Below are positions 1 through 64,000 of a DNA stretch of 64,000 nucleotides, one piece after another (the stretch's first letter is position 1; each line of letters starts with the position of its first letter). The position numbers and the translations under genes were made by a program. This DNA comes from an uncultured Elusimicrobia bacterium. Lineage in GTDB: Bacteria; Elusimicrobiota; Elusimicrobia; 2-01-FULL-59-12. The notes beneath the pieces are model-generated. The model saw only the letters and a program-made list of their open reading frames with translations. It was not told the DNA's origin and made no database searches. Where the stretch lies: assembly GCA_964604825.1 (NCBI GenBank), contig CAZSAL010000010.1, forward strand, positions 2,141 to 66,140, in the 5' to 3' direction.

Positions 1-175
1 TCTCAAATTGAGCCAAGGATTTACATGATCCGGGGAAAGCAAGTAATGCTGAGTTCAACACTGGCTGAACTTTACAGAGTTCCTGTTGGAGTCCTTAATC
101 AGGCGGTAAAAAGAAACATATTCCGATTTCCACCGGAGCTTTTGGGTTCAGCTGAACCCCATTGAAGTTACAAAC

Positions 176-499
176 TTGAAATCACAAAATGTGATTTCAA
201 GTTGGGGCGGCGTTCGAAGGGGATTGCCTTATGCGTTTACGGAACATGGAATTGTGATGGTGTCGAGCGTTCTGCGAAGCAGGCATGCCATTGAAGTCAA
301 CATTGCTGTTGTGCGAGCTTTCGTTAAGCTGCGGCATGCACTCGAAGTTCGAAAGGATCTGAACATAAGAGTCGAGAGACTTGAAGGGAAGATCAACTTG
401 GTCGAAACCGATGTGCGCCAGATCCGAAATGCTGTCCAGCACATGAAAAGAATTCCGGAAAAGACCGGCCCAACAGTGAAAGGGTTTGAGAAGGAGTAG
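176..499 (+). CDS. ORF6N-domain protein, C-terminal segment. It is the downstream frame of a gene that starts before the window and shifts frame near 139-142.
   Basis: Frame-2 translation (TTG start) ...KSQNVISSWGGVRRGLPYAFTEHGIVMVSSVL... matches the conserved ORF6N/KilA-N-like core (SSWGG..LPYAFTEQG). Frame 1 of bases 1-165 encodes the N-terminal ORF6N part (IRGKQVMLSSTLAELYRVPVGVLNQAVKRNIFRFPPE) and ends at TGA 163-165. Confidence 0.55.
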   Translation: MKSQNVISSWGGVRRGLPYAFTEHGIVMVSSVLRSRHAIEVNIAVVRAFVKLRHALEVRKDLNIRVERLEGKINLVETDVRQIRNAVQHMKRIPEKTGPTVKGFEKE

Positions 500-529
500 C
501 CGCCGCCAACGAGGGCAGAACACTTATAT

Positions 530-1015
530 TTATCCAACCCGAATAATACCTAAATGTTTGCGGATAAATTTCAGGATGCACCAATTGAATCCATTATCAT
601 GAATAACTTTATGGAATGCTTCATAAACCGGGTGGGGATGATCCGCCGTCATTTCATCCATCCGGCGGCCTGGATCCACATCGTGGACCAGGATGAATCC
701 GCCCGGCTTAACCATCGGCAACCCACTTTGAATATCCTTAAGCGCCCCTTCATAAGTGTGATCCCCATCAACGAGATAAATATCAACCTCCCGAGGATAC
801 TCTTCTGCTAACCGCTGGACCAAAACCGCAGAGTTTCCGTTCAGCAATTGGACTATCTTATTGTGGCCGCCTATTCGCTGCAAGTTTTTCATTGTAACGA
901 TAGGATATGTGTTCGCTGAATAGGTGTCATTATCTATACAAATCAATCTCCCCTTCTCATTATCAACGATGGCTTTTGCCCAACCAATTGCCGTACCGCC
1001 GGCGTACGTTCCCAA
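530..1015 (-). CDS. class I SAM-dependent methyltransferase (Methyltransf_24/CmcI-like), TTG start, possibly N-terminally truncated
   Basis: Motif I-like GTYAGGTAIGWA, acidic LVDGDH and VKPGGFILVHDV fit the Rossmann SAM-methyltransferase fold. The ORF is bounded by a stop immediately upstream of the TTG, and it is about 40 aa shorter than typical family members. Confidence 0.55.
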   Translation of the reverse strand: MGTYAGGTAIGWAKAIVDNEKGRLICIDNDTYSANTYPIVTMKNLQRIGGHNKIVQLLNGNSAVLVQRLAEEYPREVDIYLVDGDHTYEGALKDIQSGLPMVKPGGFILVHDVDPGRRMDEMTADHPHPVYEAFHKVIHDNGFNWCILKFIRKHLGIIRVG

Positions 1016-1198
1016 TCAAGCGATCCAATCATCGGTGGGTGCGGAAGGATTCGGGCACATACATTTGTAGCGCTCTGCTTTGTCTGGGTGTTGTTACCCA
1101 AGATACTGGAGCCAACACTCTTGCTGATGTCCCACCCCAGTCCGGCTCCCGTCCTGAAACGGCCAGCAGGTGGGCATAAGCAGAGAACGGCTGACCTT

Positions 1199-2245
1199 TC
1201 AATTTCTTGCTTGCGTATATTTTTTTGAAAGATTAAGCAGGTGCGCTCCAGAGGCCTTGGCCATTTTGACGGCAACTGCATTTCCAATTTGCATCGCTAT
1301 TCGAGTAATAGATGAACCATAAAAAACGTAGTCGTCATCAAAACTCTGGAGCGCCGCCGCTTCCCTCAAAGATATTGCTCGATTTTGTTCCGGATGCCCA
1401 TACCTGCCATTAGAAATACTCCAACATTTGCACGTCAGCGCTGGCGCTGGTTTTCCCCAAGGGAGTCTCCCATACACATCCGTATGTCCGAGGTATTTTT
1501 TATGACACTCTAAACGCAACTCTGCAGGCCATGCAAACCGATTTCCGCCATCGGAAGGAGTGTTACGTAGTCTCCGAAAATTCGTTTTGGAAATTGATGC
1601 GGCCCGATGGTTTGGGATATTTAAATGTGACTCGCCCGCCTTAATGGGAGGATATTTTCTGATAGCGTCTTTAACAGTAACAAAGTCTCTGAGTTTAGGG
1701 CCATGCGTTGGTTCGGGCGGAGTAGGCTGGAATAATCTGGACGCGATTAAGATCAATCGTCGGCGAGTTTGCGGGACCCCGTAATGTTTTGCATCCAGAA
1801 TATTAATGGACACCTTATATCCTCTTGTCGTAAGCTCTTTTTCAAAACGACGAAATGCACTAAATCCTTTGACTTTCAAAATTCCCGGCACATTTTCGAC
1901 TAAGATATGTGCTGGTTTGAACGTGCGAACAAATTTTTGCACCTGCCCTAGCAGACTCTTTAAATGATGGTTGGAAAATTCGCGTCGCTGCTTAGTAAAC
2001 GGCTGGCAGGGTGCGCATGCGGCAAAGAGCAACTCGTCCTTATTTATCCCTTTCAAAAAAGGTCTCAGTTCTCTGGGCTTGAGCTTCCGAATGTCTTTGC
2101 AAAGGAATCGGGCTGGCGAGTTATTTTTCTCATATGTTTCCTGGCAACTTTCGTCCGAGTCTATCCCTAAGATAACATTAACGTTGGCATCCAAAAGGCC
2201 GCGAGTTAAGCCGCCGCCGCCGCAAAAGAAATCTACCGCTATCAT
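1199..2245 (-). CDS. DNA (cytosine-5)-methyltransferase
   Basis: Motif I IAVDFFCGGGG, PC motif IV APCQPFT, ENV motif VI ILVENVPG, and QTRRRLILIA. The ATG at 2245-2243 overlaps the stop of the upstream REC gene (ATGA), so the coupled start is preferred over the longer 2290 start. Confidence 0.85.
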   Translation of the reverse strand: MIAVDFFCGGGGLTRGLLDANVNVILGIDSDESCQETYEKNNSPARFLCKDIRKLKPRELRPFLKGINKDELLFAACAPCQPFTKQRREFSNHHLKSLLGQVQKFVRTFKPAHILVENVPGILKVKGFSAFRRFEKELTTRGYKVSINILDAKHYGVPQTRRRLILIASRLFQPTPPEPTHGPKLRDFVTVKDAIRKYPPIKAGESHLNIPNHRAASISKTNFRRLRNTPSDGGNRFAWPAELRLECHKKYLGHTDVYGRLPWGKPAPALTCKCWSISNGRYGHPEQNRAISLREAAALQSFDDDYVFYGSSITRIAMQIGNAVAVKMAKASGAHLLNLSKKYTQARN

Positions 2246-3396
2246 GATGTTCGGTTTGCCACCGTGTACGTCCAAATATCTGTTAACCATTGGTCAGTAT
2301 TGGTTTCTGGCAATCCGGGCCTTCCCACAATTTGCAGATAGGCCCAAACAATCTGTTCCCGAAATGGGCTGTCAATCGAAAGAAGGCGCTTAAATTTATT
2401 AGTAGGAACAGTGTCCTTGAATGAGATGTCCCCGATAGGAATCTGCAACAGTGACCGGACATTTACGGCTAGGGGTGGCATGATCGAAGGATATTCAGGC
2501 AATAATACATACCCGGCGAACTGAGTCTGCGTAATATGAGACGCCAATCTTTTGCGAAAATCACTTTCCGATGTTGTGGAAGTAACGCCACACTTTTTAG
2601 CGTACTCGTTTAAGTTCTCGCACCTCGCAACTAATATTTCGGCAGCACGACAAGAACCATCCTCACGAATAGCCATGTCGCAAGAGGGTGTAAGCACAAG
2701 AAAATATGCGGTTGCTGACTCCTTTGGCTGCCCCGCTTCAAAAAGAATATCGCCAGTTAATAGGCTCGCCTCAAGCGGTGGATATATGAATTGTTCCCAG
2801 GATATTAATTTCTCCGATGTGCGGGAAGTGTCCATATCCATCAGAGCCCCCATACGTCTTCGAGCAGTTCTGAGGAGCATCTTACTGCGCAAGGCTTCAT
2901 CGCTCTGCGCATCCCAAATGTTTTGACATGTTGTGCGCAAAATCTGTTGCGTCACCCCCGCAAATTCATCGCGAATATTGTTCAACGCCCCAATGTGTGG
3001 TAAGAATTCCTCCAAGGCTGCGACAACATTTTGATCGCTGGATTTACTTTTCGTGATAACTTTTACGAATGGATGATTTGGAGGGATACGAGGGCCAAGT
3101 TCCGCTTCCCCTGCCGTGTAAATTATTACAGGCGAAAAATGTTTCTCCCAAACGTCTTTCCATATTAATTCTCCATGCTTCTTACTATGTTGTGCAGGAT
3201 TACCTTGATACAGATCAAGCACAATAACATCAGGACGAGACGACGAAAGGTCAGATACACCTTTAGTAAAATCGCTTTCAATAGTAACGTCGGCCACAGA
3301 GGGTGGCCACTTCTCATTTATAGATTGTTTAACAACTTCGGCATGCTCTTTCTCGTCGTCGATTATGAGTATCCTAAAGGGGGTCTTTACAGGCAT
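2242..3396 (-). CDS. response-regulator receiver (REC) domain protein with a ~250-aa C-terminal domain that could not be assigned. Candidate effector of a defence two-component module.
   Basis: N-terminal CheY-like fold with acid pocket IIDDE (D13/D14), predicted phospho-acceptor D61 in VIVLDLYQG, T/S in IIYTAG, and K in VKVITKSK. The C-terminal 130-384 has no motif I could assign (contains LTPSCDMAIREDGSCRAAEILVARCENL). It lies 14 nt downstream of the kinase gene and is translationally coupled to the methyltransferase downstream. Confidence 0.75.
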   Translation of the reverse strand: MPVKTPFRILIIDDEKEHAEVVKQSINEKWPPSVADVTIESDFTKGVSDLSSSRPDVIVLDLYQGNPAQHSKKHGELIWKDVWEKHFSPVIIYTAGEAELGPRIPPNHPFVKVITKSKSSDQNVVAALEEFLPHIGALNNIRDEFAGVTQQILRTTCQNIWDAQSDEALRSKMLLRTARRRMGALMDMDTSRTSEKLISWEQFIYPPLEASLLTGDILFEAGQPKESATAYFLVLTPSCDMAIREDGSCRAAEILVARCENLNEYAKKCGVTSTTSESDFRKRLASHITQTQFAGYVLLPEYPSIMPPLAVNVRSLLQIPIGDISFKDTVPTNKFKRLLSIDSPFREQIVWAYLQIVGRPGLPETNTDQWLTDIWTYTVANRTS

Positions 3397-3409
3397 ATTA
3401 ATACCAGTC

Positions 3410-5533
3410 CTATCGTTTCAGAGGAATGTCAAAACCAAAGCTAGCGCCACCCAATTCGCCAGGCTGAATCAAATGCATTTTCCCGTCATATTGTGCGACT
3501 AATTCAGATGCGACGGTGAGACCCATGCCAATGCCATCCGGCTTCTTAGTGACCCCCGGCCAGAAAATCCGTTCTTCGTCTTCATGATCTATTCCAGGTC
3601 CTGAATCGTGAACTTTAATATAGAGTCGTTCTCCGTCAGATATTTTTTTAGCTCCCACTTTGATTTGGCGTTTATCTGGACCCACTTCTGATAACCAGTA
3701 AATTGCATTTGTTAGCAAATTCACGAGAATGGTTGATAGGTCGGCTGGATCAATTGCAACGATTTGAGCGGGGAATTCTTTCATACTAAGGCTGATTTTC
3801 AATTTATCTATATCCGGTTGATTCATAGCGACACATTCTTCCATGATGGTCTTTGCATCGCAATTCCGGAGTTGCTTACTTTGACTTCGATTGGCCAATG
3901 GCGCAAATGTGTTCGCTAAGTGTTCCAAAGTGTCAACTGCATGCTCAGCTAACCGAATATTTTTTTCATACGGCTTGAGAGCCTCGCTTTGATCTTCAAT
4001 GGCTTTTAGAAGCAATCGATTCAACTTGCTGATTGCGAGCAATTGATTCCTGACTTCATGAACGATAGTCGCAGCCATTATCCCAAGGCTTGCCAGACGA
4101 CTGTAATAAACAAGCCTCTTCTCAATTTGCTTGATTACTTGTTCCTGTTCGGCGGCAAACCGTTGAACAGCAGATACTAATTCTGCTGGCCCGTTCTTTT
4201 CTTTTGAAATTCGCTCAATTGTTTCCACCATTTCGCGAGGAGACAGATTCGAAAACAAATCTTTAAATGGCGGCTCCTTGTGCTTGGCTCCTTGACGGTC
4301 AGAATCTCGTTCTCGTTCAAGAACAGGGAATAATCGCGTTTTGAAAATTTCGCAGAATTGGCGAAATGCCTGATTATCTTCAAGTCTTTCTCGATCACTG
4401 GTGTCTTTAAGACGACGATTCTTATCCGCAGATATGGCGATATACCCAATAATCTGGTTTGTGCTCAGACGCACACCAACCCGACTAACTCGACGAAGAT
4501 CGATTCCCATCCAGTCGATCGCCGATCCAGATTTAGGAAGGACTAAAATTCCATCGCGGTAAAGAGAGATCCCTGACTGGGCTTTTATCGTGTCGCGAAC
4601 ATCCTTTCTGTCTAGATGGAGTTCTCCACTAAGATCTTCGAGCTCGCCAAGTGCGATATCCCAAACTCTTAATTCAAATTCAAATGGTCCACATATGAGA
4701 TCCTTTTTCCTGCGCTGAATTGGATCAGATGACGTAGTCAAGACATCCAAAGTGAATGGGACACTCCTTTTCTTCACTCGTCTACTGAAACAATATTCGG
4801 CGATTATCTTACCCGAATCATCAACCTTACCCTTTAACAAATAAGGTGGGTTCTCCAAGAATGCAGGAGGATTAATTTCAAGAGGGATGGAGCCTCCTTC
4901 GGGCAATGTTAGCCGTATTGAAAAGTTGTCCAATTGACGGAATGGTGGGATTAGCCTTGCTAGACACTCGCGCAAATTAGCAAATTCGTCTTGATCCCAT
5001 TCAGTCTTTAGATCAATAATGCGCAAAATTGTACCCGTGGAAGAAAATGGGCTCTCCTCAACCTCATCTACCCTTATCTTATACGAGTCGATATCTTCAG
5101 CGCTCTCCAGCGTGTCCCAGCTAACGTTAAATCTGAAGCAAGGACTGGCCTGTGCTTTCGTTATTACTTCAATTTCCTTTCCCAAACGAGCGGAGGACAA
5201 TCTGCCCAATCCCTTTTCTCCAGAGACACGTCTTTTCATCGCGCCTGACTTCATAAATGGCATCTTAAGGCGATACGGTGTGGCCACCACTGCCCAAACA
5301 TCCTGGATAATTTCTCGCGTCATCCCAGTTCCGTTATCTTCTATTTCGACCGCCATTGTCCCGGAGGTATTCCGAATGAACCGAACATCCACGCGTGTAG
5401 CTAAAGCATCGTAGGAATTCTTGACGAGTTCCATGATTGCGACGATATCACTGGTTACCAAATCCGCTCCTAGCGCCGCAAAGACACGAGGATGCATCCT
5501 GAATGTGACCTGGTTGTTAATTGGAGTGTTCAT
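3410..5533 (-). CDS. cytoplasmic sensor histidine kinase with an N-terminal MORC/HATPase_c_3-like GHKL ATPase domain (GHKL - linker - HisKA - HATPase_c)
   Basis: N-terminus: Bergerat N-box ELVKNSYDA, G1 EDNGTGM and G2 GEKGLGRLS, which is the HATPase_c_3/MORC type. C-terminus: H-box ATIVHEVRNQLLAI, N-box LLTNAIYW, HDSGPGID and GIGMGLTVA, a classic histidine kinase catalytic core. I found no hydrophobic TM stretch. Local GC is lower than in the core genes. Confidence 0.75.
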   Translation of the reverse strand: MNTPINNQVTFRMHPRVFAALGADLVTSDIVAIMELVKNSYDALATRVDVRFIRNTSGTMAVEIEDNGTGMTREIIQDVWAVVATPYRLKMPFMKSGAMKRRVSGEKGLGRLSSARLGKEIEVITKAQASPCFRFNVSWDTLESAEDIDSYKIRVDEVEESPFSSTGTILRIIDLKTEWDQDEFANLRECLARLIPPFRQLDNFSIRLTLPEGGSIPLEINPPAFLENPPYLLKGKVDDSGKIIAEYCFSRRVKKRSVPFTLDVLTTSSDPIQRRKKDLICGPFEFELRVWDIALGELEDLSGELHLDRKDVRDTIKAQSGISLYRDGILVLPKSGSAIDWMGIDLRRVSRVGVRLSTNQIIGYIAISADKNRRLKDTSDRERLEDNQAFRQFCEIFKTRLFPVLERERDSDRQGAKHKEPPFKDLFSNLSPREMVETIERISKEKNGPAELVSAVQRFAAEQEQVIKQIEKRLVYYSRLASLGIMAATIVHEVRNQLLAISKLNRLLLKAIEDQSEALKPYEKNIRLAEHAVDTLEHLANTFAPLANRSQSKQLRNCDAKTIMEECVAMNQPDIDKLKISLSMKEFPAQIVAIDPADLSTILVNLLTNAIYWLSEVGPDKRQIKVGAKKISDGERLYIKVHDSGPGIDHEDEERIFWPGVTKKPDGIGMGLTVASELVAQYDGKMHLIQPGELGGASFGFDIPLKR

Positions 5534-5633
5534 GCTTTTTGGTAAAGGACCTCATTTTGTAATTTTTCGAAGCTCCGAGTGCTCCATTTTTTGGAGGACG
5601 TCGCGCAGGTACGGTTTCCCCGCCCCAATCTTC

Positions 5634-6050
5634 TCAGACTAACCTTTTACGAATCCGACTCATAACCATTTCGGGATTTTTCTTTATATCATGTTCCCAT
5701 ATTCGAATCACATGCCATCCATTCCGCCTCAACTTGGCACTGACTCTTCGATCTCGTCTTCTATTTGTCCGTAATTTTTCAGCCCAGTAAACGCTATTGC
5801 TAGCTGGTTTTAGGTTCCTGCGACATTTCGTGCAGCCATGCCAAAAACATCCATCAATGAAAACCGCTAATTTTGCCCCCGGAAATGCAATATCTGGCCG
5901 ACCAGGCAATTTCGAAAGATGGCGCCGCCACCCCACGATTCTGTGACGTCTTAACATGCTGACAATCACGCGCTCAGTGGATTGGTTATTTCGGCCTTTT
6001 ATTAAAGCCATCACAGCAGAACGCTTGGCTCGGGTGAAAATATCCGCCAT
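5634..6050 (-). CDS. vsr: very short patch repair endonuclease (Vsr)
   Basis: DIAFPGAKLAVFIDGCFWHGC...WHVIRIWEHD is the Vsr signature (FxDGCFWH, catalytic D, C-terminal H). It sits next to C5-methyltransferase genes, as expected for a T/G mismatch repair partner. Confidence 0.85.
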   Translation of the reverse strand: MADIFTRAKRSAVMALIKGRNNQSTERVIVSMLRRHRIVGWRRHLSKLPGRPDIAFPGAKLAVFIDGCFWHGCTKCRRNLKPASNSVYWAEKLRTNRRRDRRVSAKLRRNGWHVIRIWEHDIKKNPEMVMSRIRKRLV

Positions 6051-6058
6051 GCTCTAAC

Positions 6059-7174
6059 CTACGGTACGACGATATAGCTTGCCGGTCGGCGACGCACCAA
6101 TAGATTGATCAGTTTTTTCAGTGGCGGGCAGACCGGGCTCCTTACCATATCTTCGAAACTAGGTTTCGTTTTGCCGTCCTTCGGAGCGGCGGAAATAGGC
6201 CCCGAATACAATTTCCCTTCAACTAAATCGATAACGTCTTTCGGCTTTCTAAAACTTTCGGCGTAGGAGAAACTGAGGAGATTTACTTCCGACGTTATCT
6301 CGGACAGGAATTTATAAACATCAAGAGCTGTTGTAGCGCTGATATATTTGACGAGCACGTCTTGAACTATCCAGATCGTTTTGCCGCCCCAAGCGATCCC
6401 CACCTCGGATTTCACAATAAGTTGGCTGACCATACGTGCCCAGACCTGCCGATAATTTATGCCCGGAGCGCTGTGCTCTCGGCCTAAAATCGCATCCTCA
6501 AAGGCCATAGGGATCGTCGTCCGTTTTGTCTTGTTGCCGCCAGAAGTACTGGACGTCATTATCTCTATAACGGCCGGTATCCCTACCGGCGCATCGTCGA
6601 CGAAATAGGCGTTACCTCGTTTAGCGATGGTGTAACCCTCTCTTTCAAAATGAGGTTTTAGAAATCCCCATTTCTCACCAGTTGAATTTTCGATCTCTTC
6701 CTGGCTGGAGACACCGAGAGGCATCAATATGTAGTCGAATGTATAATCAAAGGCTTTCTCAACACCATTGATCTTCTCGACATATTTAAGTTTAACTTCG
6801 GGCCAAATGCCCAGCCGTGTGCCGGATTCGTATCCGCATAAACTCAAGACCTTGTCCTCAACTTGGCGTTGATGGGCACGCCTTTCCGCGCTATCTCTCC
6901 CAAGAGCCAGGAGGCGACGTGGGCATACGATCCAAGGCGCATCGTCTTCGCGCATTTGAAGCGAACAAACGCCGGAGCAGACTTTCTCCTTACCAGTACC
7001 GAAAAATCGTTCAAGCGCTTTATTGCCTGATATGACTACATCGGAGAGGTATCTATTACCCCCACCGTCGCACTCTCGGTTCATGAAAGGACAGAGAGCC
7101 GATTGTCGATTACGAGTGGCTTCTTTGGAAGTATCTGCTACTGGATATCCGTAGAGTTCGAATATTTTTGCCAA
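6059..7174 (-). CDS. putative type II restriction endonuclease, NotI-family-like, with a Cys-rich N-terminal metal-binding cluster
   Basis: The N-terminus has ALCPFMNRECDGG...VCSGVC...IVCPRR. This Cys4-type cluster and the FELYGYPV lead-in are reminiscent of NotI-like enzymes. It lies between a C5-methyltransferase and vsr, in an operon with an ATGA-style overlap. The assignment is from memory of the family, not a search. Confidence 0.5.
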   Translation of the reverse strand: MAKIFELYGYPVADTSKEATRNRQSALCPFMNRECDGGGNRYLSDVVISGNKALERFFGTGKEKVCSGVCSLQMREDDAPWIVCPRRLLALGRDSAERRAHQRQVEDKVLSLCGYESGTRLGIWPEVKLKYVEKINGVEKAFDYTFDYILMPLGVSSQEEIENSTGEKWGFLKPHFEREGYTIAKRGNAYFVDDAPVGIPAVIEIMTSSTSGGNKTKRTTIPMAFEDAILGREHSAPGINYRQVWARMVSQLIVKSEVGIAWGGKTIWIVQDVLVKYISATTALDVYKFLSEITSEVNLLSFSYAESFRKPKDVIDLVEGKLYSGPISAAPKDGKTKPSFEDMVRSPVCPPLKKLINLLVRRRPASYIVVP

Positions 7175-8346
7175 TTAGGTGTTCCCAAGATCGCGAGGGC
7201 TATCGCCTTCGCAACAGGCGGCGGAACCGAGTTAGCAACTTGACGGTGCTGGTCAAGCTCGCGTACGCTGCCTGATCTTCCCCGGATAGGTCCTTTCAAA
7301 TGATAGTCATCTGGGTATCCATGCAATCTCATGTATTCCCGAGGAGTCAAATATCGATCTTCTGTTGGATGGAAGAAAATCTCACCACAACGAAGCGTCA
7401 AGGATGGTTGTTTCCTAGATAGCCGACGAAATTTCGTCGTATCTTTTTTGGATAGTCTTCCCCGCTGTTTTGCCGGAAGATGATGTTGGGCGGATAGATG
7501 ACCTCCTTCTGGTACTCCACGAATGCGCTTATAGTCCCCGTCAGGCGTGATATCGACGTGACTATCCGCAAATTGCGCCCCGTCAGATTTTCGTCTAGGC
7601 TTAGGCAATCCAGCCAGGACCCGCCCAGCCGTGACGAAGGGAGGAAGGGGAAATAGAGTCATCTCGGTTTCGGGGTCCGCATGGGTTGGGGAAGGAAAAA
7701 CGAAACCGTTCGGCTTAGGAATAGCGACGGTAATGACACGTTGACGTAGTTGAGGCACTCCGTACTCCGCGGCATTTACCACTTTCCATTTCGGGACATA
7801 TCCCAAGCTCGAGATTTCCCCCAAAAACATTTCGAATACTCCACCAGGCTTTCCGGTATGATCCGGCGCATTGAGCAATCCCTTAACTTGCTCTACGATG
7901 AGGGCTTTTGGTCTAAGGACCTTTGCGAATCTGGCAATCTGAAACAACAGCATGCCTCGTTCGTCGCTCAAGCTCTCACGTTTGCCAATCTGAGAAAAAG
8001 CCTGGCAGGGCGGACCTCCAAAAAGCAAATCAAGCTCCCCAATTTTTAAGCCCAACTCTTTCATGAGATTCTCAGGATCAATCGTTCGAATATCCGCTTG
8101 GATCACCTTCGTCTTTGGGCTCTTTTTTAAGAACGAGGACCTCAACGTTTCGCAACAGTTGGGGTCCATTTCTATGCAAGTCAATATCTCGAACCCGGCT
8201 TGATGAACACCGAGGTCCATGCCACCCGCTCCTGAAAATAGCGAGATTGCCGTATATGAGGTTTTGGGGTTCTTTCGAATTGTCTTTAAGATAGGGTCTG
8301 CTGTCGCGAAAGTCATATCATTCCTCCAAGGATTATATATAGGCAA
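7138..8346 (-). CDS. DNA (cytosine-5)-methyltransferase
   Basis: Motif I ISLFSGAGGMDLG, PCQ motif IV LLFGGPPCQAFSQIGKRE, motif VI ALIVEQVKGLL and motif VIII QLRQRVITVA, with a large variable target-recognition region. Confidence 0.85.
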   Translation of the reverse strand: MPIYNPWRNDMTFATADPILKTIRKNPKTSYTAISLFSGAGGMDLGVHQAGFEILTCIEMDPNCCETLRSSFLKKSPKTKVIQADIRTIDPENLMKELGLKIGELDLLFGGPPCQAFSQIGKRESLSDERGMLLFQIARFAKVLRPKALIVEQVKGLLNAPDHTGKPGGVFEMFLGEISSLGYVPKWKVVNAAEYGVPQLRQRVITVAIPKPNGFVFPSPTHADPETEMTLFPLPPFVTAGRVLAGLPKPRRKSDGAQFADSHVDITPDGDYKRIRGVPEGGHLSAQHHLPAKQRGRLSKKDTTKFRRLSRKQPSLTLRCGEIFFHPTEDRYLTPREYMRLHGYPDDYHLKGPIRGRSGSVRELDQHRQVANSVPPPVAKAIALAILGTPNWQKYSNSTDIQ

Positions 8347-8563
8347 GTAGCGTCCGTTAAGAGCTTTCTGCCCAGAGACACCAAAGACTTCTTATATATT
8401 AGAGTCGAAAAGCCGAAAAATATTCATTTACTGACGGAAAAGCACGGTTCAGGTGGGTCCTCAAGCAGACGGTCGGTTTCGAAATATAAAACGAGGGAAG
8501 AGGACTCAAAACCTCGGATGGGTTCGCCCTTTCCGTTTTCTGAACACGTTGGGGATGGGGAAC

Positions 8564-8758
8564 CTATAGCAGAATCGACGGTCGGTTCCGACTCTCTCCG
8601 GCTTCCAAGTCTTCCATGTTGTCGTAAAGAACAACCACTTCCTCACTGATCGCGATCACCTTCCCGCTCTTAAGCGTGACCAAGTCCAATATGGTCCCAC
8701 CACCCGAATCCCAAGAGGAAACATCTTCGACATACTCAGCCTTCAGTGCATCATTCAC
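8564..8758 (-). CDS. small hypothetical protein (64 aa)
   Basis: ORF only, in the gap between the island operon and tRNA-Ser. No recognisable motif. Confidence 0.2.
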   Translation of the reverse strand: MNDALKAEYVEDVSSWDSGGGTILDLVTLKSGKVIAISEEVVVLYDNMEDLEAGESRNRPSILL

Positions 8759-8808
8759 TGGATGACCTCCTACTAGATAGCATTACGACTATTTCAAGAA
8801 AAATAAAA

Positions 8809-8895
8809 CGGAGGGAGAGGGATTCGAACCCCCGGTACCCTTTCGGGTACAAACGATTTCAAGTCGTTCGCTTTCGACCACTCAGCCATCCCTCC
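8809..8895 (-). tRNA. tRNA-Ser (anticodon TGA)
   Basis: The reverse complement reads GGAGGGATGGCTGAGTGGTCGAAAGCGAACGACTTGAAATCGTTTGTACCCGAAAGGGTACCGGGGGTTCGAATCCCTCTCCCTCCG. It has a 7-bp acceptor stem, anticodon stem AACGA/TCGTT with loop CTTGAAA giving anticodon UGA, a long variable arm (Ser type), a GTTCGAATC T-loop and discriminator G. CCA is not encoded. Confidence 0.85.
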
Positions 8896-9020
8896 AAAAA
8901 TTTGTTTACAACTCCATGCAGCCGACTTTACAGCCACATCGTACAAAAGCGTAAAACTCGGTATCACTCCGTTTCACTTCTCTGAATGAACAGGTGCGGC
9001 AGCTTCGGCCTTTCATTTAC

Positions 9021-9060
9021 CTTCAAGTCGTCCGCTTTCAACCGTTCCCAACCTCCAAAA
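9021..9060. repeat. degenerate duplicate of the tRNA-Ser 5' half plus 5 nt of its flank (about 80% identical)
   Basis: ttcaagtcgtccgctttcaaccgttcccaacctccaaaa aligns with ttcaagtcgttcgctttcgaccactcagccatccctccaaaaa at 8862-8900. Confidence 0.4.
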
Positions 9061-9065
9061 TCATT

Positions 9066-10214
9066 TTATCCAAGGCGCAGACCTGGGATCTGTTTTAATC
9101 CGATGGCGGTGACGCGTTCCGACAATGGAAATGAATGATCCCCCGGATAGACGATCCACAAATGCGAGAGACGGAGGTCCTTTAAGACCACATGAATCGA
9201 TTTCGTGAGACGCGGGGTCTCGGACACTTTAAACTCGAATCCCCATCGGCGGCTTCCCCGCGGCACAAAAAGATCCAGTTCCGCGCCGGCATGCGTCGCC
9301 CAGAAATAGACATCGCGTTCGCCGACAATCTTGAGAATCTGCTCGATGGCGAATCCCTCCCATGATGCGCCCAGCTTCGGATGCGCCTGAAGGTCCCGCC
9401 AAAGAGAAAACCTCATCAGGCTGTGGAACAACCCCGAATCCCGGATATAAATCTTGGGCGCCTTGACGACCCTTTTCCCCATATTCTCGTGCCACGGCGC
9501 CAATTGCCGAACCATGAAGGCGCCGCTCAATAAATCCAGGTAATCCCGAGTCGTCGTATGGGCCAGGCCCAGAGAGGCCGCGATCTCCGACGCATTCCAA
9601 ACCTGTCCATGATAATGAGCCAACATGCTCCAGAATCGACGCAGTTTTCCCGCCGGAATCCGAATGCCCAGACGGGGAATGTCACGCTCAAGAAAAGTGC
9701 GGATAAAATCGTCCCGCCACTGGAGGCTTTGGGACTCCGCCCGCGCCAGGAAAGACCCTGGAAATCCTCCCCGCAACCAGAGCTTTTGTTGGGCGCCCGG
9801 CCCCACCTCGTCCAGCGTAAATCCTCCCATATCTACAAAATGGATCCGTCCGGCCAGAGATTCCGAGGCGCCGCGCACCAGGTCAGGAGAAGCGCTCCCC
9901 AAAAGTAAAAACCGAGAGCGTCTGGGTCTGCGGTCCGCCAGCCCGCGGAGGACGCCGAAGATGTCAGGGCGAAGCGGAACTTCATCGAGGATGACAAGCC
10001 CCCGGAGCCCTTCCAGCGCCGTTCGGGGGTTTTGCAGCCGAGCATCATCGGCCGGATTCTCAAGATCGAAATAATGGCTTGCTTGACCCCGGGCGGCCTG
10101 TCGGGAGAGGGTGGTCTTCCCGCTTTGACGCGGGCCCAGGAGCGCCGTCACTGGATAATGATGGAGTCCCTGAGAGAGCCGGCGTGACAGCCGGGAGCGT
10201 GGGATAAGCGGCAT
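9066..10214 (-). CDS. AAA+ ATPase of the AAA_14/DUF4143 family
   Basis: Walker A GPRQSGKTTL, Walker B-like VILDEV, and the characteristic C-terminal DUF4143-like region (FWATHAGAELDLFV...). Confidence 0.7.
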   Translation of the reverse strand: MPLIPRSRLSRRLSQGLHHYPVTALLGPRQSGKTTLSRQAARGQASHYFDLENPADDARLQNPRTALEGLRGLVILDEVPLRPDIFGVLRGLADRRPRRSRFLLLGSASPDLVRGASESLAGRIHFVDMGGFTLDEVGPGAQQKLWLRGGFPGSFLARAESQSLQWRDDFIRTFLERDIPRLGIRIPAGKLRRFWSMLAHYHGQVWNASEIAASLGLAHTTTRDYLDLLSGAFMVRQLAPWHENMGKRVVKAPKIYIRDSGLFHSLMRFSLWRDLQAHPKLGASWEGFAIEQILKIVGERDVYFWATHAGAELDLFVPRGSRRWGFEFKVSETPRLTKSIHVVLKDLRLSHLWIVYPGDHSFPLSERVTAIGLKQIPGLRLG

Positions 10215-10381
10215 GGGGAGATTCTAGAAAACTGAGCCCATGGTAATCAAATTTCAAGGAAGATGCCGGGGACATGAACCCCCTGTTTTTTTGGCGTTCC
10301 GGCTTCGGTGCAGCGATGGTTTTGGGCCCGCTAAAATTGAGCCCGGGGGCTCTCCGCAACGTCAGTTTAATTTTATTCCAT

Positions 10382-10663
10382 TCACTGCTGTTTATCGTAC
10401 TGCTCTTCGATAATCTTCAGAGACCCGGTGACAGAGGCATTTTCGCTAGGCAGACAAATGACGCGATCTTTTCCATACTCGCTGCGTAAAACAGTAAGCA
10501 CTTCATCCAGCCAGGAAGGACCCACGGCAAGAACACCGCTGAAGTCGAGCTCAATTCGGTCGCCCGGCTGCGGTTTGAAATAAGCTTTGATAGCCAGTCC
10601 GGCTTCCCGACCCGAAGGCCTGGACGTCAGGATTTCTCCAAACTTTCTCACTTCAACTTTCAC
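10382..10663 (-). CDS. STAS-like DUF4325 family protein
   Basis: A ~90-aa protein (ELDFSGVLAVGPSWLDEVL) of the type that follows HATPase-type ATP-binding proteins. It overlaps the upstream gene by 4 nt. Confidence 0.55.
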   Translation of the reverse strand: MKVEVRKFGEILTSRPSGREAGLAIKAYFKPQPGDRIELDFSGVLAVGPSWLDEVLTVLRSEYGKDRVICLPSENASVTGSLKIIEEQYDKQQ

Positions 10664-11436
10664 TGCAACCCCCAGACTAAAAGGGTGACGGTGCCTTCAA
10701 CGTTGCCAAAATGCTTATCTAAAACAGTTGCGCACTTCTCCCCTTGTTCACCATAAAATACACGGCCAGTTCCAGAAACACAGGCTAGGCCACAATTCGG
10801 ACTGGTCGAAACAGTTTCTCTGACAAACTTAAGTCCGTTGCCGCGCTGCTCCGGAGCACGGCCAGAAATATTGGTTTCAAATGCGGCTTTCACAGCTGCA
10901 TGTTCATCTGCCAGATCAGGAAGAACCTTGACCAGGGACCGGAATATTCCTTGTCCCCTGTCAGCGATGCAGATCCAGAACCTCCGTCCAGTGATCTGCG
11001 ACTCGAACCAGCAGCCGGGAACGTCCCTCCACTGCCCGATATTATGGTCGAACGAATTATTACCAACTTCGCCAGCCGTCGAAATAACCAGAGGCAAAAG
11101 GTTTTCCTGCAGTCCGTTTCTGACAAAAGATTTCAGATGAGGCAGTCTGGCAGTGAAAATATCACGCGTCTCGCATACCAGTGACTCCGGACTTTTGGGC
11201 GCAGCCTGCTCACTCATCCATCCGGAAGCCGCTCCGAAATCCGGTACCCCGGCTAATGCGTAATGCACCAAAGGAGCTGACCCTTTGGCCTCAATAATTC
11301 CTTGCTCTGTGAGATCCTTTAAATGACGGTGAATAGCCTGAGCAGAAATGTTCAAGGACTTCCGTAAATCAAAAGGCCTGATTTTTCCGCTTTTCTCAAT
11401 TATTTCAAGGATTTGAGCTCGTGTATTTGTTTTCAT
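10660..11436 (-). CDS. winged-HTH transcriptional regulator fused to an anti-sigma-factor-like HATPase domain
   Basis: N-terminal wHTH (LNISAQAIHRHLKDLTEQGIIEAKG). C-terminal Bergerat boxes GEVGNNSFDHN (N-box), ICIADRGQGI (G1) and RGNGLKFV (G2). Confidence 0.6.
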   Translation of the reverse strand: MKTNTRAQILEIIEKSGKIRPFDLRKSLNISAQAIHRHLKDLTEQGIIEAKGSAPLVHYALAGVPDFGAASGWMSEQAAPKSPESLVCETRDIFTARLPHLKSFVRNGLQENLLPLVISTAGEVGNNSFDHNIGQWRDVPGCWFESQITGRRFWICIADRGQGIFRSLVKVLPDLADEHAAVKAAFETNISGRAPEQRGNGLKFVRETVSTSPNCGLACVSGTGRVFYGEQGEKCATVLDKHFGNVEGTVTLLVWGLQ

Positions 11437-11440
11437 TATT

Positions 11441-11480
11441 GATAGTTTATAGTATACTATGAACTATAAACTATAGCAAT
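11441..11480. promoter_or_regulatory. AT-rich inverted repeat (tagtttatagt-N9-actataaacta) immediately upstream of the wHTH-HATPase gene. Candidate operator.
   Basis: A perfect 11-nt inverted repeat a few nt upstream of the start codon at 11436. Confidence 0.3.
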
Positions 11481-11497
11481 AGCTAATTATACAGGCC

Positions 11498-11776
11498 TTA
11501 TTTTCCTGAACGGCGTTTTCGCAGGACAAGACGTATCGCTATCCAGGGCGCCAAAAAGAACAGATAAGTGAATACTTTTGCCAGGCCGAGGCCGCAGTAG
11601 GCAACCAGGGCGCATTCGTGCGGCGAGAGGCCGAACCACTGCTGGCCCTGCCGGTAGACCAAACCCGTTCCCCACTTGAATACGCCGAACCAGATGCTGA
11701 TAAAAACAATACCGATCAAAAAACAGCGCCAGAGGATGCCGCTGACGGCATCCAGCAGTTCGTTCAGGTCGTTCAT
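11498..11776 (-). CDS. small membrane protein (2 TM), hypothetical
   Basis: Hydrophobic helices WRCFLIGIVFISIWFGVF and CALVAYCGLGLAKVFTYLFFLAPWIAI. Confidence 0.35.
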   Translation of the reverse strand: MNDLNELLDAVSGILWRCFLIGIVFISIWFGVFKWGTGLVYRQGQQWFGLSPHECALVAYCGLGLAKVFTYLFFLAPWIAIRLVLRKRRSGK

Positions 11777-11806
11777 GCTCCCCTCCTGTTAAGGGACTTC
11801 AGCTTA

Positions 11807-12103
11807 TCAGGGTTTTGTTGTCTTATCCGTAGTGGTCCCGCCGATTTGCGTGATACCCATGCCGAGAAGCCGGTTCAGGAATCCCGGCAGCGAGTGCCAG
11901 TCCTGCGCGGCGCTGTTGACGTTAGTCACCGTGGAGCCCGAGGGCACGCGCTCGGCCGCCAGGACTTTCGGATCTTTGGGAATCTGAAGAAAAAACAGAT
12001 TCATGGAATAACCGGTAGCCGTAAATCGCTTATTGTACTGCTGCACTTCGGAACAACCTGCCAACAGAACACCCGCTACAATCAGTAAGCCCAGGTAACG
12101 CAT
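11807..12103 (-). CDS. lipoprotein, hypothetical
   Basis: Signal peptide with lipobox LLAGC (MRYLGLLIVAGVLLAGCSE). Confidence 0.45.
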   Translation of the reverse strand: MRYLGLLIVAGVLLAGCSEVQQYNKRFTATGYSMNLFFLQIPKDPKVLAAERVPSGSTVTNVNSAAQDWHSLPGFLNRLLGMGITQIGGTTTDKTTKP

Positions 12104-12204
12104 GATGCCTCCCTTTTATTTAAGGATACGGCTGATTGACCGGCGTATTCTATATATTTTTTGTGTTATTGCCGGCCCAGGGAGCAAGGCGGAGAAGCAT
12201 GAAT

Positions 12205-12798
12205 TTATTGATCGAAAGCCTTAAGTACGATCTCTTCGGCGCGGCGAAGCCAGCCCGCGCGCTGTTCCGGCGTGCTTATGATCACCATGCTGAAGGTTTC
12301 GCGATAGACTTTTTTCACTCCGCAAAGGTCGAAGATGCACCGCTTCCAGAGCGTTTCCAGCGGATCGCCGAATGCCGCGAGCTCGCGGTCGGGCGGCGTG
12401 TTTGCGGTATTGAATACCACTGCTGACTTTGCGCGGAGCAGGCCTACAGGCACTCCTTCGCCCTTATCATTAGTATCAAAGCGATAGGCCAGGCCCATGC
12501 GCAACACGCGGTCCACCCAGCCTTTGAGGATCGCGGGGGGCTGCCCCCACCAGTTCGGATGGATAATAACAACGCCGTCCGCATTCACAATTTCGCGGCA
12601 TTGTGAATCGATGTCTTTCGGTACGGGCAGCGTCGTATCCAGTTCTCCTTTTGTGAAAAGAGGATCAAACTTCTCCGCATAAAGATCGTGGAGCTTCGGG
12701 TTATGGCCGTTTTTTCGGAGCGCTTCCGCGACCGTGCGGGCAATGGCATGGTTGAAGCTTTCCGGATTGGGATGGGCCAGAATAATGGAAATGTTCAC
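12205..12798 (-). CDS. NAD(P)H dehydrogenase (quinone) / flavodoxin-like fold (Flavodoxin_2) protein
   Basis: MNISIILAHPNPESFNHAIA...VVIIHPNWWGQPPAILKGWVDRV is typical of the NQO/azoreductase-like family. Confidence 0.75.
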   Translation of the reverse strand: MNISIILAHPNPESFNHAIARTVAEALRKNGHNPKLHDLYAEKFDPLFTKGELDTTLPVPKDIDSQCREIVNADGVVIIHPNWWGQPPAILKGWVDRVLRMGLAYRFDTNDKGEGVPVGLLRAKSAVVFNTANTPPDRELAAFGDPLETLWKRCIFDLCGVKKVYRETFSMVIISTPEQRAGWLRRAEEIVLKAFDQ

Positions 12799-13253
12799 CG
12801 GAACATTCTAGCTCTTGGTTGGCCCTGCTTACACCACTGCAGGAAAGTTGCGGGGCTGCTGGCGAAAAAGCTTCCGGCGGAAGCTTCTTCGCCATCCCAA
12901 AAACACTTGCCATTTCCAGCTTCCCTGCCGTTATTTCTTATCCCAAGTCTGGACATGCGGCGAGTGAGTTAATCGCCGCAAGTCCCGTCGAAGAGGAATA
13001 GCGAACGGGATTTCCTTAGGGGGAAAGGAAAACAAAAGGTTGGATCGAGTGCGGGGAGAGCTGGTGAGCGAGTCGCCGGTTTCAGCGAAGCAGGACAGCC
13101 GGTATCGCTGTGCCGACCGGCTGTTTTGGAGGCCGGTGAGGCTGGACTGCGGAGCGGCCCGCCAGACTCCTGGCGGGAGAAACCGCCGCTTGAGCGAACG
13201 GATCGCCCCGTACTCGATCAAGACTTTGAATAAACACCCAAAGGATTTCCTGC

Positions 13254-14072
13254 TTAGAAGTCTATGCCCATGCCTAATCCCATATAGCTTTCCTGCTGGG
13301 TATAGAACTGCCCGAAGATGGAATGCCCGGTGAAATAACTGCCGAACACGCGGAATTTGCGGGGATTGCCGGCAAATCCCACAGCCAGACCGATCTGCGT
13401 ATTGGAGTTGACGTTCCATTTGACTTCCTGTTTAGACTGGACGTCTTCGCCGAGATAGGCAAAAAATTCAGTAGTCCCTGCGCCGCGCCACAGCGGGCTG
13501 CGCAATTCGAATCCTGTCTGCAGCGTCACGGTTCCAACATTTGGATCAGTATGAACCAGCTGCGTTTCGCCCGCGTAAAAGCGGGTGAGCCTCCAGGGTT
13601 CTACCGCAAACATGCTCTGGAAACCTTCGCGGCTGTAGGGAATCCTCTGCATGCCGGTCTGCTCTATGAAAGTGTCTCCCAGATGGCTGCTTTTGTGAAA
13701 TCCCGTAAATCTGGCGGAATAAATCCCGTGGCGCACCTCGAACGGCACGTTGATGATCAAATCCAGCGCTTCCATGGCGGCGGGATTCGAAAGAATGAAA
13801 CGGGGAATTATAACTCCGGATACGTCCAGCTGCAGCGGCCAGTCGTTCTTTTCGCCGGCATCCCAGCGCCTGATTCCCCAGTTGTTGCCTACGGAAAAAT
13901 CAGTCGTGTCCTGGCCCTTGAGACGGAAATACTGTCCTGCGGTCTGGACTTCTTCCGGATCCGCTGAAATTTTCGGGAATATGCGCCCTCCTTCAGGAAA
14001 CCACTGGGCGGAAACAGGCATCGTGAGGAATAAAAAAATAAGTATTGACGCAGGGAAGACAGGAAAACGCAT
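13254..14072 (-). CDS. putative outer-membrane beta-barrel protein
   Basis: N-terminal signal peptide (..TMPVSAQW), alternating amphipathic strands, and C-terminal ..GMGIDF ending in an aromatic residue. Confidence 0.45.
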   Translation of the reverse strand: MRFPVFPASILIFLFLTMPVSAQWFPEGGRIFPKISADPEEVQTAGQYFRLKGQDTTDFSVGNNWGIRRWDAGEKNDWPLQLDVSGVIIPRFILSNPAAMEALDLIINVPFEVRHGIYSARFTGFHKSSHLGDTFIEQTGMQRIPYSREGFQSMFAVEPWRLTRFYAGETQLVHTDPNVGTVTLQTGFELRSPLWRGAGTTEFFAYLGEDVQSKQEVKWNVNSNTQIGLAVGFAGNPRKFRVFGSYFTGHSIFGQFYTQQESYMGLGMGIDF

Positions 14073-14126
14073 GCCCGTTAGACGCCGATATGCGGCGACA
14101 GGTTGCTGTTTGAAGCGGTTAGGATG

Positions 14127-14207
14127 CCATTCCCGAAATATGTTATCGGGAATCTAGAAGTTCCCATGAAAAAGGCTGGGGCCCCCGATAACAAAATTCG
14201 GGGGCGA
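14127..14207. repeat. two-hairpin repeat element, copy D (attcccga-N9-tcgggaat ... cccccga-N9-tcggggg), intergenic
   Basis: Read directly. It lies between two minus-strand secreted/outer-membrane protein genes. Confidence 0.45.
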
Positions 14208-14226
14208 CATCAACGGAAAACGTCAT

Positions 14227-14913
14227 CTAGTCTCTTATGCGGTTCTCCTGGTATGACTGCGCCGGCCCGCTGACTACGGCGTGCTTGTTGCCGGGCAATC
14301 CCGCCTGCGTGTAGGGCACCACGACTTTGAATCCCGGATCCAGATAATAGCGAACGCGGTTTGTCTGCTGAACGCCGCCGTCAAGCTTTGTCAGCCATTG
14401 TTCGACACAGGCCTGCGGCATACCTTCGGTAATGGCTGAGGCAAGATCTTTGATTTCTTTGGTCCGGGATTTCATGTCGCCCTGCCGCCAATCAACCGGA
14501 TTGAACCACTTCACGGTCGCCGCATAGGACTGGAAGCCGCCCAGTTTCAGGCTGAGGCGATGCTTCCCCGCAGCAATTGCGGGCGTGTAATCGTCCGCTG
14601 AAAAGCATCCTTCCCAGTCGCCCTTGGGCGCAAGCCCAGGCGGGCCGCTGAAAGCGCCTGTACGGTTAGACGGCTGCCCATCAATAATCAACTCCGAAGC
14701 GGAAACCCAGCCGGCAAGATCCGCGGGCGTGTAGGCGGGATTAAATACATGAACATAGATCAACTGATTGAAAGAGGATGGGTGGCTTGTCCCTACAATC
14801 CGGACCGTCAGATTTTTTTCATCGGCAAAAGCCCCGCCGGAAAGCGGCAACGAACAAAGAAGAAAACCCAGTGCAATTATTCTTGCAGCGCTGCGATACG
14901 AATTAATATCCAT
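14227..14913 (-). CDS. secreted hypothetical protein
   Basis: Signal peptide ...SGGAFADE. No recognisable domain. Confidence 0.45.
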   Translation of the reverse strand: MDINSYRSAARIIALGFLLCSLPLSGGAFADEKNLTVRIVGTSHPSSFNQLIYVHVFNPAYTPADLAGWVSASELIIDGQPSNRTGAFSGPPGLAPKGDWEGCFSADDYTPAIAAGKHRLSLKLGGFQSYAATVKWFNPVDWRQGDMKSRTKEIKDLASAITEGMPQACVEQWLTKLDGGVQQTNRVRYYLDPGFKVVVPYTQAGLPGNKHAVVSGPAQSYQENRIRD

Positions 14914-14925
14914 ACCATAATAATA

Positions 14926-15720
14926 CTACTCGGGGCGGCGGGGTTCGCCTATAGTCTCGCGGGGCAGGGTTCCCGGAGATTTGGGAAACGTAAATCCATA
15001 TGTTAACCCCGTAGTAAACTGCCAATCGTCTGCGCCGCTGGAAAGCCCCCTGCGGACCCCTGCGTCGAAGAAAAGATCCGGCCTGGGCGATTCCCAAATG
15101 AGGCCCAGGAGGCCGGAGTTATTGGGGAGAAACTCGTGCTGCCCCTGCCCGTCGATTTCGCCCACGATCCGCAGCTTTTGGGTTATGGGACGCTCGGCAA
15201 TCGTTCCCCAGGAAACGAACCCGTCCTGATCAAACTGGTCCACACCGCCGCCAAGGTTAATGTGAAAAGTCATTCCAAGCAGGCGGTGGCTCCAAATGCC
15301 GGTTTCCTGAAATCCCACGAAGTGTTCCCCCGGCTCGCCGGACGGAAGCAGGAGCGCGGTTTCAAAGGCGACGCTGTCTCCGGGCCGGTCCTGCAGGAAG
15401 CCTTCCTTCGCTACAACCTTAAGGTTCAGTTCGTTTTCCCCCACATGAGTCGACGCTCCATTGGTCCTGTTCACATTGAATTGGCCGACCGCTTCCATCC
15501 CATCCCAGATGCCGTAGTTGATCACTACCTGCGGAATGGTGTAGGTCGTGGCATCCCCGTTTCGGGCCGCATTGAAATACCCCAGCTCAGTTTCGACTTC
15601 GTGCAGGCCCGCGACTGCCGCGTCAGTTGCGATAAAAGGCCGGTAAGCATACGCCGCGCCCGCTCCGGCAAAAATAATCGCCGTTATTATTTTTAGTCGC
15701 CTCATAAGCATCGCGCACAT
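14926..15720 (-). CDS. outer-membrane transporter-like protein (MetA-pathway/phenol-degradation-like beta-barrel family)
   Basis: Signal peptide followed by the YRPFIATDAAVAG...ETELGY motif characteristic of that family. About 265 aa. Confidence 0.5.
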   Translation of the reverse strand: MCAMLMRRLKIITAIIFAGAGAAYAYRPFIATDAAVAGLHEVETELGYFNAARNGDATTYTIPQVVINYGIWDGMEAVGQFNVNRTNGASTHVGENELNLKVVAKEGFLQDRPGDSVAFETALLLPSGEPGEHFVGFQETGIWSHRLLGMTFHINLGGGVDQFDQDGFVSWGTIAERPITQKLRIVGEIDGQGQHEFLPNNSGLLGLIWESPRPDLFFDAGVRRGLSSGADDWQFTTGLTYGFTFPKSPGTLPRETIGEPRRPE

Positions 15721-15766
15721 TATACCGCGACGGGAACTTACCGCATGGGAACGTTATAATGAAGTT

Positions 15767-17161
15767 GTGACCTCCAGACACAAAGTCTTCATCGTTACGC
15801 TTGGGTGCGCCAAAAACACGGCGGACACCGATAACCTGACGCGCCTGCTCAAGGCGCGCGGCTGCCTTATCGCCGCAAACCCTGAAGAGGCGGATGCCAT
15901 CATTGTTCACACCTGTTCTTTCATCGAAGCGGCCAAGAAGCAGTCCATCGAAGCGATACTGCAGGCCGGCGGCATCAAGACTGGAAAACAGAAATTATTC
16001 GCAACCGGGTGTCTGATCCAGCAGCACGGCGCCGAACTTTTCAAGGAGATGCCCGAGGTTGACGCTTTCCTCGGTACCGGCCAGCTCGCGCAGATTCCCG
16101 GCCTGCTGGAGAAACCGCGCAATCGCTTTATCAACCGGGCCCGTCCCGGCGGCTTCATGGACGCCCCACGACAGTCAAAAAATGCGGATTTCGGAGTGTG
16201 GAGTTCGGAATTAGGAATTTCTAACAAAAACAACCTGCTTCCACATTCCGCATTCCACATTCCGCAATTCCCAAAAGCGAGTGCCTACCTGCGTCTTTCA
16301 GAGGGCTGCAGCCATCCGTGCTCGTTCTGCGTCATCCCCCGAATCCGCGGGGCGGTGCAGAGCCGCAGCGAAGATGCGATCCTGCGCGAAGCCCGCGAGC
16401 TTGCCGAGCATGGCGTCGAAGAATTCAGCGTGATTGCCCAGGATACGGGTGATTGGGGCAGGGATACCCGGTCCCGGAACCGTCTGCCGGAGCTGCTGCG
16501 CGCCATAGGGAAAATCCCGGGGGTACGCTGGGTGCGCCTGATGTACATGCACCCCGCTTCATTTTCAGATGATCTGCTCGAAGTTTTCGCGGAACAACCG
16601 GATAAATTCCCATATCTGGATATGCCGCTGCAGCATATAGACTCACAAATTCTCTCCAGGATGAGGCGCAAAATCGACGAGAAGAATACCCGGCTGCTGA
16701 TCGAACGGGTACGAAAACGCGCGCCCGATCTCAGCCTGCGGACAACTTTACTGGCGGGATTCCCCGGAGAAACAGCGGCCCAGTTCAGGCGTCTCGTTGA
16801 GTTTGTGAAGGAGGGGCACTTCGATTATCTGGGAGCTTTCGCTTATTCTAGGGAGGAAGGGACCGTCGCCGGCAGGATGCCCGGGCAGATTTCACAGAAG
16901 GTAAAGCAGGAGCGCCAGACCACTTTGACCGATGCCTATTATGATACGGCCCACACCAGGGCGCAGAAACGCATAGGCAAGGCGGAGATTATCCTGATTG
17001 AAGAAACCGAAGGGAACGAAGTGCTCGGGCGCACCCGCAGGGAAGCGCCGGAAATTGATGCGATTGTCAGGCTTCCTCAAAAAGCTGCGCGCCGCGGACG
17101 TTTTGTCACAGCAAAACTCACCGGCTACGATGCCTTTGAGTATACGGCCCAACCTCTTTAA
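15767..17161 (+). CDS. rimO: ribosomal protein S12 methylthiotransferase RimO (MiaB-like radical-SAM methylthiotransferase) with a ~30-aa in-frame insertion
   Basis: N-terminal MTTase domain LGCAKN, radical-SAM CSHPCSFC, and a C-terminal TRAM domain. The extra segment NADFGVWSSELGISNKNNLLPHSAFHIPQFPK is encoded by a heptamer-repeat inverted array at 16183-16272. Confidence 0.8.
   Translation: MTSRHKVFIVTLGCAKNTADTDNLTRLLKARGCLIAANPEEADAIIVHTCSFIEAAKKQSIEAILQAGGIKTGKQKLFATGCLIQQHGAELFKEMPEVDAFLGTGQLAQIPGLLEKPRNRFINRARPGGFMDAPRQSKNADFGVWSSELGISNKNNLLPHSAFHIPQFPKASAYLRLSEGCSHPCSFCVIPRIRGAVQSRSEDAILREARELAEHGVEEFSVIAQDTGDWGRDTRSRNRLPELLRAIGKIPGVRWVRLMYMHPASFSDDLLEVFAEQPDKFPYLDMPLQHIDSQILSRMRRKIDEKNTRLLIERVRKRAPDLSLRTTLLAGFPGETAAQFRRLVEFVKEGHFDYLGAFAYSREEGTVAGRMPGQISQKVKQERQTTLTDAYYDTAHTRAQKRIGKAEIILIEETEGNEVLGRTRREAPEIDAIVRLPQKAARRGRFVTAKLTGYDAFEYTAQPL
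16183..16272. repeat. inverted array of tKYggaR heptamers (tgcggat ttcggag tgtggag ttcggaa ... ccacattccgcatt ccacattccgcaatt), in-frame inside rimO
   Basis: Left and right arms are reverse complements of each other's heptamer units. The tandem ccacattccgca(a)tt x2 is read directly. Confidence 0.5.
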
Positions 17162-17172
17162 AGATTTGCGCT

Positions 17173-17262
17173 GTCATCCCCGAATACCGCTATCGGGGAT
17201 CCATAAAATTAAAAATCCTCTATAACGACAAGGATTCCCGATTACGACCTCGGGAATGACAT
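17173..17262. repeat. two-hairpin repeat element, copy A (tcatccccga-N9-tcggggatcc ... attcccga-N8-tcgggaatgaca), downstream of rimO
   Basis: Read directly. Homologous copies at 30216-30290, 54622-54692 and 14127-14207. Confidence 0.55.
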
Positions 17263-17274
17263 GGGGGGGGCTGG

Positions 17275-17703
17275 TTACTCACCACTATACGTAGCGGCAA
17301 CATGGTAGTACAGCTTCGTGCCGCAGGGCAGACGTGGATCCATGTAGGAAACTGCTTGGCACAACGCCATTCCGTCCAATTCTTCGCGGCCCTCTTTCAG
17401 CATGGCGTCAACCGCGTCAGTCAAAAGAAAAACGCCTTTTGAGCATGCTCCTTCGCAAGTAACATTCAGCAGAAAGGGCTCGTCCAGATCGATGTTGCGG
17501 CGGCTTTCGTTGAGCACAGCGTCCGAGGCCGTAACCAGGCGGAATTCCACCCGCAGTTCCTGGATACGCGGGAAGCGCGAGCGGAGAGTACCCGCGTGCA
17601 GAACGTCGCGCTCGGCCGCTTCGCTGCGCGAAACTTTGAGTTCATTTTTATTCTGGGGTTGGCCGGCACGGCGCCGCTTGCGTGCGGCATAGTTCGGCGG
17701 CAT
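17275..17703 (-). CDS. hypothetical protein
   Basis: ORF only. Cys residues CEGACSKG...C...C. It lies downstream of amtB-glnK on the same strand. Confidence 0.3.
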   Translation of the reverse strand: MPPNYAARKRRRAGQPQNKNELKVSRSEAAERDVLHAGTLRSRFPRIQELRVEFRLVTASDAVLNESRRNIDLDEPFLLNVTCEGACSKGVFLLTDAVDAMLKEGREELDGMALCQAVSYMDPRLPCGTKLYYHVAATYSGE

Positions 17704-17993
17704 CAGATATTCACCGCCGCAGCGCGGCGGCGCTCCTTCCAGGCGCGGTGCCAGGCGGAAAGAAACTGTTCCCTGACAAGCCGGTCCGTTGTGCGCAGAG
17801 GCGGAAGAGGTTCGTGCTTTTCGGCCTGTTCCTGCCCGAGAAGTAAACGTTTATATCTTTTTTTGTTCAAGATGGGCCTCCGTGCATTATTTGCCATGGG
17901 CCCGAGGTCGATAATCAGGGTAAACTTACGGAAGATTACATAGCTAAAGAACTCAGGTTAAGTATATTATCGCATATCCTTATGAGTTCTATG

Positions 17994-18335
17994 TCAGCCG
18001 ATAGCTACGTGCCCGGTTTCTCCTGTACGGATCCGCAGGCATTCCGTGAGATCCACGACGAAGATCTTTCCGTCGCCTACGTGACCGGTGCGGGCGCCCG
18101 CCATGATGGCGTCGACCGCAGGCTTGACGAATTCGTCGTTTACCGCGACCTCAAGCCGGACCTTCTTCAGGAGGCTTCCCGCTTCCTTGTGGCTGCGGTA
18201 CACTTCCGAGATTCCCTTCTGCCTGCCGCGGCCCATCACGTTGGTTACCGTAACAAGGTGAATTTCTTTTTCTTCCAGATGACGGAGAACCTCATCAAGT
18301 CGATCCGGCTGAATAACTGCAATGATATATTTCAT
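17994..18335 (-). CDS. glnK: nitrogen regulatory protein P-II
   Basis: MKYIIAVIQP...MGRGRQKG...GKIFVVDL..IRIRTGE matches the P-II family. The gene is 10 nt downstream of amtB. Confidence 0.9.
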   Translation of the reverse strand: MKYIIAVIQPDRLDEVLRHLEEKEIHLVTVTNVMGRGRQKGISEVYRSHKEAGSLLKKVRLEVAVNDEFVKPAVDAIMAGARTGHVGDGKIFVVDLTECLRIRTGETGHVAIG

Positions 18336-18345
18336 GGCATCCCTC

Positions 18346-19665
18346 TCAATCTAACAAGGTATAACCGGCTTCACGATGCTGCGTGAGATCGAGGCCGATA
18401 CGTTCATCCTGCGCGGAAACCCGCAAGCCAACCAGCGCATCGATAAGCTTCAGCAGCACGATGGTCATAACGAAGGAATAAACGATCGTGGCGAGCGTAG
18501 TCTTCACCTGGATCATCAATTGCGCCGGATTGCCGTAGAAGAAGCCGTTGCTGCCTCCGGGATTTACCAGCTTGGTGGCGAAAAGCCCTGTGGCTATGGC
18601 TCCCCACATCCCGCCGATACCGTGCACGCCGAAAGCGTCCAGCGAATCGTCGTAGCCGAACTTCGCTTTGACTACGGCAACCGCTAAGTAGCAGATCAGG
18701 GAGACTCCCACGCCGATGGCGATTGCCCCGTAAACATCGACGAAACCCGCGGCCGGCGTAATCGCGACAAGACCGCCGACAGCGCCGGTAATTATGCCGA
18801 GAACTGTCGGCCGTTTCGCGAAAACCCAGTCCAGAAGGGCCCAGGTCAGGCCGGCGGTCGCCGCCGCGATGTGCGTGGCTACAAAGGCCGTAGTCGCAAG
18901 CGCTCCGGATGACAGCGCGCTGCCGGCGTTAAATCCGAACCAGCCCACCCACAATAACCCCGCTCCCAGAACGGCGAATGGAAGGTTATGCGGCGGAGAA
19001 ATATGATCCGGATAACCCTGCCTGCGGCCAAGGACGAGCGCGGAGGCGAGCGCCGCAACACCCGCGTTGACGTGAACAACCGTACCTCCCGCGAAATCAA
19101 GCGCTCCCATGTTGTGGAATATACCGCCCACTCCCCAGACCCAGTGCGCCACCGGGTCATAGACCACAGTCGCCCAGAGGAACGTAAACAGGCAGAAAGC
19201 GCTGAACTTCATGCGTTCGGCGAAGGCGCCAAGAATCAGGGCCGGAGTAATGATGGCAAACATCGCCTGATAGATCATGAACGCCTGGTGCGGGATGGTC
19301 GGCGCATAATTGACATTGGGCGTAAGACCCACGCCTTTAAGACCGGCCCAGGCCAGACTGCCGATTAATCCTTTAACATCCGGACCGAATGACAGGCTGT
19401 ATCCGATCAAAACCCACTGCAGGCTGACGATTGCCATGGTCATGAAGCACTGCATCAGGATGGACAGGATGTTTTTCTTGCGCACGAGCCCCCCGTAAAA
19501 GAAGGCAAGCGCGGGCGTCATCATCAAGACCAGCGCGGCGCTGATAAGCACCCACGCCGTGTCGCCGCTATCGATGCGTGCGACCGCGATCGTATCTGCC
19601 GATGCGAAACTGGAAATAAACAACAGAGAAACAACTGGTGGGAACCACCGTTTGACAGCTTTCAT
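18346..19665 (-). CDS. amtB: ammonium transporter
   Basis: Signal peptide, then DSGDTAWVLISAALVLMMTPALAFFYGGLVRKKN, about 11 TM helices, and the conserved His pair region. Confidence 0.9.
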   Translation of the reverse strand: MKAVKRWFPPVVSLLFISSFASADTIAVARIDSGDTAWVLISAALVLMMTPALAFFYGGLVRKKNILSILMQCFMTMAIVSLQWVLIGYSLSFGPDVKGLIGSLAWAGLKGVGLTPNVNYAPTIPHQAFMIYQAMFAIITPALILGAFAERMKFSAFCLFTFLWATVVYDPVAHWVWGVGGIFHNMGALDFAGGTVVHVNAGVAALASALVLGRRQGYPDHISPPHNLPFAVLGAGLLWVGWFGFNAGSALSSGALATTAFVATHIAAATAGLTWALLDWVFAKRPTVLGIITGAVGGLVAITPAAGFVDVYGAIAIGVGVSLICYLAVAVVKAKFGYDDSLDAFGVHGIGGMWGAIATGLFATKLVNPGGSNGFFYGNPAQLMIQVKTTLATIVYSFVMTIVLLKLIDALVGLRVSAQDERIGLDLTQHREAGYTLLD

Positions 19666-19856
19666 ACCTAATCCCCTTTCATTAGGAAATCCCGCCTGTT
19701 ATACGGCGGGTATTCGCCATTTTTTTAGCGAAAAAAAGCGCAACTTCCATCAGGAAGTAGCGCCATTGGTAAGCTGCAAACGCATGGCAGCACGAAATCC
19801 GCACTGCTTTGTACGGACGCGCTTATTCTAGCAAACGAACGGGGTCTGGTGGCAAG

Positions 19857-20195
19857 TCAAGAAGCTACGGCCAGACGATGAATTTCCCTGGCGTTCATGG
19901 TTTTGTCAAAATGCACCCGGACCATGTCTTTAAGCGCCACGTCGTGAAGCGGGATCTTTTTGCCCTGCGCGTCAAATACAGGCACATCATTCTTGAACGA
20001 AAACGTCGTGAAGTTATCCTGAGGATCGCGAACTTTCAGCAATCCCAGACGCTCGTCAATGCCTGCCACGGTACCCGTTACGTTCCCGGACGCAGTCATC
20101 AAAGACCTATCTCCTTGAACCGCAGGCCCTGATTCCAGGCCCAACGCCGGCAGTGCCAGCGTCATCGCAATAACAATCAAACGAAGTCTGAGCAT
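19857..20195 (-). CDS. secreted hypothetical protein
   Basis: Signal peptide MLRLRLIVIAMTLALPALG. Confidence 0.35.
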   Translation of the reverse strand: MLRLRLIVIAMTLALPALGLESGPAVQGDRSLMTASGNVTGTVAGIDERLGLLKVRDPQDNFTTFSFKNDVPVFDAQGKKIPLHDVALKDMVRVHFDKTMNAREIHRLAVAS

Positions 20196-20241
20196 GCAAT
20201 TTAGACATACGTAGGGAAAATACAGTTACAAGGAAAGTGCG

Positions 20242-20664
20242 TTACTTCGATTGATTCAGGATGGCTTCGACTTTGGAAATCAATTGATGGGAAACTGCCG
20301 TTTTTTCGATAAATTCGTCTTCGTAATGCAGAAGGCCCCGGCTCGCAATTTCGCTTTCGGCGTGGCCGGACATAAACAGGCACTTCATCCGTGGGCGCAT
20401 ATTCTTCAAAAGATACACAAGCTGCCTGCCGTTCATCCCGGGCATAATCACGTCGGTCACCATAAGATCAATCGGGTTTTCATAGTCGGCACAGGCTTCG
20501 AAAGCCTCTTTGCCGCTTTTGGCTTCAAGAGTCTTATAACCTTCTTTTATAAGAGTTTGGCGGATAACCTGCCGCACAACGGGGTCGTCATCGACTACGA
20601 GGATCGTATAGTATCTGCGGGCCGAATGTGATTTAGAAGATGGCGTAACAGCTTCGGGACACAT
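20242..20664 (-). CDS. single-domain response regulator (CheY-like receiver)
   Basis: ILVVDDDPVV...LMVTDVIMPGMNG...KCLFMSGH. Confidence 0.8.
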   Translation of the reverse strand: MCPEAVTPSSKSHSARRYYTILVVDDDPVVRQVIRQTLIKEGYKTLEAKSGKEAFEACADYENPIDLMVTDVIMPGMNGRQLVYLLKNMRPRMKCLFMSGHAESEIASRGLLHYEDEFIEKTAVSHQLISKVEAILNQSK

Positions 20665-20757
20665 CAGGGACCTCTTTTACGGGGAAACAGAATTGTAACG
20701 CGTCTAATTTACCAAAATAGCGCCCGGACAAACAAACAATTTTTTGCGGGGAATTTG

Positions 20758-22938
20758 TTATGAGCTTCCATCAAGAATGCTCCTGATTTTCCTTGTCAAT
20801 TCCTGGGGCGTAAACGGCTTTTCGAGCAGCGATACTCCCGGCTTCAGGATTCCACCGTCAACGATCACGTTTTCGCTGTAGCCGGACATAAACAGAACTT
20901 TGATATCGGGTTGTCTCTCAGACAACAGGCGGGCAATTTCCGCGCCGTTCATGCCGGGGAGAACGACATCGGTCAACAATAAATCAATGTGCCCCGCATG
21001 CGGCAATATTTTTTCGGTCTCTTCGCCCGAAGCCGCAGAGACCACCCTGTAACCCTGGTGTTCCAATGTGCGCCTGGTTAAATCGCGGACAAGATCTTCA
21101 TCTTCAATTAACAATATTGATTCCCTTCCTTTGTAAACGTCCGTATCCAGCGACGCCTGCGGATGAATTTCCGCTTCACCGGTTCGTGGCAAATAAACCT
21201 TAAAAGTAGTCCCCATATTTAAGTGACTGTATACAAAAATGTCCCCTCCGTTTTGTTTGACAATTCCGTAAATAGTGGCCAGCCCCAGTCCCGAGCCCTT
21301 TCCCGTCTCTTTGGTAGTGAAATAGGGTTCGAAGATGCGCTCTCTGATCTCCGGGGTCATGCCGATTCCGGTATCAGAAACTGACAGTATCACATAACTA
21401 CCCGCTTTGAGCCCCTCCTGATGATCGGCCATTTCCTCAACCAGTTCGCAGTTGCGGGTTGTTACCGTCAATTTCCCGCCCCGGGCAATCGTCGCGTCCC
21501 GCGCATTCAGCGTCAGATTTATCAGCACCTGCTCGATTTGAGAGGGGTCCATTTTGATGTTCCCGGTATCCGGCGCCAGCTGCATATCCAGGGAAATGTT
21601 TTCAGGAATTAAAGGCCGCAGCAATTTTTCGGCGTCCCGCAGCATATCGTTGAGATTGATCACTTTTGGAGCGGCAACCTGCCTGCGGCCAAAGGCAAGC
21701 AACTGTCGGGTCAAAGAACTGGCCCTTTCTGCAGCTTTGATAATTTCGTCGATATCCGCCCGCAGTTCATTTTGTCCATCTAATGCCGATCTAAGATCGT
21801 TGGCGTAACCGAGAATGCCCGTAAGCAGATTGTTAAAATCGTGAGCGACCCCGCCGGCAAGCCTGCCGATCGCTTCGATTCTTTGAAGTTGCTGAATCTG
21901 CTCCTGCGCTTTTCTCAGCTTCTCCTCAGCCATGTGCTTTTCGGTGATATCCCGCACGAATTTGACATACCCGTTCAAACGGCCTTCTTCATCGTGGATA
22001 GCATTGATAACCACCTGCGCGAAATAGCGCGAACCGTCTTTGCGCAGCCGTTCCGCCTCTTCTTCATAGCGGCCTTCTTCAGCCGCCTGCCGCAGCATTT
22101 CCTGAGGATGCCCTTTGGCCACGACATCAGGGGGGAAGAATAATTCGTAAGGTTTGCCAACAACATCTTTATCCTGGTATCCGGTCATTTGCTGCGCGGC
22201 AGGCGGCCAGGACACCACTCTGCCGGTTAGATCAATCATATACACCGCGTAATCTTTTGCGTTAGCGAAGAGAGACCGGAAGTGATGCTCGCTTTCCCGG
22301 AGAGCCGCTTCGATCTTTTCCCGTCTCTTCACTTCACGAAGCAGCATATATGAGATTATCCCGATAAACAGCAGGCTTGTTCCCGAGATCGCCAGGAAAG
22401 CGGAAAGCCTGACCCTTGAAGCCTTTTCCAGCGAATTCTTGTGCAGCATGAGCAGCCAGTTTTCTTCGACTCTCATTCCACCCGCAATACTTTTAATTTC
22501 ATCCAGGATATTGTCTATTTCCTGCAAGTTGCCTTCATGGAACGCAGTTCCTTTTCCGATTGCTTCGTCCGATTTGGAAAAAAGCTCATCCAGGAGCGGT
22601 TTTATCTCAGCGCAGTATTCGACCTGCGCACGGTTGTCCCGTGTTAACCGTGATATTCTTTCGAAGTTAAGGTAGCTTGTTCTTTTTGCAGCCTGGTAGG
22701 ACGCAGCATAAACAGGCCCGCGAGTTAGCATGTAGGATCGCTGCGCGGTCTCTGCCGCGTTCAAGCTGGTCGTCAGTGACTCTATGTTTGCGAGCACTTC
22801 ATAGGTATGCGTTACCAGATGCGAATTTTGCTGAAAACTTCTGAAATGGATGTAACCGGCGCCAACTGCGGCAATTAAAATAAGAGAAAAGGCAGCAATC
22901 AGTCCACCTTGATATCGAAAATAGGAAGTTTTACCCAT
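20758..22938 (-). CDS. hybrid sensor histidine kinase (CHASE3 - TM - PAS - HisKA - HATPase_c - REC)
   Basis: Periplasmic CHASE3-like region, PAS (..VVSWPPAAQQMTGY..), H-box GGVAHDFNNLLT, HATPase_c (NLTLNARDAT..DTGIGM..GSGLGLA), and C-terminal REC (ILLIEDEDLV...LLLTDVVLPGMNG). The start is set at MGKTSYF, which has a GGAGA Shine-Dalgarno sequence 10 nt upstream. The longer ORF from 22998 is unlikely. Confidence 0.8.
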   Translation of the reverse strand: MGKTSYFRYQGGLIAAFSLILIAAVGAGYIHFRSFQQNSHLVTHTYEVLANIESLTTSLNAAETAQRSYMLTRGPVYAASYQAAKRTSYLNFERISRLTRDNRAQVEYCAEIKPLLDELFSKSDEAIGKGTAFHEGNLQEIDNILDEIKSIAGGMRVEENWLLMLHKNSLEKASRVRLSAFLAISGTSLLFIGIISYMLLREVKRREKIEAALRESEHHFRSLFANAKDYAVYMIDLTGRVVSWPPAAQQMTGYQDKDVVGKPYELFFPPDVVAKGHPQEMLRQAAEEGRYEEEAERLRKDGSRYFAQVVINAIHDEEGRLNGYVKFVRDITEKHMAEEKLRKAQEQIQQLQRIEAIGRLAGGVAHDFNNLLTGILGYANDLRSALDGQNELRADIDEIIKAAERASSLTRQLLAFGRRQVAAPKVINLNDMLRDAEKLLRPLIPENISLDMQLAPDTGNIKMDPSQIEQVLINLTLNARDATIARGGKLTVTTRNCELVEEMADHQEGLKAGSYVILSVSDTGIGMTPEIRERIFEPYFTTKETGKGSGLGLATIYGIVKQNGGDIFVYSHLNMGTTFKVYLPRTGEAEIHPQASLDTDVYKGRESILLIEDEDLVRDLTRRTLEHQGYRVVSAASGEETEKILPHAGHIDLLLTDVVLPGMNGAEIARLLSERQPDIKVLFMSGYSENVIVDGGILKPGVSLLEKPFTPQELTRKIRSILDGSS

Positions 22939-23082
22939 GCTAATTAATATCTCCTCATTATTTAGAAACCTGATTGCCAGCAACAGTGTCAAACACACGA
23001 ACTAAGCTATTAGCCAAAAGTCTCATTTTTTCCTATCCCCTTGACTACTACGTTAAACAGGGTTTAGACTTCTAATGCTGAT

Positions 23083-23424
23083 ATGAGACAGATCCTCCTC
23101 ATCGGGCTGATAACCTTTCTCGCGGGATCGCTTCATGCTGCGGCTCTCCTTCCTATTCAAATGAGCAGCCGCATACTCACTCCTAACAGTATTCACAACG
23201 CCGTGACCTTCAGTGTCCAGAACCCATCAGCAACTGTTCCGGACGCCCAGATTTTTGATATCCGTGGCCGGCGCATAGTTCATATTTCAGGAGAAACCTC
23301 CGCCCAGCTTACCTGGAATGGGCGCGACGATACTGGGAAAACCGTTGAGTCCGGCGTATATATCATCCAGATAACGCGCGAGGATGGCTCGCGCTGGAAC
23401 GGCGTAGTCCTCGTCGCCCGGTAA
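23083..23424 (+). CDS. small secreted protein with a FlgD Ig-like/sorting-type beta-sandwich C-terminal domain
   Basis: Signal peptide, then LTWNGRDDTGKTVESGVYIIQI. Confidence 0.45.
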   Translation: MRQILLIGLITFLAGSLHAAALLPIQMSSRILTPNSIHNAVTFSVQNPSATVPDAQIFDIRGRRIVHISGETSAQLTWNGRDDTGKTVESGVYIIQITREDGSRWNGVVLVAR

Positions 23425-23591
23425 ACCTTTCTAAAATCCCTTAAAATTCACCATGCGCAATTGCAGACTTCTGCTTGCGCATTCTTATTAATTTTTAACG
23501 TTAGACTTATTTGCTTGTTCCCTGAATTTATGGCAGCGTTTGCAGGAGAAAAGGGACGTGCAGCAGGTTTAAAACAGCAAGGTTGCAATTT

Positions 23592-25361
23592 TTAGCACTT
23601 TTCGAGATAAATGATGGGGGTCCCCAGCAGCGATTCCTGCCCCATAACTTTGTAGGACATTCCTTTCACGATCATCTGTGCTTGATTTGCAGGCAGTGTC
23701 CGGCCCAGGAGCACCACATGCGGCAAAGCTTGAACATAATCCAGAAATGCCCGGTGGCGGTCATTATTCCCTGCAGGTACAATAACCACTTTCTCACCGC
23801 TGGCTGCTGTGAATCGATAGGCGATCCAGTAGTCGGCGTACCCGCCCTGAATTCCCTTATTTAATAGCGCCTGCGCCAGGAGAACAGAGGTATCCGGTCC
23901 TGCACTCGCCTGCGCCGCTGAGCGGTTCGCGAGACTGTTGTTTGCCAATATTAGTCCCAGCAATCCGACGGCGGCAAGAACACTGCGTCTGGAAACCTTG
24001 CGCAGAACAAGCGCCGTGCCGAAGAAGACGCTTACGTACAAGCCTAAAAAATACCGCGAATTATACTGGTCCATCAGTTCGATGGTTAACATGCCTAAGA
24101 TGAAGTTCACTGCGGATAACAGGCATAACGGCCGCAGGGGATGAGAAGACGTTCTTCCTATTTCCCAGAGACCCCAAACGGCGCCAATACTGAACAACCC
24201 GATCGTCAGAGCATTGAGCAGAGGATTGCCTGCCGGAGTGAACCAATAAGGAATGATTTGAGTGAAAAATATTCGAAAGTTCTGATAAATGACAGGGAAT
24301 GAAACAAATTCCCCGTGCGATTTGGGAGAAACACCGGCGAGCATGCCCATCAGGGCGGGTGAATAGCCGATGATAAATCCCAGGATGACTCTCCGACAGC
24401 ATTTATTATCCCAGGCTTTTTTCAACTGATCCAGCAGTTCCCGCCAGAAAACAACAACGCCCACTCCCAAAGCCATCTGCACGCTGGCGGCAAAGGTTGG
24501 CGAAAAGAACAGCTTCATCGTATGGCGCTCAAATAAGTGAATGAAATCTCCGTGGAACCACAGAAAAACGGCCAATGCTGTGTTTACCACGTTCGCGAGA
24601 TTGACCAACACCAGAAGTTTTTTCAGCGGATTCGGAACGGTCACCGCATCGAGCCGGACAACGTGGCGCCAAAACCATCGCCACGAAAACCTTCCGCAGC
24701 AGGACTTCATTTTTACGAGATCCTGCGGGCCGCGGGTTCCCCACCAGATTGAAATCCCGTGCGACAACCAGAAAAAGGCTATGGCGTGGAAGTAATACCA
24801 TGAGAAACCCGCCAGAATTCCCAGGGCATACGCGTTTTTTTTGTCCTCAGGCTGCCGAAGGACGCGATCCGCCAGCAGAAAATGACCAATCCCAAAAAGG
24901 AACACGAAGATGTAGCAATAACTCGCCTGGATCGCGGCGATGAAGGCGACCCCCGGAACAGCCAGCAGCGCGGTAGCTATATGCGCAGTCCAGACGTCGC
25001 TGACCCTGCGAACGTAAAAGTGAAAAAAGGCCAGAAAAACAATCGCCACGCCGCAAGGAAGGCCCTGCGAAACCGTCAGGCTCATCCCGAAATATTTGAA
25101 GAACGGCATCAGCAGGACAGAATCCAGAACACCGTAATAGCGCTGGCCCCAGTAATAGAATGCCCAATGCCCTTTCAGAAAGTTGAGGGCCATCAGGTCA
25201 ATGATAGCCATGTCCGAGTTATAAAAAGGATGGCTATGGAGAATGTAGGGTAAACGGATGAGGAGGCCTGCTGTCAGGGTCAGGCACAGAATAAATCCAT
25301 GAACAAAACTGATTTTTCTAGTAAGGTTCACATTCTGCCTCGAAGATGAATTGAAGTATAG
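23592..25361 (-). CDS. integral-membrane GT-C-type glycosyltransferase-like protein
   Basis: About 12 predicted TM helices and an ArnT/PMT-like architecture. The start is set at MLYFNSS because the longer 25496 start would overlap the divergent gene by 86 nt. Confidence 0.55.
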   Translation of the reverse strand, partial: LYFNSSSRQNVNLTRKISFVHGFILCLTLTAGLLIRLPYILHSHPFYNSDMAIIDLMALNFLKGHWAFYYWGQRYYGVLDSVLLMPFFKYFGMSLTVSQGLPCGVAIVFLAFFHFYVRRVSDVWTAHIATALLAVPGVAFIAAIQASYCYIFVFLFGIGHFLLADRVLRQPEDKKNAYALGILAGFSWYYFHAIAFFWLSHGISIWWGTRGPQDLVKMKSCCGRFSWRWFWRHVVRLDAVTVPNPLKKLLVLVNLANVVNTALAVFLWFHGDFIHLFERHTMKLFFSPTFAASVQMALGVGVVVFWRELLDQLKKAWDNKCCRRVILGFIIGYSPALMGMLAGVSPKSHGEFVSFPVIYQNFRIFFTQIIPYWFTPAGNPLLNALTIGLFSIGAVWGLWEIGRTSSHPLRPLCLLSAVNFILGMLTIELMDQYNSRYFLGLYVSVFFGTALVLRKVSRRSVLAAVGLLGLILANNSLANRSAAQASAGPDTSVLLAQALLNKGIQGGYADYWIAYRFTAASGEKVVIVPAGNNDRHRAFLDYVQALPHVVLLGRTLPANQAQMIVKGMSYKVMGQESLLGTPIIYLEKC

Positions 25362-25410
25362 CATGATGGAATAAGTTGCTTCTCCGGGACTTTTCAATAT
25401 AATTTCACAT

Positions 25411-27492
25411 ATGCCTGAAAAGCGAACCTTGCTATGGAGTTTTCTGACGCTTGCCCTTTTTACCTCCTCTCTGGTGATATGGCACCGCTGCGACACGCGA
25501 CCCCCAGCCTGGGACGAGAGCGTTCATCTGCATCTGGCGCTCGATTATCGTGATTTCCTTCTTCATCGCACGCCAATTACTACCTCCTGGGCGGATGTAT
25601 ATCCTCCTGCTTATCATCTTTCATTGATTCCTTTTTTATCCATAGGTATTCCTTCAACACATCAGACGGCATGGCCGCACGCGATATATTTTGCTCTGAT
25701 GCTGGCCGCTTTCGTCGCGTTCGCAAAATCTTTCAGTCTGCCGGAGGAATCCGGCGTCTGGACTGCGCTTTTTATCGTGGGGTATGCTTTTGTGCATTGG
25801 GTGGCACGGTGGCCGCTGATGGATTTTGCGGTCATGAGCTGGGTCACCATCGGCATCCTGTTTCTGTGGCGCACGAATTATTTTCAGGATATCCGGCAGA
25901 CGGTTCTCTGGGGTGTTCTTTCCGGCCTGGGGCTTCTGATCAAGCCTTTTTACGGCTTTAATTTTGTTTTCCCTTGTATTTATCTGCTTGCCTGCAGGAC
26001 CGAGACATCGCGGGCCAGACGGTTCGCTAATTTTCTTATCGGTTGCGGCGCGGCAGCCCTGATCGCTCTTACCTGGTACGGCTGGGAAGGAGCCTGTTTC
26101 CTGCGGAATGTGGTTTATCTGGCTGGGGAAAGAGGGGCTGTTGAAGGCGACCCCTCGTTTACCACTCTCGCCGGCTGGTGGTATTACATCCGGTGCCTCT
26201 GGATTCAGATGGGGCCTTACGGCCTCACGCTGACGCTTGGCGGGATCATTGCCCTGATCATTAAGAGACCTCGCCTGCCCCGGGGGAGCGTGGGATTTCT
26301 CGCTGCCTGCGCATTGTCCAGCTACATCTGTCTGACCTTCGCGCGGAATAAAAACCCGCGCTACGATATGGGCATTCTTCCGCCACTGGCCCTGCTTGCT
26401 GCGGCAGGATGGTTCAGCACCTTTACCCGGCGCTGGGCCCGGGCCGGGCTGGGAGCCGCCGCACTTGTTTTATTCCTTTATTCAGCCGCGCGGACGGACC
26501 CGCCCCGGACGGAGAACTGGCAGCATCTTGCCATCGGCGAGGAAATGGAAAAAACGCGCGACCCGGCTCAATCGCTGCTGCTGGTCAGCGTGGCGTCGAA
26601 CCATCGCTACCTTTTTGCCCGCAACCTGCGCTGGTCCCTCCGCGCGCACGGTCAGGCTATTGCGCCGTGCAAAGAAGGCGACCCCACGGCAGACTTTTCG
26701 GAATTTATCGTCGTGAAAACCGGGGACCGGGGGCCGGACGCTGAGGACCTGAATAAAGATTGGGACCGGCTCCGCCTGAGCGGTCGCGCTTTTGACGAAC
26801 TGTTTCAGATGACGCGGCGTTTTTCTCTGCCTGACGGCAGCGAAGCGCTCCTGTACCGCCGCAATCCGGCGGTTGTCTTCCAGGGAGTGCCTGTGACTCA
26901 CCGCAGCCTGCACGCCCGGCTGGTGGATATTTTTCATGATCAAATCCGGGGGCCTCTTATCCTTTCATTCACAGGGACTCCGGAGGACTGGCGGAGAGGA
27001 CGTTTCCCCGGCATGGTCATTGAAGGGCAGTCCTGCAACATCAACGGTCTGCCTGTTTCCCGTCTCCGCGTGGAGGCCACAAGCCTCTGGCTGAACCTCT
27101 ACCGGGTCTGGGGCCAGAAGCGGTTGGGGCTGCTGGCTGTTTCTTCCCTGCAGCCTTCCGTTGAAGTCAGCGCGCGGGACGTCGAATCGCTTTTGAAACA
27201 GAAGGCCCGAGGCATCGATGATATTCGTGTCCATTTTGATCGTGGGTTTCTTGTACTGAAGGCCAGGTGGAAGCACCTGCCCCTGGCGGCCCGCGGCCAT
27301 GTTGAAGTGATTCCAGAACAAACCCTCACCGGCGTGATTGATTCCGTATCTATCGGCCCTGTGAAACTGCCTGGCTGGGTTTTGGGAAAAATTCACCGCT
27401 ATGCCGTGCCGCTTTATCCCATTCCGTCGTTTCCTACACGCCTCGTGATCCATCGAATTGATCTGGACGGGGACAGACTGCAGATTTCTTAG
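25411..27492 (+). CDS. ArnT/PMT-like (GT-C fold) phospholipid-carrier-dependent glycosyltransferase
   Basis: DE motif in the first loop (PPAWDESVH), multiple TM helices, and a large C-terminal soluble domain. Confidence 0.6.
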   Translation: MPEKRTLLWSFLTLALFTSSLVIWHRCDTRPPAWDESVHLHLALDYRDFLLHRTPITTSWADVYPPAYHLSLIPFLSIGIPSTHQTAWPHAIYFALMLAAFVAFAKSFSLPEESGVWTALFIVGYAFVHWVARWPLMDFAVMSWVTIGILFLWRTNYFQDIRQTVLWGVLSGLGLLIKPFYGFNFVFPCIYLLACRTETSRARRFANFLIGCGAAALIALTWYGWEGACFLRNVVYLAGERGAVEGDPSFTTLAGWWYYIRCLWIQMGPYGLTLTLGGIIALIIKRPRLPRGSVGFLAACALSSYICLTFARNKNPRYDMGILPPLALLAAAGWFSTFTRRWARAGLGAAALVLFLYSAARTDPPRTENWQHLAIGEEMEKTRDPAQSLLLVSVASNHRYLFARNLRWSLRAHGQAIAPCKEGDPTADFSEFIVVKTGDRGPDAEDLNKDWDRLRLSGRAFDELFQMTRRFSLPDGSEALLYRRNPAVVFQGVPVTHRSLHARLVDIFHDQIRGPLILSFTGTPEDWRRGRFPGMVIEGQSCNINGLPVSRLRVEATSLWLNLYRVWGQKRLGLLAVSSLQPSVEVSARDVESLLKQKARGIDDIRVHFDRGFLVLKARWKHLPLAARGHVEVIPEQTLTGVIDSVSIGPVKLPGWVLGKIHRYAVPLYPIPSFPTRLVIHRIDLDGDRLQIS

Positions 27493-28868
27493 TGGAACAA
27501 ACTCCAGATTAAATAAACAGGCGGGAAAGCTTTAAAATTCCATACGGAGTCCAAGAGCGCGATGTTCTCCCAGCTCCACGTGGCGTAGGCTCCGATAGCA
27601 TTCACGGCCACGGACCAGCCAACTGTAAGCCACCACAGCCGCCGCCAGCCGGATTTTGATTCCAGCAAAGGCACCACGGCGGGAAGAAAATAAAAGCCAA
27701 GCACGCACGGGCCCGTCAGATAACGCGGGCCAAACGAAAAACCCCCGTTCCAGGGGCCGTAACTGGCGATGAGCAGGAACATACTCATCACGTTTAGAGC
27801 CAGGGTAATTGTCACGGCACGGCAATGAAGACGGCGGTCCCGAATGGCAATCCATGCTCCGGCAACGCACCAGATCATCACAGGAGAGAAGAAAAGAATT
27901 CCCCGGCCCGGGCTCGCGATAAGCCCGGAAATGGCGTTCCATCTTGGATAGAGATGGAAATGCGTGCTCTGGTAACTGAATTCCGCAGGAAGGCCTGTTC
28001 CCACAACCTTATACCAGTACGTCCACAATATGGTGGCAGGGGCGGCGGCACCGACGATAAAACGCAACAGAGCGGATCCCCCGATTAACAACGCCGTGAA
28101 CCCAAAAAACAACGCAGAGACCGCATTCGCGCTCCGTGCGGCAACGGAGCAAACAGCAAAAAATCCCACCGCATACCACAGCGCGGCATTTTCTGTCACT
28201 TGATCGATGGCAAAAAGTTCCGCCGTAAGCATCAGGGTCGATGCCGGATGCTGCCATAGAGCCTGGCTTGACAGGCTCCAGGCGCTCGTTCCCATGGCGA
28301 AGACCAGGGCCAGAATAAATGCCCATTTCTCGGATACTTTCTTCCGGAAAATACGGAAAAACAGCCAGACGACGACGGCGCACATCAACGAGGCGCTGAT
28401 TTTCTCGAGCTGATGAAGCACGTGGCCGTCCGGAACAACACCCCGCAGGGCCGGGATCAAATAGACCGGAAGGGAGAGCAACGGCGAAAGCACCGGATAA
28501 AAGGACACCAGATGACCATGCACCCGGATAACATTGTCCTGGTTATGCGCAAACCAGCCGGCGAAGTTGTCGAGATGCGGATCGCCTTTCTGGATGATAT
28601 TGAAGGGCATAAGGCTCGCAGGCAGGTCGTCGGAGCCGTGCCAGCGGAAGTTGGATAGAAAAATAAACAGGCAAAGCAGGAATAAAATACGGCCATTCCA
28701 GAATGGGCGTCCGGCCTTTTTATCCTGTAGAAAACAAACTATTAAAGTAGCCAGGGCAAAAAGAGCAAGACCAGTCCACGGCGTTTGTGTCTTAACAAAC
28801 GCCAGCTGGAATATGAAGATGCTGCCTGTCAAAACAGATAAAAATAAATGGATCATTGACGGTATCAA
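27489..28868 (-). CDS. polytopic membrane protein, GT-C-like putative glycosyltransferase
   Basis: At least 12 TM helices. It is convergent with the previous gene and overlaps it by 4 nt. Confidence 0.5.
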   Translation of the reverse strand: MIPSMIHLFLSVLTGSIFIFQLAFVKTQTPWTGLALFALATLIVCFLQDKKAGRPFWNGRILFLLCLFIFLSNFRWHGSDDLPASLMPFNIIQKGDPHLDNFAGWFAHNQDNVIRVHGHLVSFYPVLSPLLSLPVYLIPALRGVVPDGHVLHQLEKISASLMCAVVVWLFFRIFRKKVSEKWAFILALVFAMGTSAWSLSSQALWQHPASTLMLTAELFAIDQVTENAALWYAVGFFAVCSVAARSANAVSALFFGFTALLIGGSALLRFIVGAAAPATILWTYWYKVVGTGLPAEFSYQSTHFHLYPRWNAISGLIASPGRGILFFSPVMIWCVAGAWIAIRDRRLHCRAVTITLALNVMSMFLLIASYGPWNGGFSFGPRYLTGPCVLGFYFLPAVVPLLESKSGWRRLWWLTVGWSVAVNAIGAYATWSWENIALLDSVWNFKAFPPVYLIWSLFH

Positions 28869-29048
28869 TATAACGATTTCAGGAGAAAAAAGGGTCGCTT
28901 TTAATTGCCCTAAGCGAGGAAGAATTTTCGCACAGCTATGCAGTCACCGAAGGCGTGCTTTTCATGCACCCAACGGTCCCGTTCCTTGTGAAATATTCAT
29001 AGTCGGGTCCGCCAGAGTCCCAGTGGCGGATAACCCAGCCCGTGATCT

Positions 29049-29068
29049 GTCGCCAGACGTCTGGCGAC
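29049..29068. terminator. perfect 20-nt palindrome gtcgccagacgtctggcgac just downstream of tRNA-Glu. Candidate tRNA terminator/processing hairpin.
   Basis: Read directly. A near-copy, tcgccggacgtctggag, occurs at 32719-32735. Confidence 0.3.
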
Positions 29069-29087
29069 CGTCCTAAGATTGCTGGTT

Positions 29088-29161
29088 TGGCCCGTACGGG
29101 ATTCGAACCCGTGGTCTTGTCCTTGAGAGGGACACGTCCTGGGCCACTAGACGAACGGGCC
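29088..29161 (-). tRNA. tRNA-Glu (anticodon CTC)
   Basis: The reverse complement reads GGCCCGTTCGTCTAGTGGCCCAGGACGTGTCCCTCTCAAGGACAAGACCACGGGTTCGAATCCCGTACGGGCCA. Anticodon stem TGTCC/GGACA with loop CTCTCAA, and T-loop GTTCGAATC. It is followed by the palindrome gtcgccagacgtctggcgac. Confidence 0.85.
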
Positions 29162-29176
29162 AAACCAGCCTCCCTA

Positions 29177-30205
29177 TCAGTTCTTGGGTATTTCCGGAGC
29201 GGCCAGGGCTTCAGGAACACCGCCTTCCAGGGCCTGATGGCCGCCCGCTGCCTGAAGTTTATCCTCAAACCTTCCCAGATGTTTTTCCGCTTCAATGTAG
29301 CGGGCCTGGGCGTTGTTTAAATGCTGGCCAACTTTCCTGAAATCCTCGCCGAACCGTTCCAGCTCGACACGCAAACGGTTCAGGTTGTTGATGATCTCCC
29401 TGGCCTGCTCTTCAATGCGCATGCCGCGGAAGCCCTGTGAAAGCGTCAGCAGGTACGCGTAAAAAGAATTCGGAGAAACCGGCATAACCTGCCGGGAAAT
29501 AGCGTACTGGTAAAGAGCGCGGTCCGAGTCATCTCCGTCGACTTTGATGATCGTCTCATAATAAACATTTTCCGCCGGTATGTACATCAACGCGAACGGG
29601 AATGTGCCTTCTTCCGGAAGGATGTAGCGCAAGCGGATATCGTCGATATGCTTCCGGACATCGCGCGCGAACTCCTTGCGGGCCGCCTGGCGCTCATCGT
29701 CCCCGGCGGCCTCCAGCATCCGCCGGAAGTTTTCCAGGGGGAATTTTGCGTCCACAGGCACAAGCCCTTCCTTCAGCCGGATCACGGCATCTACGATGTT
29801 CCCGGTTTTAAAACGATACTGGATGCTGTAATGTTCGCCCGGCAGGATTTCTCTGAGCAGATTCTCAAGAAGAATTTCCCCCATGCCTCCGCGCAGTTTC
29901 GGCGGCCGCAGGATATCCTGCAGGCTTGCAACGTCTTTCACCATGGATTGAATCTGTTGGTTGGCCTGGGAGAGCTGGCCAAGCCTGCTGCTCAGGTCGC
30001 CGTAAAGTTTTGCGGCGCTGTCGAGACGCTTATTGATTTCCCCTGTGCTCTGATTAAGGCTCTGCGCCACCTGCCCGCGCAAAGCTTCGAGCTGCTGCTG
30101 CATAAGGGACAAGGCCGGATCCCTGTCCGGACGTGCAGAACGGCTGGCCAACCACACAAGGGTACCGACTAGAACAACGATGAGAATGATTAACAAGATG
30201 ATCAT
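29177..30205 (-). CDS. rmuC: DNA recombination protein RmuC
   Basis: N-terminal TM segment, coiled-coil, and RmuC C-terminal core (ALMYIPAENVYYE...). Confidence 0.75.
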   Translation of the reverse strand: MIILLIILIVVLVGTLVWLASRSARPDRDPALSLMQQQLEALRGQVAQSLNQSTGEINKRLDSAAKLYGDLSSRLGQLSQANQQIQSMVKDVASLQDILRPPKLRGGMGEILLENLLREILPGEHYSIQYRFKTGNIVDAVIRLKEGLVPVDAKFPLENFRRMLEAAGDDERQAARKEFARDVRKHIDDIRLRYILPEEGTFPFALMYIPAENVYYETIIKVDGDDSDRALYQYAISRQVMPVSPNSFYAYLLTLSQGFRGMRIEEQAREIINNLNRLRVELERFGEDFRKVGQHLNNAQARYIEAEKHLGRFEDKLQAAGGHQALEGGVPEALAAPEIPKN

Positions 30206-30215
30206 CTATTTCTCC

Positions 30216-30290
30216 GTCATCCCCGAGGACTTAATCGGGGATCCAGCTATTCTACAACTGGATTCCCGCTAACGACATGCGGGAATGACA
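30216..30290. repeat. two-hairpin repeat element, copy B (tcatccccga-N8-tcggggatcc ... attcccgc-N9-gcgggaatgaca), between rmuC and the VanZ gene
   Basis: Stem 2 differs from copy A by a compensatory pair (a/t to c/g). Confidence 0.55.
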
Positions 30291-30295
30291 ACTGT

Positions 30296-30667
30296 TTAAG
30301 GGATTATACCAAGGGCCAGCCAGCCGCCGGTGGTGTCGATCATGACATCCGAAATACAGCCATGACGTCCCTGGGTGAAAGTCTGATGGTATTCATCAAG
30401 AGATGCGTAAAGAAACGTCAGGACAAGCGCCGCGGCAAAGATTTTTTTCCACGACAGATACGCGGTGTTTATGAATGCTCTTGCGATTAAACGCGCCAGA
30501 ATGCCAAACACGCCCATATGTCCGGCTTTGCGTATCCAGAAATCCCACGGCCCCTGCACAAACCGCAGATCAGGAATGCTGGAAAGATAAAAAATGAAAG
30601 CCGCCCACGCCAGAACCGGCAGCCAATACTTCACTAAGGGAAGAACTTTTGACGGTCTGCCTGTCAT
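30296..30667 (-). CDS. VanZ family protein
   Basis: 4-TM protein with the VanZ-like motifs DKAGHMGVFGILA and SLDEYHQ. Confidence 0.7.
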   Translation of the reverse strand: MTGRPSKVLPLVKYWLPVLAWAAFIFYLSSIPDLRFVQGPWDFWIRKAGHMGVFGILARLIARAFINTAYLSWKKIFAAALVLTFLYASLDEYHQTFTQGRHGCISDVMIDTTGGWLALGIIP

Positions 30668-30766
30668 TCCGAGGCCCTCTTCCCTTTGCCTCGCAAGAAG
30701 GAGGGCCGTGGGAATCTCGCCGTTTGGAATAAGATCGCCACGTCGGACAATTTTAGATTCATTCTT

Positions 30767-31501
30767 TTACCTCCGTCTCATCCAGTCCTGATAATAAGGA
30801 TACCAATGCTGAACTTTCCATGAAAGATTCCAGATGTTCGTTCCCGGAAAAATGACTACGCGCCGGATGCGAAAGAGATTTTCGTTGTGAGCACGCGGAG
30901 CGTTGTCCGTGGCGAAACCGGCTTCGAAACCGGCATCACTCACAAAATGATCCACCGTGTCGTTAGTTTCTCCATACGGATATGCGAAACTCCGGATAGA
31001 TCTGCCCAGAAGGTCTTCAAGCCCCTTTTTTGAATTAGCTATCTCCTGCCTGGCGGTTCTTTCGTCGACTCTGGTCAGATGCACATGGCTGCAGGTGTGT
31101 GCTCCGATTTCAAAACCCAGCCCATCGAGTTCCCGGTATTGCGGCGCAGACAGAAGCCGCATTCCGCCATTGTCCCAGGCGTTTGAGCCGCCCAATTGCC
31201 CGGATACGGCAAAAACTGTAGCTGAATACCCGTATTCCTTAAGAATCGGCGCGGCCAGAGTAAGCACTTCCTCGTAACCGTCATCGAAAGTTATGGCCAG
31301 GCATTTTCCTTTATACGGTTCGTTACCGCGCAGACGGCGGCCGTAATCGTCCAGGCTGACGGTCCGATAGCCCCTGTTTTTCAGCCAGCGCATATGCCCG
31401 CGGAAATCCGTGTCACTGATGGAAATGCGCGAAGGATCGGAAACCTTATCCGCAGGACCTTTCAGCACACGGTGATAAACAAGAATAGGCAGGTAGGACA
31501 C
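30767..31501 (-). CDS. polysaccharide deacetylase (NodB homology domain)
   Basis: LAITFDDGY, the HTCSH catalytic His motif, and FAYPYG. Confidence 0.8.
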   Translation of the reverse strand: MSYLPILVYHRVLKGPADKVSDPSRISISDTDFRGHMRWLKNRGYRTVSLDDYGRRLRGNEPYKGKCLAITFDDGYEEVLTLAAPILKEYGYSATVFAVSGQLGGSNAWDNGGMRLLSAPQYRELDGLGFEIGAHTCSHVHLTRVDERTARQEIANSKKGLEDLLGRSIRSFAYPYGETNDTVDHFVSDAGFEAGFATDNAPRAHNENLFRIRRVVIFPGTNIWNLSWKVQHWYPYYQDWMRRR

Positions 31502-31511
31502 GAAGGTTATT

Positions 31512-32615
31512 TTAATTTATAAGCGAACGGTAAACATCTTCCAAGGCAAGGGAAACAACTTCGACATCAAAATACTTTTTCATCTGCTCACGACACCAGG
31601 CAGGCTGAACAGGCATGCTGCCTGCAAGCAATTCCCGCAGCGCTTTCTCAAGCGCCACGGGATCGAAGTGTTTTGGAACCATGTGGTCGCCAAAATTGGA
31701 AGCAAGGCACGCCTTGAGCGTTTCGGGCATGACCAATCCCGCTATACCGCCTTCACCTAATGCTATGACCGGAATTCCAAAAGCAAGACTTTCCATGGCG
31801 GAACGCCCTGCGGCAATGACGCCCGCAGCGCCGTTGAGAAAAGCCGGCAGATCATTTTGAAATCCCGCCAATTCAACCGTGCTCGGCGCGATTGCGGCAT
31901 TAGTCTCCCGCAGCAGCCTGGTCCATTCCTGCCGGTGCTCTTCAGGAACGTGGCCGGCTATTTGAAAATGCACCTTAGGTAAAACCGCGGCGCAATGTTT
32001 CAGCGTCGTCAGCAAAAACCTGGCAGTCTCGCGACGCCCGCCAGAGAGCCGTCCCAAGAGAACGACACGATTCTCCTTCCCCCCTTGCGGGGGAAGGTTG
32101 GGATGGGGGGTACCCCCCACCTCTGTCCTCCCCCACAAGGGGGGAGGAGGTTCTATAAAAATCCCATTTCTAATCAGAACCAGCTTCCTGATTCCTTTTG
32201 CAAAATACCGCAACAGATGCGCCTCGACCATCTCGTCGATAGCAATGGTCGCATCGCCAAGGCAGGGCCATAGTTTTGAGAAAAAATGAACAGGCGGCGG
32301 CTGGTGTATGGTTGCAACGTGAGGGATACCGGTAATCCAGGCAGCCTGCGCCGCAGCCCAGTGAGCGCGCCTGGAGTGAGAATGGATAAGATCAATTTTG
32401 TTTTTTCTGATGAAGCCTGCAATCTTCAGAGCGTTTATGAAACCGTATGGTATGGCTTTCCTTGAAATGGGTAGAGACAAATACTTCTGGCCGTAATGCA
32501 GCCGGTCGGATATCCAGAAAATCCTGTGCTTTCCCTGCCAGGCCTTTGCAAGGGTTACGCAATAAGTTTCGGATCCCGCAGGCTCGAGGCAGGACAGGAG
32601 AAAGAGGATGTTCAC
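31512..32615 (-). CDS. glycosyltransferase family 4 (GT-B) with a repeat-derived in-frame insertion
   Basis: GT4 N- and C-terminal Rossmann halves. The segment IEPPPPLWGRTEVGGTPHPNLPPQGGKE is encoded by three GC-rich hairpins at 32073-32152. Confidence 0.75.
   Translation of the reverse strand: MNILFLLSCLEPAGSETYCVTLAKAWQGKHRIFWISDRLHYGQKYLSLPISRKAIPYGFINALKIAGFIRKNKIDLIHSHSRRAHWAAAQAAWITGIPHVATIHQPPPVHFFSKLWPCLGDATIAIDEMVEAHLLRYFAKGIRKLVLIRNGIFIEPPPPLWGRTEVGGTPHPNLPPQGGKENRVVLLGRLSGGRRETARFLLTTLKHCAAVLPKVHFQIAGHVPEEHRQEWTRLLRETNAAIAPSTVELAGFQNDLPAFLNGAAGVIAAGRSAMESLAFGIPVIALGEGGIAGLVMPETLKACLASNFGDHMVPKHFDPVALEKALRELLAGSMPVQPAWCREQMKKYFDVEVVSLALEDVYRSLIN
32073..32152. repeat. three tandem GC-rich hairpins (ccttcccccc-ttgc-gggggaagg, ggggggtacccccc, cctccccc-acaa-ggggggagg) inside the GT4 gene
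   Basis: Perfect short palindromes read directly. Same family as 32631-32765, 41563-41603 and 55314-55432. Confidence 0.6.
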
Positions 32616-32630
32616 CCCACCACCTCCAGA

Positions 32631-32765
32631 CTCCTTCTCCCCTCGGGGGAGAAGGCGGGGATGAGGGGCGGTTCATCGCGGGCGATCCCCTCACCCAAAC
32701 CTCGCCAATACTTCCGGCGAGTCGCCGGACGTCTGGAGCCCTCTCCCCAAAGGGGCGAGGGAGTG
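32631..32765. repeat. intergenic cluster of GC-rich palindromic repeats (ccttctcccc-tc-ggggagaagg, ggatgagggg...cccctcaccc, ccctctcccc-aaa-ggggcgaggg) that also contains tcgccggacgtctggag
   Basis: Read directly. It lies between the GT4 start and the amidase stop. ORFs 32392..32694, 32447..32803, 32496..32843 and 32612..32794 are translations of this repeat. Confidence 0.6.
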
Positions 32766-32790
32766 AACAACATAGAGATCATCAGAAAGC

Positions 32791-34581
32791 TCATCTTTCG
32801 TAATTATGCGCCGCGAAATTTCTTATGCCCTGAACTATGGTAAGGGCCAGTCTTTCCTGGAAGCTCGGATCAAAAAGAAGAATTTCCTGTTCCGGAACGA
32901 TTATGAACGCCTGTTCCGTTAGGATCGCGGGCATTTGCCTGATCCGGCATACGGCGAAATCCGCATAGTAAAGACCATGATCTGAAAGAGGAATGTTTTT
33001 CACGTAAGCGGAATGGACTGAATCAGCCAGATCCTGGCTGTGCTGATGATAAAAATATACGCTGAATCCATTATTTATAAGAGGATTTTCTCCTTCGCCG
33101 GAAGAATTGCAGTGCACGCTTACAAAAAGCCTGGCCTGACGTGCCCAGGCGATTATTCCCCGGTCATAAAGCGGGACCTGCCTGTCATCTTCCCTTGTTA
33201 AAAACGGCTGTGCCCCCATATCGCGCAGGTGCTCGAACACGCGCTTTGCTATCTGAAGGTTGGCATCCTTTTCCATTGTCCCGTGCGGCCCGATAGCTCC
33301 TTTTTCCGTGCCGCCATGCCCGGCGTCAACCGCGATGATCATCCCCTGGAGAGTCGGCCGGAGCCATGGTTTTCGAATTTCAATTACAAGAGTGGTCCCC
33401 TCGTAGCGGACATCGTAGCCCCACCAGTTCTGGAACTTGGCGTCAATCATCAACTGGCACACATCCGGCGCTGTCTGCCTCCAGCGGATGTGGCGGATGA
33501 GCGGATCTTTTGGATCAAAACGGATCAAATCGGTCTTAGCGACAGCGCCAAAAAGAGTCAGAGTCAACGATGCGGGGTTGGCAAATTCTTCTGTACGGTA
33601 AGCAAGCATGGACTGCAGGGGGACACGCACGATAGTCGAAGACCCGCTGTAGACGGTGGTAATATTTTCCAGATAACTTATGGGCGGCGCTGTTCCCCGC
33701 GGCAGTTCGGCAACTGCGCTTTCCCTGACCCAGCCGGTTTGATTTGAAGAAAGCCGTATGAACCTTTCCCGGCCCGTCTTCCCAAGAATTTGAACACGCA
33801 TGCCTTTGTACAGGAACAGATCATATCCGCCTTCAGAACCCGTCCTGACCGGGACATTATCTTCGGTGACCATGCCGACACGCACCTGAGATGGGTCAAG
33901 AATGGTGATATGCCCTGCCGCCTGCACGTCCACGCTTCGCGCCCCATGTTTTAAAAGAATTTCAATCGTCGCCCGGCTTGCCTTATCCGTCGGCTGTATA
34001 ACATAAGTTCCTTCGTAAATTCCCCGCGCTGCCGGCAGCGCCGTCGTTCCAGTTGAGAGTTGGGGAATGCCCGTTCCGATCTCAGTCATGGGAATGTGAT
34101 GCTTTAAGCCAAGAATGGCGAAAGTGGCTTTACCGTGCGGCGAACCTTGAAATACCACGCGCAGCGTTTCCCCGGGCATAAGCTCGACATCGTCCGGCGG
34201 GTTGACGGTATCTTTCAAGATCACAACAGGACGTTCAGGCAGAGGCTTGAAACCTTCTTCCACAACGAACCTGCGCTCAAGGCGGGTGACCTGGCCATTG
34301 GGAGCCTTTGCCTCGCAGGAAAGAACCATTGGCCCTTCATGAACAGGCGCCATCGCCAGATAACCTCCCCTGGGATGTACGGGAATCATCATCCCATTGA
34401 TGGTGAGAGTGGATCCCGGCGTCACTTCGCCATAGACAAAAGTTTCCGAAAGGTTTGGCAAATGCTGGCCTTCAGCGGGATGCAAAACCGTCAGCGCTGT
34501 GCCGGTGGACGGAACAGGCTGAGCATTTGCAGTAGCTGCACAAACAAATACGAACAAACTCGCTATAAAACCAACAACCAT
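32791..34581 (-). CDS. N-acetylmuramoyl-L-alanine amidase (Amidase_3 C-terminal domain)
   Basis: IIAVDAGHGG...FVSVHCNS...E motifs. The start is set at MVVGFIASLFVFVCAATANA (signal peptide) rather than the ORF maximum at 34761. Confidence 0.75.
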   Translation of the reverse strand: MVVGFIASLFVFVCAATANAQPVPSTGTALTVLHPAEGQHLPNLSETFVYGEVTPGSTLTINGMMIPVHPRGGYLAMAPVHEGPMVLSCEAKAPNGQVTRLERRFVVEEGFKPLPERPVVILKDTVNPPDDVELMPGETLRVVFQGSPHGKATFAILGLKHHIPMTEIGTGIPQLSTGTTALPAARGIYEGTYVIQPTDKASRATIEILLKHGARSVDVQAAGHITILDPSQVRVGMVTEDNVPVRTGSEGGYDLFLYKGMRVQILGKTGRERFIRLSSNQTGWVRESAVAELPRGTAPPISYLENITTVYSGSSTIVRVPLQSMLAYRTEEFANPASLTLTLFGAVAKTDLIRFDPKDPLIRHIRWRQTAPDVCQLMIDAKFQNWWGYDVRYEGTTLVIEIRKPWLRPTLQGMIIAVDAGHGGTEKGAIGPHGTMEKDANLQIAKRVFEHLRDMGAQPFLTREDDRQVPLYDRGIIAWARQARLFVSVHCNSSGEGENPLINNGFSVYFYHQHSQDLADSVHSAYVKNIPLSDHGLYYADFAVCRIRQMPAILTEQAFIIVPEQEILLFDPSFQERLALTIVQGIRNFAAHNYER

Positions 34582-34646
34582 ATTCCCTCGACCCCAATGG
34601 GGGCAAGGGAGTTTTGGAGCTATCTTAGCGGCAATTGTTTTAAGCT

Positions 34647-35558
34647 TCACTTCAATTTTCCTTCTCCAGCTTTTGCCAGGGATGTCCCGAGCAAGGCAAG
34701 AAATCCACCTAATTGTTTGGCCAAAACCGCGGAATCCGCGCCATCCGGTTGCAAAGGACAAAACTCCAGTTTCCAGTTCAATATTGCATCATAGTCCATA
34801 TTCCATTGCCACTTGTCCGACTCGTCCCCCATAACCAACCGGGCCTTGTCCCAGAATGTCTTCAAAGGATCTGTACTGCTTTTTTCAGCGGCCCCTTGTT
34901 TCCCCGATGCGCCGCTGCCACCATTTCCTTTGGCCAGTTTCCTGTCAATTGCAGTTCTTGTCTGTTTGACAGACCACCCACCTTTTATGATTTTATTGGC
35001 CATACCTTTTTGTGAATTCGCATTGTTAATTCGCATCAATTCGATTGAATGCTCACGCGTCAATGTGCGTTGACGCACATTATCCTTAATTGCCTCAGGC
35101 AAAGACAAAAGGGAGATTGATTTGGTCACATAGGTGCGGTCCTGACCCGCAATCTCCGCTATTCTATCATGCGTCCAATAAGCGCCATCAAGCTTGTTCA
35201 GGTTATTAAAACCTTCAGCTTCCTCTATAGGGTCAAGTTCTTCCCGCATCATGTTTTCAAGGAGCCCTTTGGCTGCAGCTTCCGCTTCGCTGACAGTTTT
35301 TATGACTTGCGCATCAAGAGCCTGCAAGCCGGCCAGAGCCGCAGCGCGCCATCGTCGTTCCCCAAAAATAATCTCAAAATAATCGCCTTTATCCCGCACA
35401 AGGATCGGCTCCAGTTGGCCTTCGTCCTGCATGGATTTGGCAAGAGCCTTCAGTCTGGGTTCTTCGAAATGCTTGCGAGCCTGATACGGCGACGGCTTAA
35501 TTTTATCCAGCGGTATCTTAACAATGGCTCTGGCATCAGTTGACGTAGTATCAGCCAT
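34647..35558 (-). CDS. ParB/Srx-superfamily N-terminal-domain protein, an orphan ParB-like
   Basis: IPLDKIKPSPYQARK and the GERRWRAA ParB box, an HTH region, and an atypical C-terminal ~110 aa. There is no parA neighbour. It sits immediately downstream of hsdR. Confidence 0.65.
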   Translation of the reverse strand: MADTTSTDARAIVKIPLDKIKPSPYQARKHFEEPRLKALAKSMQDEGQLEPILVRDKGDYFEIIFGERRWRAAALAGLQALDAQVIKTVSEAEAAAKGLLENMMREELDPIEEAEGFNNLNKLDGAYWTHDRIAEIAGQDRTYVTKSISLLSLPEAIKDNVRQRTLTREHSIELMRINNANSQKGMANKIIKGGWSVKQTRTAIDRKLAKGNGGSGASGKQGAAEKSSTDPLKTFWDKARLVMGDESDKWQWNMDYDAILNWKLEFCPLQPDGADSAVLAKQLGGFLALLGTSLAKAGEGKLK

Positions 35559-35579
35559 GACTATCCTCCTTGTATACTT

Positions 35580-38500
35580 TTATTCACCGTCTGCCGCCAT
35601 GGGCAAATCTTCAACAGGTCCCGTGGAAATAATGTCTGTATCGACACCTGCACTCACCAAATCTTCCTCCGGCCAGTTGCGGCAGAGGAGTTCCGTCTGC
35701 TTGAGCACGGTTTCGGTGGCTCTTTCCTGTTTGTCCGGCGGATACCCGTGCTCGCGGAGGAGGCGTTTGATGGTGACTCGCATTCTTGCGCGCACGGATT
35801 CTTTGAGTGACCAATCAACAGCAAGATTCTGACGAACAGACTTAACGAGGTCCCTGGCGATAGCGCCAAGAACCTTGTCCCCCAAAATTTTGACGGCGCT
35901 GTCGCTGGTTTCCAGAGCGTCGTAAAAAGCCAGTTCATCTTCGGTTAAACCAAGCTTTTCACCCCTCTTGTGCGCCTCGCGCATCTCCCTGGCAAGCTTG
36001 ATAAGTTCCTCAATGACCTGAGCCGCTTCAATGGCCCGGTTGTGGTAGCGCTGAATGGTTTCCTCAAGCATTTTGGCGAAAGACCGCGACTTCACCAGGA
36101 ACTTTCGTTCCCGAATTTTAATTTCATCTTCCAGAAGTTTCCGCAGCGCTTCCGCCGCCAGATTCTTCTGAGGCATGCGCCGCACTTCATCCAGAAACTT
36201 GTCCGAGAGAATCGATATATCCGGTTTTCCCTGACCGCTCGCCGCAAAAATATCGACCACTTTGTCTGAGTAAACCGCACCGGAAACAATCTGCCGGATG
36301 GCATTATCCAGGTCCGCCGGATCCGCGCCGCCGGCCTCGGTGTTCTTGATCAAAGAGGCCTTGATCGCCTGGAAATAGCTCACCTCATTACGAACAGCCA
36401 GGGCTTTATCATGAGGAACTGACAACGCAAATGCCTGGGACATCTCCGCGACTGCCTGAAGGAAGCGCTTCTTCCCATCCTCAACCTGCTGAAGAATATA
36501 ATCCATGCCGCCGCTCACGGCCGCTACGCGTTCCCCTGCCGTTCCTTTAAAGAACTTCCCATAGTCATATTTCCACCCGCCCGAGCCCTTAGCAGCGGGC
36601 GGGTGCGGCCGGAGAGGTTTCCCAGCCACAGGTTGGGACCCTGTCGGACCGGCGAAAATACCGCGCAGCACTTCAAGTTTCTCCAGGAGTTTCGCAACAG
36701 CTATTTCCTGATCAATACCCGCAGCCTTCCGGTCCCGCTCCGAGTACTCGGCCAGGGCGGCTTTCAGCTCGTGGGCAATGCCCAGATAATCCACGACCAG
36801 CCCGCCCGGTTTATCCTTAAAAACCCGGTTCACCCGTGCAATGGCCTGCATCAAACCATGCCCGCGCATGGGCTTGTCGATATACATCGTATGGAGAGAC
36901 GGCACATCAAACCCGGTCAGCCACATATCCCGCACAATCACCAGCCTGATGGGACACTCCGGCTTTTTGAATTCGTCCCCCAGCCGCTTGCGTCGCTCTT
37001 TATCGCGGATATGTGCCTGCCACTCCGGACCGTCCGCCGCTGATCCAGTCATCACTACCTTCAGAAATCCCTTTTTATCGTCCGGATCATGCCATAGAGG
37101 GCGAAGCTTGACGATTTCGTTATAAAGGTCAACGCAGATACGGCGGCTCATGCAGACGATCAGCCCTTTGCCTTCCATGGCTTCCCGCCGTTTCTCAAAA
37201 TGCTCCACGATATCCTTTGCGATAAGCCTGATTCGCCTCTCCGCTCCAACCAATGCTTCCATGCGCGCCCACTTGGTCTTAAGCTTTCGCTGGACGTTTT
37301 CCTCTTCGCCCTCCGTGACTTCTTCAAACTGAGGATCGATCTTCGGCATTTCTTCGGGTTTGAGGCCGAGCTTGGCCAGGCGGGCTTCGTAATAAATGGG
37401 AACTGTGGCCTTATCTTCGATTGATTGATGGATATCGTAAATATCGATGTAATCACCGAAAACCGCCCGCGTGTTGCGGTCGCCTGCCTCAATCGGCGTA
37501 GCGGTGAACCCGATGAACGAGGCTTGCGGCAGGCAGTCCCGCATATGCTTAGCCAGGCCTTTAATGAAATCGTATTGGGACCGGTGCGCCTCATCCGCGA
37601 TCACAACAATATTGCGCCGATCAGAAAGCAAAGGATTCGTGTCCCGTTCGCTATTCCTTTTCGACGGGACCTGCAGCGATGAACTCATCCGCTGCAGATC
37701 ACCTTTCTGGTCTGGCAGGAACTTCTGAATCGTCGTAAATATGACACCGCCTGAGGCGCGCTTGAGAAGCTCCCGGAGATGTACCCTGCTGGTCGATTGG
37801 ATGGGCGCCTGAGCAAGAAGATCCGAACAAGGCACAAAGGTCCTGTCAAAAAGCTGGTCATCCAGATCGTTGCGATCAGTGAGAAGGACCAGGGTAGGAT
37901 TTTTCATCTCCGGATGCTGGATTATTTTCCCTGCATAAAAAACCATGGTCAGGCTTTTACCCGAGCCCTGAGTGTGCCAGACAACTCCCGCCCGCCTGTC
38001 TCCCTTGACGGCCTTGACCGTAGCTTCAATTGCCTTTTGCACCGCATGGAACTGATGATAGCTGGTCATCTTTTTGATGGTGGTTTTCTCGCCATGCTCG
38101 AAGACCGTGAAATAACGGATCAAATCCAGGAAGCGTTTCTTTTCGAACATACCCTTGATGAGCACTTCAAGCTGCGGCCGGCTTGAAGGGGCCAACTCGC
38201 GCCCGTCCACAGTCCGCCAGGGCATGAAGCGTTCCCAATCCGATGAAACAGTTCCCGCTCTTGCGGCGAGACCGTCGGAGATAATCAGCGGCCCGGCGAA
38301 CTGAAACAAAGAAGGAATTTCCTCCTTGTATGTCTCGAATTGTTTGAAGGCTTCCCGGACGGACGTTTGCTCCTTGGCAGGATTCTTCAATTCAAAGACA
38401 GCGAGCGGCAGGCCGTTCACAAAAATCACAACATCCGGCCTCCGGTTATGCTGATTTTCAATAACCGTGAACTGATTCACAACCAGCCAGTCATTAGCTT

Positions 38501-38921
38501 CAGCATCGTCAAAATCGATCAGCCGCGCATGATCAGATACCGTTCGCCCGTCGCCCTGATAATCTACCGGAACGCTTTCGATCAGATATTTATGAAACTG
38601 TTCGTTATTCTGCAGCAGGCTGGGATGTTCACTTCGCAGGACTTTACGGAAGGCATCGTCTAAAGCATCAGCAGGAATTTTCGGATTCAGCTTCGCCAGC
38701 GCCGATTTCAACCGCCCCGGCAGGACAACTTCTTCGTAGCTAGACCGCTCTGCGGGCCCATCAATCGCAACGGTGAAACCTCTTTGCGATGGTGCCGCTT
38801 CCGCTGCCGCAACAGGGAGCGGCGCAGGGGCAATGTCCGGGCCATGAGCGATAGAGTAGCCTAGGCTTTCCAGCCATTCAAGCGCGGCGTCTTCAGCGGT
38901 GGATTCGGTGATCGGGTTCAC
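35580..38921 (-). CDS. hsdR: type I restriction enzyme R subunit HsdR
   Basis: HSDR_N, the ResIII/DEAD helicase motifs ([12 protein letters not shown]-like [11 protein letters not shown]) and the C-terminal domain. 1113 aa. Confidence 0.9.
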
Positions 38922-38923
38922 AA

Positions 38924-39970
38924 CTATTTCTTTTTCCTCTTCCCGTGGGGTGGCGTAAGTTTTTTGATTTTTTCCACCACTTTATCGAAGTCGGACACCG
39001 GCTGGTTAGCTTCGATCCGCCGCCGGGTCTCCTCGTATTTCCCAAACTCGTCCTCAGCATGAGCGGCCGCGAGCTCATGCGATACCCTGCCAGCATGCGA
39101 CAGAATATTGCGTTCGTTGAACTGGAGAAAACCATCCAGTTTTTTCACCCAGTCCGCCATCTTCATCGGCGTGCGCCTGCGCGCCTGATCCTCGGCGTAA
39201 TCGAGATACATGGCGACCACGCGGTTCAACTCGCGCAGTTCTTCCTCATTCAGGTAGTTCTTGGCTACGGTAACGTCGGACCGGCGGATATGGCCTCTGG
39301 GTGCGTTCTTCCACGTAGTCAGTCCCATATTCGGCTTGCCGGCGTCCGCCCGGCCATAAATAATCTCTGCCGCCGTGTGCCCGTGAATCGCCCAATGCAG
39401 TTTGTTTTGCACTGTGGAGTAGAACGTCTGCGTGATCTCCGCCTGGGCATCATAATCGATGCTGCACTGCGCATAGATGTCGGTGATCTTCTGGTAGAAC
39501 CGCCGCTCCGAAGCCCGGATATCACGGATGCGTTCCAGCAACTCATCAAAATAATCTGCGCCCAGGTTGGCTCCGGACTTGAGGCGTTCGTCATCCATCG
39601 TAAACCCTTTGACAATGTACTCCCGCAGACGCTGTGTCGCCCAGATGCGGAATTGCGTGCCTCGTTGGGACTTCACGCGGTATCCCACAGAGATAATGAC
39701 GTCCAGGTTGTAGAACTGTGTCCGATAATTTTTCCCATCAGGGGCAGTCGTCAAGGAATCCTTGACAACTGAATCTTCAGACAATTCTTTCTCGGAAAAG
39801 ATATTTTTGATATGCAGACTGACATTTTGCTTCGTTGTTTGAAGCAACTCCGCGATCTGATTTTGAGTGAGCCAGACCGTTTCGTTTTCCAAACGTACAT
39901 CCAGCCGGGTCTGCTTATCTTCCGTCTGGTAGATTAGAATTTGAGATTGTTCAGAAGGTTCTTTCTTCAT
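38924..39970 (-). CDS. RhuM family virulence/Fic-associated protein
   Basis: The conserved RhuM core (..[17 protein letters not shown]..). It is inserted between hsdS and hsdR, and its GC is lower than the flanking genes. Confidence 0.8.
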
Positions 39971-40165
39971 TTAAATACTTCCCTCCATCAAATCTTGGCT
40001 ACACGTCCACTCAGGTAAAGATTCCTCATGCGCGATCTCTGGCCCGTGAGCGATGCGGTAGCCAAGACTTCCCATCCATTCAAGAGCGGCGGCGGCGGTG
40101 GATTCGGAGAACTTTGTAATTCTACTCATCTCTTGGGAGAAAGTTTGGGGTTTCTCCAGACCCAA
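39971..40165 (-). pseudogene. duplicated fragment of the hsdR 5' end (HSDR_N N-terminal ~45 aa)
   Basis: ESTAAAALEWMGSLGYRIAHGPEIA aligns with the HsdR N-terminus [26 protein letters not shown]. Nucleotide identity is roughly three quarters by eye. Confidence 0.5.
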
Positions 40166-40902
40166 GGTAGCGGTTTAGGTGTGTATCCGGTTAATCCCAA
40201 CTTGATTTGATTTTCGATAGCTGGACGGAGTAAGTCCAAGTTTTGACGTAGTGCATCAATATCATCCTGGAGCAATTCAAAGTCAAACGATTTCTCGCTT
40301 AAATTTACTTTAAAGGGTGACCGGATCTGAAAATGGATGGAATATTTTCCGGCTTTCCACCAAAAGTGTTTCTTGTATTCCTCTACAAGCTTATGTACTT
40401 GCTCGCTCGCCATTAATTTATCGTGATAGTTGGGTTCCGCCTTCATCAGATATGACTGATGGGCAGTCGCCTCATTCATGGGAGAAGCTACCTCCTGATG
40501 AAATTCAGTATCTTGAAATCGAACAAATTTCTGGGTCAGCATTAGTGTGCTGAGTTTGAGGGCAATTGCATCATCACTCCGCTCGACCACCTGTTTTTTA
40601 CCCATTTCATCGCTGATCTCGCTGAATTTCTCAGACATGCCCATCCAAGTTAAAACGTGTGTGTCATGGTCGGAATGACGGACGGTGACATAAATCTCGT
40701 TCAAAATCACATCTTTGCGTTCGACAGCAAGGCCCAGCCGTATATTAAGAATTGGGCCGAACGTCGTATATCCTAATTCGATCTGCTTGTTCGGAATTAT
40801 CGTCACGATCGGCTTCGCGTATGCTTTATAACCCCATCGGAATATTTGGGGAATCCAGGCAGCAGCTCCAATATATGCAGCAACATCGGCTGGGTTAGTC
40901 AT
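40126..40902 (-). CDS. hypothetical protein (258 aa) embedded in the type I R-M operon
   Basis: No recognisable motif. Low local GC. It sits in the hsdS-hsdR slot, which typically hosts abortive-infection/anticodon-nuclease-type cargo. Confidence 0.5.
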   Translation of the reverse strand: MTNPADVAAYIGAAAWIPQIFRWGYKAYAKPIVTIIPNKQIELGYTTFGPILNIRLGLAVERKDVILNEIYVTVRHSDHDTHVLTWMGMSEKFSEISDEMGKKQVVERSDDAIALKLSTLMLTQKFVRFQDTEFHQEVASPMNEATAHQSYLMKAEPNYHDKLMASEQVHKLVEEYKKHFWWKAGKYSIHFQIRSPFKVNLSEKSFDFELLQDDIDALRQNLDLLRPAIENQIKLGLTGYTPKPLPWVWRNPKLSPKR

Positions 40903-42152
40903 ATTGTTCTCCTCTGGGTTGTATTAACATGGACATGACAAAGCAAATGAATTTTCCCCGACATCAGCTTCGGCAGCAGGGCGTCGCGTATGGCGGCGAG
41001 TTTTTTGGACTGCTCTTCGTTGTTCTCGATCATTTGATCCAAAGGGTATGCGAATTGTTCAAAGGCATCTATTAACTCTTTAGGCGGTGATGCATGTTTA
41101 ATGTTGCAGAAATCATTTTTCCCAATTGATCCGAAGACAGTGCCTTCAGCTTCGAAAGATGCAAAGGATTCGTTCAGAAAATGCATCGAGTAGTAAGTGT
41201 ACGAACGGCTGCCGCTTTTATGCCGAATTGCGGCAACCCCGCGTCCAATGCAACATTCCCTCAGCGTTAAATTTATATCTCCAACTGGAGCGCGAACGCT
41301 GACAAGCGTATCACCTGCCTGCGCTCGTCTAGTAGGTGCAGTGCAATAAACGCGAGATGTTGGGTAGCGGAATCCAAAATCTGTTCGCCCTTGGTAGAAT
41401 TCCATTCCCCCTCCAACCTCATTATATGTATCGCCTGGAGGTGATTGGCCCATAGTGAGGTTAAATTCCTCACCTATCGTGCTAAGCTGCCAACCCTTCG
41501 GAATTTCGCCGAGCGGAGAGTCCTGGAAGGAATCTGGAAAGAGATCGAGGATGTCCTTATTCCACCCCTCACCCACACCCTCTCCCCCTTGGGGGCGAGG
41601 GAATTTATAAGGGCGGCCTTGCATCTTTGCGCGGACGGGATCGAAATCTACAAACCAAGACTTAAAAATCGCCCGCGCCATGGCCTCCAGCGTCGTGTTC
41701 ATCTTCCGATTCAGCTCGATCTTGTCGTCAAGCGTGCTAAGGATGGCAGCAAGTCCTACCTGTTCCTCAACCGGAGGGATTTCGACTGGCAAGCTGTAAA
41801 ACGAATCCCGGCTTGTCGAAGGAATGGCTGAACCACTATCCATTCTATTGATATCGTAAGTGAGCAGCTTGTAATACGCCCACTTCAAATCAAGTTCAAT
41901 TTTTGGCTTGAGATAAAAGGCAGTATCTATCACAAAAAAGGGCTTGGCTGAATAATGGATTCCTCGATACGCCCCTTTGCGACCGACAATGACCCCCGGA
42001 TGCGGGCACAAAGGCTCCGAGTGCATCCCGATTGGCCCATTTGTTCCATAAACCGGATATGGGCCAGTACCGTCCTCGTATCCACGAAGACTTTGGCCAT
42101 ATTCCAAAGTTACTGCATCACCCCAACGCATTTCTCTCCACTCACCCGCCAT
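40899..42152 (-). CDS. hsdS: type I restriction enzyme specificity subunit HsdS
   Basis: Two target-recognition domains, a conserved central region (FKSWFVDFDPV...LFPDSF..LGEIPKGW) and the C-terminal LPK..M motif. The central spacer carries a ~12-aa repeat-encoded insertion (PRPQGGEGVGEGW). Confidence 0.85.
   Translation of the reverse strand: MAGEWREMRWGDAVTLEYGQSLRGYEDGTGPYPVYGTNGPIGMHSEPLCPHPGVIVGRKGAYRGIHYSAKPFFVIDTAFYLKPKIELDLKWAYYKLLTYDINRMDSGSAIPSTSRDSFYSLPVEIPPVEEQVGLAAILSTLDDKIELNRKMNTTLEAMARAIFKSWFVDFDPVRAKMQGRPYKFPRPQGGEGVGEGWNKDILDLFPDSFQDSPLGEIPKGWQLSTIGEEFNLTMGQSPPGDTYNEVGGGMEFYQGRTDFGFRYPTSRVYCTAPTRRAQAGDTLVSVRAPVGDINLTLRECCIGRGVAAIRHKSGSRSYTYYSMHFLNESFASFEAEGTVFGSIGKNDFCNIKHASPPKELIDAFEQFAYPLDQMIENNEEQSKKLAAIRDALLPKLMSGKIHLLCHVHVNTTQRRTI
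41563..41603. repeat. GC-rich palindromic repeat (cccctcaccc / ccctctccccc-ttg-ggggcgaggg) inserted in-frame in the hsdS central region
   Basis: Same motif family. It encodes RPQGGEGVGEGW between the FDPV and LFPD conserved blocks. Confidence 0.55.
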
Positions 42153-42187
42153 ACCCGAGCTCCTTCAAGCGGTTGTAGTGCATTGTC

Positions 42188-43360
42188 TCACGCAGAGCGT
42201 TCCGTTCCTTCGGCTAGAATCTTGATATAAGGATCGTAAATGAAAATGCGGCCGCGAAGCTTCCCGGTAAACTCTCGGGCAATTGCAAATTTTTGTAGAT
42301 ACATCATCGCTTTGTTCACGGCAGGAAAAGAAAGTTTGAGCTCTCTTTCTGCGTCGGCCAGGGAAATAACTCCATGCTTTCTCAATAAGGTATGCACGCG
42401 CAATGCTGTCATGCCAGCCTTGCCAAGTTTTTGGATTTGATGACTATGATCTTCAAACATAGTTAAAAGTCTTTTGACGGTATCAGCCGCCTGGTTGGAA
42501 ACCTCCTCCACCCCTCGTAAATAAAAGGCCATCCACCCTTCCCAATCTCCGTGCGTACGGATTCTTTGCAGAACCTCGTTATACTCTTCCCGATGTTGCT
42601 TGAAGTGGAGACTCAAATAAAGAAGGGGCTGGGACAGCGCACCTTCTGCACAGAGAATAAAGGTGATCAATAAACGGCCCAGGCGGCCATTGCCATCGAG
42701 AAAAGGGTGAATGGTCTCAAACTGAGCATGGGCCAAGCCAGCCTTAACCAGGGTGGCAGTCTGTATTGGATCTCCATGAAGAAACTTTTCCAAGGCCCCC
42801 ATGGCAGGCATCACTTCATGCGGCGGTGGCGGCACATAGCGTGCGGTGCCGGGCCGCGTTCCACCGAACCAGTTTTGGGAACGGCGAAACTCCCCGGGTT
42901 CTTTGTCGCTACCGCGAGTATCCTTGAGCAACAGGGCGTGTATTTCTTTAAGAAGTCGAAGGCTTAGAGGGAATCCCTCTTTCAATCGCGCAAGCCCATG
43001 ACTCATAGCGGCCACATAATTCGAAACCTCCTTTACGTCGGCCAGGGGAACACCAGGAGTTTGCTTATTTTCGTAAAGCAACAAATCAGAAAGAGATGAT
43101 TGCGTCCCCTCAATTTGGGAAGAGAGGATGGCCTCCTTTCGGATGTACATGTAGAGGAATAGGGTGGGATCTGGCAAAAGGGTCGTAATTCCTTCGAGGC
43201 GACCTAATGCACGGTTGGCTCGTTCATGAGCAGCAGTATCCAACGTGACCGGTGGCGTTGGCGGCAACGGCGATGGGATGAACAAAACAAAAGGCTCAGG
43301 TCCTGACTGTTTCTCCCAGCGGCCTGATCTTATGCTTTTTATGGGGTCAAAATCTATCAT
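42188..43360 (-). CDS. Fic family protein (AMPylation/Doc-like)
   Basis: Fic motif HPFLDGNGRLGR and a C-terminal winged HTH. Confidence 0.85.
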   Translation of the reverse strand: MIDFDPIKSIRSGRWEKQSGPEPFVLFIPSPLPPTPPVTLDTAAHERANRALGRLEGITTLLPDPTLFLYMYIRKEAILSSQIEGTQSSLSDLLLYENKQTPGVPLADVKEVSNYVAAMSHGLARLKEGFPLSLRLLKEIHALLLKDTRGSDKEPGEFRRSQNWFGGTRPGTARYVPPPPHEVMPAMGALEKFLHGDPIQTATLVKAGLAHAQFETIHPFLDGNGRLGRLLITFILCAEGALSQPLLYLSLHFKQHREEYNEVLQRIRTHGDWEGWMAFYLRGVEEVSNQAADTVKRLLTMFEDHSHQIQKLGKAGMTALRVHTLLRKHGVISLADAERELKLSFPAVNKAMMYLQKFAIAREFTGKLRGRIFIYDPYIKILAEGTERSA

Positions 43361-43459
43361 ATATTTGCTATTAAATTATACACGCTTATAGTTTAATAAT
43401 CTATAGTGTTATTAAGCTTTAGGTTAATAGATAAAACACATCTACAATACATGCAGTTT

Positions 43460-45007
43460 TTAAACACGTTTCAGATTATCTCGAATAACAGCCTCCAAAC
43501 AGGCACTTTTGGCAAATTGTTCCTCTAGTTGCTTGGTGAGCCGTTTCATCTTTTCTTCAAAGGGTTCGCCGTCATCCTCCACAGCTTCCGCGCCGACATA
43601 GCGGCCGGGTGTAAGCACATGACCGTGAGAGGAAATCTCTTCCAGCCTGGCGCTTTTACAAAAACCGGGGATATCTTCGTACTTGCCAGCTTCTTTCTCT
43701 CCCCGCCAGGCATGGTAGGTTTTCGCAACGCGGGCGATTTCCTCATCCGTGAGTTCACGGTGCGTGCGATCAATCAGGTGGCTGAGCTTGCGGGCGTCAA
43801 TGAAAAGGGTCTGGCCGCGTCTATCACGAAACTTTCCATTCTTCTTGTCCCGAGCGATGAACCACAGACAGGCGGGAATCATTGCTCCATAGAAAAGTTG
43901 ACCTGGCAGGGCAATCATGCAGTCCACCAGATCGGCTTCGATGATTTTCTTGCGAATTTCGCCTTCCCCGCTGGTATTGGAAGACATCGATCCATTAGCC
44001 AATACGAAACCTGTAATGCCTGTCGGGGCCAGATGGTGAATCATGTGCTGGATCCAGGCGTAATTGGCGTTACCCGCAGGCGGCGCTCCATACTTCCAGC
44101 GCACGTCATCCCGCAAACGCTCTCCTCCCCAGTCTTTGAGGTTGAATGGGGGATTGGCAAGGATAAAGTCAGCTTTTAAATCTTTGTGCAGGTCATTGTG
44201 GAAGGTGTCCGCATTTTGAGGCCCGAGGTTGGCTTCGATCCCGCGAATGGCAAGGTTCATTTTGGCCAGACGCCAGGTTGTTGGGTTGGATTCCTGGCCG
44301 AAGATCGCGATATCGTCCCGTCTGCCGCCATGAGCTTTGATAAATTCCTCGCTCTGCACAAACATGCCGCTCGAACCGCAGCAGGGATCATACACACGCC
44401 CTTTATAAGGCTCGATCATTTCGACAAGGAGCTTTACGACGCAGCGCGGTGTATAAAATTCTCCGCCCTTTTTCCCTTCCGCGCTCGCAAATTTGCTCAG
44501 GAAGTATTCGTAGACCCGGCCAAGAATATCTTTTGAACGGCTTTCCTTGTCACCCAGGCCGATGGTGCCAATTAAATCGATAAGCTCGCCTAGCCGGTGT
44601 TTATCTAGATCAGGTCGAGCATAAATTTTCGGAAGAACCCCTTTGAGCGAAGGGTTATCCTTCTCAATGGCGACCATAGCGTCGTCAATCAGTTTGCCAA
44701 TCGTCGGCTTCTTCGCATTATCTTGAAGGCGAGTCCAGCGCGCTTCTTTTGGCACCCAGAACACATTGGCCGCAGTGTATTCATCACGGTCTTCCGGGTC
44801 AGCGCCTTTTTCCTTTGCCAGCTTCGCGCGATGTTCCTCAAAAGCGTCTGAAATGTACTTGAGAAATATGAGCCCCAACGCAACGTGTTTATACTCGCCC
44901 GGGTCCATGTGCCCGCGCATCTTGTCCGCAGCGGACCAGAGCTTTTCCTCAAACCCAAGGTTCGCGCCGTTGCCGTTTTGCTTAACAGATTTCATTTCAC
45001 GCGCCAT
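43460..45007 (-). CDS. hsdM: type I restriction-modification N6-adenine methyltransferase subunit HsdM
   Basis: HsdM N-terminal domain, SAM motif, and the catalytic LANPPFN. Confidence 0.9.
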
Positions 45008-45121
45008 AGAATGTTCTCCGAAGGAATGTATGTCTAAAAGGATGAATCTATTTTCGCTCTTTTAAGGTTGCATTTCTAGCAAACGGGGGAAGTTGGGAGA
45101 GAACCCCTGACAGGATGACAC

Positions 45122-45748
45122 TTACTTGGCGGCGGGTTTCCAGAATGGGGTTTCGTAGCGTGAACGTTCCTGAGGGATGTTCAGATTCATCCCGGTCTCA
45201 ATGCGATCAAAATCAGGGATAGCATCGTGGTTGGCTTTCCAGATGGCAACCCATCCGGCGCCGCGATGAACAGGGGAATGTCTTGCCGCTATATCCCATA
45301 ACGTATCGCCGCGGCGTACGGCGTAATACCCGGGAGGAAGACCGGCAATTTTTGTTCTAAATTCCTTTACCGACTGCCATGCCGTGTGCGCTTCCGCCAT
45401 GGCAACATCATACTGCTCCCTGCTGATAAGCTCCTTGGCGTTGCGCAAAGGCGTAGAAATAGTTGGGACATCGCCGAAATGCTCCCTCAAGGGCTTATAA
45501 GCCTCACCAATTACGGCGACGCTTGCAACCACGGTTCTTCTGAGACGTTCCATCGCCGTGTTTTCCTCGCGACGGGCTTCCACGGCAGAGGCAACGCGCG
45601 TTTGCTGTTCATCACAAACGGCTCGCGCATGGCGCAAAGCTAAAATCCCTTCCTCTTCCACGCTGTTGATTCGAGCAACCAGAAAACCATAGCCAGCGGC
45701 AATAGAGCCGAAAAAAATCATTAACAATTGAAAACGAGTGAATCGCAT
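45122..45748 (-). CDS. LysM domain membrane protein
   Basis: N-terminal TM segment, coiled region, and C-terminal LysM (YYAVRRGDTLWDIAARH...). Confidence 0.65.
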   Translation of the reverse strand: MRFTRFQLLMIFFGSIAAGYGFLVARINSVEEEGILALRHARAVCDEQQTRVASAVEARREENTAMERLRRTVVASVAVIGEAYKPLREHFGDVPTISTPLRNAKELISREQYDVAMAEAHTAWQSVKEFRTKIAGLPPGYYAVRRGDTLWDIAARHSPVHRGAGWVAIWKANHDAIPDFDRIETGMNLNIPQERSRYETPFWKPAAK

Positions 45749-45799
45749 TAGTGAAAATAATGCAATTCATTTGAGCGACCGTCAAGAAAAACACCAGGA

Positions 45800-45957
45800 A
45801 CGACAGTAACAACAGTAACTAAAGGGCCGAGTAACTACAGGGCCGAGCAAAGGCGGGAACTAAAAACGGAAGGGTCGAAAAACATCGGTAACTACAGTTC
45901 CGAGCTCGGCCTTTTTGTTACTGTCGTTGCTCGGCCCTTTTGTTACTGTTGTTAGAA
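45800..45957. repeat. complex inverted/tandem repeat (units gacagtaacaacagtaac and agggccgag(c)) forming a long imperfect hairpin upstream of the DUF360 gene
   Basis: cgacagtaacaacagtaactaaagggccgag...gggccgagcaa is mirrored by ttgctcggccc..ttgttactgtcgttgctcggcccttttgttactgttgtta. Confidence 0.5.
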
Positions 45958-46353
45958 TCTCCAGAGGCGGAAGCGGACTTTTATTTCGCGGCGTTCGTGG
46001 AAGATCCAGCTGAGGGCCGTACTGAACAGGGAAAAAAGAAGCGATCCGACGATTGCCCAGCCGTAGTTTCGGATCATCAGTCCCCGGATAATATAGCCCG
46101 CGCTGAAAAATATGGCGGCGTTCAAAAGAATAGTGAAAAATCCTAATGTGATAATGTTCAAGGGCAGAGTCAGGAAAAGAAGCACGGGACGGACAAAAGC
46201 ATTTAGCAAACCAAGAACCAGAGCGCCGAATATGCAGGATTCCCATCCCCGGAACCACACTCCCCCGCGAAGGCAGAGCGCCGTAAGCATCAGCGCAATC
46301 GTATTAACAAACCAGCGAAGAAAGAAAACTTTCATTCCGTCTTTCCTTACCAA
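45952..46353 (-). CDS. DUF360/YvlD-type 4-TM membrane protein ('phage holin 4' superfamily)
   Basis: Four hydrophobic helices, about 130 aa. Confidence 0.5.
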   Translation of the reverse strand: MVRKDGMKVFFLRWFVNTIALMLTALCLRGGVWFRGWESCIFGALVLGLLNAFVRPVLLFLTLPLNIITLGFFTILLNAAIFFSAGYIIRGLMIRNYGWAIVGSLLFSLFSTALSWIFHERREIKVRFRLWRF

Positions 46354-46817
46354 AATTCTCCCTGCCGAGAAGGCATGGATCGCAGATTTTCCTGTTTTAT
46401 TTTAGCTGATCCGGCTTTGTTTAATTCCTTGTTAAGCAGTTTATCCGCCCGGCTGATCAAGGGATGCTCACGCGGCACCTGTTCAAACGTCACGGTTTCA
46501 AACTGGGCTGCCAAAGATTTTACTTTTTCCGCGAGCTTTTTCAGCTCGGAATCCTTGATTCGGTACCTTCCCTGAAGCTGAAAGACTATCAATTCGCTGT
46601 CCGCGCGGCACAACACCTGCCGGGCCTTTCTCTTTTTGGCCATTTCGAGCGCCATTATCATCGCGTTATATTCGGCTTTATTATTAGTGGTTTCACCGAT
46701 GTACCGGGCCGTCTCTTCCAGCACCTTCCCCCCGGCGTCGCAGACAACAACGCCCACGGCCGCAGGGCCGGGATTGCCGCGCGCTCCACCGTCGGAAAAT
46801 GTCTGGAGAAAAACCAT
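46347..46817 (-). CDS. rnhA: ribonuclease HI family protein
   Basis: DGGARGNPGPAA...TNNKAEYNAMI...D..S.L fits the RNase H fold, with catalytic D/E/D. Confidence 0.75.
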   Translation of the reverse strand: MVFLQTFSDGGARGNPGPAAVGVVVCDAGGKVLEETARYIGETTNNKAEYNAMIMALEMAKKRKARQVLCRADSELIVFQLQGRYRIKDSELKKLAEKVKSLAAQFETVTFEQVPREHPLISRADKLLNKELNKAGSAKIKQENLRSMPSRQGEFW

Positions 46818-46865
46818 TGATTATTCCTCTGTCCCCCGGCTTACGGATCTCCGGGGCGACGGCTC

Positions 46866-47363
46866 TTACCGGTAATTAACGAACTGCAGCGGCAGGCCGA
46901 AATCCCGGCCGCGCAGGAATTGAATCACTGCCTGCAGATCATCTTTCGACCTGCCGGTAATGCGGAGCTGATCTCCCTGGATGCTTGCCTGAACCTTTAA
47001 TTTCGTTTCTTTGATGGCCTTAACCATTTCTTTTGCCTTATCAGAGACTATTCCCTGCTTCAGTGCGACGGGCTGGCGAACCGTGCCGCCTTCTCCTGGC
47101 TCGACGGCTTTAAAATCCAGGCTTTTCAGCGAAATACCCCTTCTGGTCAGCTTGCTTTCCAAAACATCTACGACGCTCTTCAATTTTTGTTCATCATCCG
47201 AAAAAAGCGTCAGCTTCGCTTCCTTTTTGTCAAAGTCAACGCGGGAAACGCTTCCCTTGAAGTCGAATCGAGTAGAAATTTCCTTATTCGCCTGATTGAA
47301 AGCGTTTTCCACTTCCTGCAGGTCGATTTTAGAGACAACGTCAAAAGAGAATTCAGAAGCCAT
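46866..47363 (-). CDS. yajQ: YajQ family cyclic-di-GMP-binding protein (UPF0234)
   Basis: SFDVVSKIDLQEVENAFNQANKEISTRFDFKG. Confidence 0.85.
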   Translation of the reverse strand: MASEFSFDVVSKIDLQEVENAFNQANKEISTRFDFKGSVSRVDFDKKEAKLTLFSDDEQKLKSVVDVLESKLTRRGISLKSLDFKAVEPGEGGTVRQPVALKQGIVSDKAKEMVKAIKETKLKVQASIQGDQLRITGRSKDDLQAVIQFLRGRDFGLPLQFVNYR

Positions 47364-47380
47364 GGTTCACTCCTTCCATA

Positions 47381-48553
47381 TCACTGTTTATGAGCGGCGG
47401 GAAAGCGATCTCCCTCAAATTCTTCAGGCGGCTTTTTAGAAACTCCGGAATGATACTTAAGCGCATCTAATATGCGGGCCGAAGCGCCGCCGTCGCCGTA
47501 CGGATTAACCGCATTGGCCATATGTTCGTATTCCGGCTGATCGACGAGCAGCCTGTCTATTTCTTCAAAGACTTTTTGCTCTTCAACGCCTGCAACCCTG
47601 GCCGTACCAGCCGACACCGCTTCGGGACGTTCCGTCACTTTCCGCAGAACAAGAACCGGTTTCCCCAGAGCGGGCGCTTCTTCCTGTATGCCGCCGGAAT
47701 CAGTCACGACCAGATAACTGAGCTTCATCAGATTTATCAGATCCAGATAATCAACGGGCGGGATCAGATGGATGCGGGGGTGGTTCCCCAGGACTTCCTT
47801 TGCCACATTCTGGACTCTGGGGTTCAAATGCACCGGATAAACGATTTTTACGTCCGGATGCTTTTCCGCGACGCGGCGGAGCGCACGGAAAATGCCGGCC
47901 ATGACTTCGCCCAGGTTTTCCCGGCGATGCGCCGTAACCAGAATAACGCGGGAATCGGCCAAAGATAATTCCTTCAAGCTATTGTGCGTCCATGCATGAT
48001 TCCGTTTAACGGCGAATTTCAATGCATCTATTACCGTGTTGCCGGTAACAAAAATTCCCCCTGCAGGAATGTTCTCTTTTAAGAGATTTTCCCCGGCCCT
48101 GTGGGTCGGCGCAAAATGCAGCGTACAGAGATGATCCGCCAGAACGCGGTTTGATTCTTCGGGAAAGGGATTTGCTTTATCGTAAGACCGGAGTCCGGCC
48201 TCAACATGGCCGACCGGGATCCGGTGATAAAAGGCGGAAAGGCTGGCGGCAAAAGTGGTGGTCGTGTCCCCGTGGACAAGCACCATATCCGGCTTTTCGC
48301 TGTCGAGAATCGGCCCGAGCCTGCCGAGAACGCTGTTGACTATATGCTCGAGCGTCTGGTTCGACTGCATGATATTCAGATCGTAGTCGGAAGTGATTTC
48401 AAATAACCGCATCACCTGATCGAGCATATGGCGATGCTGTGCGGAGACCACAACGCGGCTGACAAAATCTCCGGAGTGTTCGCGGAGGGAGCGCACCAGC
48501 GGCGCCATCTTGATGGCTTCCGGCCGGGTGCCGAAAACGCTCAAAACTTTCAT
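47381..48553 (-). CDS. wecB: UDP-N-acetylglucosamine 2-epimerase (non-hydrolysing)
   Basis: MKVLSVFGTRPEAIKMAP, HVEAGLRS, and the DSGGIQEEAP motif. The start is set at MKVL, because the longer ORF start would overlap wecA. Confidence 0.85.
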   Translation of the reverse strand: MKVLSVFGTRPEAIKMAPLVRSLREHSGDFVSRVVVSAQHRHMLDQVMRLFEITSDYDLNIMQSNQTLEHIVNSVLGRLGPILDSEKPDMVLVHGDTTTTFAASLSAFYHRIPVGHVEAGLRSYDKANPFPEESNRVLADHLCTLHFAPTHRAGENLLKENIPAGGIFVTGNTVIDALKFAVKRNHAWTHNSLKELSLADSRVILVTAHRRENLGEVMAGIFRALRRVAEKHPDVKIVYPVHLNPRVQNVAKEVLGNHPRIHLIPPVDYLDLINLMKLSYLVVTDSGGIQEEAPALGKPVLVLRKVTERPEAVSAGTARVAGVEEQKVFEEIDRLLVDQPEYEHMANAVNPYGDGGASARILDALKYHSGVSKKPPEEFEGDRFPAAHKQ

Positions 48554-48582
48554 TAGTACCGCGCTCCCATGGAAGTCAGCAC

Positions 48583-49635
48583 CTACGCCTCCTTCACGAT
48601 GGCCAGAAAAATTGCCGAAACCGAGAGCATAAGAGTCAAAACATAAACCAGCAGCACCACTTCCCTGCCGGTCCATCCAAGCTTCAATAACTGGTGGTGC
48701 AGGTGTTCCCGGTCAGGCTCCATGATCTTCGATTTTTTCTGGAAACGGCGGATGATCGCCAGGCTGACATCGAGCACCGGCAAAGCTACGACTATGACCG
48801 GGATCATTATGGAAAGTACCGCCGTTGTCTTCAGCGTGCCTATCACAGTGATCGCCCCGAGAAGAAATCCAATACCCAGCGCCCCGCCGTCGCCCATGAA
48901 TACTTTGGCCGGCGAAAAGTTATAGGGCAGAAACCCCATGCAGCTGCCGCACAGTATGGCGGACAATACGCCGGCAAGTTTCAGCTGTTTGGAGATGAAA
49001 ACCGTTTCCGTATTGCCCTGGATCACGGCTACGGCAAGAAAAGTTGCCGATGCGATCGCCGCCAGGCCGGCGGCCAGTCCATCCAGCCCGTCGGCCAGAT
49101 TGAGGGCGTTCATGAACCCGATCATCCAGAAAACTGTGATCACCTGCGACAGGAGGATGGGAAACTGCGCGTAGCCGCTGCCGATCAGAGGGAGACGGAG
49201 ACCTGAGATCTGAACGCCGTAATTAAGCACAACGAGCGAGGCAATGATCTGAATGGGCAATTTAAGGGCGGCGGGAACGCGCCTTTTATCGTCGATCATC
49301 CCAAGTATCACGACAAAGGTAAGGCCCACCAGTATGCCGGCCAGCTGGTTTTCCAGACTGACCACGCCCAGAAGTTTGCCCTGCTGATAAAGGGAATGAC
49401 GGTACTCAAGGAGAGTGCGGAAACGGGGAAATCCCGCATAAATACCCGCTACCGCGGTCACAATGCCCAGATATATCGCCACTCCGCCCCAACGCGGGGT
49501 CGGGATGTTATGCACCTTGCGCGCGTCCGGCTGATCAAGAACGCCGAAGCGTTTGGAAAGCCAGATTGAAAAGGGGGCGGCTGCAAAGCTTGCAACACAT
49601 GCAGCCAGGAATGCAGCGAGGTAGATTACGCCCAT
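48583..49635 (-). CDS. wecA: MraY/WecA-family UDP-GlcNAc:undecaprenyl-phosphate GlcNAc-1-phosphate transferase
   Basis: 10-11 TM helices, the D-D motifs (IDDKRRV, NALNLADGLDGLA) and VFMGDGGALG. Confidence 0.8.
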   Translation of the reverse strand: MGVIYLAAFLAACVASFAAAPFSIWLSKRFGVLDQPDARKVHNIPTPRWGGVAIYLGIVTAVAGIYAGFPRFRTLLEYRHSLYQQGKLLGVVSLENQLAGILVGLTFVVILGMIDDKRRVPAALKLPIQIIASLVVLNYGVQISGLRLPLIGSGYAQFPILLSQVITVFWMIGFMNALNLADGLDGLAAGLAAIASATFLAVAVIQGNTETVFISKQLKLAGVLSAILCGSCMGFLPYNFSPAKVFMGDGGALGIGFLLGAITVIGTLKTTAVLSIMIPVIVVALPVLDVSLAIIRRFQKKSKIMEPDREHLHHQLLKLGWTGREVVLLVYVLTLMLSVSAIFLAIVKEA

Positions 49636-50891
49636 CAGTCCTTGAGGCGTCCCGTGTACATGGGATGTTTCAGACAGAGTTTTTTAACTTCTTCGCGCAC
49701 CTTATCCAGCGCAATGTCATCCTGAGCGCTGGCGATCGCCTGGTCTATCCACCCGGCTAAGGTAGCCATATCCCGTTCTTTCAGGCCGCGCGTGGTGATC
49801 GCAGGCGTGCCGATGCGTATGCCGCTGGCGACAAACGGCTTTTCAGGATCAAATGGAATGGTATTTTTGTTAACGGTGATGCCGGCTTTGTCCAGCGCCT
49901 TTTCGGCTGCGGCGCCGGTAATTTTCTTGGGGCGCAGATCCAGCAGAAACATATGGCAGTCCGTTCCCCCGGATACGATGCGGAACCCGCGATCCGACAG
50001 CTGTTTTGCCAGTTCCCGGCTGTTTGCGAGAATCTGCTGCTGATATTCTTTGAACGATGGTTTTAGCGCTTCCCCGAATGCCGCAGCCTTTGCCGCTATG
50101 ACATGCATCAGCGGGCCGCCCTGGGCTCCCGGGAAAACGAGCTTATCCAGCGCGGGCGCGTAGGAAGCACGGCACATAATCATGCCGCCGCGCGGGCCGC
50201 GAAGGGTCTTGTGGGTAGTAGTAGTCACGAAATCCGCGAAGGGCACGGGAGAAGGATAAATCCCTGCGGCTATCAGCCCGGCGTAATGGGCGATATCAGC
50301 CATAAAGACCGCTCCCACCTTGTCGCATATCGCCCGGAAGCGCTGCCAGTCGAACACGCGCGAGTAGGCGGAGGCTCCGACGCATATCAACCTGGGGCGA
50401 TGCTCGACAGCGAGGCGTTCCGCCTCATCGTAATCCACCAGCTCGGTATCCTGCCGGACGTTAAAACCGATAACCTTGAAATACTTCCCGGAAAAATTCA
50501 GCGGATGCCCGTGCGAGAGATGCCCCCCGTGCGCCAGGTTCAGCCCCATGATCGTATCGCCGATATTAAGAACTGAAAGGTACACGGAAAGATTTGCGGA
50601 AGTGCCGGAATGCGGCTGGACATTGACGTGCTCCGCGCCAAACAGCTGCTTCGCGCGGTCGATCGCAAGGCGTTCGGCGACATCAACCATCTCGCAGCCG
50701 CCGTAATAGCGTTTGCCCGGATATCCTTCGGCGTATTTGTTCGTAAGCACGCTGCCCTGCGCCTCGAGCACGGCTTCCGACACCATATTTTCCGAAGCAA
50801 TCAGCTCCAGCGTCCAGGCCTGACGCTGCGTTTCCCCAAGAATGGCCTCATATAGAACGGGATCCTGCTTTTTAAGAATGCTTTTGACCAC
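49635..50891 (-). CDS. glyA: serine hydroxymethyltransferase
   Basis: [10 protein letters not shown], the PLP site [14 protein letters not shown]. 418 aa. Confidence 0.9.
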
Positions 50892-50903
50892 GTGCGGCTC
50901 CTC

Positions 50904-51566
50904 TCATGCGAATATGACTTTTTCCAATATTTTCCTGCCGATAGCGCCTTCCCGGCGAACGGTGAACGGAAAACGGGTGAAATCTATAACGGAAGACGCC
51001 CTGCTCAATCTGCAGGCTCCTCCATCAATAAGCCAGTCTACTTTTTTTTCAAAAAGCTGTCGCGCCTGTGCGCCGGTTGTTGCCGGCTGCCTGCCGGACA
51101 GGTTCGCGCTTGTTGCGGCGACAGGAACTCCAACGGCCTTAAGAAGCGACAGGACCAGGCTGTGGTCAGGCACGCGGATTCCAATCGCATTCAATCCGCC
51201 TGTCACCATTCGCCCGAGCGGCGAAGCGGGTAATATAAATGTGATCGGGCCCGGGCAGAACTTTTTCGCCAGACGAAACGCCTCGTCAGGGATCGCTTCA
51301 ACCAGCGGCAGAGCCGCGTTAAGCGACGGCACCAGAAGCTGAAGAGGCTTGTTCCAGCGGCGTCCCTTCAACCGGTAAATATTTTTTATCCCCCTCCGCG
51401 AAAACGCCGAAGTCCCCATGCCGTATACGGTTTCCGTGGGGAAAATCGCCACGGCGCCGCCACGAATATCCCCGGCGATTTCCTTTAAAAGAGCTTTCTG
51501 GATATGCTTCCGCCTGATCCGGACAGTTTTCGTCTTAAGTCCGGTAGCGCGCGTTGATGTCGACAT
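50904..51566 (-). CDS. tsaC: L-threonylcarbamoyladenylate synthase (YrdC/Sua5 family)
   Basis: GAVAIFPTETVYGMG...NRIKGR-like KGRRWNKPLQLLV and SANLSG. Confidence 0.75.
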   Translation of the reverse strand: MSTSTRATGLKTKTVRIRRKHIQKALLKEIAGDIRGGAVAIFPTETVYGMGTSAFSRRGIKNIYRLKGRRWNKPLQLLVPSLNAALPLVEAIPDEAFRLAKKFCPGPITFILPASPLGRMVTGGLNAIGIRVPDHSLVLSLLKAVGVPVAATSANLSGRQPATTGAQARQLFEKKVDWLIDGGACRLSRASSVIDFTRFPFTVRREGAIGRKILEKVIFA

Positions 51567-52776
51567 AGCGGCCGGTAAAATCGCAGGTCCAGTAATGGCC
51601 TTTAGCCCGCCCCTGATTGAGTCGGATAGTTATAACCACCTCCTTGGCCTTAAGGGGTTCCCGCGCTTTTTCCGCCGGTACGGAAGTAGGCGCGCCCCTG
51701 CGGAAAACGCAGAGATTGCCGAATAAAATATCCACCTTCCAGGGATCGAGAGAAACGCCCGCCCGTCCCAGCGCGGCAAGTATCCGGCCCCAATTGGAAT
51801 CTTCGCCATAAGCCGCGGTCTTTACCAGCGGCGAGGTGGCCACGGTCATTGCAAACTGCAGAGCATCGGCTTCGCTGCGGGCTCCTTCCACGCGGATTTC
51901 CAGGAATTTGCTCGCGCCTTCGCCGTCTTTGGCGATCTTTTTTGCCAGATCAACGCAGATCGCCTCCAGCGCTTCCGCAAACAGCTTTTTTTCCGCCTGC
52001 GTTCGCAGCCTCGCTCCGGAAGCTCCGTTGGCCAGAAGGAACACGCTGTCATTGGTTGACGTATCGCCGTCAACTGTGACCCGGTTGAAACTGGTGTCTG
52101 TGGCCCGGAAAAGAATTTTTTCGAGATCCGCAGCTTCCGCTTCCGCGTCAGTCAGAATAAAGGAAAGCATTGTGGCGTGCTTGCCCTTCAAGGAAGCAGG
52201 AACGTTGCCGGTCGGCGTCATCCAGGGATGAACCATGCCTGCGCCTTTTGCGCATCCCCAGAGGCGCACTTCTTTACCTTGAATCCTGATCAGCTGATGC
52301 GATATTTTAACCGTCGTGTCCGTAGTAAGAATTGCTTCCGCAGCCTTATGAAAAGAATGCGCCTGTATTCCTTCGTCCTTCAACAGCCGCTTCGAAAGCA
52401 TGGGGATTTCTTCGGACATCAGTTCCATGGGCATGAAGTCGCCGATGACACCGGTTGAGGCGACCAGAATCTGCTCATTGGGAACAGAAAGGGCATTCTG
52501 CGCCCAGACAATCGTCTGTTCCGCATCACGCACGCCGCGCTTTCCAGTGCAGCAGTTGGCGCAACCGGAATTGACCAGAATCACTCGCGCACTGCCTTTA
52601 TGCAGTCGTTTGATATCAACCGGGATGTGCACGCACTTTACGCGGTTGGTCGTAAAACAGGCGGCAGCGGAAGCCGTTTTCTCCGAATAAAAAATCACCG
52701 TACCGTGCCTGCTGGGCCTGGGCCGGTCATGCCGTGGCAGACCGGCGGCTCGAAATCCTTTAGGTATGGAACTCAT
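51535..52776 (-). CDS. argJ: bifunctional ornithine acetyltransferase/N-acetylglutamate synthase
   Basis: Autoproteolytic ATML site (KHATMLSFILTDA), and the GFRAAG N-terminus. Confidence 0.85.
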   Translation of the reverse strand: MSSIPKGFRAAGLPRHDRPRPSRHGTVIFYSEKTASAAACFTTNRVKCVHIPVDIKRLHKGSARVILVNSGCANCCTGKRGVRDAEQTIVWAQNALSVPNEQILVASTGVIGDFMPMELMSEEIPMLSKRLLKDEGIQAHSFHKAAEAILTTDTTVKISHQLIRIQGKEVRLWGCAKGAGMVHPWMTPTGNVPASLKGKHATMLSFILTDAEAEAADLEKILFRATDTSFNRVTVDGDTSTNDSVFLLANGASGARLRTQAEKKLFAEALEAICVDLAKKIAKDGEGASKFLEIRVEGARSEADALQFAMTVATSPLVKTAAYGEDSNWGRILAALGRAGVSLDPWKVDILFGNLCVFRRGAPTSVPAEKAREPLKAKEVVITIRLNQGRAKGHYWTCDFTGRYVDINARYRT

Positions 52777-53837
52777 AATAATCCTTCCGATTCTTTTATA
52801 CCGAACATGAGGTTCATGTTCTGAATGGCCTGGCCGCTGGCTCCCTTGATGAGATTATCCAGAGCAGCCATGACAATAGCCGTTTTCCCTGATTCATCGG
52901 TCGCGACGCCTATATGGCACATATTCGTATTAGCCACGGCGCGCACTTCAGGGGATTCCATCGGCTTTAATACCTGAACGAATGGTTCGTCGGCATAATA
53001 GACCTGATAAATCTTCATCAGTTCTTCGCTGGTTACGCGTCTGGTCAGGGGCGCATAAAGCGTGGCGAAAATTCCCCTGCTCATAGGCGCAAGATGAGGC
53101 ACAAAAATCAGCTCAAGGCTCTTGGCTCTAGGTGACGCCTTCCCTTTGAGCCCGGAGCCTGGAGCGGTTTTCATTGCGCGCCGCCATTCCTGCAGAATTT
53201 CCGGATGATGCCTGTGGCCTTTTAAGCCGTAAGCCTGCATGCTTTCGTTCGCTTCGGAATAAAGGAAAGTCGGATCAAGCTTTCTTCCCGCCCCGGATAC
53301 TCCGCTTTTTGCGTCGACTATCACCGGGCCTTCGCCAAGAATGCCGTCGGCCATAATAGGCAGACCGGCCAGGATCGCCGTTGTCGCATAGCAGCCCGGG
53401 TTGGCAATAAGCCGCGCCTTCCGGATTTTCTCCCGGTAGCGTTCCGGCAGGCCGAATACCGCCTCCGGCAAAAGCTTCGGAGCCTCGTGCCGGCCATACC
53501 ATTTTTCGTAGGTAGGCAGGTCTTCCAGGCGGAAATCAGCGGAAAGGTCTATAACCCGGATGCCCTTTTCGATAAGTTCGGCGGCGGTTTTTGAAGACGT
53601 GCCGTGAGGAAGGCCGAGAAAAGCGACATCCGTGTCCCTGGCGATCAACGCGGGATTATATTTTTCACAAATAAGATCAATGCGGCCCTTCGAAAATTTA
53701 TGCACCGCGGAAATAGGCTGTCCCACGAAGTTTTCCGATGTCACGTGTTTTATTTCCGCCTCAGGATGGCGCAGAAGATGCCGGAGCAACTCTCCCCCAG
53801 TGTACCCAGTGGCTCCGACAATGCTGATCCGTATCAT
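52773..53837 (-). CDS. argC: N-acetyl-gamma-glutamyl-phosphate reductase
   Basis: IVGATGYTGGELLR, and the catalytic Cys motif PGCYAT. Confidence 0.9.
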   Translation of the reverse strand: MIRISIVGATGYTGGELLRHLLRHPEAEIKHVTSENFVGQPISAVHKFSKGRIDLICEKYNPALIARDTDVAFLGLPHGTSSKTAAELIEKGIRVIDLSADFRLEDLPTYEKWYGRHEAPKLLPEAVFGLPERYREKIRKARLIANPGCYATTAILAGLPIMADGILGEGPVIVDAKSGVSGAGRKLDPTFLYSEANESMQAYGLKGHRHHPEILQEWRRAMKTAPGSGLKGKASPRAKSLELIFVPHLAPMSRGIFATLYAPLTRRVTSEELMKIYQVYYADEPFVQVLKPMESPEVRAVANTNMCHIGVATDESGKTAIVMAALDNLIKGASGQAIQNMNLMFGIKESEGLL

Positions 53838-54556
53838 TGTTCGCTCTCCCGTTCGCTGTGATTATTTCCGTGGCACATGATCACAATTTCACCTTTTAGT
53901 TCCCGCCCCTGAAGCTGTTTAAGCACGTTGCCTAACGTTCCCCGGATATATTCCTCAAAAATTTTGGTCATTTCCCTTGCTACAACAATAGCAGCATCCG
54001 GACCAGCTATTTCCTCCAGAAGCTGAAGCGTATCCATGGTTCGGTACGGTGACTCGTATATAACCAGGGTGCTCTCCAGCGCTACAGCCCGCGATAAAAT
54101 CCGTCGGGCACGCGCTGTGCGCCGTGGCAGAAACCCTATAAAAAAGAACCGGTCCGTGGGTAACCCGCTGGCAACAAGCGCGGTAATGGCCGCGCAGGGA
54201 CCCGGCAGGGATATAACAGGTATTCCTGCCCCGATTGCAGCCTGAATCAGCTCCGTCCCCGGATCGGACAGGCCGGGAGTGCCCGCGTCACAAACCAGGG
54301 CGACAGATTTTCCCGAATCCAAAGCTTCCAACAGTCGTCGCGTCTTCATCACGCTGCTGTGAGCGTGATAGCTCCACATCGGTTTCGAAATCCCTAGATG
54401 GGTGAGCAGGCCGCCTGTGCGCCGGGTGTCTTCGCAGGCAACCAGGTCTACCCCCTGCAGGATCTGCACGGCGCGCGCCGTTATATCAGAAAGATTGCCA
54501 AGGGGCGTTGGAACGATGTAAAGAGTGCGGCCTGTTGTTTTCTGCTCAATTTGCAT
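53834..54556 (-). CDS. rsmI: 16S rRNA (cytidine1402-2'-O)-methyltransferase
   Basis: TLYIVPTPLGNLSDIT..VACEDTRRTG, a tetrapyrrole-methylase-fold protein. Confidence 0.85.
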   Translation of the reverse strand: MQIEQKTTGRTLYIVPTPLGNLSDITARAVQILQGVDLVACEDTRRTGGLLTHLGISKPMWSYHAHSSVMKTRRLLEALDSGKSVALVCDAGTPGLSDPGTELIQAAIGAGIPVISLPGPCAAITALVASGLPTDRFFFIGFLPRRTARARRILSRAVALESTLVIYESPYRTMDTLQLLEEIAGPDAAIVVAREMTKIFEEYIRGTLGNVLKQLQGRELKGEIVIMCHGNNHSERESEQ

Positions 54557-54621
54557 TGAAAAATCGCAACTTCTTGAGCTATTTTAACTTTCCATTCCTG
54601 CCATTGCAAAAGCGCCCTCGT

Positions 54622-54692
54622 GTCATTCCCGAAGCCTCAATCGGGAATCCAATTTCTTTTTCAATTGGATCCCCGCATACGCGGGGATGAGA
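54622..54692. repeat. two-hairpin repeat element, copy C (tcattcccga-N8-tcgggaatcc ... atccccgc-atac-gcggggatga), upstream of ndk
   Basis: Same stem sequences in swapped order. Confidence 0.5.
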
Positions 54693-54786
54693 GCGTTTCC
54701 CTGTGAAGTATTATTGGTCGCTCTCATTTTGACAGTCCAGGGAAGTTTGGTGTATAGTGGATGAAATTCCAAAAGGACAAATAAAC

Positions 54787-55296
54787 ATGCTGCAAAATAC
54801 CCTCATTTTAATTAAACCGGATGGACTGAAGAAATCGCTGACCGGCAATATTCTTACCAAACTTTCTGAAACCCATCTGATCATCGTAGGCGCTAAAGTT
54901 GTTCATGTTTCCCGCGAACTCGCCGAAAACCATTACCGGCATCTGAAAGACAAACCGTTCTTTGAGGATCTTCTCAAATACATCCAGGGGAAAATATACG
55001 GAGAAGAGTATCAACGCGTGATGGCCATGGTTTACCGCGGAGAAGGAGCGATCCAGAAAGTCCGCGACATCTCCGGAGCCACAAACCCGGAAGAAGCAGA
55101 CCCCACATCCATCCGCGGCGCCTACGGCCGCATCACGACCAAGGGCGTTTTCGAAAATGTGATTCACGCCTCGTCCAGCGACGAAGATTCTGAAAGAGAA
55201 ATAAAGCTCTGGTTCAAGCCGGAAGAACTGATTTCCAAAATTTATCCCACCAAAGTCATTACCCGCGAAAAAATCCAGGAAACCGTCTGGGCCTAA
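54787..55296 (+). CDS. ndk: nucleoside-diphosphate kinase
   Basis: LILIKPDG, and the active-site histidine context NVIHASSS. The start is set at MLQNTL. Confidence 0.8.
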   Translation: MLQNTLILIKPDGLKKSLTGNILTKLSETHLIIVGAKVVHVSRELAENHYRHLKDKPFFEDLLKYIQGKIYGEEYQRVMAMVYRGEGAIQKVRDISGATNPEEADPTSIRGAYGRITTKGVFENVIHASSSDEDSEREIKLWFKPEELISKIYPTKVITREKIQETVWA

Positions 55297-55313
55297 ACAA
55301 AGTCTGTCTTCGA

Positions 55314-55432
55314 CACCCTCGCCCCTTGCGGGAGAGGGTAGGGTGAGGGGTAAGGCCTCTAAGAATTTGCACTAAGGACCCCTCACCCGCGCTTTGCGCG
55401 GCCTCTCCCCAAAAGGGAGAGGCGATTAAATG
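55314..55432. repeat. intergenic GC-rich palindromic repeat cluster between the convergent ndk and tkt genes. Probably a bidirectional terminator.
   Basis: ccctcgcccc-ttgc-gggagaggg, gggtgagggg-N28-cccctcaccc, ccgcgc-tttg-cgcgg, and cctctcccc-aaaa-gggagagg. Confidence 0.55.
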
Positions 55433-55435
55433 TTT

Positions 55436-57562
55436 TTATTTCTTGAGGATTTGTCTTGCCGTTTCGGCGATACCTGCGGCGTCGAGGTGATTGCGCCGGT
55501 AGTTTTCCTCTGTTGAACCGGAACCGATGTGGCTGGCAAGCGGGTTGGCATCCGCGCCCAGGCTGCGCAGGACAACTCCCGGCTGGCGGCCGAGCTGCCG
55601 TGCCGTATTAACCGCATCTTTTACGCGGTCTCCGAGAGCGTTCGGTTCGGCGTCGTGGACGGTAAGAATGGGAACCGCGTCTTCCAGATACTCCGTGACA
55701 AAAGGATTGTCGCTTTTCTGAATTTTATTGATGCTGATTACGTTGACAACTCTCGCTTTTATACCTGTGCCGGCGAGTTGTTGGCCGGCGTTGAGCGCCT
55801 CGTGAACAGTCGCGCCGCTGGCAATGATCAACAGGTCTGCCTTACCGCTGAATCCTGCGGGAAAAACATAGCTGCCTTCCATCAATTTCCCGGCGTAATT
55901 ATCTATGCCGGACTTATCCAGGTGAGGAATATTATGCCGGGTGCAGCGCATGTAGATCGGCTGGCGGGGCGGATTTTGCAGAACCTTTTCCACAATCAGT
56001 CTGGTGATTTCAGCCGCTTCCTGAGCATCCGCCGGCTCAAACATCTCGAAAAGTTCCCCTTCCCTGCCGGACAGATGATCGATAACCCCGGGCGTGGAAA
56101 GTCCCATCTGGCTTTTTCCATCCGGCCCGACGCCGCAGCCGGAATGCGTACCCACCGCTACAAAAAATGATCCGAACATGGCCGCATTATTCAACTCGTC
56201 AGCAGCTTCCAGCAGAAAATTATCGAAAGTCCCGACAAAGGGAATCAGCCCTTCGAAACCAAGACCGGCGCATTTCCCGCAGGCGTTTGATTCTGCTATG
56301 CCTTCCGGAAAATAGGCGCCCGCCGGATTATCCCTGGTATGCCGGCCTGTTACTTTCTGAAAATCAAACATATGAACGGAATCCTGCAGGTCAGGGGAAG
56401 TCGCCACTATTTCCGGATGAACCGCAGCCAGGTTGGCCAGAGCGCCTCCGAAACCTACGCGCGTTCCTACCGGTTTGTCGCCCGGTTTAAAAGAGGGGAA
56501 TGCCGGGGACGTATTTTTGCGGATCTCCATGAGTTTTTGCCGCCGGGCAGATGTGGCCTGCGCGTTTGCCGCATCAACCTGCTTTCTGCCCTCCGCTGTG
56601 ACTCCCCAGGAACGCATAAAATTGCCCAAAACCGCCGGATCTGCATTTTGCATTCGGGATTCGATGATCGGCAGAGCTCTGGCAAGCTCTTCATTGGTGG
56701 GCGCAACACCGTGAAATTTATATTCGCCGGGCTTCTGGCCGTGGTATTCCATAAAATCTACGCCTTTGCCCTTGATCGTATTGGCAATGATTATTGTTGG
56801 CCGGCCGGATTTTCCCGAGTCTTCTTTGGCTCTCAAAAGCGCGGCGCGAAGCTGCGAAATATAAAGCCGGTTTCTGTCCGGTTCTACGGACTCGCCGTTT
56901 ATGACCACGACATTCCAGTTCAGCGCCTGGAACATTTTCTCGTACTGGACTTGCGTCAGATCGTGAGTGCCCGCGGTTTGCTGCGCCTTGTTCCGATTCA
57001 TTATCCAGGTAAGATTGTCTGCTCCAACCAGAGCGGCATTTGCTGCAGCCTCATAAATCTGGCCTTCTTCCGACTCACCGTCTCCGACAATGGCGAAGGT
57101 ATGATAATCCTGGCCCTTATAGCGCGCGGCCAGCGCCATGCCCAGCGCCTTAGAGCCGCCCATGCCAAGAGCTCCTGTTGATACATCGATTCCAGGGGTA
57201 CCGCGTGTGGCATGACCTTGAGCGGGCACATCCGGATTTTTTCTTAAATCCATCAGCATCGCTTCATCCCAGCCGAAAAGGCCTCCCTCGGCAAAAGCGG
57301 AGTAGAGAATTGGGACGCAGTGTCCTTCGCTTAGAACCAGGCGGTCGCGGTTTTCCCAACCGGGGTCGCGGGGGTCGTAGCGTAAAACGCCTCCAAAATA
57401 CAGCACACTTATAATCTCCGCCAGAGAAAGAGTTCCTCCGGGATGACCGGAGCCGGCCTTATTCAAAGCCTTCAGATCAAGCAGGCGCAGACGCTCGGCC
57501 GCCAGGCGAAGCGATTCAACGACATTCACGGTTTCTTTATTTACCATTAAGGGAAGCACCAT
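55436..57562 (-). CDS. tkt: transketolase
   Basis: TPP-binding N-terminus SGHPGGTLSLAEI, GDGESEEG, plus the pyrimidine-binding and C-terminal domains. 708 aa. Confidence 0.8.
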   Translation of the reverse strand: MVLPLMVNKETVNVVESLRLAAERLRLLDLKALNKAGSGHPGGTLSLAEIISVLYFGGVLRYDPRDPGWENRDRLVLSEGHCVPILYSAFAEGGLFGWDEAMLMDLRKNPDVPAQGHATRGTPGIDVSTGALGMGGSKALGMALAARYKGQDYHTFAIVGDGESEEGQIYEAAANAALVGADNLTWIMNRNKAQQTAGTHDLTQVQYEKMFQALNWNVVVINGESVEPDRNRLYISQLRAALLRAKEDSGKSGRPTIIIANTIKGKGVDFMEYHGQKPGEYKFHGVAPTNEELARALPIIESRMQNADPAVLGNFMRSWGVTAEGRKQVDAANAQATSARRQKLMEIRKNTSPAFPSFKPGDKPVGTRVGFGGALANLAAVHPEIVATSPDLQDSVHMFDFQKVTGRHTRDNPAGAYFPEGIAESNACGKCAGLGFEGLIPFVGTFDNFLLEAADELNNAAMFGSFFVAVGTHSGCGVGPDGKSQMGLSTPGVIDHLSGREGELFEMFEPADAQEAAEITRLIVEKVLQNPPRQPIYMRCTRHNIPHLDKSGIDNYAGKLMEGSYVFPAGFSGKADLLIIASGATVHEALNAGQQLAGTGIKARVVNVISINKIQKSDNPFVTEYLEDAVPILTVHDAEPNALGDRVKDAVNTARQLGRQPGVVLRSLGADANPLASHIGSGSTEENYRRNHLDAAGIAETARQILKK

Positions 57563-57631
57563 AAGAGTCCAGGATAGTATCGATATAAATAAATTTTATC
57601 AAACACCGCTGGAAGCGGCAAATGACATGTG

Positions 57632-58480
57632 TCAGTGCTCTGTTTTTGGAGCGAAGGGATTTTCCAGCTGGAGAGTTATTGTGTATTCATCGCTGGTTAC
57701 CGGGCCGGCTTCGTCTTCCGCCGTGGCGGTAATTTTAAAAGCCACATCTCCGGAGGGCGGTTCATCTTCCGTACCGATCGCGTTCACGAATTCCTGGAAA
57801 TGACCGTTCGCATCAGGCACCAGAGGCCCGGAATGCTTGATGCCCGTGCCGGTATCCACATGCCACCCGGCTTGCACAAGCGTGCATCCCGCGGGGACGT
57901 GGATGTCGCCTGTCAGACGGAAACGGACTGCCGAAGGAGTCCCGACTTCTCTGCGCACAGGGCTTACATTCAGATGGACGGCAGGTGCGGAAGCGCAGGT
58001 CATGGTAATCGTTATGGTCTGCGGCTCCGTCCAGGCGCTGATGTGCGAAACCCGCTTTCCTCCTTCCTTAGCGTCTCCGCGCGCCCGAACCTGGTAAACA
58101 TAGGTGCCGGTTGATAGATCGACATCGCCGAAAGCCGTTACCGGTACCGACTTCAATGTCTGGGTCCCGCGCATTACTTCGTAGCCGAAGGTATTAAAAA
58201 CTGGAAGCAATTCAGGCTTGGTCCAGTTCCAGGAGAGGGAAACGGATTTATGATAAACCTCCGCATGAAAATCGTACGGCGGGGGCAGGTCTTCGATTAC
58301 TTCCTTCTCCAATCCGGGCGGCGGGACTTTCGGAGTGGCAGCGTGGACGGGAATTGCCAATAGAATAATAAGCGCCACGGCGCATCGAAGCCTCGGGGCA
58401 TCGGTTAAAATTCTCCGACGCACCGTTTCTCCGATGCGCTGGTGCGATTGTTTACGGCACAAGAGCGGATACATCGCCAT
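57632..58480 (-). CDS. secreted fibronectin-type-III domain protein
   Basis: Signal peptide plus FN3-like SLSWNWTKPE...YVYQVRA. Confidence 0.45.
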   Translation of the reverse strand: MAMYPLLCRKQSHQRIGETVRRRILTDAPRLRCAVALIILLAIPVHAATPKVPPPGLEKEVIEDLPPPYDFHAEVYHKSVSLSWNWTKPELLPVFNTFGYEVMRGTQTLKSVPVTAFGDVDLSTGTYVYQVRARGDAKEGGKRVSHISAWTEPQTITITMTCASAPAVHLNVSPVRREVGTPSAVRFRLTGDIHVPAGCTLVQAGWHVDTGTGIKHSGPLVPDANGHFQEFVNAIGTEDEPPSGDVAFKITATAEDEAGPVTSDEYTITLQLENPFAPKTEH

Positions 58481-61400
58481 ACTTTTCCTTTAATGCCGGC
58501 TCAACAGTTATCGCCTTATTGTAAGCAGTTGCAGCCTGGTCAGTAAGATTTTTCTTAAGGTCAGCCCGGGCGATATTCAGCCAGATCTGGCCGTCAGCGG
58601 GATCTGCGCCGGCCGCCTCCTGATAATACTTCACGGCAGCATCAATATTGCCTTCTGTGAATTCCAGGTTCCCCAGATTGTTATAGCCTGCGGCAAGAGT
58701 TGACGGGTCTTTGAGGGCCTGCTGAAAGCTGTTCTTTGCCTCATCATAATGTTTGAACTGCGCGGCCAGCATTCCGTAATCCAGAGCCGCCTGCGCCGCG
58801 TCCTGAGGAGTTTTTGACCTTTTGTAATTTTCCTGTGCCGTCTGCCAGCGCATATCCGCCAGAGCATCCCAATCCTTCCGGAATTTTTGTTCCACAACAT
58901 CCGCACCCAGCGCTTTGTATCCGGAAACCATTTCCGGAAGCGCGGCAGGCTCGAAAACCGTCCATGCCTGGTGAATATCCGTAACGTTTACTTTGCCGGA
59001 TGCCGCCCATTCGTGATATTCTTCCGCGCCTCTTTTCCACGCATCTATAAAGGATGATCCTGTTGATGCCGCTTCCAATGGAATCCAATAGGTTCCGGCG
59101 TACGGTATCAGCCAGTTGTCCGGGAAAGACAGGGATTCTCTGCGGGTCTCGCCGGTGTCCATCATAAGGAGGAGATGTCCGGGTGCGTCCAGCACAGCGG
59201 TAGCCAGGCCCAGGCTTTCCAGGCTGGACGCGAGCAGCACAACCAGATCAGCGTGATCCCCGGATTTGCGCCCGAGCGTTTCCCGCGCGAATTGGATGGA
59301 ATCTGCGGTTGAAGTATCCGGAGACACCTGATCGTAAGGGCTGTCCGGGCGGGGCGCATAGCCCACGCCGTATGCGCCCAGGGCTTCAAAAACACCGCAA
59401 GCCGCTGCTATCGATTCCGGGACAGGCGCACCTTTGTGCTCTTTTAAAAACGGCACGGCGGCTTCGCGGGTGAAATCGCTCAAAGGCAGGTCCTTCGGAG
59501 TCACAAAAGAGGCGATGCTGTCTTTTTCTGCCCAGTCCATGCTGTTGCGGGAATACAGCTTGAAAGGCACGTCGCGGGCGGCATTAATTTCCTGGCCCCC
59601 CTGATAAAACGTTAGTTTGACATTGGCCTGCCGGGCGCTGGTTTCCGCCGCCTCCAGGATGTGATTGTTAAATACCGCAAAAAGCGGGATCTCCTTTTCC
59701 TCGCGGGAACGGATGTCTCCGATGACGGTCTCACTGGGGTTATCCATGTATCCCTGGACGGCAAAACTGACCTTGACCTTATGCACGGGAGCGCCGCCGT
59801 TATGTTTGATCAGCATTTTGCCCAACGGATAACGCTGATAATATTTGAAATGCGCAGGAAAGACGTTATCCAGTTGCGCGGACGCTATTTTCAACCTGGG
59901 ACCGCCGCGCGCAGCATTCATACTGACGGACACCGGCGCTGAAGGCACGCTCATGGCGCCCTGATCTGACTGCGCGCGGACCGTATAGGTATAAGTGGTA
60001 TTCTCCAGCTGGGCCTCATCCGTCATCGCGGTATCTACGGTATCGCTGATCTTTTCCGGCGCTCCCAGCTGCGTGCCGCGATAAACGACGTATTTGACCG
60101 GGAATCTTGTTTTCACCGCGTCCCATTTCAAGTCCACAAAACCTTCACCGGTTTTAGCCTGAAGATTCAAGGGACTGGGCGGCAGGAGCGCAACGCGAAA
60201 GCCCTGGATCCGGTCCGCATCGGCAACGAACAACCGCCCGTCGTCGCTTAGCGCCAATGCCTGGGGATGATCTAGAAACCCTGCTCCTTTTCCCGCGCCG
60301 GCAAAACCGCAAACGAAAGTTCCCTCTGCATCATATACGAGTATCCGCGATTTCCCGGCGTCAAGCACAAAGACGTCACCGTCCCGGTCCATCGCCACCT
60401 GGCGCGGGATGCCCAGAGGCTCAGGTCCTGAAAGTCCGATTTCATGCAGGAACTTGCCCGCAGAATCAAACACTCCTATCTTGTGCAGCGTTGCATCTGC
60501 GACAAAAATCCGGTCTGCATTCCAGACTATGCTACAGGGGTTTTTGAACTGGCCCTGCCCCGCACCTTTGCCGCCGCCCATGAAAAGGTAGAGCCCCTGG
60601 TCACTGAAGGCCTGAAACCTGCCATTACCTGTATCTGCGACAAGGATGTTGCCCTGTCCCGTCAGAGCGAGGCCGCGCGGTTTAGACAATCCTCCCGGAC
60701 CGCCTCGAGAAAGGCCCGGTTTCCCGCCAAGTTCCGCAAGTAACTCCCCCTTCGGATTAATTTTTATGGCCCGGTCGTTTCCCGTATCTGCGATCCAGAG
60801 ATCATTGGCGCTGTCCGCAGCCATTGCCGAGGGATTGCGCACATGCAGTTTCTGCTTCAGATCAAGCTCCGCTCCTATCGTTCCGTCCGTACCGAAATCC
60901 GTTACCATCCCGCGGGTCGAAGAAAGAGCCAGAAGCCTGCCGTCAGACGTGAATGCCAGAGCGTCCGCGCTTTCATGCAGCTTCATAAGACGGCTTATCT
61001 GAATGCGTGAAATCGATACAGGCGTAAGCGGCGCGAGCACCTCCTTCCATGAAAAAAGAAAATGCTGTACGCGATGATTCTTCCCGTCGCATACAAAAAG
61101 ATGTTCATTGCGCACAGCAAGGCCTTCAATTCCGTTGAATTGCCCGGGTTTTCGTCCGAACCCTCCAAAACTCCCAAGCGTACGCCCTGTAGCAGAGTCC
61201 ATTTCCCGGAAAACGTTCGCGCCGCGGTCCGCGACAAAGACATTCCCATAGGCATCCACAACCGCGTTGCGCGGGTCGTCAAATCCTTTGACAACCGGCT
61301 CTCTCCCGGAAAAACTCTTGATAAGCTGTCCTTCGGAGGACCACTGCTCAATCTGCCTCAGCCTGGGATTAGCCGTATAAATCCGACCGGCGACATCCAC

Positions 61401-61943
61401 AGTCATGCCGTCAATTTCCGAGCCCACTTCAATCATTTTCAAATAAATCCCGTCGTGGGAAAAAAACTCAAGCCTCTGTCCACCGCGCTCTGAAACCACA
61501 ACCACTCCGTCCGCGCTTACGGCAACCGACCATGGATCATGAAACTGGCCGGGCTGCGCACCTTCCTCTCCGAAAGAATAAAGAAATTTCCCTTCCGGGG
61601 AGAACACCTGTATGCGCTGGTTCCCGGTATCTGCCACGAAAACATTGCCCTGGGCATCTATCGCCAGACCGTGGGGATTGCTGAATTCCCCTTCACCTGC
61701 GCCCGGTTTGCCGAAACTGGCTGTCCATGCGCCTTCTGCGGAAAAAAGCACCAGGCACTGATTCGATGCATCAATAACCCAGGCACGTCCTGCCGGGTCA
61801 ACGCCAATCTGTACCGGATAAAACGGCCTGCGCGCAGGCGGAGGGACAAGGATTTTGGCAAGTTCCATATGATCAAAGGCAGAAAGAATACTTCCGCTGG
61901 AAAGAAGGAAAACGGAGAGACAAAGGATTTTGAAGGCTTTCAT
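58452..61943 (-). CDS. large secreted NHL-repeat beta-propeller / FN3 / TPR protein
   Basis: Signal peptide MKAFKILCLSVFLLSSGSILSA. Two or more NHL propeller sets (GEFSNPHGLAID..GNVFVADTGNQRIQVF). An FN3 domain. C-terminal TPR repeats. The start is set at MKAF, not the ORF maximum. Confidence 0.7.
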   Translation of the reverse strand: MKAFKILCLSVFLLSSGSILSAFDHMELAKILVPPPARRPFYPVQIGVDPAGRAWVIDASNQCLVLFSAEGAWTASFGKPGAGEGEFSNPHGLAIDAQGNVFVADTGNQRIQVFSPEGKFLYSFGEEGAQPGQFHDPWSVAVSADGVVVVSERGGQRLEFFSHDGIYLKMIEVGSEIDGMTVDVAGRIYTANPRLRQIEQWSSEGQLIKSFSGREPVVKGFDDPRNAVVDAYGNVFVADRGANVFREMDSATGRTLGSFGGFGRKPGQFNGIEGLAVRNEHLFVCDGKNHRVQHFLFSWKEVLAPLTPVSISRIQISRLMKLHESADALAFTSDGRLLALSSTRGMVTDFGTDGTIGAELDLKQKLHVRNPSAMAADSANDLWIADTGNDRAIKINPKGELLAELGGKPGLSRGGPGGLSKPRGLALTGQGNILVADTGNGRFQAFSDQGLYLFMGGGKGAGQGQFKNPCSIVWNADRIFVADATLHKIGVFDSAGKFLHEIGLSGPEPLGIPRQVAMDRDGDVFVLDAGKSRILVYDAEGTFVCGFAGAGKGAGFLDHPQALALSDDGRLFVADADRIQGFRVALLPPSPLNLQAKTGEGFVDLKWDAVKTRFPVKYVVYRGTQLGAPEKISDTVDTAMTDEAQLENTTYTYTVRAQSDQGAMSVPSAPVSVSMNAARGGPRLKIASAQLDNVFPAHFKYYQRYPLGKMLIKHNGGAPVHKVKVSFAVQGYMDNPSETVIGDIRSREEKEIPLFAVFNNHILEAAETSARQANVKLTFYQGGQEINAARDVPFKLYSRNSMDWAEKDSIASFVTPKDLPLSDFTREAAVPFLKEHKGAPVPESIAAACGVFEALGAYGVGYAPRPDSPYDQVSPDTSTADSIQFARETLGRKSGDHADLVVLLASSLESLGLATAVLDAPGHLLLMMDTGETRRESLSFPDNWLIPYAGTYWIPLEAASTGSSFIDAWKRGAEEYHEWAASGKVNVTDIHQAWTVFEPAALPEMVSGYKALGADVVEQKFRKDWDALADMRWQTAQENYKRSKTPQDAAQAALDYGMLAAQFKHYDEAKNSFQQALKDPSTLAAGYNNLGNLEFTEGNIDAAVKYYQEAAGADPADGQIWLNIARADLKKNLTDQAATAYNKAITVEPALKEKYGDVSALVP

Positions 61944-62020
61944 AGAAAGGTCGTTCTTGACGTCGTCCCGGCAGGCTGCAGGCCGGGATCCATTATAAAG
62001 ACGTGCGGCTGGGCCCCGGC

Positions 62021-62926
62021 CTACGAATTGCCGGGGCGACAGCTTGCTGAATTGACGCTTTTCCTTGCCAGCTGCAGCGTGTTGAACAGCAGCATCGCTA
62101 TGGTCATGGGCCCGATCCCACCGGGAACCGGGGTAATGGCTGAACATTTTGCCCTGACGCGCTCAAAATCCACATCGCCGCAGAGACTACCTGAGGGAGA
62201 ACGGTTTATCCCCACATCAATTACAACCGCCCCTTCTTTAACCATTGATTCCGTGACAAGGCGCGGTTTGCCAATGGCGGAGACAAGAATATCCGCCTCC
62301 CGGCACACGGCTGCCAGATCCTTTGTTCGCGAATGACACATGGTGACAGTCGCGTCCTGCGCCTGCAGCATCATGGCAACAGGTTTCCCGACAAGCTTGG
62401 AACGGCCGAGAACCACCGCATGCTTCCCGGCAACCGTTATTCCCGACCGCATTAATACCTGCATGATCCCGTGCGGGGTGCATGGCAGGGGATAACGGCC
62501 GGAAGCCATTTCTTCCCAGTTCTTATACTCAAAAAGCTGCCCGAGATTGCAGGGATGAAGCCCGTCCGCATCCTTATTTGGATCAAGCGCCTCCAGAACA
62601 GGGGTGGAATCCATATTTTCCGGGAGGGGAAGCTGGAGGAGAATGCCGTGGACTTTCCCGTCGGCATTCAATTTTTTCATCAATGCAATAAGCTGTTCCC
62701 GGGTTGCCGAGGCAGGCATGGGAAAATGCAGAGAATTCATGCCGGCTTCGTTGCAGGCCTTGATCTTATTGGCGACATATGTCTGCGATGCGGGATTTTC
62801 ACCGACAAGAATTGTCGCCAGGCCAGGCACAGTCCCAGTTTTCTTCTTGAATTCCTCTACTCCGCGCCTGACTTCCGCGCGGATTTCCGCGGCCAGCGCT
62901 TTTCCATCTAATATTTTCGCGGTCAT
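62021..62926 (-). CDS. folD: bifunctional methylenetetrahydrofolate dehydrogenase/cyclohydrolase
   Basis: ILDGKALA..., VGENPASQTYV, and PGGIGPMTIAML. Confidence 0.9.
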   Translation of the reverse strand: MTAKILDGKALAAEIRAEVRRGVEEFKKKTGTVPGLATILVGENPASQTYVANKIKACNEAGMNSLHFPMPASATREQLIALMKKLNADGKVHGILLQLPLPENMDSTPVLEALDPNKDADGLHPCNLGQLFEYKNWEEMASGRYPLPCTPHGIMQVLMRSGITVAGKHAVVLGRSKLVGKPVAMMLQAQDATVTMCHSRTKDLAAVCREADILVSAIGKPRLVTESMVKEGAVVIDVGINRSPSGSLCGDVDFERVRAKCSAITPVPGGIGPMTIAMLLFNTLQLARKSVNSASCRPGNS

Positions 62927-63822
62927 ATATCCCTCAGAATATCAGTATTTGGTTTGCGCATGCCGCGGAGATGCTCCAGAATCTCCTGAGTGGCGCGCGA
63001 TTTATTCAGCGTATAAAAATGAATTCCCGGCGCTCCCCGGCGCAGGAGCCCCTCGCATTGCCGGGCCGCATAGTTGATTCCTATGCGCGCCACAGCTTCC
63101 GCATCGGACTGAACCGGTTCCAGCTCATTGATCAGAGAATCCGGCAGATTGGCGCCGCAGAGACCGGCAAAGCGCTGAATCTGCGTGAAATTTGTGACCG
63201 GCATAATGCCTGGGATTATAGGGCAGCGAATGCCGAACGACCGGGCGCGCGCGACAAAATCGAAATACACATCATTATTGAAAAATAGCTGGGTCACAAT
63301 ATAGGAAGCGCCTGCATCCACCTTGAGCTTCAGATGCCGCAGGTCTTCGTCGAAACTTTTCGCCTCGATATGCTTTTCCGGGTAGCCGGCTACTCCTATG
63401 CAGAACCGATCCAGAAGAGCGATCTCCTGCGTCAACTCGTTTGCATATTGAAAACCGTCAGGATGGGGGCGGAATGTGGTTTCCCCCTTGGGAGGATCAC
63501 CGCGCAGAGCCAGAATATTATCGATTCCGCGGTCGGCAAGTTCTTTTAAGATTGCGCGAATTTCCGCACGGGAGTGGCCTACGCAGGTCAAATGAGCCAC
63601 TGCTTCGAGACCAACTTCGTTCTTGATGCGCGCCACCAAGTCCAGCGTTTTGGCGCGGGTACTGCCTCCTGCGCCATAGGTAACGGAAACGAAGTCGGGA
63701 TGCAGGTCCCTGAGACGCCGCACCACCTTCATTAATTCAACCGCAGCCTCCTCGTTTTTAGGCGGGAAAAACTCAAACGAAAACAGCGGTTCTCCAGATG
63801 CAAACATCTCCGATACGCGCAT
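62923..63822 (-). CDS. metF: methylenetetrahydrofolate reductase
   Basis: FSFEFFPPK..VSVTYGAGG..LTCVG, in the FAD-binding TIM barrel. Confidence 0.85.
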   Translation of the reverse strand: MRVSEMFASGEPLFSFEFFPPKNEEAAVELMKVVRRLRDLHPDFVSVTYGAGGSTRAKTLDLVARIKNEVGLEAVAHLTCVGHSRAEIRAILKELADRGIDNILALRGDPPKGETTFRPHPDGFQYANELTQEIALLDRFCIGVAGYPEKHIEAKSFDEDLRHLKLKVDAGASYIVTQLFFNNDVYFDFVARARSFGIRCPIIPGIMPVTNFTQIQRFAGLCGANLPDSLINELEPVQSDAEAVARIGINYAARQCEGLLRRGAPGIHFYTLNKSRATQEILEHLRGMRKPNTDILRDI

Positions 63823-64000
63823 GAAAGAATTCTAGCTATTTAAGAGGATATTCGTCTATGAAAGGCGGGGCGCGCAGGCAGGATCTATTGGGCATCAGGG
63901 ATGCGGTACACTCCGGTTTTGTAGCCGCCTTCGCGCCGTACGAGCCCGGCCCGGAGCAAGGGTTTCAGCAGGAAATGCAGGCCTCCTTTGGTTAATTCCA

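Follow-up and report, generated by a model that had tools for sequence, protein, structure and literature searches.

What kind of element fills the short gap behind rimO at positions 17172-17261, and why do similar hairpins recur elsewhere in the same DNA? The original prediction for this stretch of 64 kb (the window, that is, the whole stretch of DNA that was analysed) had described four copies of a two-hairpin element and had offered three alternatives, namely: a REP-like repeat, a terminator or mRNA stabiliser, and a family of small structured RNAs. Our analysis identifies the elements as dimers of CGTC-tagged REPs, which belong to a superfamily that includes Neisseria dRS3 and Rickettsia RPE-4 and RPE-6. 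They represent a common type of genomic repeat rather than a novel RNA gene.

The elements were located using R1, a covariance model of the single hairpin unit trained on the window units together with their long-loop relatives (34-unit alignment). When the whole 64-kb window is searched with filters off, R1 recovers 10 hairpin units with E-values ranging from 3e-11 to 0.05. These units make up five inverted dimers and leave no singletons. All four copies described previously are present, and the search adds a fifth at 61961-62041. In every dimer, a plus-strand unit comes first and is followed by a minus-strand unit, with the tags facing outward. A strict scan for perfect ATYCCCG-loop-CGGGRAT hairpins finds 7 in the window, against a mean of 0.01 and a maximum of 1 in 200 dinucleotide-preserving shuffles. 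The dimers and one candidate single unit are as follows:

Dimer A, 17172-17261: left unit 17172-17204 (plus strand, 46.4 bits), TGTC-ATCCCCGA-loop-TCGGGGAT-CCA; right unit 17230-17261 (minus strand, 41.9 bits), TGTC-ATTCCCGA-loop-TCGGGAAT-CCT; spacer of 25 nt.
Dimer B, 30215-30290: left unit 30215-30246 (plus strand, 46.2 bits), CGTC-ATCCCCGA..TCGGGGAT-CCA; right unit 30258-30290 (minus strand, 51.1 bits), TGTC-ATTCCCGC..GCGGGAAT-CCA.
Dimer C, 54621-54692: left unit 54621-54652 (plus strand, 43.6 bits), TGTC-ATTCCCGA..TCGGGAAT-CCA; right unit 54665-54692 (minus strand, 29.8 bits), TCTC-ATCCCCGC-GTAT-GCGGGGAT-CCA, the sole window unit with a 4-nt loop.
Dimer D, diverged, 14125-14209: left unit 14125-14157 (plus strand, 31.4 bits), TGCC-ATTCCCGA..TCGGGAAT-CTA; right unit 14176-14209 (minus strand, 22.9 bits), TGTC-GCCCCCGA..TCGGGGGC-CCC.
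Dimer E, absent from the original prediction, 61961-62041: left unit 61961-61993 (plus strand, 27.0 bits), CGTC-GTCCCGGC..GCCGGGAT-CCA; right unit 62009-62041 (minus strand, 16.3 bits), TGTC-GCCCCGGC..GCCGGGGC-CCA.
Candidate degenerate single unit, 46829-46864, minus strand: cCGTC-GCCCCGG-loop-CCGGGG, too diverged for R1, which gives no match; it sits in the 48-bp gap between a DUF520 gene (46866-47363) and an RNase H-like gene (46347-46817).

Each unit is about 33 nt long and consists of a 5′ tag, (C/T)GTC, an 8-bp stem that mostly reads ATYCCCGM/KCGGGRAT, a loop and the tail CCA. The complete dimer has the layout (C/T)GTC-ATYCCCGM-loop-KCGGGRAT-CCA, spacer, TGG-ATYCCCGM-loop-KCGGGRAT-GAC(A/G). 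Thus, the whole element is an imperfect palindrome in which one unit is doubled in inverted orientation. The tag is CGTC or TGTC in eight of the ten window units, with TCTC in C-right and TGCC in D-left, and the tail is CCA in seven, the remaining three having CCT, CTA and CCC. All ten stems are 8 bp long and perfectly paired save for one G.T, and nine of the ten loops measure 8-9 nt. Seven stems start with AT, while those of D-right, E-left and E-right start with GC or GT and are compensated on the opposite arm. Dimer E resembles the other dimers in tag, tail, loop length and arrangement, and its stem changes are likewise compensated. The second hairpin of copy D departs from the claim that all four original copies share the same stems, since it has another stem (GCCCCCGA). 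Similarly, the loops differ among the ten units, as had been stated, but they follow a weak consensus and are not fully random; a unit from a Nitrospirae MAG even matches B-right at 32 of 33 positions. No two of the five spacers are related. If five dimers in 64 kb are representative, the density is about 80 dimers per Mb.

The stems co-vary. A compensatory change in the second stem had been pointed out between copies A and B, and it is seen here as ATTCCCGA..TCGGGAAT in A-right and ATTCCCGC..GCGGGAAT in B-right; the covariation extends well beyond this pair of units. In the 34-unit alignment, stem pair 3 is U-A in 20 units and C-G in 14, and stem pair 8 is C-G in 20, A-U in 13 and U-G in 1, both being 100% paired; these are the two positions that the unit-selection pattern leaves free. 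The observed covariation score is reached by none of 500 shuffles, and it collapses in slid controls. Among the matches listed from other genomes (268 units, see below), the Y/R stem pair is T-A in 214 and C-G in 54, and it is never mismatched. In D-right, E-left and E-right the stems are re-compensated (GCCCCCGA, GTCCCGGC and GCCCCGGC, respectively), while tag, loop length, tail and arrangement are retained. The existence of a long-loop variant with re-compensated stems shows that constraint acts on the tag, on the pairing of the stem and on the tail. The covariation supports the view, put forward in the original prediction, that secondary structure is selected or maintained.

All five dimers are predicted to fold far better than shuffled sequences on both strands (z = -3.6 to -5.2). 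There are two near-equivalent predicted folds for each, namely: two REP hairpins with a small spacer hairpin between them, or one long hairpin. The earlier description of the element as two hairpins thus captures one possible fold, but the inverted dimer also folds into a single hairpin. With respect to the strand on which folding takes place, units with a single mismatch have T.G or G.T on the tag strand in 20 cases compared to C.A or A.C in 7, a bias hinting that the strand which folds in each unit is the one bearing its tag. This would fit a process involving single-stranded DNA better than one common transcript. It should be noted that the wobble excess comes mostly from one recurrent variant, ATCCTCGC..GCGGGGAT, and not from independent events, so that the strand asymmetry amounts to a hint.

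The family assignment is based on the match of tag, stem, tail, inverted-dimer arrangement and location to a published definition. The CGTC-tagged REP superfamily carries a terminal CGTC, or TGTC or CCTC (Di Nocera, De Gregorio & Rocco 2013, BMC Genomics 14:522; PMC3733652). Its stems are 8-9 bp long, the first pairs being nearly always A-T and then T-A, its loops are 4-5 nt and its tail is CCA (PMC3733652). The units mostly form inverted dimers with spacers of 20-100 bp whose ends are often complementary, and they are located between unidirectional or convergent ORFs, near 3′ ends (PMC3733652). The same study equates Neisseria dRS3 with CGTC-1, and Rickettsia RPE-6 and RPE-4 with CGTC-1 and CGTC-4, respectively; it reports no linked transposase (PMC3733652). 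The window units agree with this definition in tag, stem, tail, dimer arrangement and location, and they depart from it in the length of the loop. The long loop marks a variant and does not exclude membership, since exceptions in loop length within CGTC families are noted in the 2013 paper (PMC3733652). Of the three alternatives offered originally, the REP-like one is therefore the one borne out. For the annotation of this window, the dimers should be treated as a known intergenic palindromic repeat that gene callers should not translate; a literature search found no papers on peptide strings arising from spurious ORFs across such repeats.

We scanned one genome per GTDB species for the exact two-hairpin pattern, and the dimer turned up in a wide range of phyla, in at least 120 stretches of genome. 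Among the matches listed, the proteobacterial ones are from Alpha-, Beta- and Gammaproteobacteria, the 'delta' groups and Magnetococcales. The other groups among the matches listed include Patescibacteria (Parcubacteria, Falkowbacteria and Sungbacteria), Omnitrophota, Nitrospirae, Planctomycetota/Brocadiia, Bacteroidota, Gemmatimonadota, Acidobacteriota, Zixibacteria, Hydrogenedentota, Dadabacteria, Calditrichaeota, Chloroflexota and Leptospirales. Many of the listed matches lie on contigs of 0.1-4 Mb, and at least 15 are from cultured isolates. The five phyla named in 2013 were Proteobacteria, Chlorobi, Bacteroidetes, Spirochaetes and Thermotogae (PMC3733652), and the scan therefore places the CGTC family in many more. 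The conservation spans well over ten phyla, including Patescibacteria and, with the probable host of the window, Elusimicrobiota.

Among the matches listed, the usual form of the element is cGTCATTCCCGC-GAAA/GAAG/GCAG-GCGGGAATCCAg ... cTGGATTCCCGC-TTTC-GCGGGAATGACg. The tag is CGTC in 155 and TGTC in 103 of the 268 listed units, and the tail is CCA in 248. The long-loop form accounts for 31 of these 268 units, and its hosts among the matches listed are Nitrospirae, Omnitrophota, Syntrophobacteraceae, Dadabacteria, Zixibacteria and Calditrichaeota. Loops of this subfamily (8-9 nt) are purine-rich on the 5′ side and T-rich on the 3′ side, and its units are nearly identical between the probable Elusimicrobiota genome, Nitrospirae and Omnitrophota. 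In viral contigs the dimer is rare, with 31 stretches in 2.9 million contigs, about 10 of which are related clusters of phage-structural genes that are probably GTA-like. This rarity argues that phages are not an obvious vehicle.

The host of the window is probably an Elusimicrobiota bacterium; the best named relatives of the RimO encoded beside dimer A are from Elusimicrobiota MAGs (54-61% identity). The window belongs to an 88-kb JGI metagenome contig (Ga0455670_0002290), and the flanking sequence retrieved amounts to about 2.3 kb on one side and 1.2 kb on the other. The surroundings of the five dimers are as follows:

Dimer A fills the convergent gap between the stop of rimO (17161) and that of a 142-aa ORF (17275), 10 and 13 nt from the two stops.
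Dimer B lies 5 nt past the stop of a VanZ-like gene (30296-30667, minus strand) and 9 nt ahead of the rmuC ATG (30205).
Dimer C lies in the middle of a 200-bp gap between the divergent starts of a TP_methylase gene (54556, minus strand) and ndk (54757, plus strand).
Dimer D lies 17 nt past the stop of a 228-aa ORF (14227, minus strand) and 52 nt ahead of the start of a DUF1207 gene (14072).
Dimer E takes in the stop of folD (62021) together with the 7 codons before it, and it precedes the start of an NHL/TPR gene (61943) by 17 nt.

The flanking genes are convergent in one case, unidirectional in three and divergent in one. All five dimers are intergenic, save for the 21-nt overlap of dimer E with the end of folD; the chance of five 80-nt elements all avoiding coding sequence is about 8e-6. 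The original prediction had placed every copy at gene ends. This is true of the four dimers that abut gene 3′ ends but not of dimer C, which lies between divergent gene starts. In the left tag of dimer B, GACGGAG overlaps the likely ribosome-binding site of rmuC.

Such positions raise the possibility that the hairpins act at the RNA level and have been selected site by site, either as stabilisers of mRNA in 3′ UTRs and between cistrons or as bidirectional terminators. Some E. coli REPs are mRNA stabilisers or terminators. Here, four of the five dimers overlap a stop codon or begin 5-17 nt past it, B and E lie between the cistrons of what appear to be operons, and very stable structures are predicted for either strand. 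A similar bias in placement is described for CGTC-1 (PMC3733652). However, dimer C lies between divergent start codons, and no dimer in the window is followed by a T-run (the U-tract of a terminator), apart from one weak match to the terminator consensus. This sole match is A-right on the minus strand, with the tail CCTTGTCGTT, and the number of terminator-like sites in the region does not exceed that in shuffles. In addition, the wobble pairs fall on each unit's own tag strand and not on one common strand, and stability of RNA would not require that the tag, tail and stem sequence be conserved over more than ten phyla. A relative (locus L127, RimO 66% identical) offers a further comparison. 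It carries one dimer after an RRM gene with a genuine, canonical terminator just downstream, so that the dimer is not the terminator there, and a second, 66-nt dimer that lies in-frame inside cysNC (2097-2162). Given these observations, the terminator alternative fares poorly, and we regard site-by-site selection at the RNA level as possible but unlikely. Such a reading can coexist with an explanation in terms of a mobile element, and an incidental effect on RNA at 3′ ends is possible.

The third alternative, a family of small structured non-coding RNA genes, draws on the presence of conserved and co-varying hairpins at several loci. At the gathering threshold, Rfam identifies only two tRNAs in the window, and no Rfam model overlaps the dimers in the region 14000-17400 even at E <= 10. 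Furthermore, these palindromes are symmetric and show neither a promoter nor a terminator signature, their spacers vary, and they lie 5-17 nt from coding sequences. The unit is also found in hundreds of unrelated contexts, and its positions are not conserved between relatives. We therefore consider RNA genes to be a scarcely credible explanation.

Several observations from other genomes bear on how the dimers spread. Within such genomes, dimers that share a spacer are found in unrelated surroundings and lack target-site duplications (loci L064, L072, L018, L029/L059 and L030), which indicates that the dimer is the unit that is copied, as in REPINs. In L127, the positions of the dimers differ from those in the window, and two further relatives have no dimers within the 20 kb examined. 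Copies are thus dispersed and non-syntenic, stems co-vary, and whole dimers have been copied in other genomes. Within the window itself, loops and spacers differ, and the dimers are therefore not recent copies of one master; they are old. Other assemblies of the population are 100% identical and allow no presence/absence polymorphism to be scored, the nearest relatives are merely 66% identical in RimO, and no orthologous loci for comparing REP with flank divergence were found among the matches listed (at least 120 stretches).

Taken together, it is likely that the dimer is a small non-autonomous copy-and-paste DNA element of the CGTC-tagged REP family. The whole dimer would be copied and would accumulate where insertions are tolerated, chiefly just past stop codons and in short intergenic gaps. 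The hairpin presumably forms on the single DNA strand that bears the tag at its 5′ end, and the folded tag strand may then be recognized by an enzyme that acts in trans and is comparable to the HUH Y1 transposases of GTAG-type REPs. After insertion, the hairpins would become part of transcripts, in 3′ UTRs or between cistrons, where stabilisation of the upstream mRNA may be a side effect. The mobilisation step is proposed by analogy, because the dimers have no linked transposase and RAYTs are flanked by GTAG and not CGTC units (see below). Selfish REPs do not usually keep tag, stem and tail nearly identical from phylum to phylum, and the conservation seen here could point to a conserved partner in the host instead.

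The mobilising enzyme might be expected to be a RAYT. According to a strict REPIN reading, the dimers would depend for their mobility on a cognate RAYT that is encoded once elsewhere in the genome, and an association with a RAYT gene had been proposed as a check in the original prediction. The architecture, two inverted REPs with a spacer, fits. Moreover, a preprint pairs the Neisseria ATTCCCGCGCAGGCGGGAATC dRS3-type repeat with the Group 2 RAYT NMAA_0235 (10.1101/2021.07.10.451892), and the N. gonorrhoeae RAYT gene is preceded by a dRS3 dimer at a distance of about 140 nt. Searches with E. coli RayT and Neisseria-type RAYTs (tblastn and phmmer) and a HUH..Y motif scan detected no RAYT, whether in the window or in the approximately 150 CGTC loci among the matches listed, an absence also reported in 2013 (PMC3733652). 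Nor is a transposase of any kind linked to the dimers in the window or in these approximately 150 listed loci. All-against-all clustering of the ORFs from the 120 and 31 listed loci groups only ABC ATPases, two-component proteins and the viral phage-structural set, and the genes enclosed by outward-facing units in two loci (L062 and L093) are housekeeping genes rather than transposases. In PLSDB, no RAYT homologues were found on alpha- or beta-proteobacterial megaplasmids.

We also approached the question from the side of the enzyme. When metagenomes were searched with a profile built from 20 RAYTs, 80 RAYT loci were recovered, about 14 of them of the Neisseria type, and all 80 are flanked by GTAG-type and not CGTC-type REPs. 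Among the hairpins within 220 nt of these RAYT genes, 197 are of GTAG type, 56 are of other types and 1 is of CGTC type; CGTC units appear in just 2 of the 80 loci, 1.5-2.2 kb from the gene. The N. gonorrhoeae RAYT, found by the E. coli RayT query in a chromosome filed among plasmids, is itself bracketed directly by GTAG-GTCGGATAC / GTCGGATTC..CTAC REPs (also read ..GAATCCGAC-CTAC). The flanks of all 80 loci indicate that the cognate repeat of the tested RAYT clade is of GTAG type. This supports the older claim that CGTC repeats have no dedicated RAYT, and it runs counter to the preprint that assigns the dRS3-type repeat of Neisseria to a Group 2 RAYT. Set beside REPIN-RAYT systems, the window has the inverted REP pair with a short spacer, while the evidence that dimers are copied whole comes from other genomes and not from the window copies; no RAYT (Y1_Tnp, PF01797) flanked by CGTC REPs occurs in the window or in the approximately 150 listed loci, and the window copies do not form a near-identical population around a master sequence. 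Mobilisation by a RAYT encoded elsewhere in the genome is therefore very doubtful, and the enzyme that would move the copy-and-paste element proposed above is expected to be something other than the RAYT clade tested.

The dimers could alternatively serve as DNA sites, either as an attachment site or target for a recombinase, comparable to dRS3 with the filamentous Nf prophages and their IS110/Piv-type recombinase, or as a binding site for nucleoid or topology proteins (gyrase or IHF, for example), comparable to E. coli BIMEs. dRS3 is a documented target of phage integration and a proposed recombinase site (PMC1797815), and strong conservation of tag, stem and tail across phyla would suit a sequence-specific protein partner. 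However, no integrated element, IS110-type gene or recombinase lies beside any of the five dimers and none is enriched in the related loci, and the co-variation of the stems favours a folded single strand over a duplex binding site. We regard a DNA-site function as quite unlikely. It is also conceivable, if improbable, that CGTC REP dimers are a pan-bacterial element with its own non-RAYT partner, in which the long-loop subfamily would be a distinct functional class with its own conserved factor.

Among known systems, intrinsic terminators resemble the window dimers in being G+C-rich hairpins right after stop codons. The dimers differ in having no U-tract and in being sequence-conserved and symmetric, and one of them occupies a promoter region. 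Integron attC sites and CRISPR repeats were also considered and dropped, since the elements have no GTTRRRY/RYYYAAC cores or regular direct-repeat spacing and there are no integrase or cas genes near the copies.

REPINs and GTAG REPs (Bertels & Rainey 2011; Nunvar 2010; E. coli BIMEs) share with the window units a 4-nt unpaired tag followed by a hairpin. As with CGTC dimers, it is the inverted doublet that replicates, there is no target-site duplication, and the elements are intergenic with compensated stems. The tag, however, is GTAG there and CGTC here, and GTAG REPs are lineage-specific whereas the sequence of CGTC REPs is conserved across phyla. Rickettsia RPE-4 and RPE-6 include CGTC units, and their insertions into genes can be in-frame, which recalls the cysNC copy of L127. 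They are longer composite elements, and the window copies are extragenic save for the 21-nt folD overlap.

Neisseria dRS3/NIME (Parkhill 2000; Bentley 2007, PMC1797815) has the core ATTCCC-N8-GGGAAT, as in the window, preceded by GTC and followed by CC. Its loops are shorter than those of the window units. In Neisseria, dRS3 forms long arrays interleaved with RS repeats and provides integration sites for Nf prophages, whereas the window has isolated dimers and no prophage. A Neisseria origin of the DNA was dropped since the window contains no DUS or USS sequences.

Finally, CGTC-1 resembles the window units in its CGTC/TGTC tag, its 8-bp stem starting with A-T and T-A, its CCA tail and its core ATTCCCGC/GCGGGAAT; it too occurs mostly as inverted dimers with no linked transposase. 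The published loops are 4-5 nt, compared to 8-9 nt in nine of the ten window units, and three window units have re-compensated stems (GCCCCCGA, GCCCCGGC and GTCCCGGC). The probable host phylum, Elusimicrobiota, is absent from the 2013 list, and the CGTC REP family is now extended to a probable Elusimicrobiota genome.

A recurrent variant of the CGTC unit, the REP hairpin that consists of a 5′ (C/T)GTC tag, an 8-bp stem, a loop and a CCA tail, has the form GTCATCCTCGC-loop-GCGGGGATCC, in which stem pair 5 is a T·G wobble. The wobble lies on the tag strand, i.e. the strand carrying the tag, in every case. The variant is present in the genomes of several phyla and at many loci (for example L021, L035, L040, L044, L056, L079, L091, L106, L112, L147 and L150).

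At window 30206-30225, the tag end of dimer B, in which two CGTC units lie in inverted orientation between the VanZ-like gene and rmuC, contributes the minus-strand sequence GACGGAG, which precedes the rmuC start codon by 5-8 nt. It is the sole Shine-Dalgarno-like sequence before rmuC, and the repeat may therefore influence the initiation of rmuC translation. A tRNA gene lies directly downstream of rmuC, and restriction-modification and defence-type genes are found in two other regions of the window, namely:

29088-29161, minus strand: tRNA gene, directly downstream of rmuC
8809-8895, minus strand: tRNA gene
1-12300: two DNA_methylase genes, a HATPase_c_3 protein, AAA_14/DUF4143 and Methyltransf_24
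40899-43360: type I restriction-modification specificity subunit adjoining a Fic/DOC protein

About 10 of the 31 dimer-carrying viral contigs from IMG/VR (L130-L160) are high in G+C and have a conserved phage-structural gene set in common. Judged by eye, these contigs look like gene-transfer-agent-type clusters of alphaproteobacteria.

In Neisseria, the REPs that border the gene for the REP-associated tyrosine transposase (RAYT) on either side are of the GTAG type (GTAGGTCGGATAC.. and GTCGGATTC..GAATCCGACCTAC) and are not units of dRS3, the Neisseria member of the CGTC group. This observation covers the N. gonorrhoeae NZ_CP119142.1 gene (L122 2264-3010) as well as L161-L175, and it conflicts with a preprint in which a dRS3-type REPIN is paired with the Neisseria RAYT (10.1101/2021.07.10.451892). 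NZ_CP119142.1 is a 2.17-Mb chromosome carried in PLSDB under a plasmid label.

The window also contains a second family of palindromic inverted dimers, unrelated to the CGTC dimers. In its unit, (T)AGGGTGAGGGG comes after CCCTCTCCCC-loop-GGGGAGAGGG. The copies of this family are:

55313-55424: intergenic, in the convergent gap between ndk and the transketolase gene
32633-32764: intergenic
32075-32147: in-frame within a GT4 glycosyltransferase ORF (31512-32615, minus strand)

The last of these lies in the linker separating the two Pfam domains of the ORF and encodes the peptide ...EPPPPLWGRTEVGGTPHPNLPPQGGKE.... Elsewhere, immediately upstream of a LysM-domain gene (45122-45748, minus strand), nested inverted repeats made of GTAACTACAGGGCCGAG-like motifs are clustered at 45807-45954, with arms of 34-45 nt that are 71-91% complementary.

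A CGTC dimer is found inside a gene in L127, a relative whose RimO is 66% identical, where it occupies L127 positions 2097-2162, within the cysN/cysC fusion gene. Its spacer is almost nil (...GGGGATCCATGGATTCCCC...), and its length of 66 nt keeps it in-frame. In being in-frame within a gene, the L127 dimer resembles the Rickettsia palindromic elements.

What the first reader, a model, noticed from the sequence alone, without database searches (positions are those of the whole stretch)
32073..32152. GC-rich palindromic repeat family colonising coding sequence: in-frame triple hairpin inside the GT4 glycosyltransferase
Three consecutive perfect palindromes encode PPPPLWGRTEVGGTPHPNLPPQGGKE within an otherwise ordinary GT4 protein. 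The same motif family is found intergenically at 32631-32765 and 55314-55432, and inside hsdS at 41563-41603. So it is an insertion of a Pro/Gly-coding palindromic element that keeps the reading frame open.
Basis: seen in the sequence. Interest (0 to 1): 0.55.

Follow-up and report, generated by a model that had tools for sequence, protein, structure and literature searches.

The report
BoxC-type triplex-motif repeat inside glycosyltransferase gene
The 80-base palindromic stretch is a back-to-back pair of a known, very widespread bacterial repeat (BoxC / "triplex motif"), sitting in frame in the flexible hinge of a sugar-transferring enzyme and read as a floppy proline/glycine loop; the same repeat turns up at the same hinge in several related bacteria and inside other housekeeping genes.

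Summary
Window 32074-32148 holds three adjacent hairpins inside an intact GT4 gene (31512-32615, minus strand) and encodes PPPPLWGRTEVGGTPHPNLPPQGGKE.

The element is not a new family. It is a head-to-head pair of BoxC/PIT/"TM" intrastrand-triplex motifs (Holder et al. 2015): C-block, complementary G-block, then a mirror-symmetric third G-block.

- **Insert, not native loop:** the linker is 21 aa in 52 of 82 homologues and 35 aa here.
- **Structure:** AlphaFold models the enzyme confidently, except the insert.
- **Recurrence:** five or six GT4 lineages, each with an insert-free sister, carry family members at this linker. One has the same element in the opposite orientation.
- **hsdS:** that copy is one TM unit (+13 aa) in the inter-domain linker, and two HsdS homologues carry their own.
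- **Other genes:** the compact pair also lies in frame in UvrC, a class-I tRNA synthetase and glutamine synthetase. Single units lie in a kinase, a methyltransferase and an E2 acyltransferase.
- **Spread:** the motif occurs across many phyla.

Most likely it is selfish or structure-prone repeat DNA, surviving in genes only where in frame, stop-free and in a tolerant loop. How it spreads is unknown. It is a new member of a known kind, of moderate interest.

The parts
32074..32110 (+). TM unit 1 of the in-gene pair. Block 1 is CCTTCCCCC (32075-32083), loop CTTGC, block 2 is GGGGGAAGG (32089-32097), loop TTG, and the mirror block 3 is GGATGGGGG(G) (32101-32110).
   Evidence: Block 3 equals reversed block 2 with one A replaced by T, which is the purine-motif triplex rule of PMC4666352.
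32113..32148 (-). TM unit 2, in inverted orientation. On the minus strand it reads TCCTCCCCC / CTTGT / GGGGGAGGA / CAG / AGGTGGGGG. Its third block pairs with that of unit 1 to form the central hairpin around TA (32111-32112).
   Evidence: As RNA, the whole pair folds into one long hairpin of -66.1 kcal/mol, z = -5.2.
31512..32615 (-). Host gene, a GT4 (GT-B fold) glycosyltransferase of 367 aa. The element encodes residues 156-181, in the linker between the two Rossmann-like domains.
   Evidence: Pfam. Orthologue alignment and linker lengths. AlphaFold mean pLDDT is 89.7, and the only segment below 50 is residues 161-179.
32620..32761 (.). Intergenic copy between the amidase stop (32791) and the GT4 start (32615). 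It has a hairpin CTCCTTCTCCCC/GGGGAGAAGG with third blocks on both sides (32620-32666), the partner arm CCCCTCACCC (32687-32696), and a terminal hairpin CCCTCTCCCC AAA GGGGCGAGGG (32739-32761).
   Evidence: The amidase-GT4 gap is 175 bp here. It ranges from a 4-bp overlap to 12 bp in five orthologous loci (48 bp in a sixth).
41565..41601 (-). A single TM unit inside hsdS, fitting the published TMECO pattern exactly: CCCTCGCCC CCAAGG GGGAGAGGG TGT GGGTGAGGG. It encodes ..PRPQGGEGVGEGW..
   Evidence: The spacing WFVDFDP..IPxGW is 45 aa here, against 32-33 aa in 106 of 138 homologues.
40899..42152 (-). Host gene hsdS, the type I R-M specificity subunit. The TM lies between the central conserved helix and the second target-recognition domain.
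   Evidence: Pfam Methylase_S. PDB matches 5ybb, 3okg and 1yf2.
55316..55423 (+). Intergenic palindromic TM pair between ndk and transketolase. It reads CCCTCGCCC CTTGC GGGAGAGGG TA GGGTGAGGGG, then a 28-nt loop, CCCCTCACCC, a 12-nt spacer, and GCCTCTCCC CAAAA GGGAGAGGC.

Best explanation
The segment is a compact head-to-head pair of BoxC/PIT-type G/C-rich 'triplex motif' (TM) repeats. This is a non-coding, structure-prone repeat family found in many bacterial phyla.

Shown:
- Each unit is a 9-nt C-rich block, a short loop, the complementary G-rich block, about 3 nt, and a third G-rich block that mirrors the second.
- Two inverted units share a central stem.
- The pair lies in frame in the surface linker between the two domains of a GT-B glycosyltransferase.
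- Most orthologues lack it.

Inferred:
- It is passively translated into a disordered Pro/Gly-rich loop. CCC and GGG runs code for Pro and Gly and contain no stop codons.
- In-gene copies are survivors of selection. Only insertions that are a multiple of three, stop-free (hence the compact form without the AT-richer central loop) and located in tolerant loops or linkers persist.
- The element then decays by small in-frame deletions.
- How copies arise is not known. The filled and empty sites suggest either copying into pre-existing pyrimidine-rich (Pro-codon) tracts by microhomology, or that Pro-rich linkers are themselves decayed copies.
For: Family identity:
- The architecture and sequence match the published pattern CCCTCNCCC N3-6 GGGNGAGGG N3 GGGNGAGGG and its 'palindromic' inverted-pair arrangement.
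- The hsdS copy fits that pattern exactly.
- The mirror rule holds in both GT4 units.
- It also holds in 122 of 126 hairpin-bearing copies sampled from public genomes: AA 52, GG 70, discordant 4.

Insert rather than native loop:
- The linker is 21 aa in 52 of 82 homologues and 35 aa here.
- Conserved synteny (amidase, GT4, deacetylase, VanZ) shows these are true orthologues.

Tolerated loop:
- The AlphaFold model has pLDDT 89.7 and pTM 0.87. Only residues 161-179 fall below 50.
- All invariant GT4 residues are kept.

Recurrence and independence:
- P0010 carries the same subfamily element in the opposite orientation, with a 21-nt central loop. P0053, P0024 and P0035 carry other arrangements.
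- The insert-bearing proteins fall in 5-6 separate lineages, each with an insert-free sister.

Generality:
- HsdS carries +13 aa, equal to one unit, and two further homologues carry their own TM-like inserts at the same place.
- In locus L004 a 66-nt (22-aa) pair in the deacetylase is absent from five orthologues and from two close relatives.
- The compact pair is in frame in UvrC (twice), a class-I aaRS and GlnA.
- Single units are in frame in a Ser/Thr kinase, a methyltransferase, an E2 acyltransferase linker and a MoCoBD-cytochrome c junction.

Decay: P0003 equals P0002 minus 39 nt of the element, in frame. This fits the TM-associated small deletions described in PMC4666352.
Against: - No mobilising enzyme, target-site duplication or clean insertion boundary was found.
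- The GT4 net gain (14-18 aa) is smaller than the 26 aa encoded, so 'insertion' is a simplification.
- The window and P0002 elements are about 90% identical in DNA, at the same codon position and in the same orientation, although the proteins are only 57% identical and not sisters in the NJ tree. This is awkward both for independent insertion and for simple vertical descent.
- Recurrence at one linker could also reflect positive selection.
- Translation of the insert is inferred from the intact frame, not observed.
- Holder et al. did not detect triplex formation in vivo.
Confidence: 0.78

Rival explanations
1. The element has been recruited for a function at this position. It could act as a flexible hinge between the two GT-B domains. 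Alternatively it could be a very stable mRNA structure that slows ribosomes at the domain boundary (aiding co-translational folding) or stabilises the transcript. On this view the recurrence at the same linker reflects positive selection.
For: - Family members occupy the same inter-domain linker in at least 5-6 GT4 lineages, and the same HsdS linker in three homologues.
- The mRNA fold is -66 kcal/mol with z = -5.2.
- Window and P0002 copies are about 90% identical in DNA, while the flanking sequence is far more diverged.
Against: - Most orthologues, including the nearest sisters, function without it.
- Orientation, arrangement and translated sequence differ between lineages, so no common peptide is conserved.
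- P0003 shows it decaying.
- The same element sits in unrelated loops of unrelated proteins.
- High sequence identity is a property of the family everywhere, even across phyla, so it does not indicate local constraint.
- PIT elements showed no promoter or terminator activity in E. coli (PMC4666352).
Confidence: 0.1
2. It is a REP/REPIN or MITE in the strict sense: a miniature transposon mobilised in trans by a RAYT (Y1 transposase) or an IS transposase. The three-block 'triplex' look would then be incidental.
For: - Inverted-pair organisation resembles REPINs and BIMEs.
- Copies cluster locally and form tandem arrays (L103 with a 141-bp period, L080).
- One window copy has GTAG just before the G-rich arm (55338-55341).
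- Intragenic GTAG/CGTC REPs are documented (PMC3733652).
- The motif also occurs on IMG/VR viral contigs.
Against: - The GTAG tag is absent from the other window copies, which have GCGG or GTTG.
- No target-site duplications appear at the clean filled/empty pair.
- REP families are usually species-specific, whereas this unit is nearly identical across phyla.
- The mirror covariation of block 3 with block 2 (122 of 126) is not a REP or MITE feature.
- Holder et al. found no link to mobile elements in E. coli.
- No search for a RAYT gene was made here.
Confidence: 0.1
3. The Pro/Gly segment is a native, vertically inherited linker of this GT4 subfamily, and its palindromic DNA is coincidental.
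For: Several orthologues in the same part of the tree have Pro-rich linkers, for example ELPPSPAITPKNNPK and TIPPSPAPRPPSSLS.
Against: - 52 of 82 homologues have a 21-aa linker with no palindrome.
- The DNA matches intergenic copies in the same window and copies in other phyla.
- Shuffled-sequence expectation is zero.
- One orthologue carries the same element inverted.
Confidence: 0.02

Closest known systems
BoxC / PIT element / TMECO intrastrand triplex motif (Bachellier et al. 1990s; Hoyne et al. 2000; Holder et al. 2015, PMC4666352)
   Same: - Same three-block architecture, with block 3 mirroring block 2.
- Same core sequence: the hsdS and 55316 copies are CCCTCNCCC..GGGNGAGGG..GGGTGAGGG.
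- Same tendency to occur as inverted 'palindromic' pairs, in many copies, and with small deletions between relatives.
   Different: - In E. coli the motif is reported as always intergenic. Here 3 of the 6 TM units the finder detected (2 of 4 loci) are inside genes and in frame.
- The GT4 copy is a CCTTCCCCC/GGGGGAAGG/GGATGGGGG variant, not the TMECO consensus.
- The host is probably Elusimicrobiota, inferred from synteny and one named homologue. It is not a proteobacterium.
- The central loop is collapsed to 2 nt.
Rickettsia palindromic elements (RPE; Ogata et al. 2000, as summarised in PMC3733652 and PMC2229807)
   Same: Palindromic repeat inserted in frame into functional protein-coding genes, translated as an extra surface segment, and also present intergenically.
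   Different: RPEs are 100-150 bp, AT-richer, restricted to Rickettsia, and have no triplex-type mirror block. There is no sequence similarity.
GTAG/CGTC-tagged REPs, including intragenic ones (Di Nocera et al. 2013, PMC3733652)
   Same: Short GC-rich palindromes, often in inverted dimers and mostly intergenic. A minority lie inside known genes, notably replication and repair genes; compare UvrC here.
   Different: There is no consistent GTAG or CGTC tag, no known RAYT association, a third mirror block is present, and the sequence is conserved across phyla.
CCCTCTCCCXX(X)GGGAGAGGG palindromes of Enterobacter sp. 638 (PMC2869309)
   Same: Identical hairpin core. That genome has 100 copies, often in duplicate or triplicate.
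   Different: They are described only at the 3' ends of genes and presumed to be terminators. No in-frame copies are reported.

Membership tests
BoxC / PIT / TM intrastrand triplex motif | 9-nt C-rich block, a 3-6 nt loop, and a complementary 9-nt G-rich block with at most one mismatch. | tested here: met
   All window copies. In the GT4 units both 9-bp stems are perfect.
BoxC / PIT / TM intrastrand triplex motif | A third G-rich block about 3 nt downstream that mirrors block 2 (G opposite G; A or T opposite A). | tested here: met
   Six units in the window pass with at most one mismatch, against 0 in 20 shuffles. Mirror covariation holds in 122 of 126 sampled copies. The two subtypes could partly reflect shared descent.
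BoxC / PIT / TM intrastrand triplex motif | Exact TMECO consensus CCCTCNCCC N3-6 GGGNGAGGG N3 GGGNGAGGG. | tested here: inconclusive
   Met exactly by the hsdS copy (41565-41601). The 55316 copy has a 2-nt second loop. The GT4 units are the CCTTCCCCC/TCCTCCCCC variant, so they belong to the G/C-rich TM class but not to the narrow consensus.
BoxC / PIT / TM intrastrand triplex motif | Multi-copy, dispersed, often in inverted 'palindromic' pairs. | tested here: met
   Four loci in 64 kb, three of them pairs. There were 218 units in 0.85 Mb of loci retrieved by the motif scan.
BoxC / PIT / TM intrastrand triplex motif | Single strand folds into a stable triplex in vitro (CD/NMR). | not testable with these tools
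   Only the sequence rules could be checked.
BoxC / PIT / TM intrastrand triplex motif | Intergenic location (stated for E. coli). | tested here: not met
   The GT4 and hsdS copies are in frame inside genes. This is a descriptive property in one species rather than a structural definition.
REP / REPIN (RAYT-mobilised) | Conserved GTAG (or CGTC) tetranucleotide at one end of the palindrome. | tested here: not met
   GTAG appears only at 55338-55341. The other copies have GCGG or GTTG at that position.
REP / REPIN (RAYT-mobilised) | A cognate RAYT (Y1 transposase) gene in the genome, flanked by the repeats. | not tested
   Only 13 window ORFs were scanned with Pfam. The rest of the genome is not available.
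MITE | Terminal inverted repeats plus target-site duplication flanking the element. | tested here: not met
   The overall inverted symmetry is present. However, the filled/empty comparison L004 versus L001/L131 shows no flanking direct repeat, and the native bases are partly replaced.
RPE-like in-frame palindromic insertions (a phenomenon, not a sequence family) | The element is absent from orthologues, keeps the frame, and the host protein is otherwise intact. | tested here: met

The most novel reading that the evidence does not exclude
TM pairs may be a general, recurrent source of Pro/Gly-rich inter-domain linkers and surface loops in bacterial proteins. On this reading they are copied preferentially into pyrimidine-rich (Pro-codon) tracts by a homology- or structure-driven replication or repair process rather than by a transposase. 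Many 'native' Pro-rich linkers would then be decayed TM copies. That would link a long-unexplained, cross-phylum repeat (BoxC, known since the 1990s with no known mechanism of spread) to protein linker evolution.
Probability: 0.15. Interest if true: 0.7.

Novelty: new member of a known kind. Interest (0 to 1): 0.42.

Why it matters
BoxC/TM repeats have been known for about 30 years, yet their function and mode of spread remain unknown. They have been described as intergenic.

This window and its relatives show that they also live inside essential genes, in frame, at loops and domain hinges, and repeatedly at the same hinge. That has three consequences:
- It explains a class of odd Pro/Gly-rich inserts ('GEGRGEG', 'PSPxGRG', 'PPLWGRTEVGG') seen in predicted proteins from uncultured bacteria.
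- It warns annotators that such segments are repeat-derived.
- It supplies natural filled, empty and partly deleted site trios (P0002/P0003/P0013 for GT4; L004 versus L001/L131 for the deacetylase). From these the insertion and deletion mechanism could be worked out.

Tried and rejected
- **Rfam:** no family at gathering threshold over the whole window except two tRNAs. Permissive hits over 32000-32850 are only generic hairpin (miRNA-like) noise.
- **Peptide census:** a search with the insert peptide failed. The 26-aa query was too short, and a 40-aa query found no candidate sharing three words, not even the source protein, so that search was wasted.
- **Solved HsdS structures:** too distant in the central region to show the 13-aa insertion. 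The representative-library search showed it instead.
- **Organism name:** cluster look-up gave no organism names. The Elusimicrobiota assignment rests only on one named homologue (P0021) plus shared synteny, and on a near-identical element in an Elusimicrobia MAG (L071).
- **Missing DNA:** DNA for the insert-free sister P0029 was not available.
- **Long ORFs in high-GC loci:** long stop-to-stop ORFs spanning TMs in L126, L103, L037, L015, L089, L077, L010 and L048 were judged from their low-complexity, Arg/Gly/Ala/Pro-rich translations to be spurious and were not counted as in-gene copies; no Pfam scan was run on them. L100 and L057 are chance pattern matches without the hairpin, inside real membrane proteins.
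- **Dating by identity:** I considered using window-P0002 DNA identity to date the insertion. I rejected this because the family, loops included, is near-identical even across phyla.

Full report
**1. The observation**

Window 32074-32148 contains three adjacent GC-rich hairpins:
- CCTTCCCCC-CTTGC-GGGGGAAGG
- (GA)TGGGGGG-TA-CCCCCCA(CC)
- TCCTCCCCC-ACAAG-GGGGGAGGA

They lie inside the minus-strand ORF 31512..32615. This ORF is a 367-aa GT4 glycosyltransferase (Pfam Glyco_transf_4 3e-17, Glyco_trans_1_4 1e-8). On the coding strand the stretch reads PPPPLWGRTEVGGTPHPNLPPQGGKE.

- An intergenic copy at 32620-32761.
- An intergenic copy at 55316-55423.
- A copy at 41565-41601 inside an ORF with a Methylase_S domain, flanked by hsdM and hsdR.

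Chance is excluded. A junction pattern hits three times against 0.00 expected. A three-block motif finder gives six units against zero in 20 shuffles.

The identical protein is on record from four independent sources (NCBI/ENA, two JGI contigs and GEM), so it is not an assembly artefact.

**2. What the element is**

The copies share an architecture that is more than a palindrome. Each has a 9-nt C-rich block, a 3-6 nt loop, and the complementary G-rich block. About 3 nt further on there is a second G-rich block that is the mirror image of the first, with A allowed to become T.
- GGGGGAAGG is followed by GGATGGGGG.
- GGGAGAAGG is followed by GGATGAGGG.
- GGGAGAGGG is followed by GGGTGAGGG.

A full-text search for these strings led to Holder et al. 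2015 (PMC4666352). They describe exactly this as the BoxC / PIT / 'TMECO' intrastrand triplex motif, with the pattern 5'-CCCTCNCCC N3-6 GGGNGAGGG N3 GGGNGAGGG. According to that paper:
- The motif occurs 3610 times in 262 proteobacterial genomes.
- Copies are often paired in inverted orientation.
- It forms a triplex in vitro, but this was not detected in vivo.
- It is not linked to known mobile elements.
- It is associated with small local deletions.
- In E. coli it is 'always located intergenically'.

The same hairpin core was noted as 100 palindromic repeats in Enterobacter sp. 638 (PMC2869309).

The hsdS copy fits the published pattern exactly. The GT4 insert is a head-to-head pair of two variant units whose third blocks pair with each other to give the 'middle palindrome'. 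Rfam has no model for it.

**3. Distribution**

- 126 of 143 matches carry the full upstream complementary arm, so they are true units.
- The taxa include Alpha-, Beta- and Gammaproteobacteria, many Dehalococcoidia/Chloroflexota, Nitrospirota, Verrucomicrobiota, Planctomycetota, Elusimicrobia, Bacteroidales, Terriglobia, Vampirovibrionales and others.
- In those 126, the variable base of block 2 and the mirror-equivalent base of block 3 agree in 122 (AA 52, GG 70). This matches the triplex rule, although two inherited subtypes could contribute.
- The motif also occurs on IMG/VR viral contigs, where 65 of 134 matches have the hairpin.

**4. Is it an insertion in GT4?**

Eighty-four close homologues were found. 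Their loci share the order amidase, GT4, polysaccharide deacetylase, VanZ (and RmuC), so they are orthologues.

Between the conserved LIRNGI and GRLSG motifs the linker lengths are as follows:

| Protein(s) | Linker length |
|---|---|
| 52 of 82 homologues | 21 aa (overall range 17-24) |
| Window protein | 35 aa |
| P0002 | 36 aa |
| P0010 | 49 aa |
| P0053 | 50 aa |
| P0024 and P0035 | 32 aa |

An AlphaFold model built on the alignment is confident (pLDDT 89.7, pTM 0.87). The sole exception is residues 161-179, the insert, between the last strand of the N-domain and the first strand of the C-domain.

The net gain (14-18 aa) is less than the 26 aa encoded. The event therefore replaced or was followed by loss of native linker codons, and exact boundaries cannot be set.

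**5. Recurrence at the same linker**

The linker DNA of the long-linker orthologues shows family members in different forms:
- P0002 has the same compact pair in the same orientation. It is about 90% identical in DNA although the proteins are 57% identical, and identity drops abruptly outside the element.
- P0010 has the same subfamily, with the same loops CTTGT and ACAAG, but in the opposite orientation and with a 21-nt central loop.
- P0053 has two hairpins with the third-block arms on the outside.
- P0024 and P0035 each have one CCCTCTCCC hairpin enclosed by CCCTCACC/GGTGAGGG.

In an NJ tree built without the linker, these proteins fall in five or six places, each next to an insert-free sister. 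P0003 equals P0002 minus 39 nt of the element, in frame, which shows decay.

Because family members are near-identical across phyla, loops included, sequence identity cannot separate shared descent from independent gain for window versus P0002. The inverted copy and the different arrangements do require several events.

**6. Other genes**

- **HsdS:** the distance WFVDFDP..IPxGW is 32-33 aa in 106 of 138 homologues and 45 aa here. That is +13 aa, equal to one 39-nt unit. Homologues P0125 (..HPLPLGEGRGEGS..) and P0147 (..HPSPSGRRDGDEG..) carry their own TM-like inserts at the same place.
- **Deacetylase in locus L004,** a relative of P0002's genome: the neighbouring deacetylase has a 22-aa, 66-nt TM pair absent from five orthologues and from two close relatives.
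- **Genome sample:** among the 126 sampled units, four lie in frame in Pfam-verified proteins. These are a Ser/Thr kinase domain, a methyltransferase domain, the lipoyl-to-E3-binding linker of an E2 acyltransferase, and the junction of a MoCoBD subunit fused to cytochrome c.
- **Metagenome scan for the compact pair (2-nt central loop):** ten further loci were found. The pair is in frame in UvrC (two contigs), a class-I aminoacyl-tRNA synthetase, glutamine synthetase (two contigs) and a molybdopterin/Fe-S protein. It also forms the C-terminal tail of PurD.

In-gene copies of this family are therefore common in uncultured lineages. They sit in loops, linkers or termini.

**7. Mechanism**

Shown:
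- The family identity and the absence from orthologues.
- The location in a region predicted to be disordered.
- The recurrence, the decay by in-frame deletion, and the lack of stop codons.

Inferred:
- The element is passively translated.
- In-gene copies are what selection leaves behind: 0 mod 3, stop-free, compact, and in tolerant sites.

How copies arise is unknown. There is no consistent GTAG tag and no target-site duplication at the clean filled/empty pair. Two observations bear on origin:
- The empty deacetylase site (CCTTTCCCTTCGA) matches the element's block 1 plus loop (CCTCTCCCTTCGG) at 11 of 13 positions.
- The insert-free GT4 linker of P0013 resembles the C-rich halves of P0002's element.

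Either copies are templated into pyrimidine-rich tracts by microhomology, or Pro-rich linkers are decayed copies. These are two anecdotes, not a test.

**8. Rivals**

- **A selected hinge or translational-pause function.** The mRNA fold is -66 kcal/mol with z = -5.2, so this cannot be excluded. It is disfavoured by insert-free sisters, the lack of a conserved peptide, the decay, and occurrence in unrelated proteins.
- **A RAYT- or IS-mobilised REP or MITE.** This is not supported by the tags or flanks, but no transposase search was possible.
- **A native loop.** This is refuted.

**9. Comparison and verdict**

By sequence the element is a member of the BoxC/TM class. By behaviour it resembles Rickettsia palindromic elements and the intragenic GTAG/CGTC REPs of Di Nocera et al. 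(PMC3733652), which also favour repair genes.

Three things appear new within the literature I could search:
- This family lives in frame inside genes.
- It recurs at the same linkers.
- Its phylogenetic reach extends beyond Proteobacteria and Cyanobacteria.

It is a new member of a known kind. Interest is moderate, at 0.42.

Noticed in passing
window 17174-17261, 30217-30292, 54623-54692: A second, unrelated intergenic repeat family occurs as inverted pairs: GTCATYCCCGA-loop-TCGGGRATCC ... GGATYCCCG-loop-CGGGAATGAC. The same family appears to encode the C-terminal tails 'TPAKAGV...' and 'LDSRFRGNDG' of several GT4 orthologues. It also sits beside TM units in Dehalococcoidia loci L024, L032, L074 and L080.
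   Followed up: partly
L134:3133-4542, L133:3-677, L136:36-2813, L139:1-1068, L137:4032-7139, L132:1583-2794: The same compact TM pair lies in frame in UvrC (two contigs), a class-I aminoacyl-tRNA synthetase, glutamine synthetase and a molybdopterin/Fe-S protein. It also forms the C-terminal tail of PurD. In UvrC it is read in the same frame as in GT4 (PPPLRGRTEVGGAPHPNLPPRGGKG).
   Followed up: yes
L004 9374-9454: A clean 66-nt (22-aa) tail-out TM pair sits in the polysaccharide deacetylase next to GT4. It is absent from close relatives L001 and L131. The empty site matches the element's C-block plus loop at 11 of 13 bases.
   Followed up: yes
window 32616-32790: The amidase and GT4 genes range from a 4-bp overlap to 12 bp apart in five orthologous loci (48 bp in a sixth). 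Here they are separated by 175 bp that consists largely of a TM pair. One operon therefore carries two TM pairs about 480 bp apart.
   Followed up: yes
window 35580-45007: The type I R-M locus runs hsdR, RhuM-family gene, unknown 258-aa ORF, hsdS, Fic/DOC gene, hsdM. Extra genes are thus embedded between the R-M subunits.
   Followed up: no
L042:129-4043 (Variovorax sp. KBW07): A molybdopterin-binding oxidoreductase subunit and a multi-haem cytochrome c are joined into one 1305-aa open frame across a TM pair. This is possibly a repeat-mediated gene fusion.
   Followed up: partly
L103 (three units at a 141-bp period), L048, L080 (six units in 3 kb): TM pairs occur in tandem arrays and dense local clusters in some genomes. 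This suggests local duplication.
   Followed up: no
IMG/VR loci L142 onwards: The TM junction motif is present on at least 120 viral contigs, and 65 of 134 matches have the full hairpin. Holder et al. reported no association with phages in E. coli. Some of these contigs may be prophage or host flanks.
   Followed up: partly
window 29088-29161 and 8809-8895: Two tRNA genes on the minus strand are the only Rfam hits at gathering threshold in the window.
   Followed up: no

What the first reader, a model, noticed from the sequence alone, without database searches (positions are those of the whole stretch)
40126..40902. Unannotatable 258-aa gene occupying the hsdS-hsdR cargo slot of the type I R-M operon
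The gene is AT-richer than its neighbours and has no recognisable domain. It sits where E. coli-type loci carry prrC/rloC-like anticodon nucleases or Abi genes, alongside other typical hitch-hikers (fic, rhuM). It is a candidate novel defence/abortive-infection or anti-restriction-sensing gene.
Basis: inference. Interest (0 to 1): 0.6.

Follow-up and report, generated by a model that had tools for sequence, protein, structure and literature searches.

The report
Orphan mobile gene inside restriction operon
A real, well-folded but completely uncharacterised 258-residue protein sits inside a type I restriction-modification operon; its roughly 1,000 relatives are lone, horizontally moving genes found mostly in small defence, toxin-antitoxin or prophage islets and only rarely in restriction operons, so it is a reasonable but unproven candidate for a new phage-exclusion gene.

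Summary
ORF 40126-40902 (minus strand, 258 aa) is real, AT-richer than its surroundings (44.3% vs 52.4% GC), and has no match in Pfam, NCBIfam, PADLOC or PDB (one PHROG hit at E 0.09). It lies in the operon hsdM-fic-hsdS-ORF258-[hsdR 5' relic]-rhuM-hsdR and overlaps its neighbours by ATGA.

It belongs to an unnamed family: 69 word-index hits, and 1,005 clusters (50% identity) in an exhaustive profile search. Members are almost all about 258 aa with no domain fusions, scattered over more than 15 phyla. AlphaFold models are very confident (pLDDT 94-95): a highly conserved N-terminal helix, then an Ig/arrestin-like beta-sandwich with helical inserts. No solved or viral structure matches (no E <= 0.001, all TM-scores < 0.5).

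The link to hsd is weak. Only 2 of about 84 loci with usable flanks place the gene between hsdS and hsdR. Those two copies are phylogenetically independent. No partner gene is conserved. Other copies lie beside Mrr, Type ISP enzymes, AbiE, Fic, ParE/HicB islets and integrases, or as a moron between portal and terminase in a Myxococcus xanthus prophage. Some sit among housekeeping genes.

Verdict: an autonomous mobile accessory gene riding in a known insertion hotspot. A defence or exclusion role is plausible but untested. A PrrC-like dependence on the restriction enzyme is unlikely.

The parts
40126..40902 (-). ORF258 ('X'): 258-aa member of an unnamed, Pfam-less family. It consists of a conserved N-terminal helix, an Ig/arrestin-like beta-sandwich and helical inserts.
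   Evidence: ORF. No family hits. Homologs. Models with pLDDT 94.3 and 95.4. Keeps 41/42 conserved positions.
40819..40887 (-). Codons for the N-terminal helix (true residues about 6-28; family motif E/D-[IV]AAYIGAAAWxPQIxxWxY). It is the most conserved segment of the family and a candidate membrane-association or oligomerisation helix.
   Evidence: Conservation 0.78 vs 0.52 overall. Alignment. Hydropathy is sub-threshold for a TM helix (KD 1.22; simple Hessa sum +5.8, window copy +8.7 kcal/mol). Helix 3-27 in the model.
40129..40815 (-). Codons for the globular part (true residues 30-258): beta-sandwich, a three-helix insert, two further strands, a long helix, and a C-terminal WxW tail.
   Evidence: Domain-only model with pLDDT 95.4, pTM 0.87. 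No PDB match at E <= 0.001 and all TM < 0.5.
40899..42152 (-). hsdS (417 aa). Its stop codon overlaps the ORF258 start (ATGA). Pfam recognises only the first target-recognition domain.
   Evidence: Pfam Methylase_S at residues 4-156. Junction sequence.
39971..40129 (-). 52-codon relic of an hsdR 5' end. It starts with an ATGA overlap on the ORF258 stop codon.
   Evidence: 73% identity to HsdR residues 5-30, E 8e-10. About 80% nucleotide identity over about 90 nt to the present hsdR start. First flagged (L002).
38924..39970 (-). rhuM (348 aa), a second cargo gene lying between the relic and hsdR.
   Evidence: Pfam Virulence_RhuM, E 6e-118.
35580..38921 (-). hsdR (1113 aa, GTG start 2 nt after the rhuM stop).
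   Evidence: Pfam HSDR_N, SWI2_SNF2, ResIII, T1RH-like_C. Junction.
42188..43360 (-). fic (390 aa), a cargo gene between hsdM and hsdS.
   Evidence: Pfam Fic_N + Fic. A 39-40% identical Fic lies directly upstream of a family member in L082.
43460..45007 (-). hsdM (515 aa), the first gene of the operon.
   Evidence: Pfam HsdM_N + N6_Mtase.

Best explanation
ORF258 is an autonomous, horizontally mobile single-gene accessory module that has been captured in the hsdS-hsdR insertion hotspot of this type I R-M operon. It is co-transcribed and translationally coupled with the operon, but it does not depend on the restriction enzyme. I think it is most likely a stand-alone phage-exclusion or abortive-infection factor. 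In this model the Ig/arrestin-like beta-sandwich is a binding or sensing domain with no catalytic signature. The exceptionally conserved small-residue/aromatic N-terminal helix mediates the output, either by self-association or by association with the inner membrane.

Shown: a real gene and a real family; no partner gene; patchy distribution across phyla; frequent defence, TA, prophage or integrase neighbourhoods; two independent captures in the same hsd slot; a confident novel fold.

Inferred: the defence role, the sensor/effector division of labour, and any action at the membrane or as an oligomer.
For: (1) Autonomy. Uniform single-domain length across 1,005 clusters with no fusions. No recurrent neighbour among 278 neighbour proteins from 54 loci (at most 3 members per Pfam family). 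No conserved large or small partner ORF; the one apparent cluster was a generic-domain artefact.
(2) Mobility. 52 species-level genomes in more than 15 phyla. Low GC relative to the host. A moron on the opposite strand between portal and terminase in a M. xanthus prophage that IMG/VR also lists as viral. An integrase-borne island reading Fic-X-AbiEi-AbiEii. Integrases or IS110 within 1-4 kb in L040, L051, L133, L050.
(3) Defence-type neighbourhoods. NERD-NYN-Mrr-X-Panacea. MNT/HepT, Mrr and Type ISP. Type ISP + Cas1. AbiEii beside a Mu-like prophage. A ParE/HicB islet with a PIN gene inside the ccm operon. A Type IIG-like enzyme plus DUF6602. Of 11 loci chosen only for contig length, 6 are clearly of this kind, 2 weakly, and 3 not.
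(4) The same hsdS-X-hsdR slot is used twice by distant family members: the smallest clade holding both has 94 of 108 leaves. The hsdR relic shows that the window copy was once ATGA-coupled to an hsdR start.
(5) Literature precedent that genes embedded at this site are independent defence systems.
(6) The N-helix is the most conserved region.
Against: There is no functional data of any kind. No catalytic or known effector motif was found, and no structural relative. The N-terminal helix fails simple tests for a transmembrane segment (KD 1.22; simple Hessa sum +5.8 on average and +8.7 kcal/mol in the window copy; invariant Pro and Gln mid-helix) and is not amphipathic, so membrane action is speculative. 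Three of 11 length-chosen contexts, and many of the bulk-annotated neighbours, are housekeeping genes. The family is absent from 72,556 plasmid and 50,697 phage records. It is not among PADLOC's defence or candidate models. I did not compute neighbourhood enrichment against a matched control set, and the context sample is small.
Confidence: 0.4

Rival explanations
1. PrrC-like guard. X is functionally tied to the type I enzyme. It is held inactive by HsdR/HsdM/HsdS and is released as a suicide or exclusion effector when a phage anti-restriction protein disables the enzyme.
For: Tight translational coupling on both sides: ATGA overlaps with hsdS and with the hsdR relic, and an 8-nt overlap with hsdR in L035. 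The same slot was captured independently twice. PrrC is almost exclusively embedded in type I R-M systems.
Against: Only 2 of about 84 loci with usable flanks are hsd-embedded, so most relatives must work without any type I enzyme. X has no ATPase or nuclease domain and no PrrC/RloC hit in PADLOC or Pfam. In the window, rhuM now separates it from hsdR.
Confidence: 0.1
2. A phage-derived moron that serves the mobile element rather than the host. Possibilities are a superinfection-exclusion factor, a counter-defence factor, or an addiction-type toxin that stabilises the DNA segment carrying it, including this hsd operon.
For: Opposite-strand insertion between portal and terminase in a M. xanthus prophage whose contig is seen in 20 or more sequencing runs and which IMG/VR lists as viral. 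Proximity to a Mu-like prophage. Residence in TA-rich islets. Integrase-borne islands.
Against: No hit in 50,697 phage records. Only one distinct prophage context was found. A lone toxin would need an antitoxin, and no conserved partner exists. Counter-defence genes are not expected inside host R-M operons.
Confidence: 0.2
3. A non-defence accessory protein, for example an envelope or stress-related scaffold, whose position in the hsd operon is a neutral accident of recombination at a hotspot.
For: Many neighbours are ordinary metabolic or housekeeping genes. Contexts L142, L143 and L148 contain no defence or mobile genes. A beta-sandwich without catalytic motifs is compatible with many roles.
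Against: The extremely patchy distribution across phyla, the repeated residence beside restriction, Abi and TA genes and in prophages, and the two independent captures in the same hsd slot are not expected for a physiological housekeeping accessory.
Confidence: 0.25
4. A decaying, non-functional passenger in this particular operon: the family is real but this copy is inactive.
For: The near-invariant Gly (98% of the family) is replaced by His at true residue 79, and an Arg sits inside the N-helix, giving the worst hydropathy value in the family. The operon shows signs of rearrangement, namely the hsdR relic.
Against: The reading frame is full-length and intact. 41 of 42 conserved positions are kept. 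The Shine-Dalgarno sequence and start-stop coupling are retained. An identical copy was recovered from independent datasets.
Confidence: 0.05

Closest known systems
Independent defence modules embedded between hsdS and hsdR of type I R-M operons (DarTG2 in EPEC; TgvAB in V. cholerae VPI-2; PrrC; 'guilt-by-embedding' candidates)
   Same: Same genetic position and operon integration, and other hitch-hikers (fic, rhuM) sit alongside. The site is described as a probable recombination hotspot (PMC12255303, PMC11411939, 10.1101/2024.01.29.577857).
   Different: There is no sequence, domain or fold relationship to any of them. X is a single 258-aa protein without a nuclease, ATPase, ADP-ribosyltransferase or DUF262/DUF1524 domain. 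Unlike PrrC, its family is rarely hsd-embedded.
Prophage morons encoding superinfection-exclusion or abortive-infection proteins (for example membrane-anchored Sie-type proteins; this comparison rests on my own knowledge)
   Same: One family member is an opposite-strand insert between portal and terminase of a prophage. X is small, stand-alone and sporadically distributed, and it has an N-terminal hydrophobic helix.
   Different: No homology to any PHROG with a known function. The helix is not a convincing TM segment. Most copies are not in recognisable prophages.
CBASS Cap15-type effectors (N-terminal TM helices plus a small beta-barrel ligand sensor; this comparison rests on my own knowledge)
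   Same: The general logic of an N-terminal hydrophobic helix followed by an all-beta binding domain in a protein of about 200-260 aa.
   Different: No PADLOC hit. No CD-NTase or any other conserved partner. One weak helix rather than two TM helices. An Ig/arrestin-like sandwich rather than a minimal barrel.
Ig-like and arrestin-like beta-sandwich domains (Spo0M, ARRDC3 N-lobe, RhoGDI, KirBac cytoplasmic domain, integrin thigh/calf, CLIPPER) and archaellins
   Same: These are the best Foldseek neighbours. The full-length model resembles archaellins in having a protruding N-terminal helix plus a beta domain (TMq 0.40 / TMt 0.49).
   Different: No match reaches E <= 0.001 or a TM-score of 0.5, and sequence identity is 6-12%. 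There is no class III signal peptide or prepilin cleavage motif. The helical inserts have no counterpart.

Membership tests
Type I restriction-modification operon (the host locus) | HsdM (N6_Mtase + HsdM_N), HsdS (Methylase_S) and HsdR (HSDR_N + SF2 helicase + C-terminal domain) encoded together | tested here: met
   Pfam hits with E values from 1e-16 to 1e-121 for the three genes, all on one strand.
PrrC / RloC anticodon nucleases | N-terminal ABC-type ATPase domain plus a C-terminal anticodon-nuclease domain | tested here: not met
   No Pfam, NCBIfam or PADLOC hit at E <= 10. The model is a helix plus a beta-sandwich, with no P-loop fold.
PrrC / RloC anticodon nucleases | Family members found almost exclusively embedded in type I R-M loci | tested here: not met
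   2 of about 84 loci with at least 1.5 kb of flank are hsd-embedded.
Known Abi / TA toxin families (AbiEii, Abi_2, HEPN, PIN, Fic and others) | Recognisable toxin or enzymatic domain by profile search | tested here: not met
   Zero Pfam and PADLOC hits for X. No consistent weak Pfam hit across 49 members.
PADLOC defence systems and phage-defence candidates (PDC, HEC) | Match to a PADLOC-DB v2.0.0 model | tested here: not met
   0 families at E <= 10. That library includes PDC-S/PDC-M models (seen), and the candidates are described as searchable with PADLOC.
CBASS Cap15-like TM effectors | Encoded next to a CD-NTase, with two N-terminal TM helices and a beta-barrel nucleotide sensor | tested here: not met
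   No conserved neighbour of any kind. One sub-threshold helix. No PADLOC hit.
Type IV pilin / archaellin-like proteins | Class III signal peptide (short basic leader, Gly at -1, hydrophobic helix) and a filament-forming helix plus beta domain | tested here: not met
   The N-terminus is an acidic leader of 4-8 residues with no G|F-type site. Foldseek TM-scores are 0.40/0.49 at E about 1e-2.
Prophage superinfection-exclusion morons | Encoded as an independently oriented insert in a prophage | tested here: inconclusive
   True for the M. xanthus copy and near a Mu-like prophage, but not for the window copy or for most other loci.
Prophage superinfection-exclusion morons | Membrane anchoring and a block of incoming phage DNA | not testable with these tools
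   Hydropathy is ambiguous. Fractionation and infection assays are needed.

The most novel reading that the evidence does not exclude
X founds a new single-protein anti-phage (abortive-infection or exclusion) family with a previously unseen fold. Its ultra-conserved Ala/Gly/Trp N-terminal helix drives oligomerisation, possibly at the membrane, once the beta-sandwich senses a phage cue. It has repeatedly been recruited next to restriction systems (type I, Type ISP, Mrr) as a second line of defence.
Probability: 0.3. Interest if true: 0.65.

Novelty: new variant of a known kind. Interest (0 to 1): 0.45.

Why it matters
Cargo genes in the hsdS-hsdR slot have repeatedly turned out to be new immune systems (PrrC, DarTG2, TgvAB). 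This one represents a family of about 1,000 sequence clusters with a confident but unmatched fold, no Pfam entry and no PADLOC model, so systematic 'guilt-by-embedding' screens have probably missed it. If it is a defence gene, it adds a domain-less, single-protein mechanism and a new fold to the bacterial immune repertoire. It would also give a compact 0.8-kb test object. If it is not, it is still a clean example showing that position inside an R-M operon is weak evidence on its own, because about 97% of this gene's relatives live elsewhere.

Tried and rejected
- Profile searches of X against Pfam, NCBIfam, PADLOC, PHROGs and PDB sequences, with both the single sequence and the family profile, found nothing usable.
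- Foldseek of the full-length and the domain-only models against PDB, and of the full-length model against BFVD, gave no hit at E <= 0.001.
- tblastn against annotated plasmids and phages gave no match, and megablast of the 6-kb region against plasmids gave no match.
- I searched for a conserved partner by all-vs-all clustering of neighbours, by small-ORF clustering and by bulk Pfam and PADLOC scans. None was found. The only 4-locus cluster was a single-linkage artefact of histidine-kinase and ammonium-transporter domains.
- The idea that the two hsd-embedded copies are co-inherited was rejected by the family tree.
- The idea that the other 258-aa ORF at 10660-11436 is a paralog was rejected.
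- No own promoter or terminator was found for ORF258; such sites are at chance level. No flanking tRNA gene was found.
- The assumption that the N-terminal helix is a transmembrane anchor was downgraded after hydropathy and ΔG estimates.
- The source organism could not be named: the cluster look-up gave only 'hypothetical protein', and the contigs are metagenomic.

Full report
**1. Observation**

Pfam annotation of the neighbours confirms a single-strand type I R-M operon with cargo genes: hsdM (43460-45007), fic (42188-43360), hsdS (40899-42152), ORF258, rhuM (38924-39970) and hsdR (35580-38921). ORF258 is 44.3% GC (GC3 47.1%) in a window of 52.4% GC. That is the 2.6th percentile of 777-nt windows. 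hsdR, rhuM and hsdM have GC3 of 0.61, 0.65 and 0.57, whereas hsdS and fic are intermediate at 0.49-0.50. The operon is therefore compositionally mosaic.

The gene has no hit in Pfam, PADLOC-DB v2 or NCBIfam even at E <= 10. It has one PHROG hit at E 0.09, and PDB sequences give nothing better than E 0.79 with the single sequence or E 0.24 with the family profile. Scanning all 49 aligned members against Pfam gives no consistent weak family.

**2. Fine anatomy of the locus**

The hsdS stop overlaps the ORF258 start (ATGA), with a GGAG motif 8 nt upstream. The ORF258 stop in turn overlaps the ATG of a 52-codon ORF (39971-40129). Its product, MSRITKFSESTAAAALEWMGSLGYRIAHGPEI..., is 73% identical to residues 5-30 of the present HsdR (E 8e-10), and the DNA is about 80% identical over about 90 nt to the present hsdR 5' end. 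This ORF is a diverged relic of an hsdR start, not a fresh duplication.

ORF258 was therefore once immediately upstream of an hsdR gene and translationally coupled to it. rhuM, possibly together with the current hsdR, arrived later by recombination. The relic's stop abuts the rhuM ATG, and the rhuM stop lies 2 nt before the hsdR GTG. Promoter-like and terminator-like sites in the region are at chance level, and no tRNA gene flanks the operon. ORF258 thus looks like an integral, read-through cistron.

**3. The protein and its family**

The word-indexed search found 69 relatives, nearly all 255-265 aa and all unnamed. The exhaustive profile search found 1,005 clusters (50% identity) at E <= 1e-3 and 275 at E <= 1e-30. 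These again match as single full-length stretches of about 258 aa, with no domain fusions. Scans of genome, viral and metagenome collections returned 52, 1 and 206 loci (the best 80 kept). The genome loci span Elusimicrobiota, Armatimonadota, Acidobacteriota, Planctomycetota, Verrucomicrobiota, Bacteroidota, Actinomycetota, Clostridia, Nitrospirota, Omnitrophota, many Pseudomonadota and others. This very patchy distribution indicates horizontal transfer.

Numbering note: alignment A1 and the full-length model lack Met1, so their numbering is the true residue number minus 1. The residue numbers in this section use that alignment/model numbering.

Invariant positions are G11, A12, W15, P17, G43, N52, F128, W181, G184 and N220. 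Near-invariant positions include H75, E90, R127, Y186 and W246/W248. The window copy keeps 41 of 42 positions that are at least 85% conserved. The exception is His in place of a 98%-conserved Gly at true residue 79.

AlphaFold2 with this alignment gives pLDDT 94.3 and pTM 0.84 for the full-length protein, and pLDDT 95.4 and pTM 0.87 for residues 30-258. The model contains:
- helix 3-27;
- a beta-sandwich of about eight strands (31-129);
- three helices (131-177);
- two more strands (184-209);
- a long helix (211-232);
- an extended tail carrying the WxW motif.

**4. The N-terminal helix**

The helix is the most conserved part of the family, with a mean top-residue frequency of 0.78 against 0.52 overall. 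Its motif is E/D-[IV]AAYIGAAAWxPQIxxWxY. Flanking charges are consistently about -1 on the N-side and +2 on the C-side, which would fit an N-out/C-in anchor.

It is nevertheless a poor transmembrane candidate:
- the Kyte-Doolittle mean is 1.22, and 0.77 in the window copy;
- a simple sum on the Hessa scale averages +5.8 kcal/mol, and +8.7 for the window copy;
- invariant Pro and Gln sit in the middle of the helix;
- the hydrophobic moment is low (0.16), so it is not an amphipathic surface helix either.

The small-residue face (Ala/Gly at i, i+4) suggests a specific helix-helix packing interface. Whether that interface lies in a membrane, in a homo-oligomer or with a partner protein remains unresolved.

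**5. Genomic context of relatives**

*hsd linkage.* tblastn with the window's and L035's Hsd proteins against about 134 independent loci found a type I operon only at the window's own locus and in L035, an Omnitrophota MAG. 84 loci have at least 1.5 kb upstream and 81 have at least 1.5 kb downstream. L035 reads hsdM - DUF6036-like nucleotidyltransferase - 350-aa unknown - hsdS - X - hsdR - YgjP-like peptidase, and X overlaps hsdR by 8 nt. The two embedded copies are only 34% identical and are not close in the family tree. L035 ranks 87th of 107 for the window copy, and the smallest clade containing both has 94 of 108 leaves. Each copy's nearest relatives (L007 at 58%; L117 and L032 at 50-55%) are not hsd-linked. 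The slot was therefore occupied independently at least twice.

*No partner.* All-vs-all clustering of 659 neighbouring ORFs found no family shared by more than 4 loci, and that cluster was a histidine-kinase/ammonium-transporter artefact. Small ORFs are conserved only between near-identical contigs. Bulk Pfam scans of 278 neighbours from 54 loci hit 288 families, none in more than 3 proteins, and many are housekeeping (tRNA synthetases, RNR, Pol III alpha, GcpE, acetate kinase). Bulk PADLOC scans show scattered single instances of Dpd, ZorD-like, BrxH, reverse transcriptase, Type I S and Type IIG models.

*Annotated contexts.*

| Locus | Context |
|---|---|
| L145 | NERD - NYN - Mrr - X - small ORF - Panacea-domain protein |
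| L005 | MNT/HepT ... X ... Mrr, Type ISP enzyme |
| L149 | X convergent with a Type ISP enzyme, next to Cas1 |
| L082 | integrase - AAA_25 - Fic (39-40% identical to the window's Fic) - X - AbiEi - AbiEii |
| L003 | Mu-like prophage genes, AbiEii, IS110 |
| L140 (= viral contig L059, 100% identical) | M. xanthus prophage: X on the opposite strand between portal and large terminase; contig seen in 20 or more runs |
| L147 | duplicated ParE/HicB modules - X - PIN-like gene, inserted inside the ccm operon |
| L052 | helicase/EcoEI_R_C fragment - Type IIG-like MTase-S fusion - unknown - DUF6602 - X |
| L146 | DUF6119 and an unknown gene upstream; PIN/RHH 5-6 kb away |
| L144 | hypothetical genes plus a Y1 transposase |
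| L142, L143, L148 | lone gene among housekeeping genes |

A local panel screen added integrases or IS110 within 1-4 kb of X in L040, L051, L133 and L050. Among the 11 loci picked purely for contig length, 6 are clearly defence, TA or prophage contexts, 2 are weakly so and 3 are not. Three of the 11 have a restriction enzyme within 5 kb. My rough expectation, from general knowledge rather than a computation, is that a random gene has a restriction system that close only a few percent of the time. This points to enrichment, but the sample is small and no matched control was run. No copy occurs on the 72,556 plasmid or 50,697 phage records.

**6. Interpretation**

The data support, with high confidence, that ORF258 is a real, intact, autonomous and horizontally mobile single-gene module that is not specifically tied to type I R-M. 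They support, with moderate confidence, that it belongs to the 'variable islet' gene pool of defence, TA and prophage functions. On that basis the most likely role is a stand-alone phage-exclusion or abortive-infection protein. In this model the non-catalytic beta-sandwich senses or binds something, and the ultra-conserved helix provides the output by self-association or membrane association. I give this explanation 0.4 overall.

The rivals are:
- a PrrC-like guard function, disfavoured by distribution and architecture (0.1);
- a phage- or MGE-serving moron or addiction role (0.2);
- a non-defence accessory role with an accidental location (0.25);
- an inactive copy (0.05).

**7. Comparison with what is known**

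The phenomenon, an independent module embedded between hsdS and hsdR, is established. DarTG2 in EPEC lies at exactly this junction, and the site has been proposed as a recombination hotspot (PMC12255303). TgvAB lies within the V. cholerae VPI-2 type I operon (PMC11411939). Payne et al. formalised 'guilt-by-embedding' for Hma, BREX, DISARM and type I R-M systems, with PrrC as the archetype, and state that their candidates are searchable with PADLOC (10.1101/2024.01.29.577857). X matches none of the PADLOC-DB v2 models, which include PDC-S/PDC-M candidates. X works 'like' these modules only in its genetic position. It fails every tested membership criterion for PrrC/RloC, known Abi and TA toxins, Cap15-type effectors and pilin/archaellin-like proteins (see the membership table).

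**8. Novelty and score**

The kind of thing is known: cargo in the hsd slot and a candidate single-gene defence. The protein family, its fold and its conserved helix are uncharacterised, so I rate it 'new variant of a known kind'. A specialist would not be surprised to see an unknown ORF in an hsd operon. The points of interest are the size and coherence of the family, the confident fold with no match, the prophage-moron copy and the two independent captures in the same slot. Together they make a cheap, well-defined experimental target. Interest 0.45. The most novel reading not excluded is a new single-protein immune family with a new fold, with probability about 0.3 and interest 0.65 if true.

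Noticed in passing
window 39971-40129 (-): A 52-codon ORF that starts with an ATGA overlap on the ORF258 stop is a diverged relic of an hsdR 5' end (73% aa identity to HsdR residues 5-30; about 80% nt identity over about 90 nt). It records a past recombination that inserted rhuM, and perhaps replaced hsdR, downstream of ORF258.
   Followed up: yes
window 35580-45007: The operon is compositionally mosaic. GC3 is 0.61 for hsdR, 0.65 for rhuM and 0.57 for hsdM, against 0.47 for ORF258, 0.49 for hsdS and 0.50 for fic. This suggests that the segments have different origins.
   Followed up: partly
window 40899-42152 (-): In the 417-aa HsdS, Pfam recognises only the first target-recognition domain (residues 4-156). 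The 3' half of the gene is also lower in GC (0.477 vs 0.509), so the second TRD is divergent or was recently exchanged.
   Followed up: no
L082 4940-8893: An integrase-borne island carries Fic - X - AbiEi - AbiEii. Its Fic is 39-40% identical to the window's Fic, so Fic and X are neighbours in two unrelated loci.
   Followed up: partly
L140 8493-12311 (Myxococcus xanthus CP017171.1) = L059 (IMG/VR UViG): A family member sits on the opposite strand between the portal and large-terminase genes of a prophage, a classic moron position. The same contig is seen in 20 or more sequencing runs. This copy is in a culturable model organism and could be tested directly.
   Followed up: partly
L147 5636-9441: Two tandem ParE - small ORF - HicB-like modules, followed by X, a PIN-like 155-aa gene and a 68-aa ORF, form an islet inserted between ccmE and ccmF of a cytochrome c maturation operon.
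   Followed up: no
L035 4484-13321: The second hsd-embedded locus also carries other cargo: a DUF6036-like nucleotidyltransferase and a 350-aa domain-less protein between hsdM and hsdS, and a YgjP-like metallopeptidase after hsdR.
   Followed up: partly
L149 1757-6682 and L005 8468-11653: Type ISP restriction enzymes (39% identical to each other) lie near X in two loci. In L149 an unusually long 513-aa Cas1 homolog is adjacent.
   Followed up: no
window 40666-40668 (codon 79 of ORF258): The window copy has His where 98% of the family has Gly, and it has an Arg inside the conserved N-terminal helix. All other conserved positions are kept.
   Followed up: partly
window 10660-11436 (-): A second ORF of exactly 258 aa is unrelated to ORF258 (best BLASTP E 6). 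The shared length is a coincidence.
   Followed up: yes
window 34647-35558 (-): A ParB-like gene (ParB_N + HTH_ParB) lies immediately downstream of hsdR. The operon is otherwise flanked by ordinary genes (LysM protein, holin-like protein, RNase H, YajQ, SHMT) with no integrase or tRNA gene at its borders.
   Followed up: no
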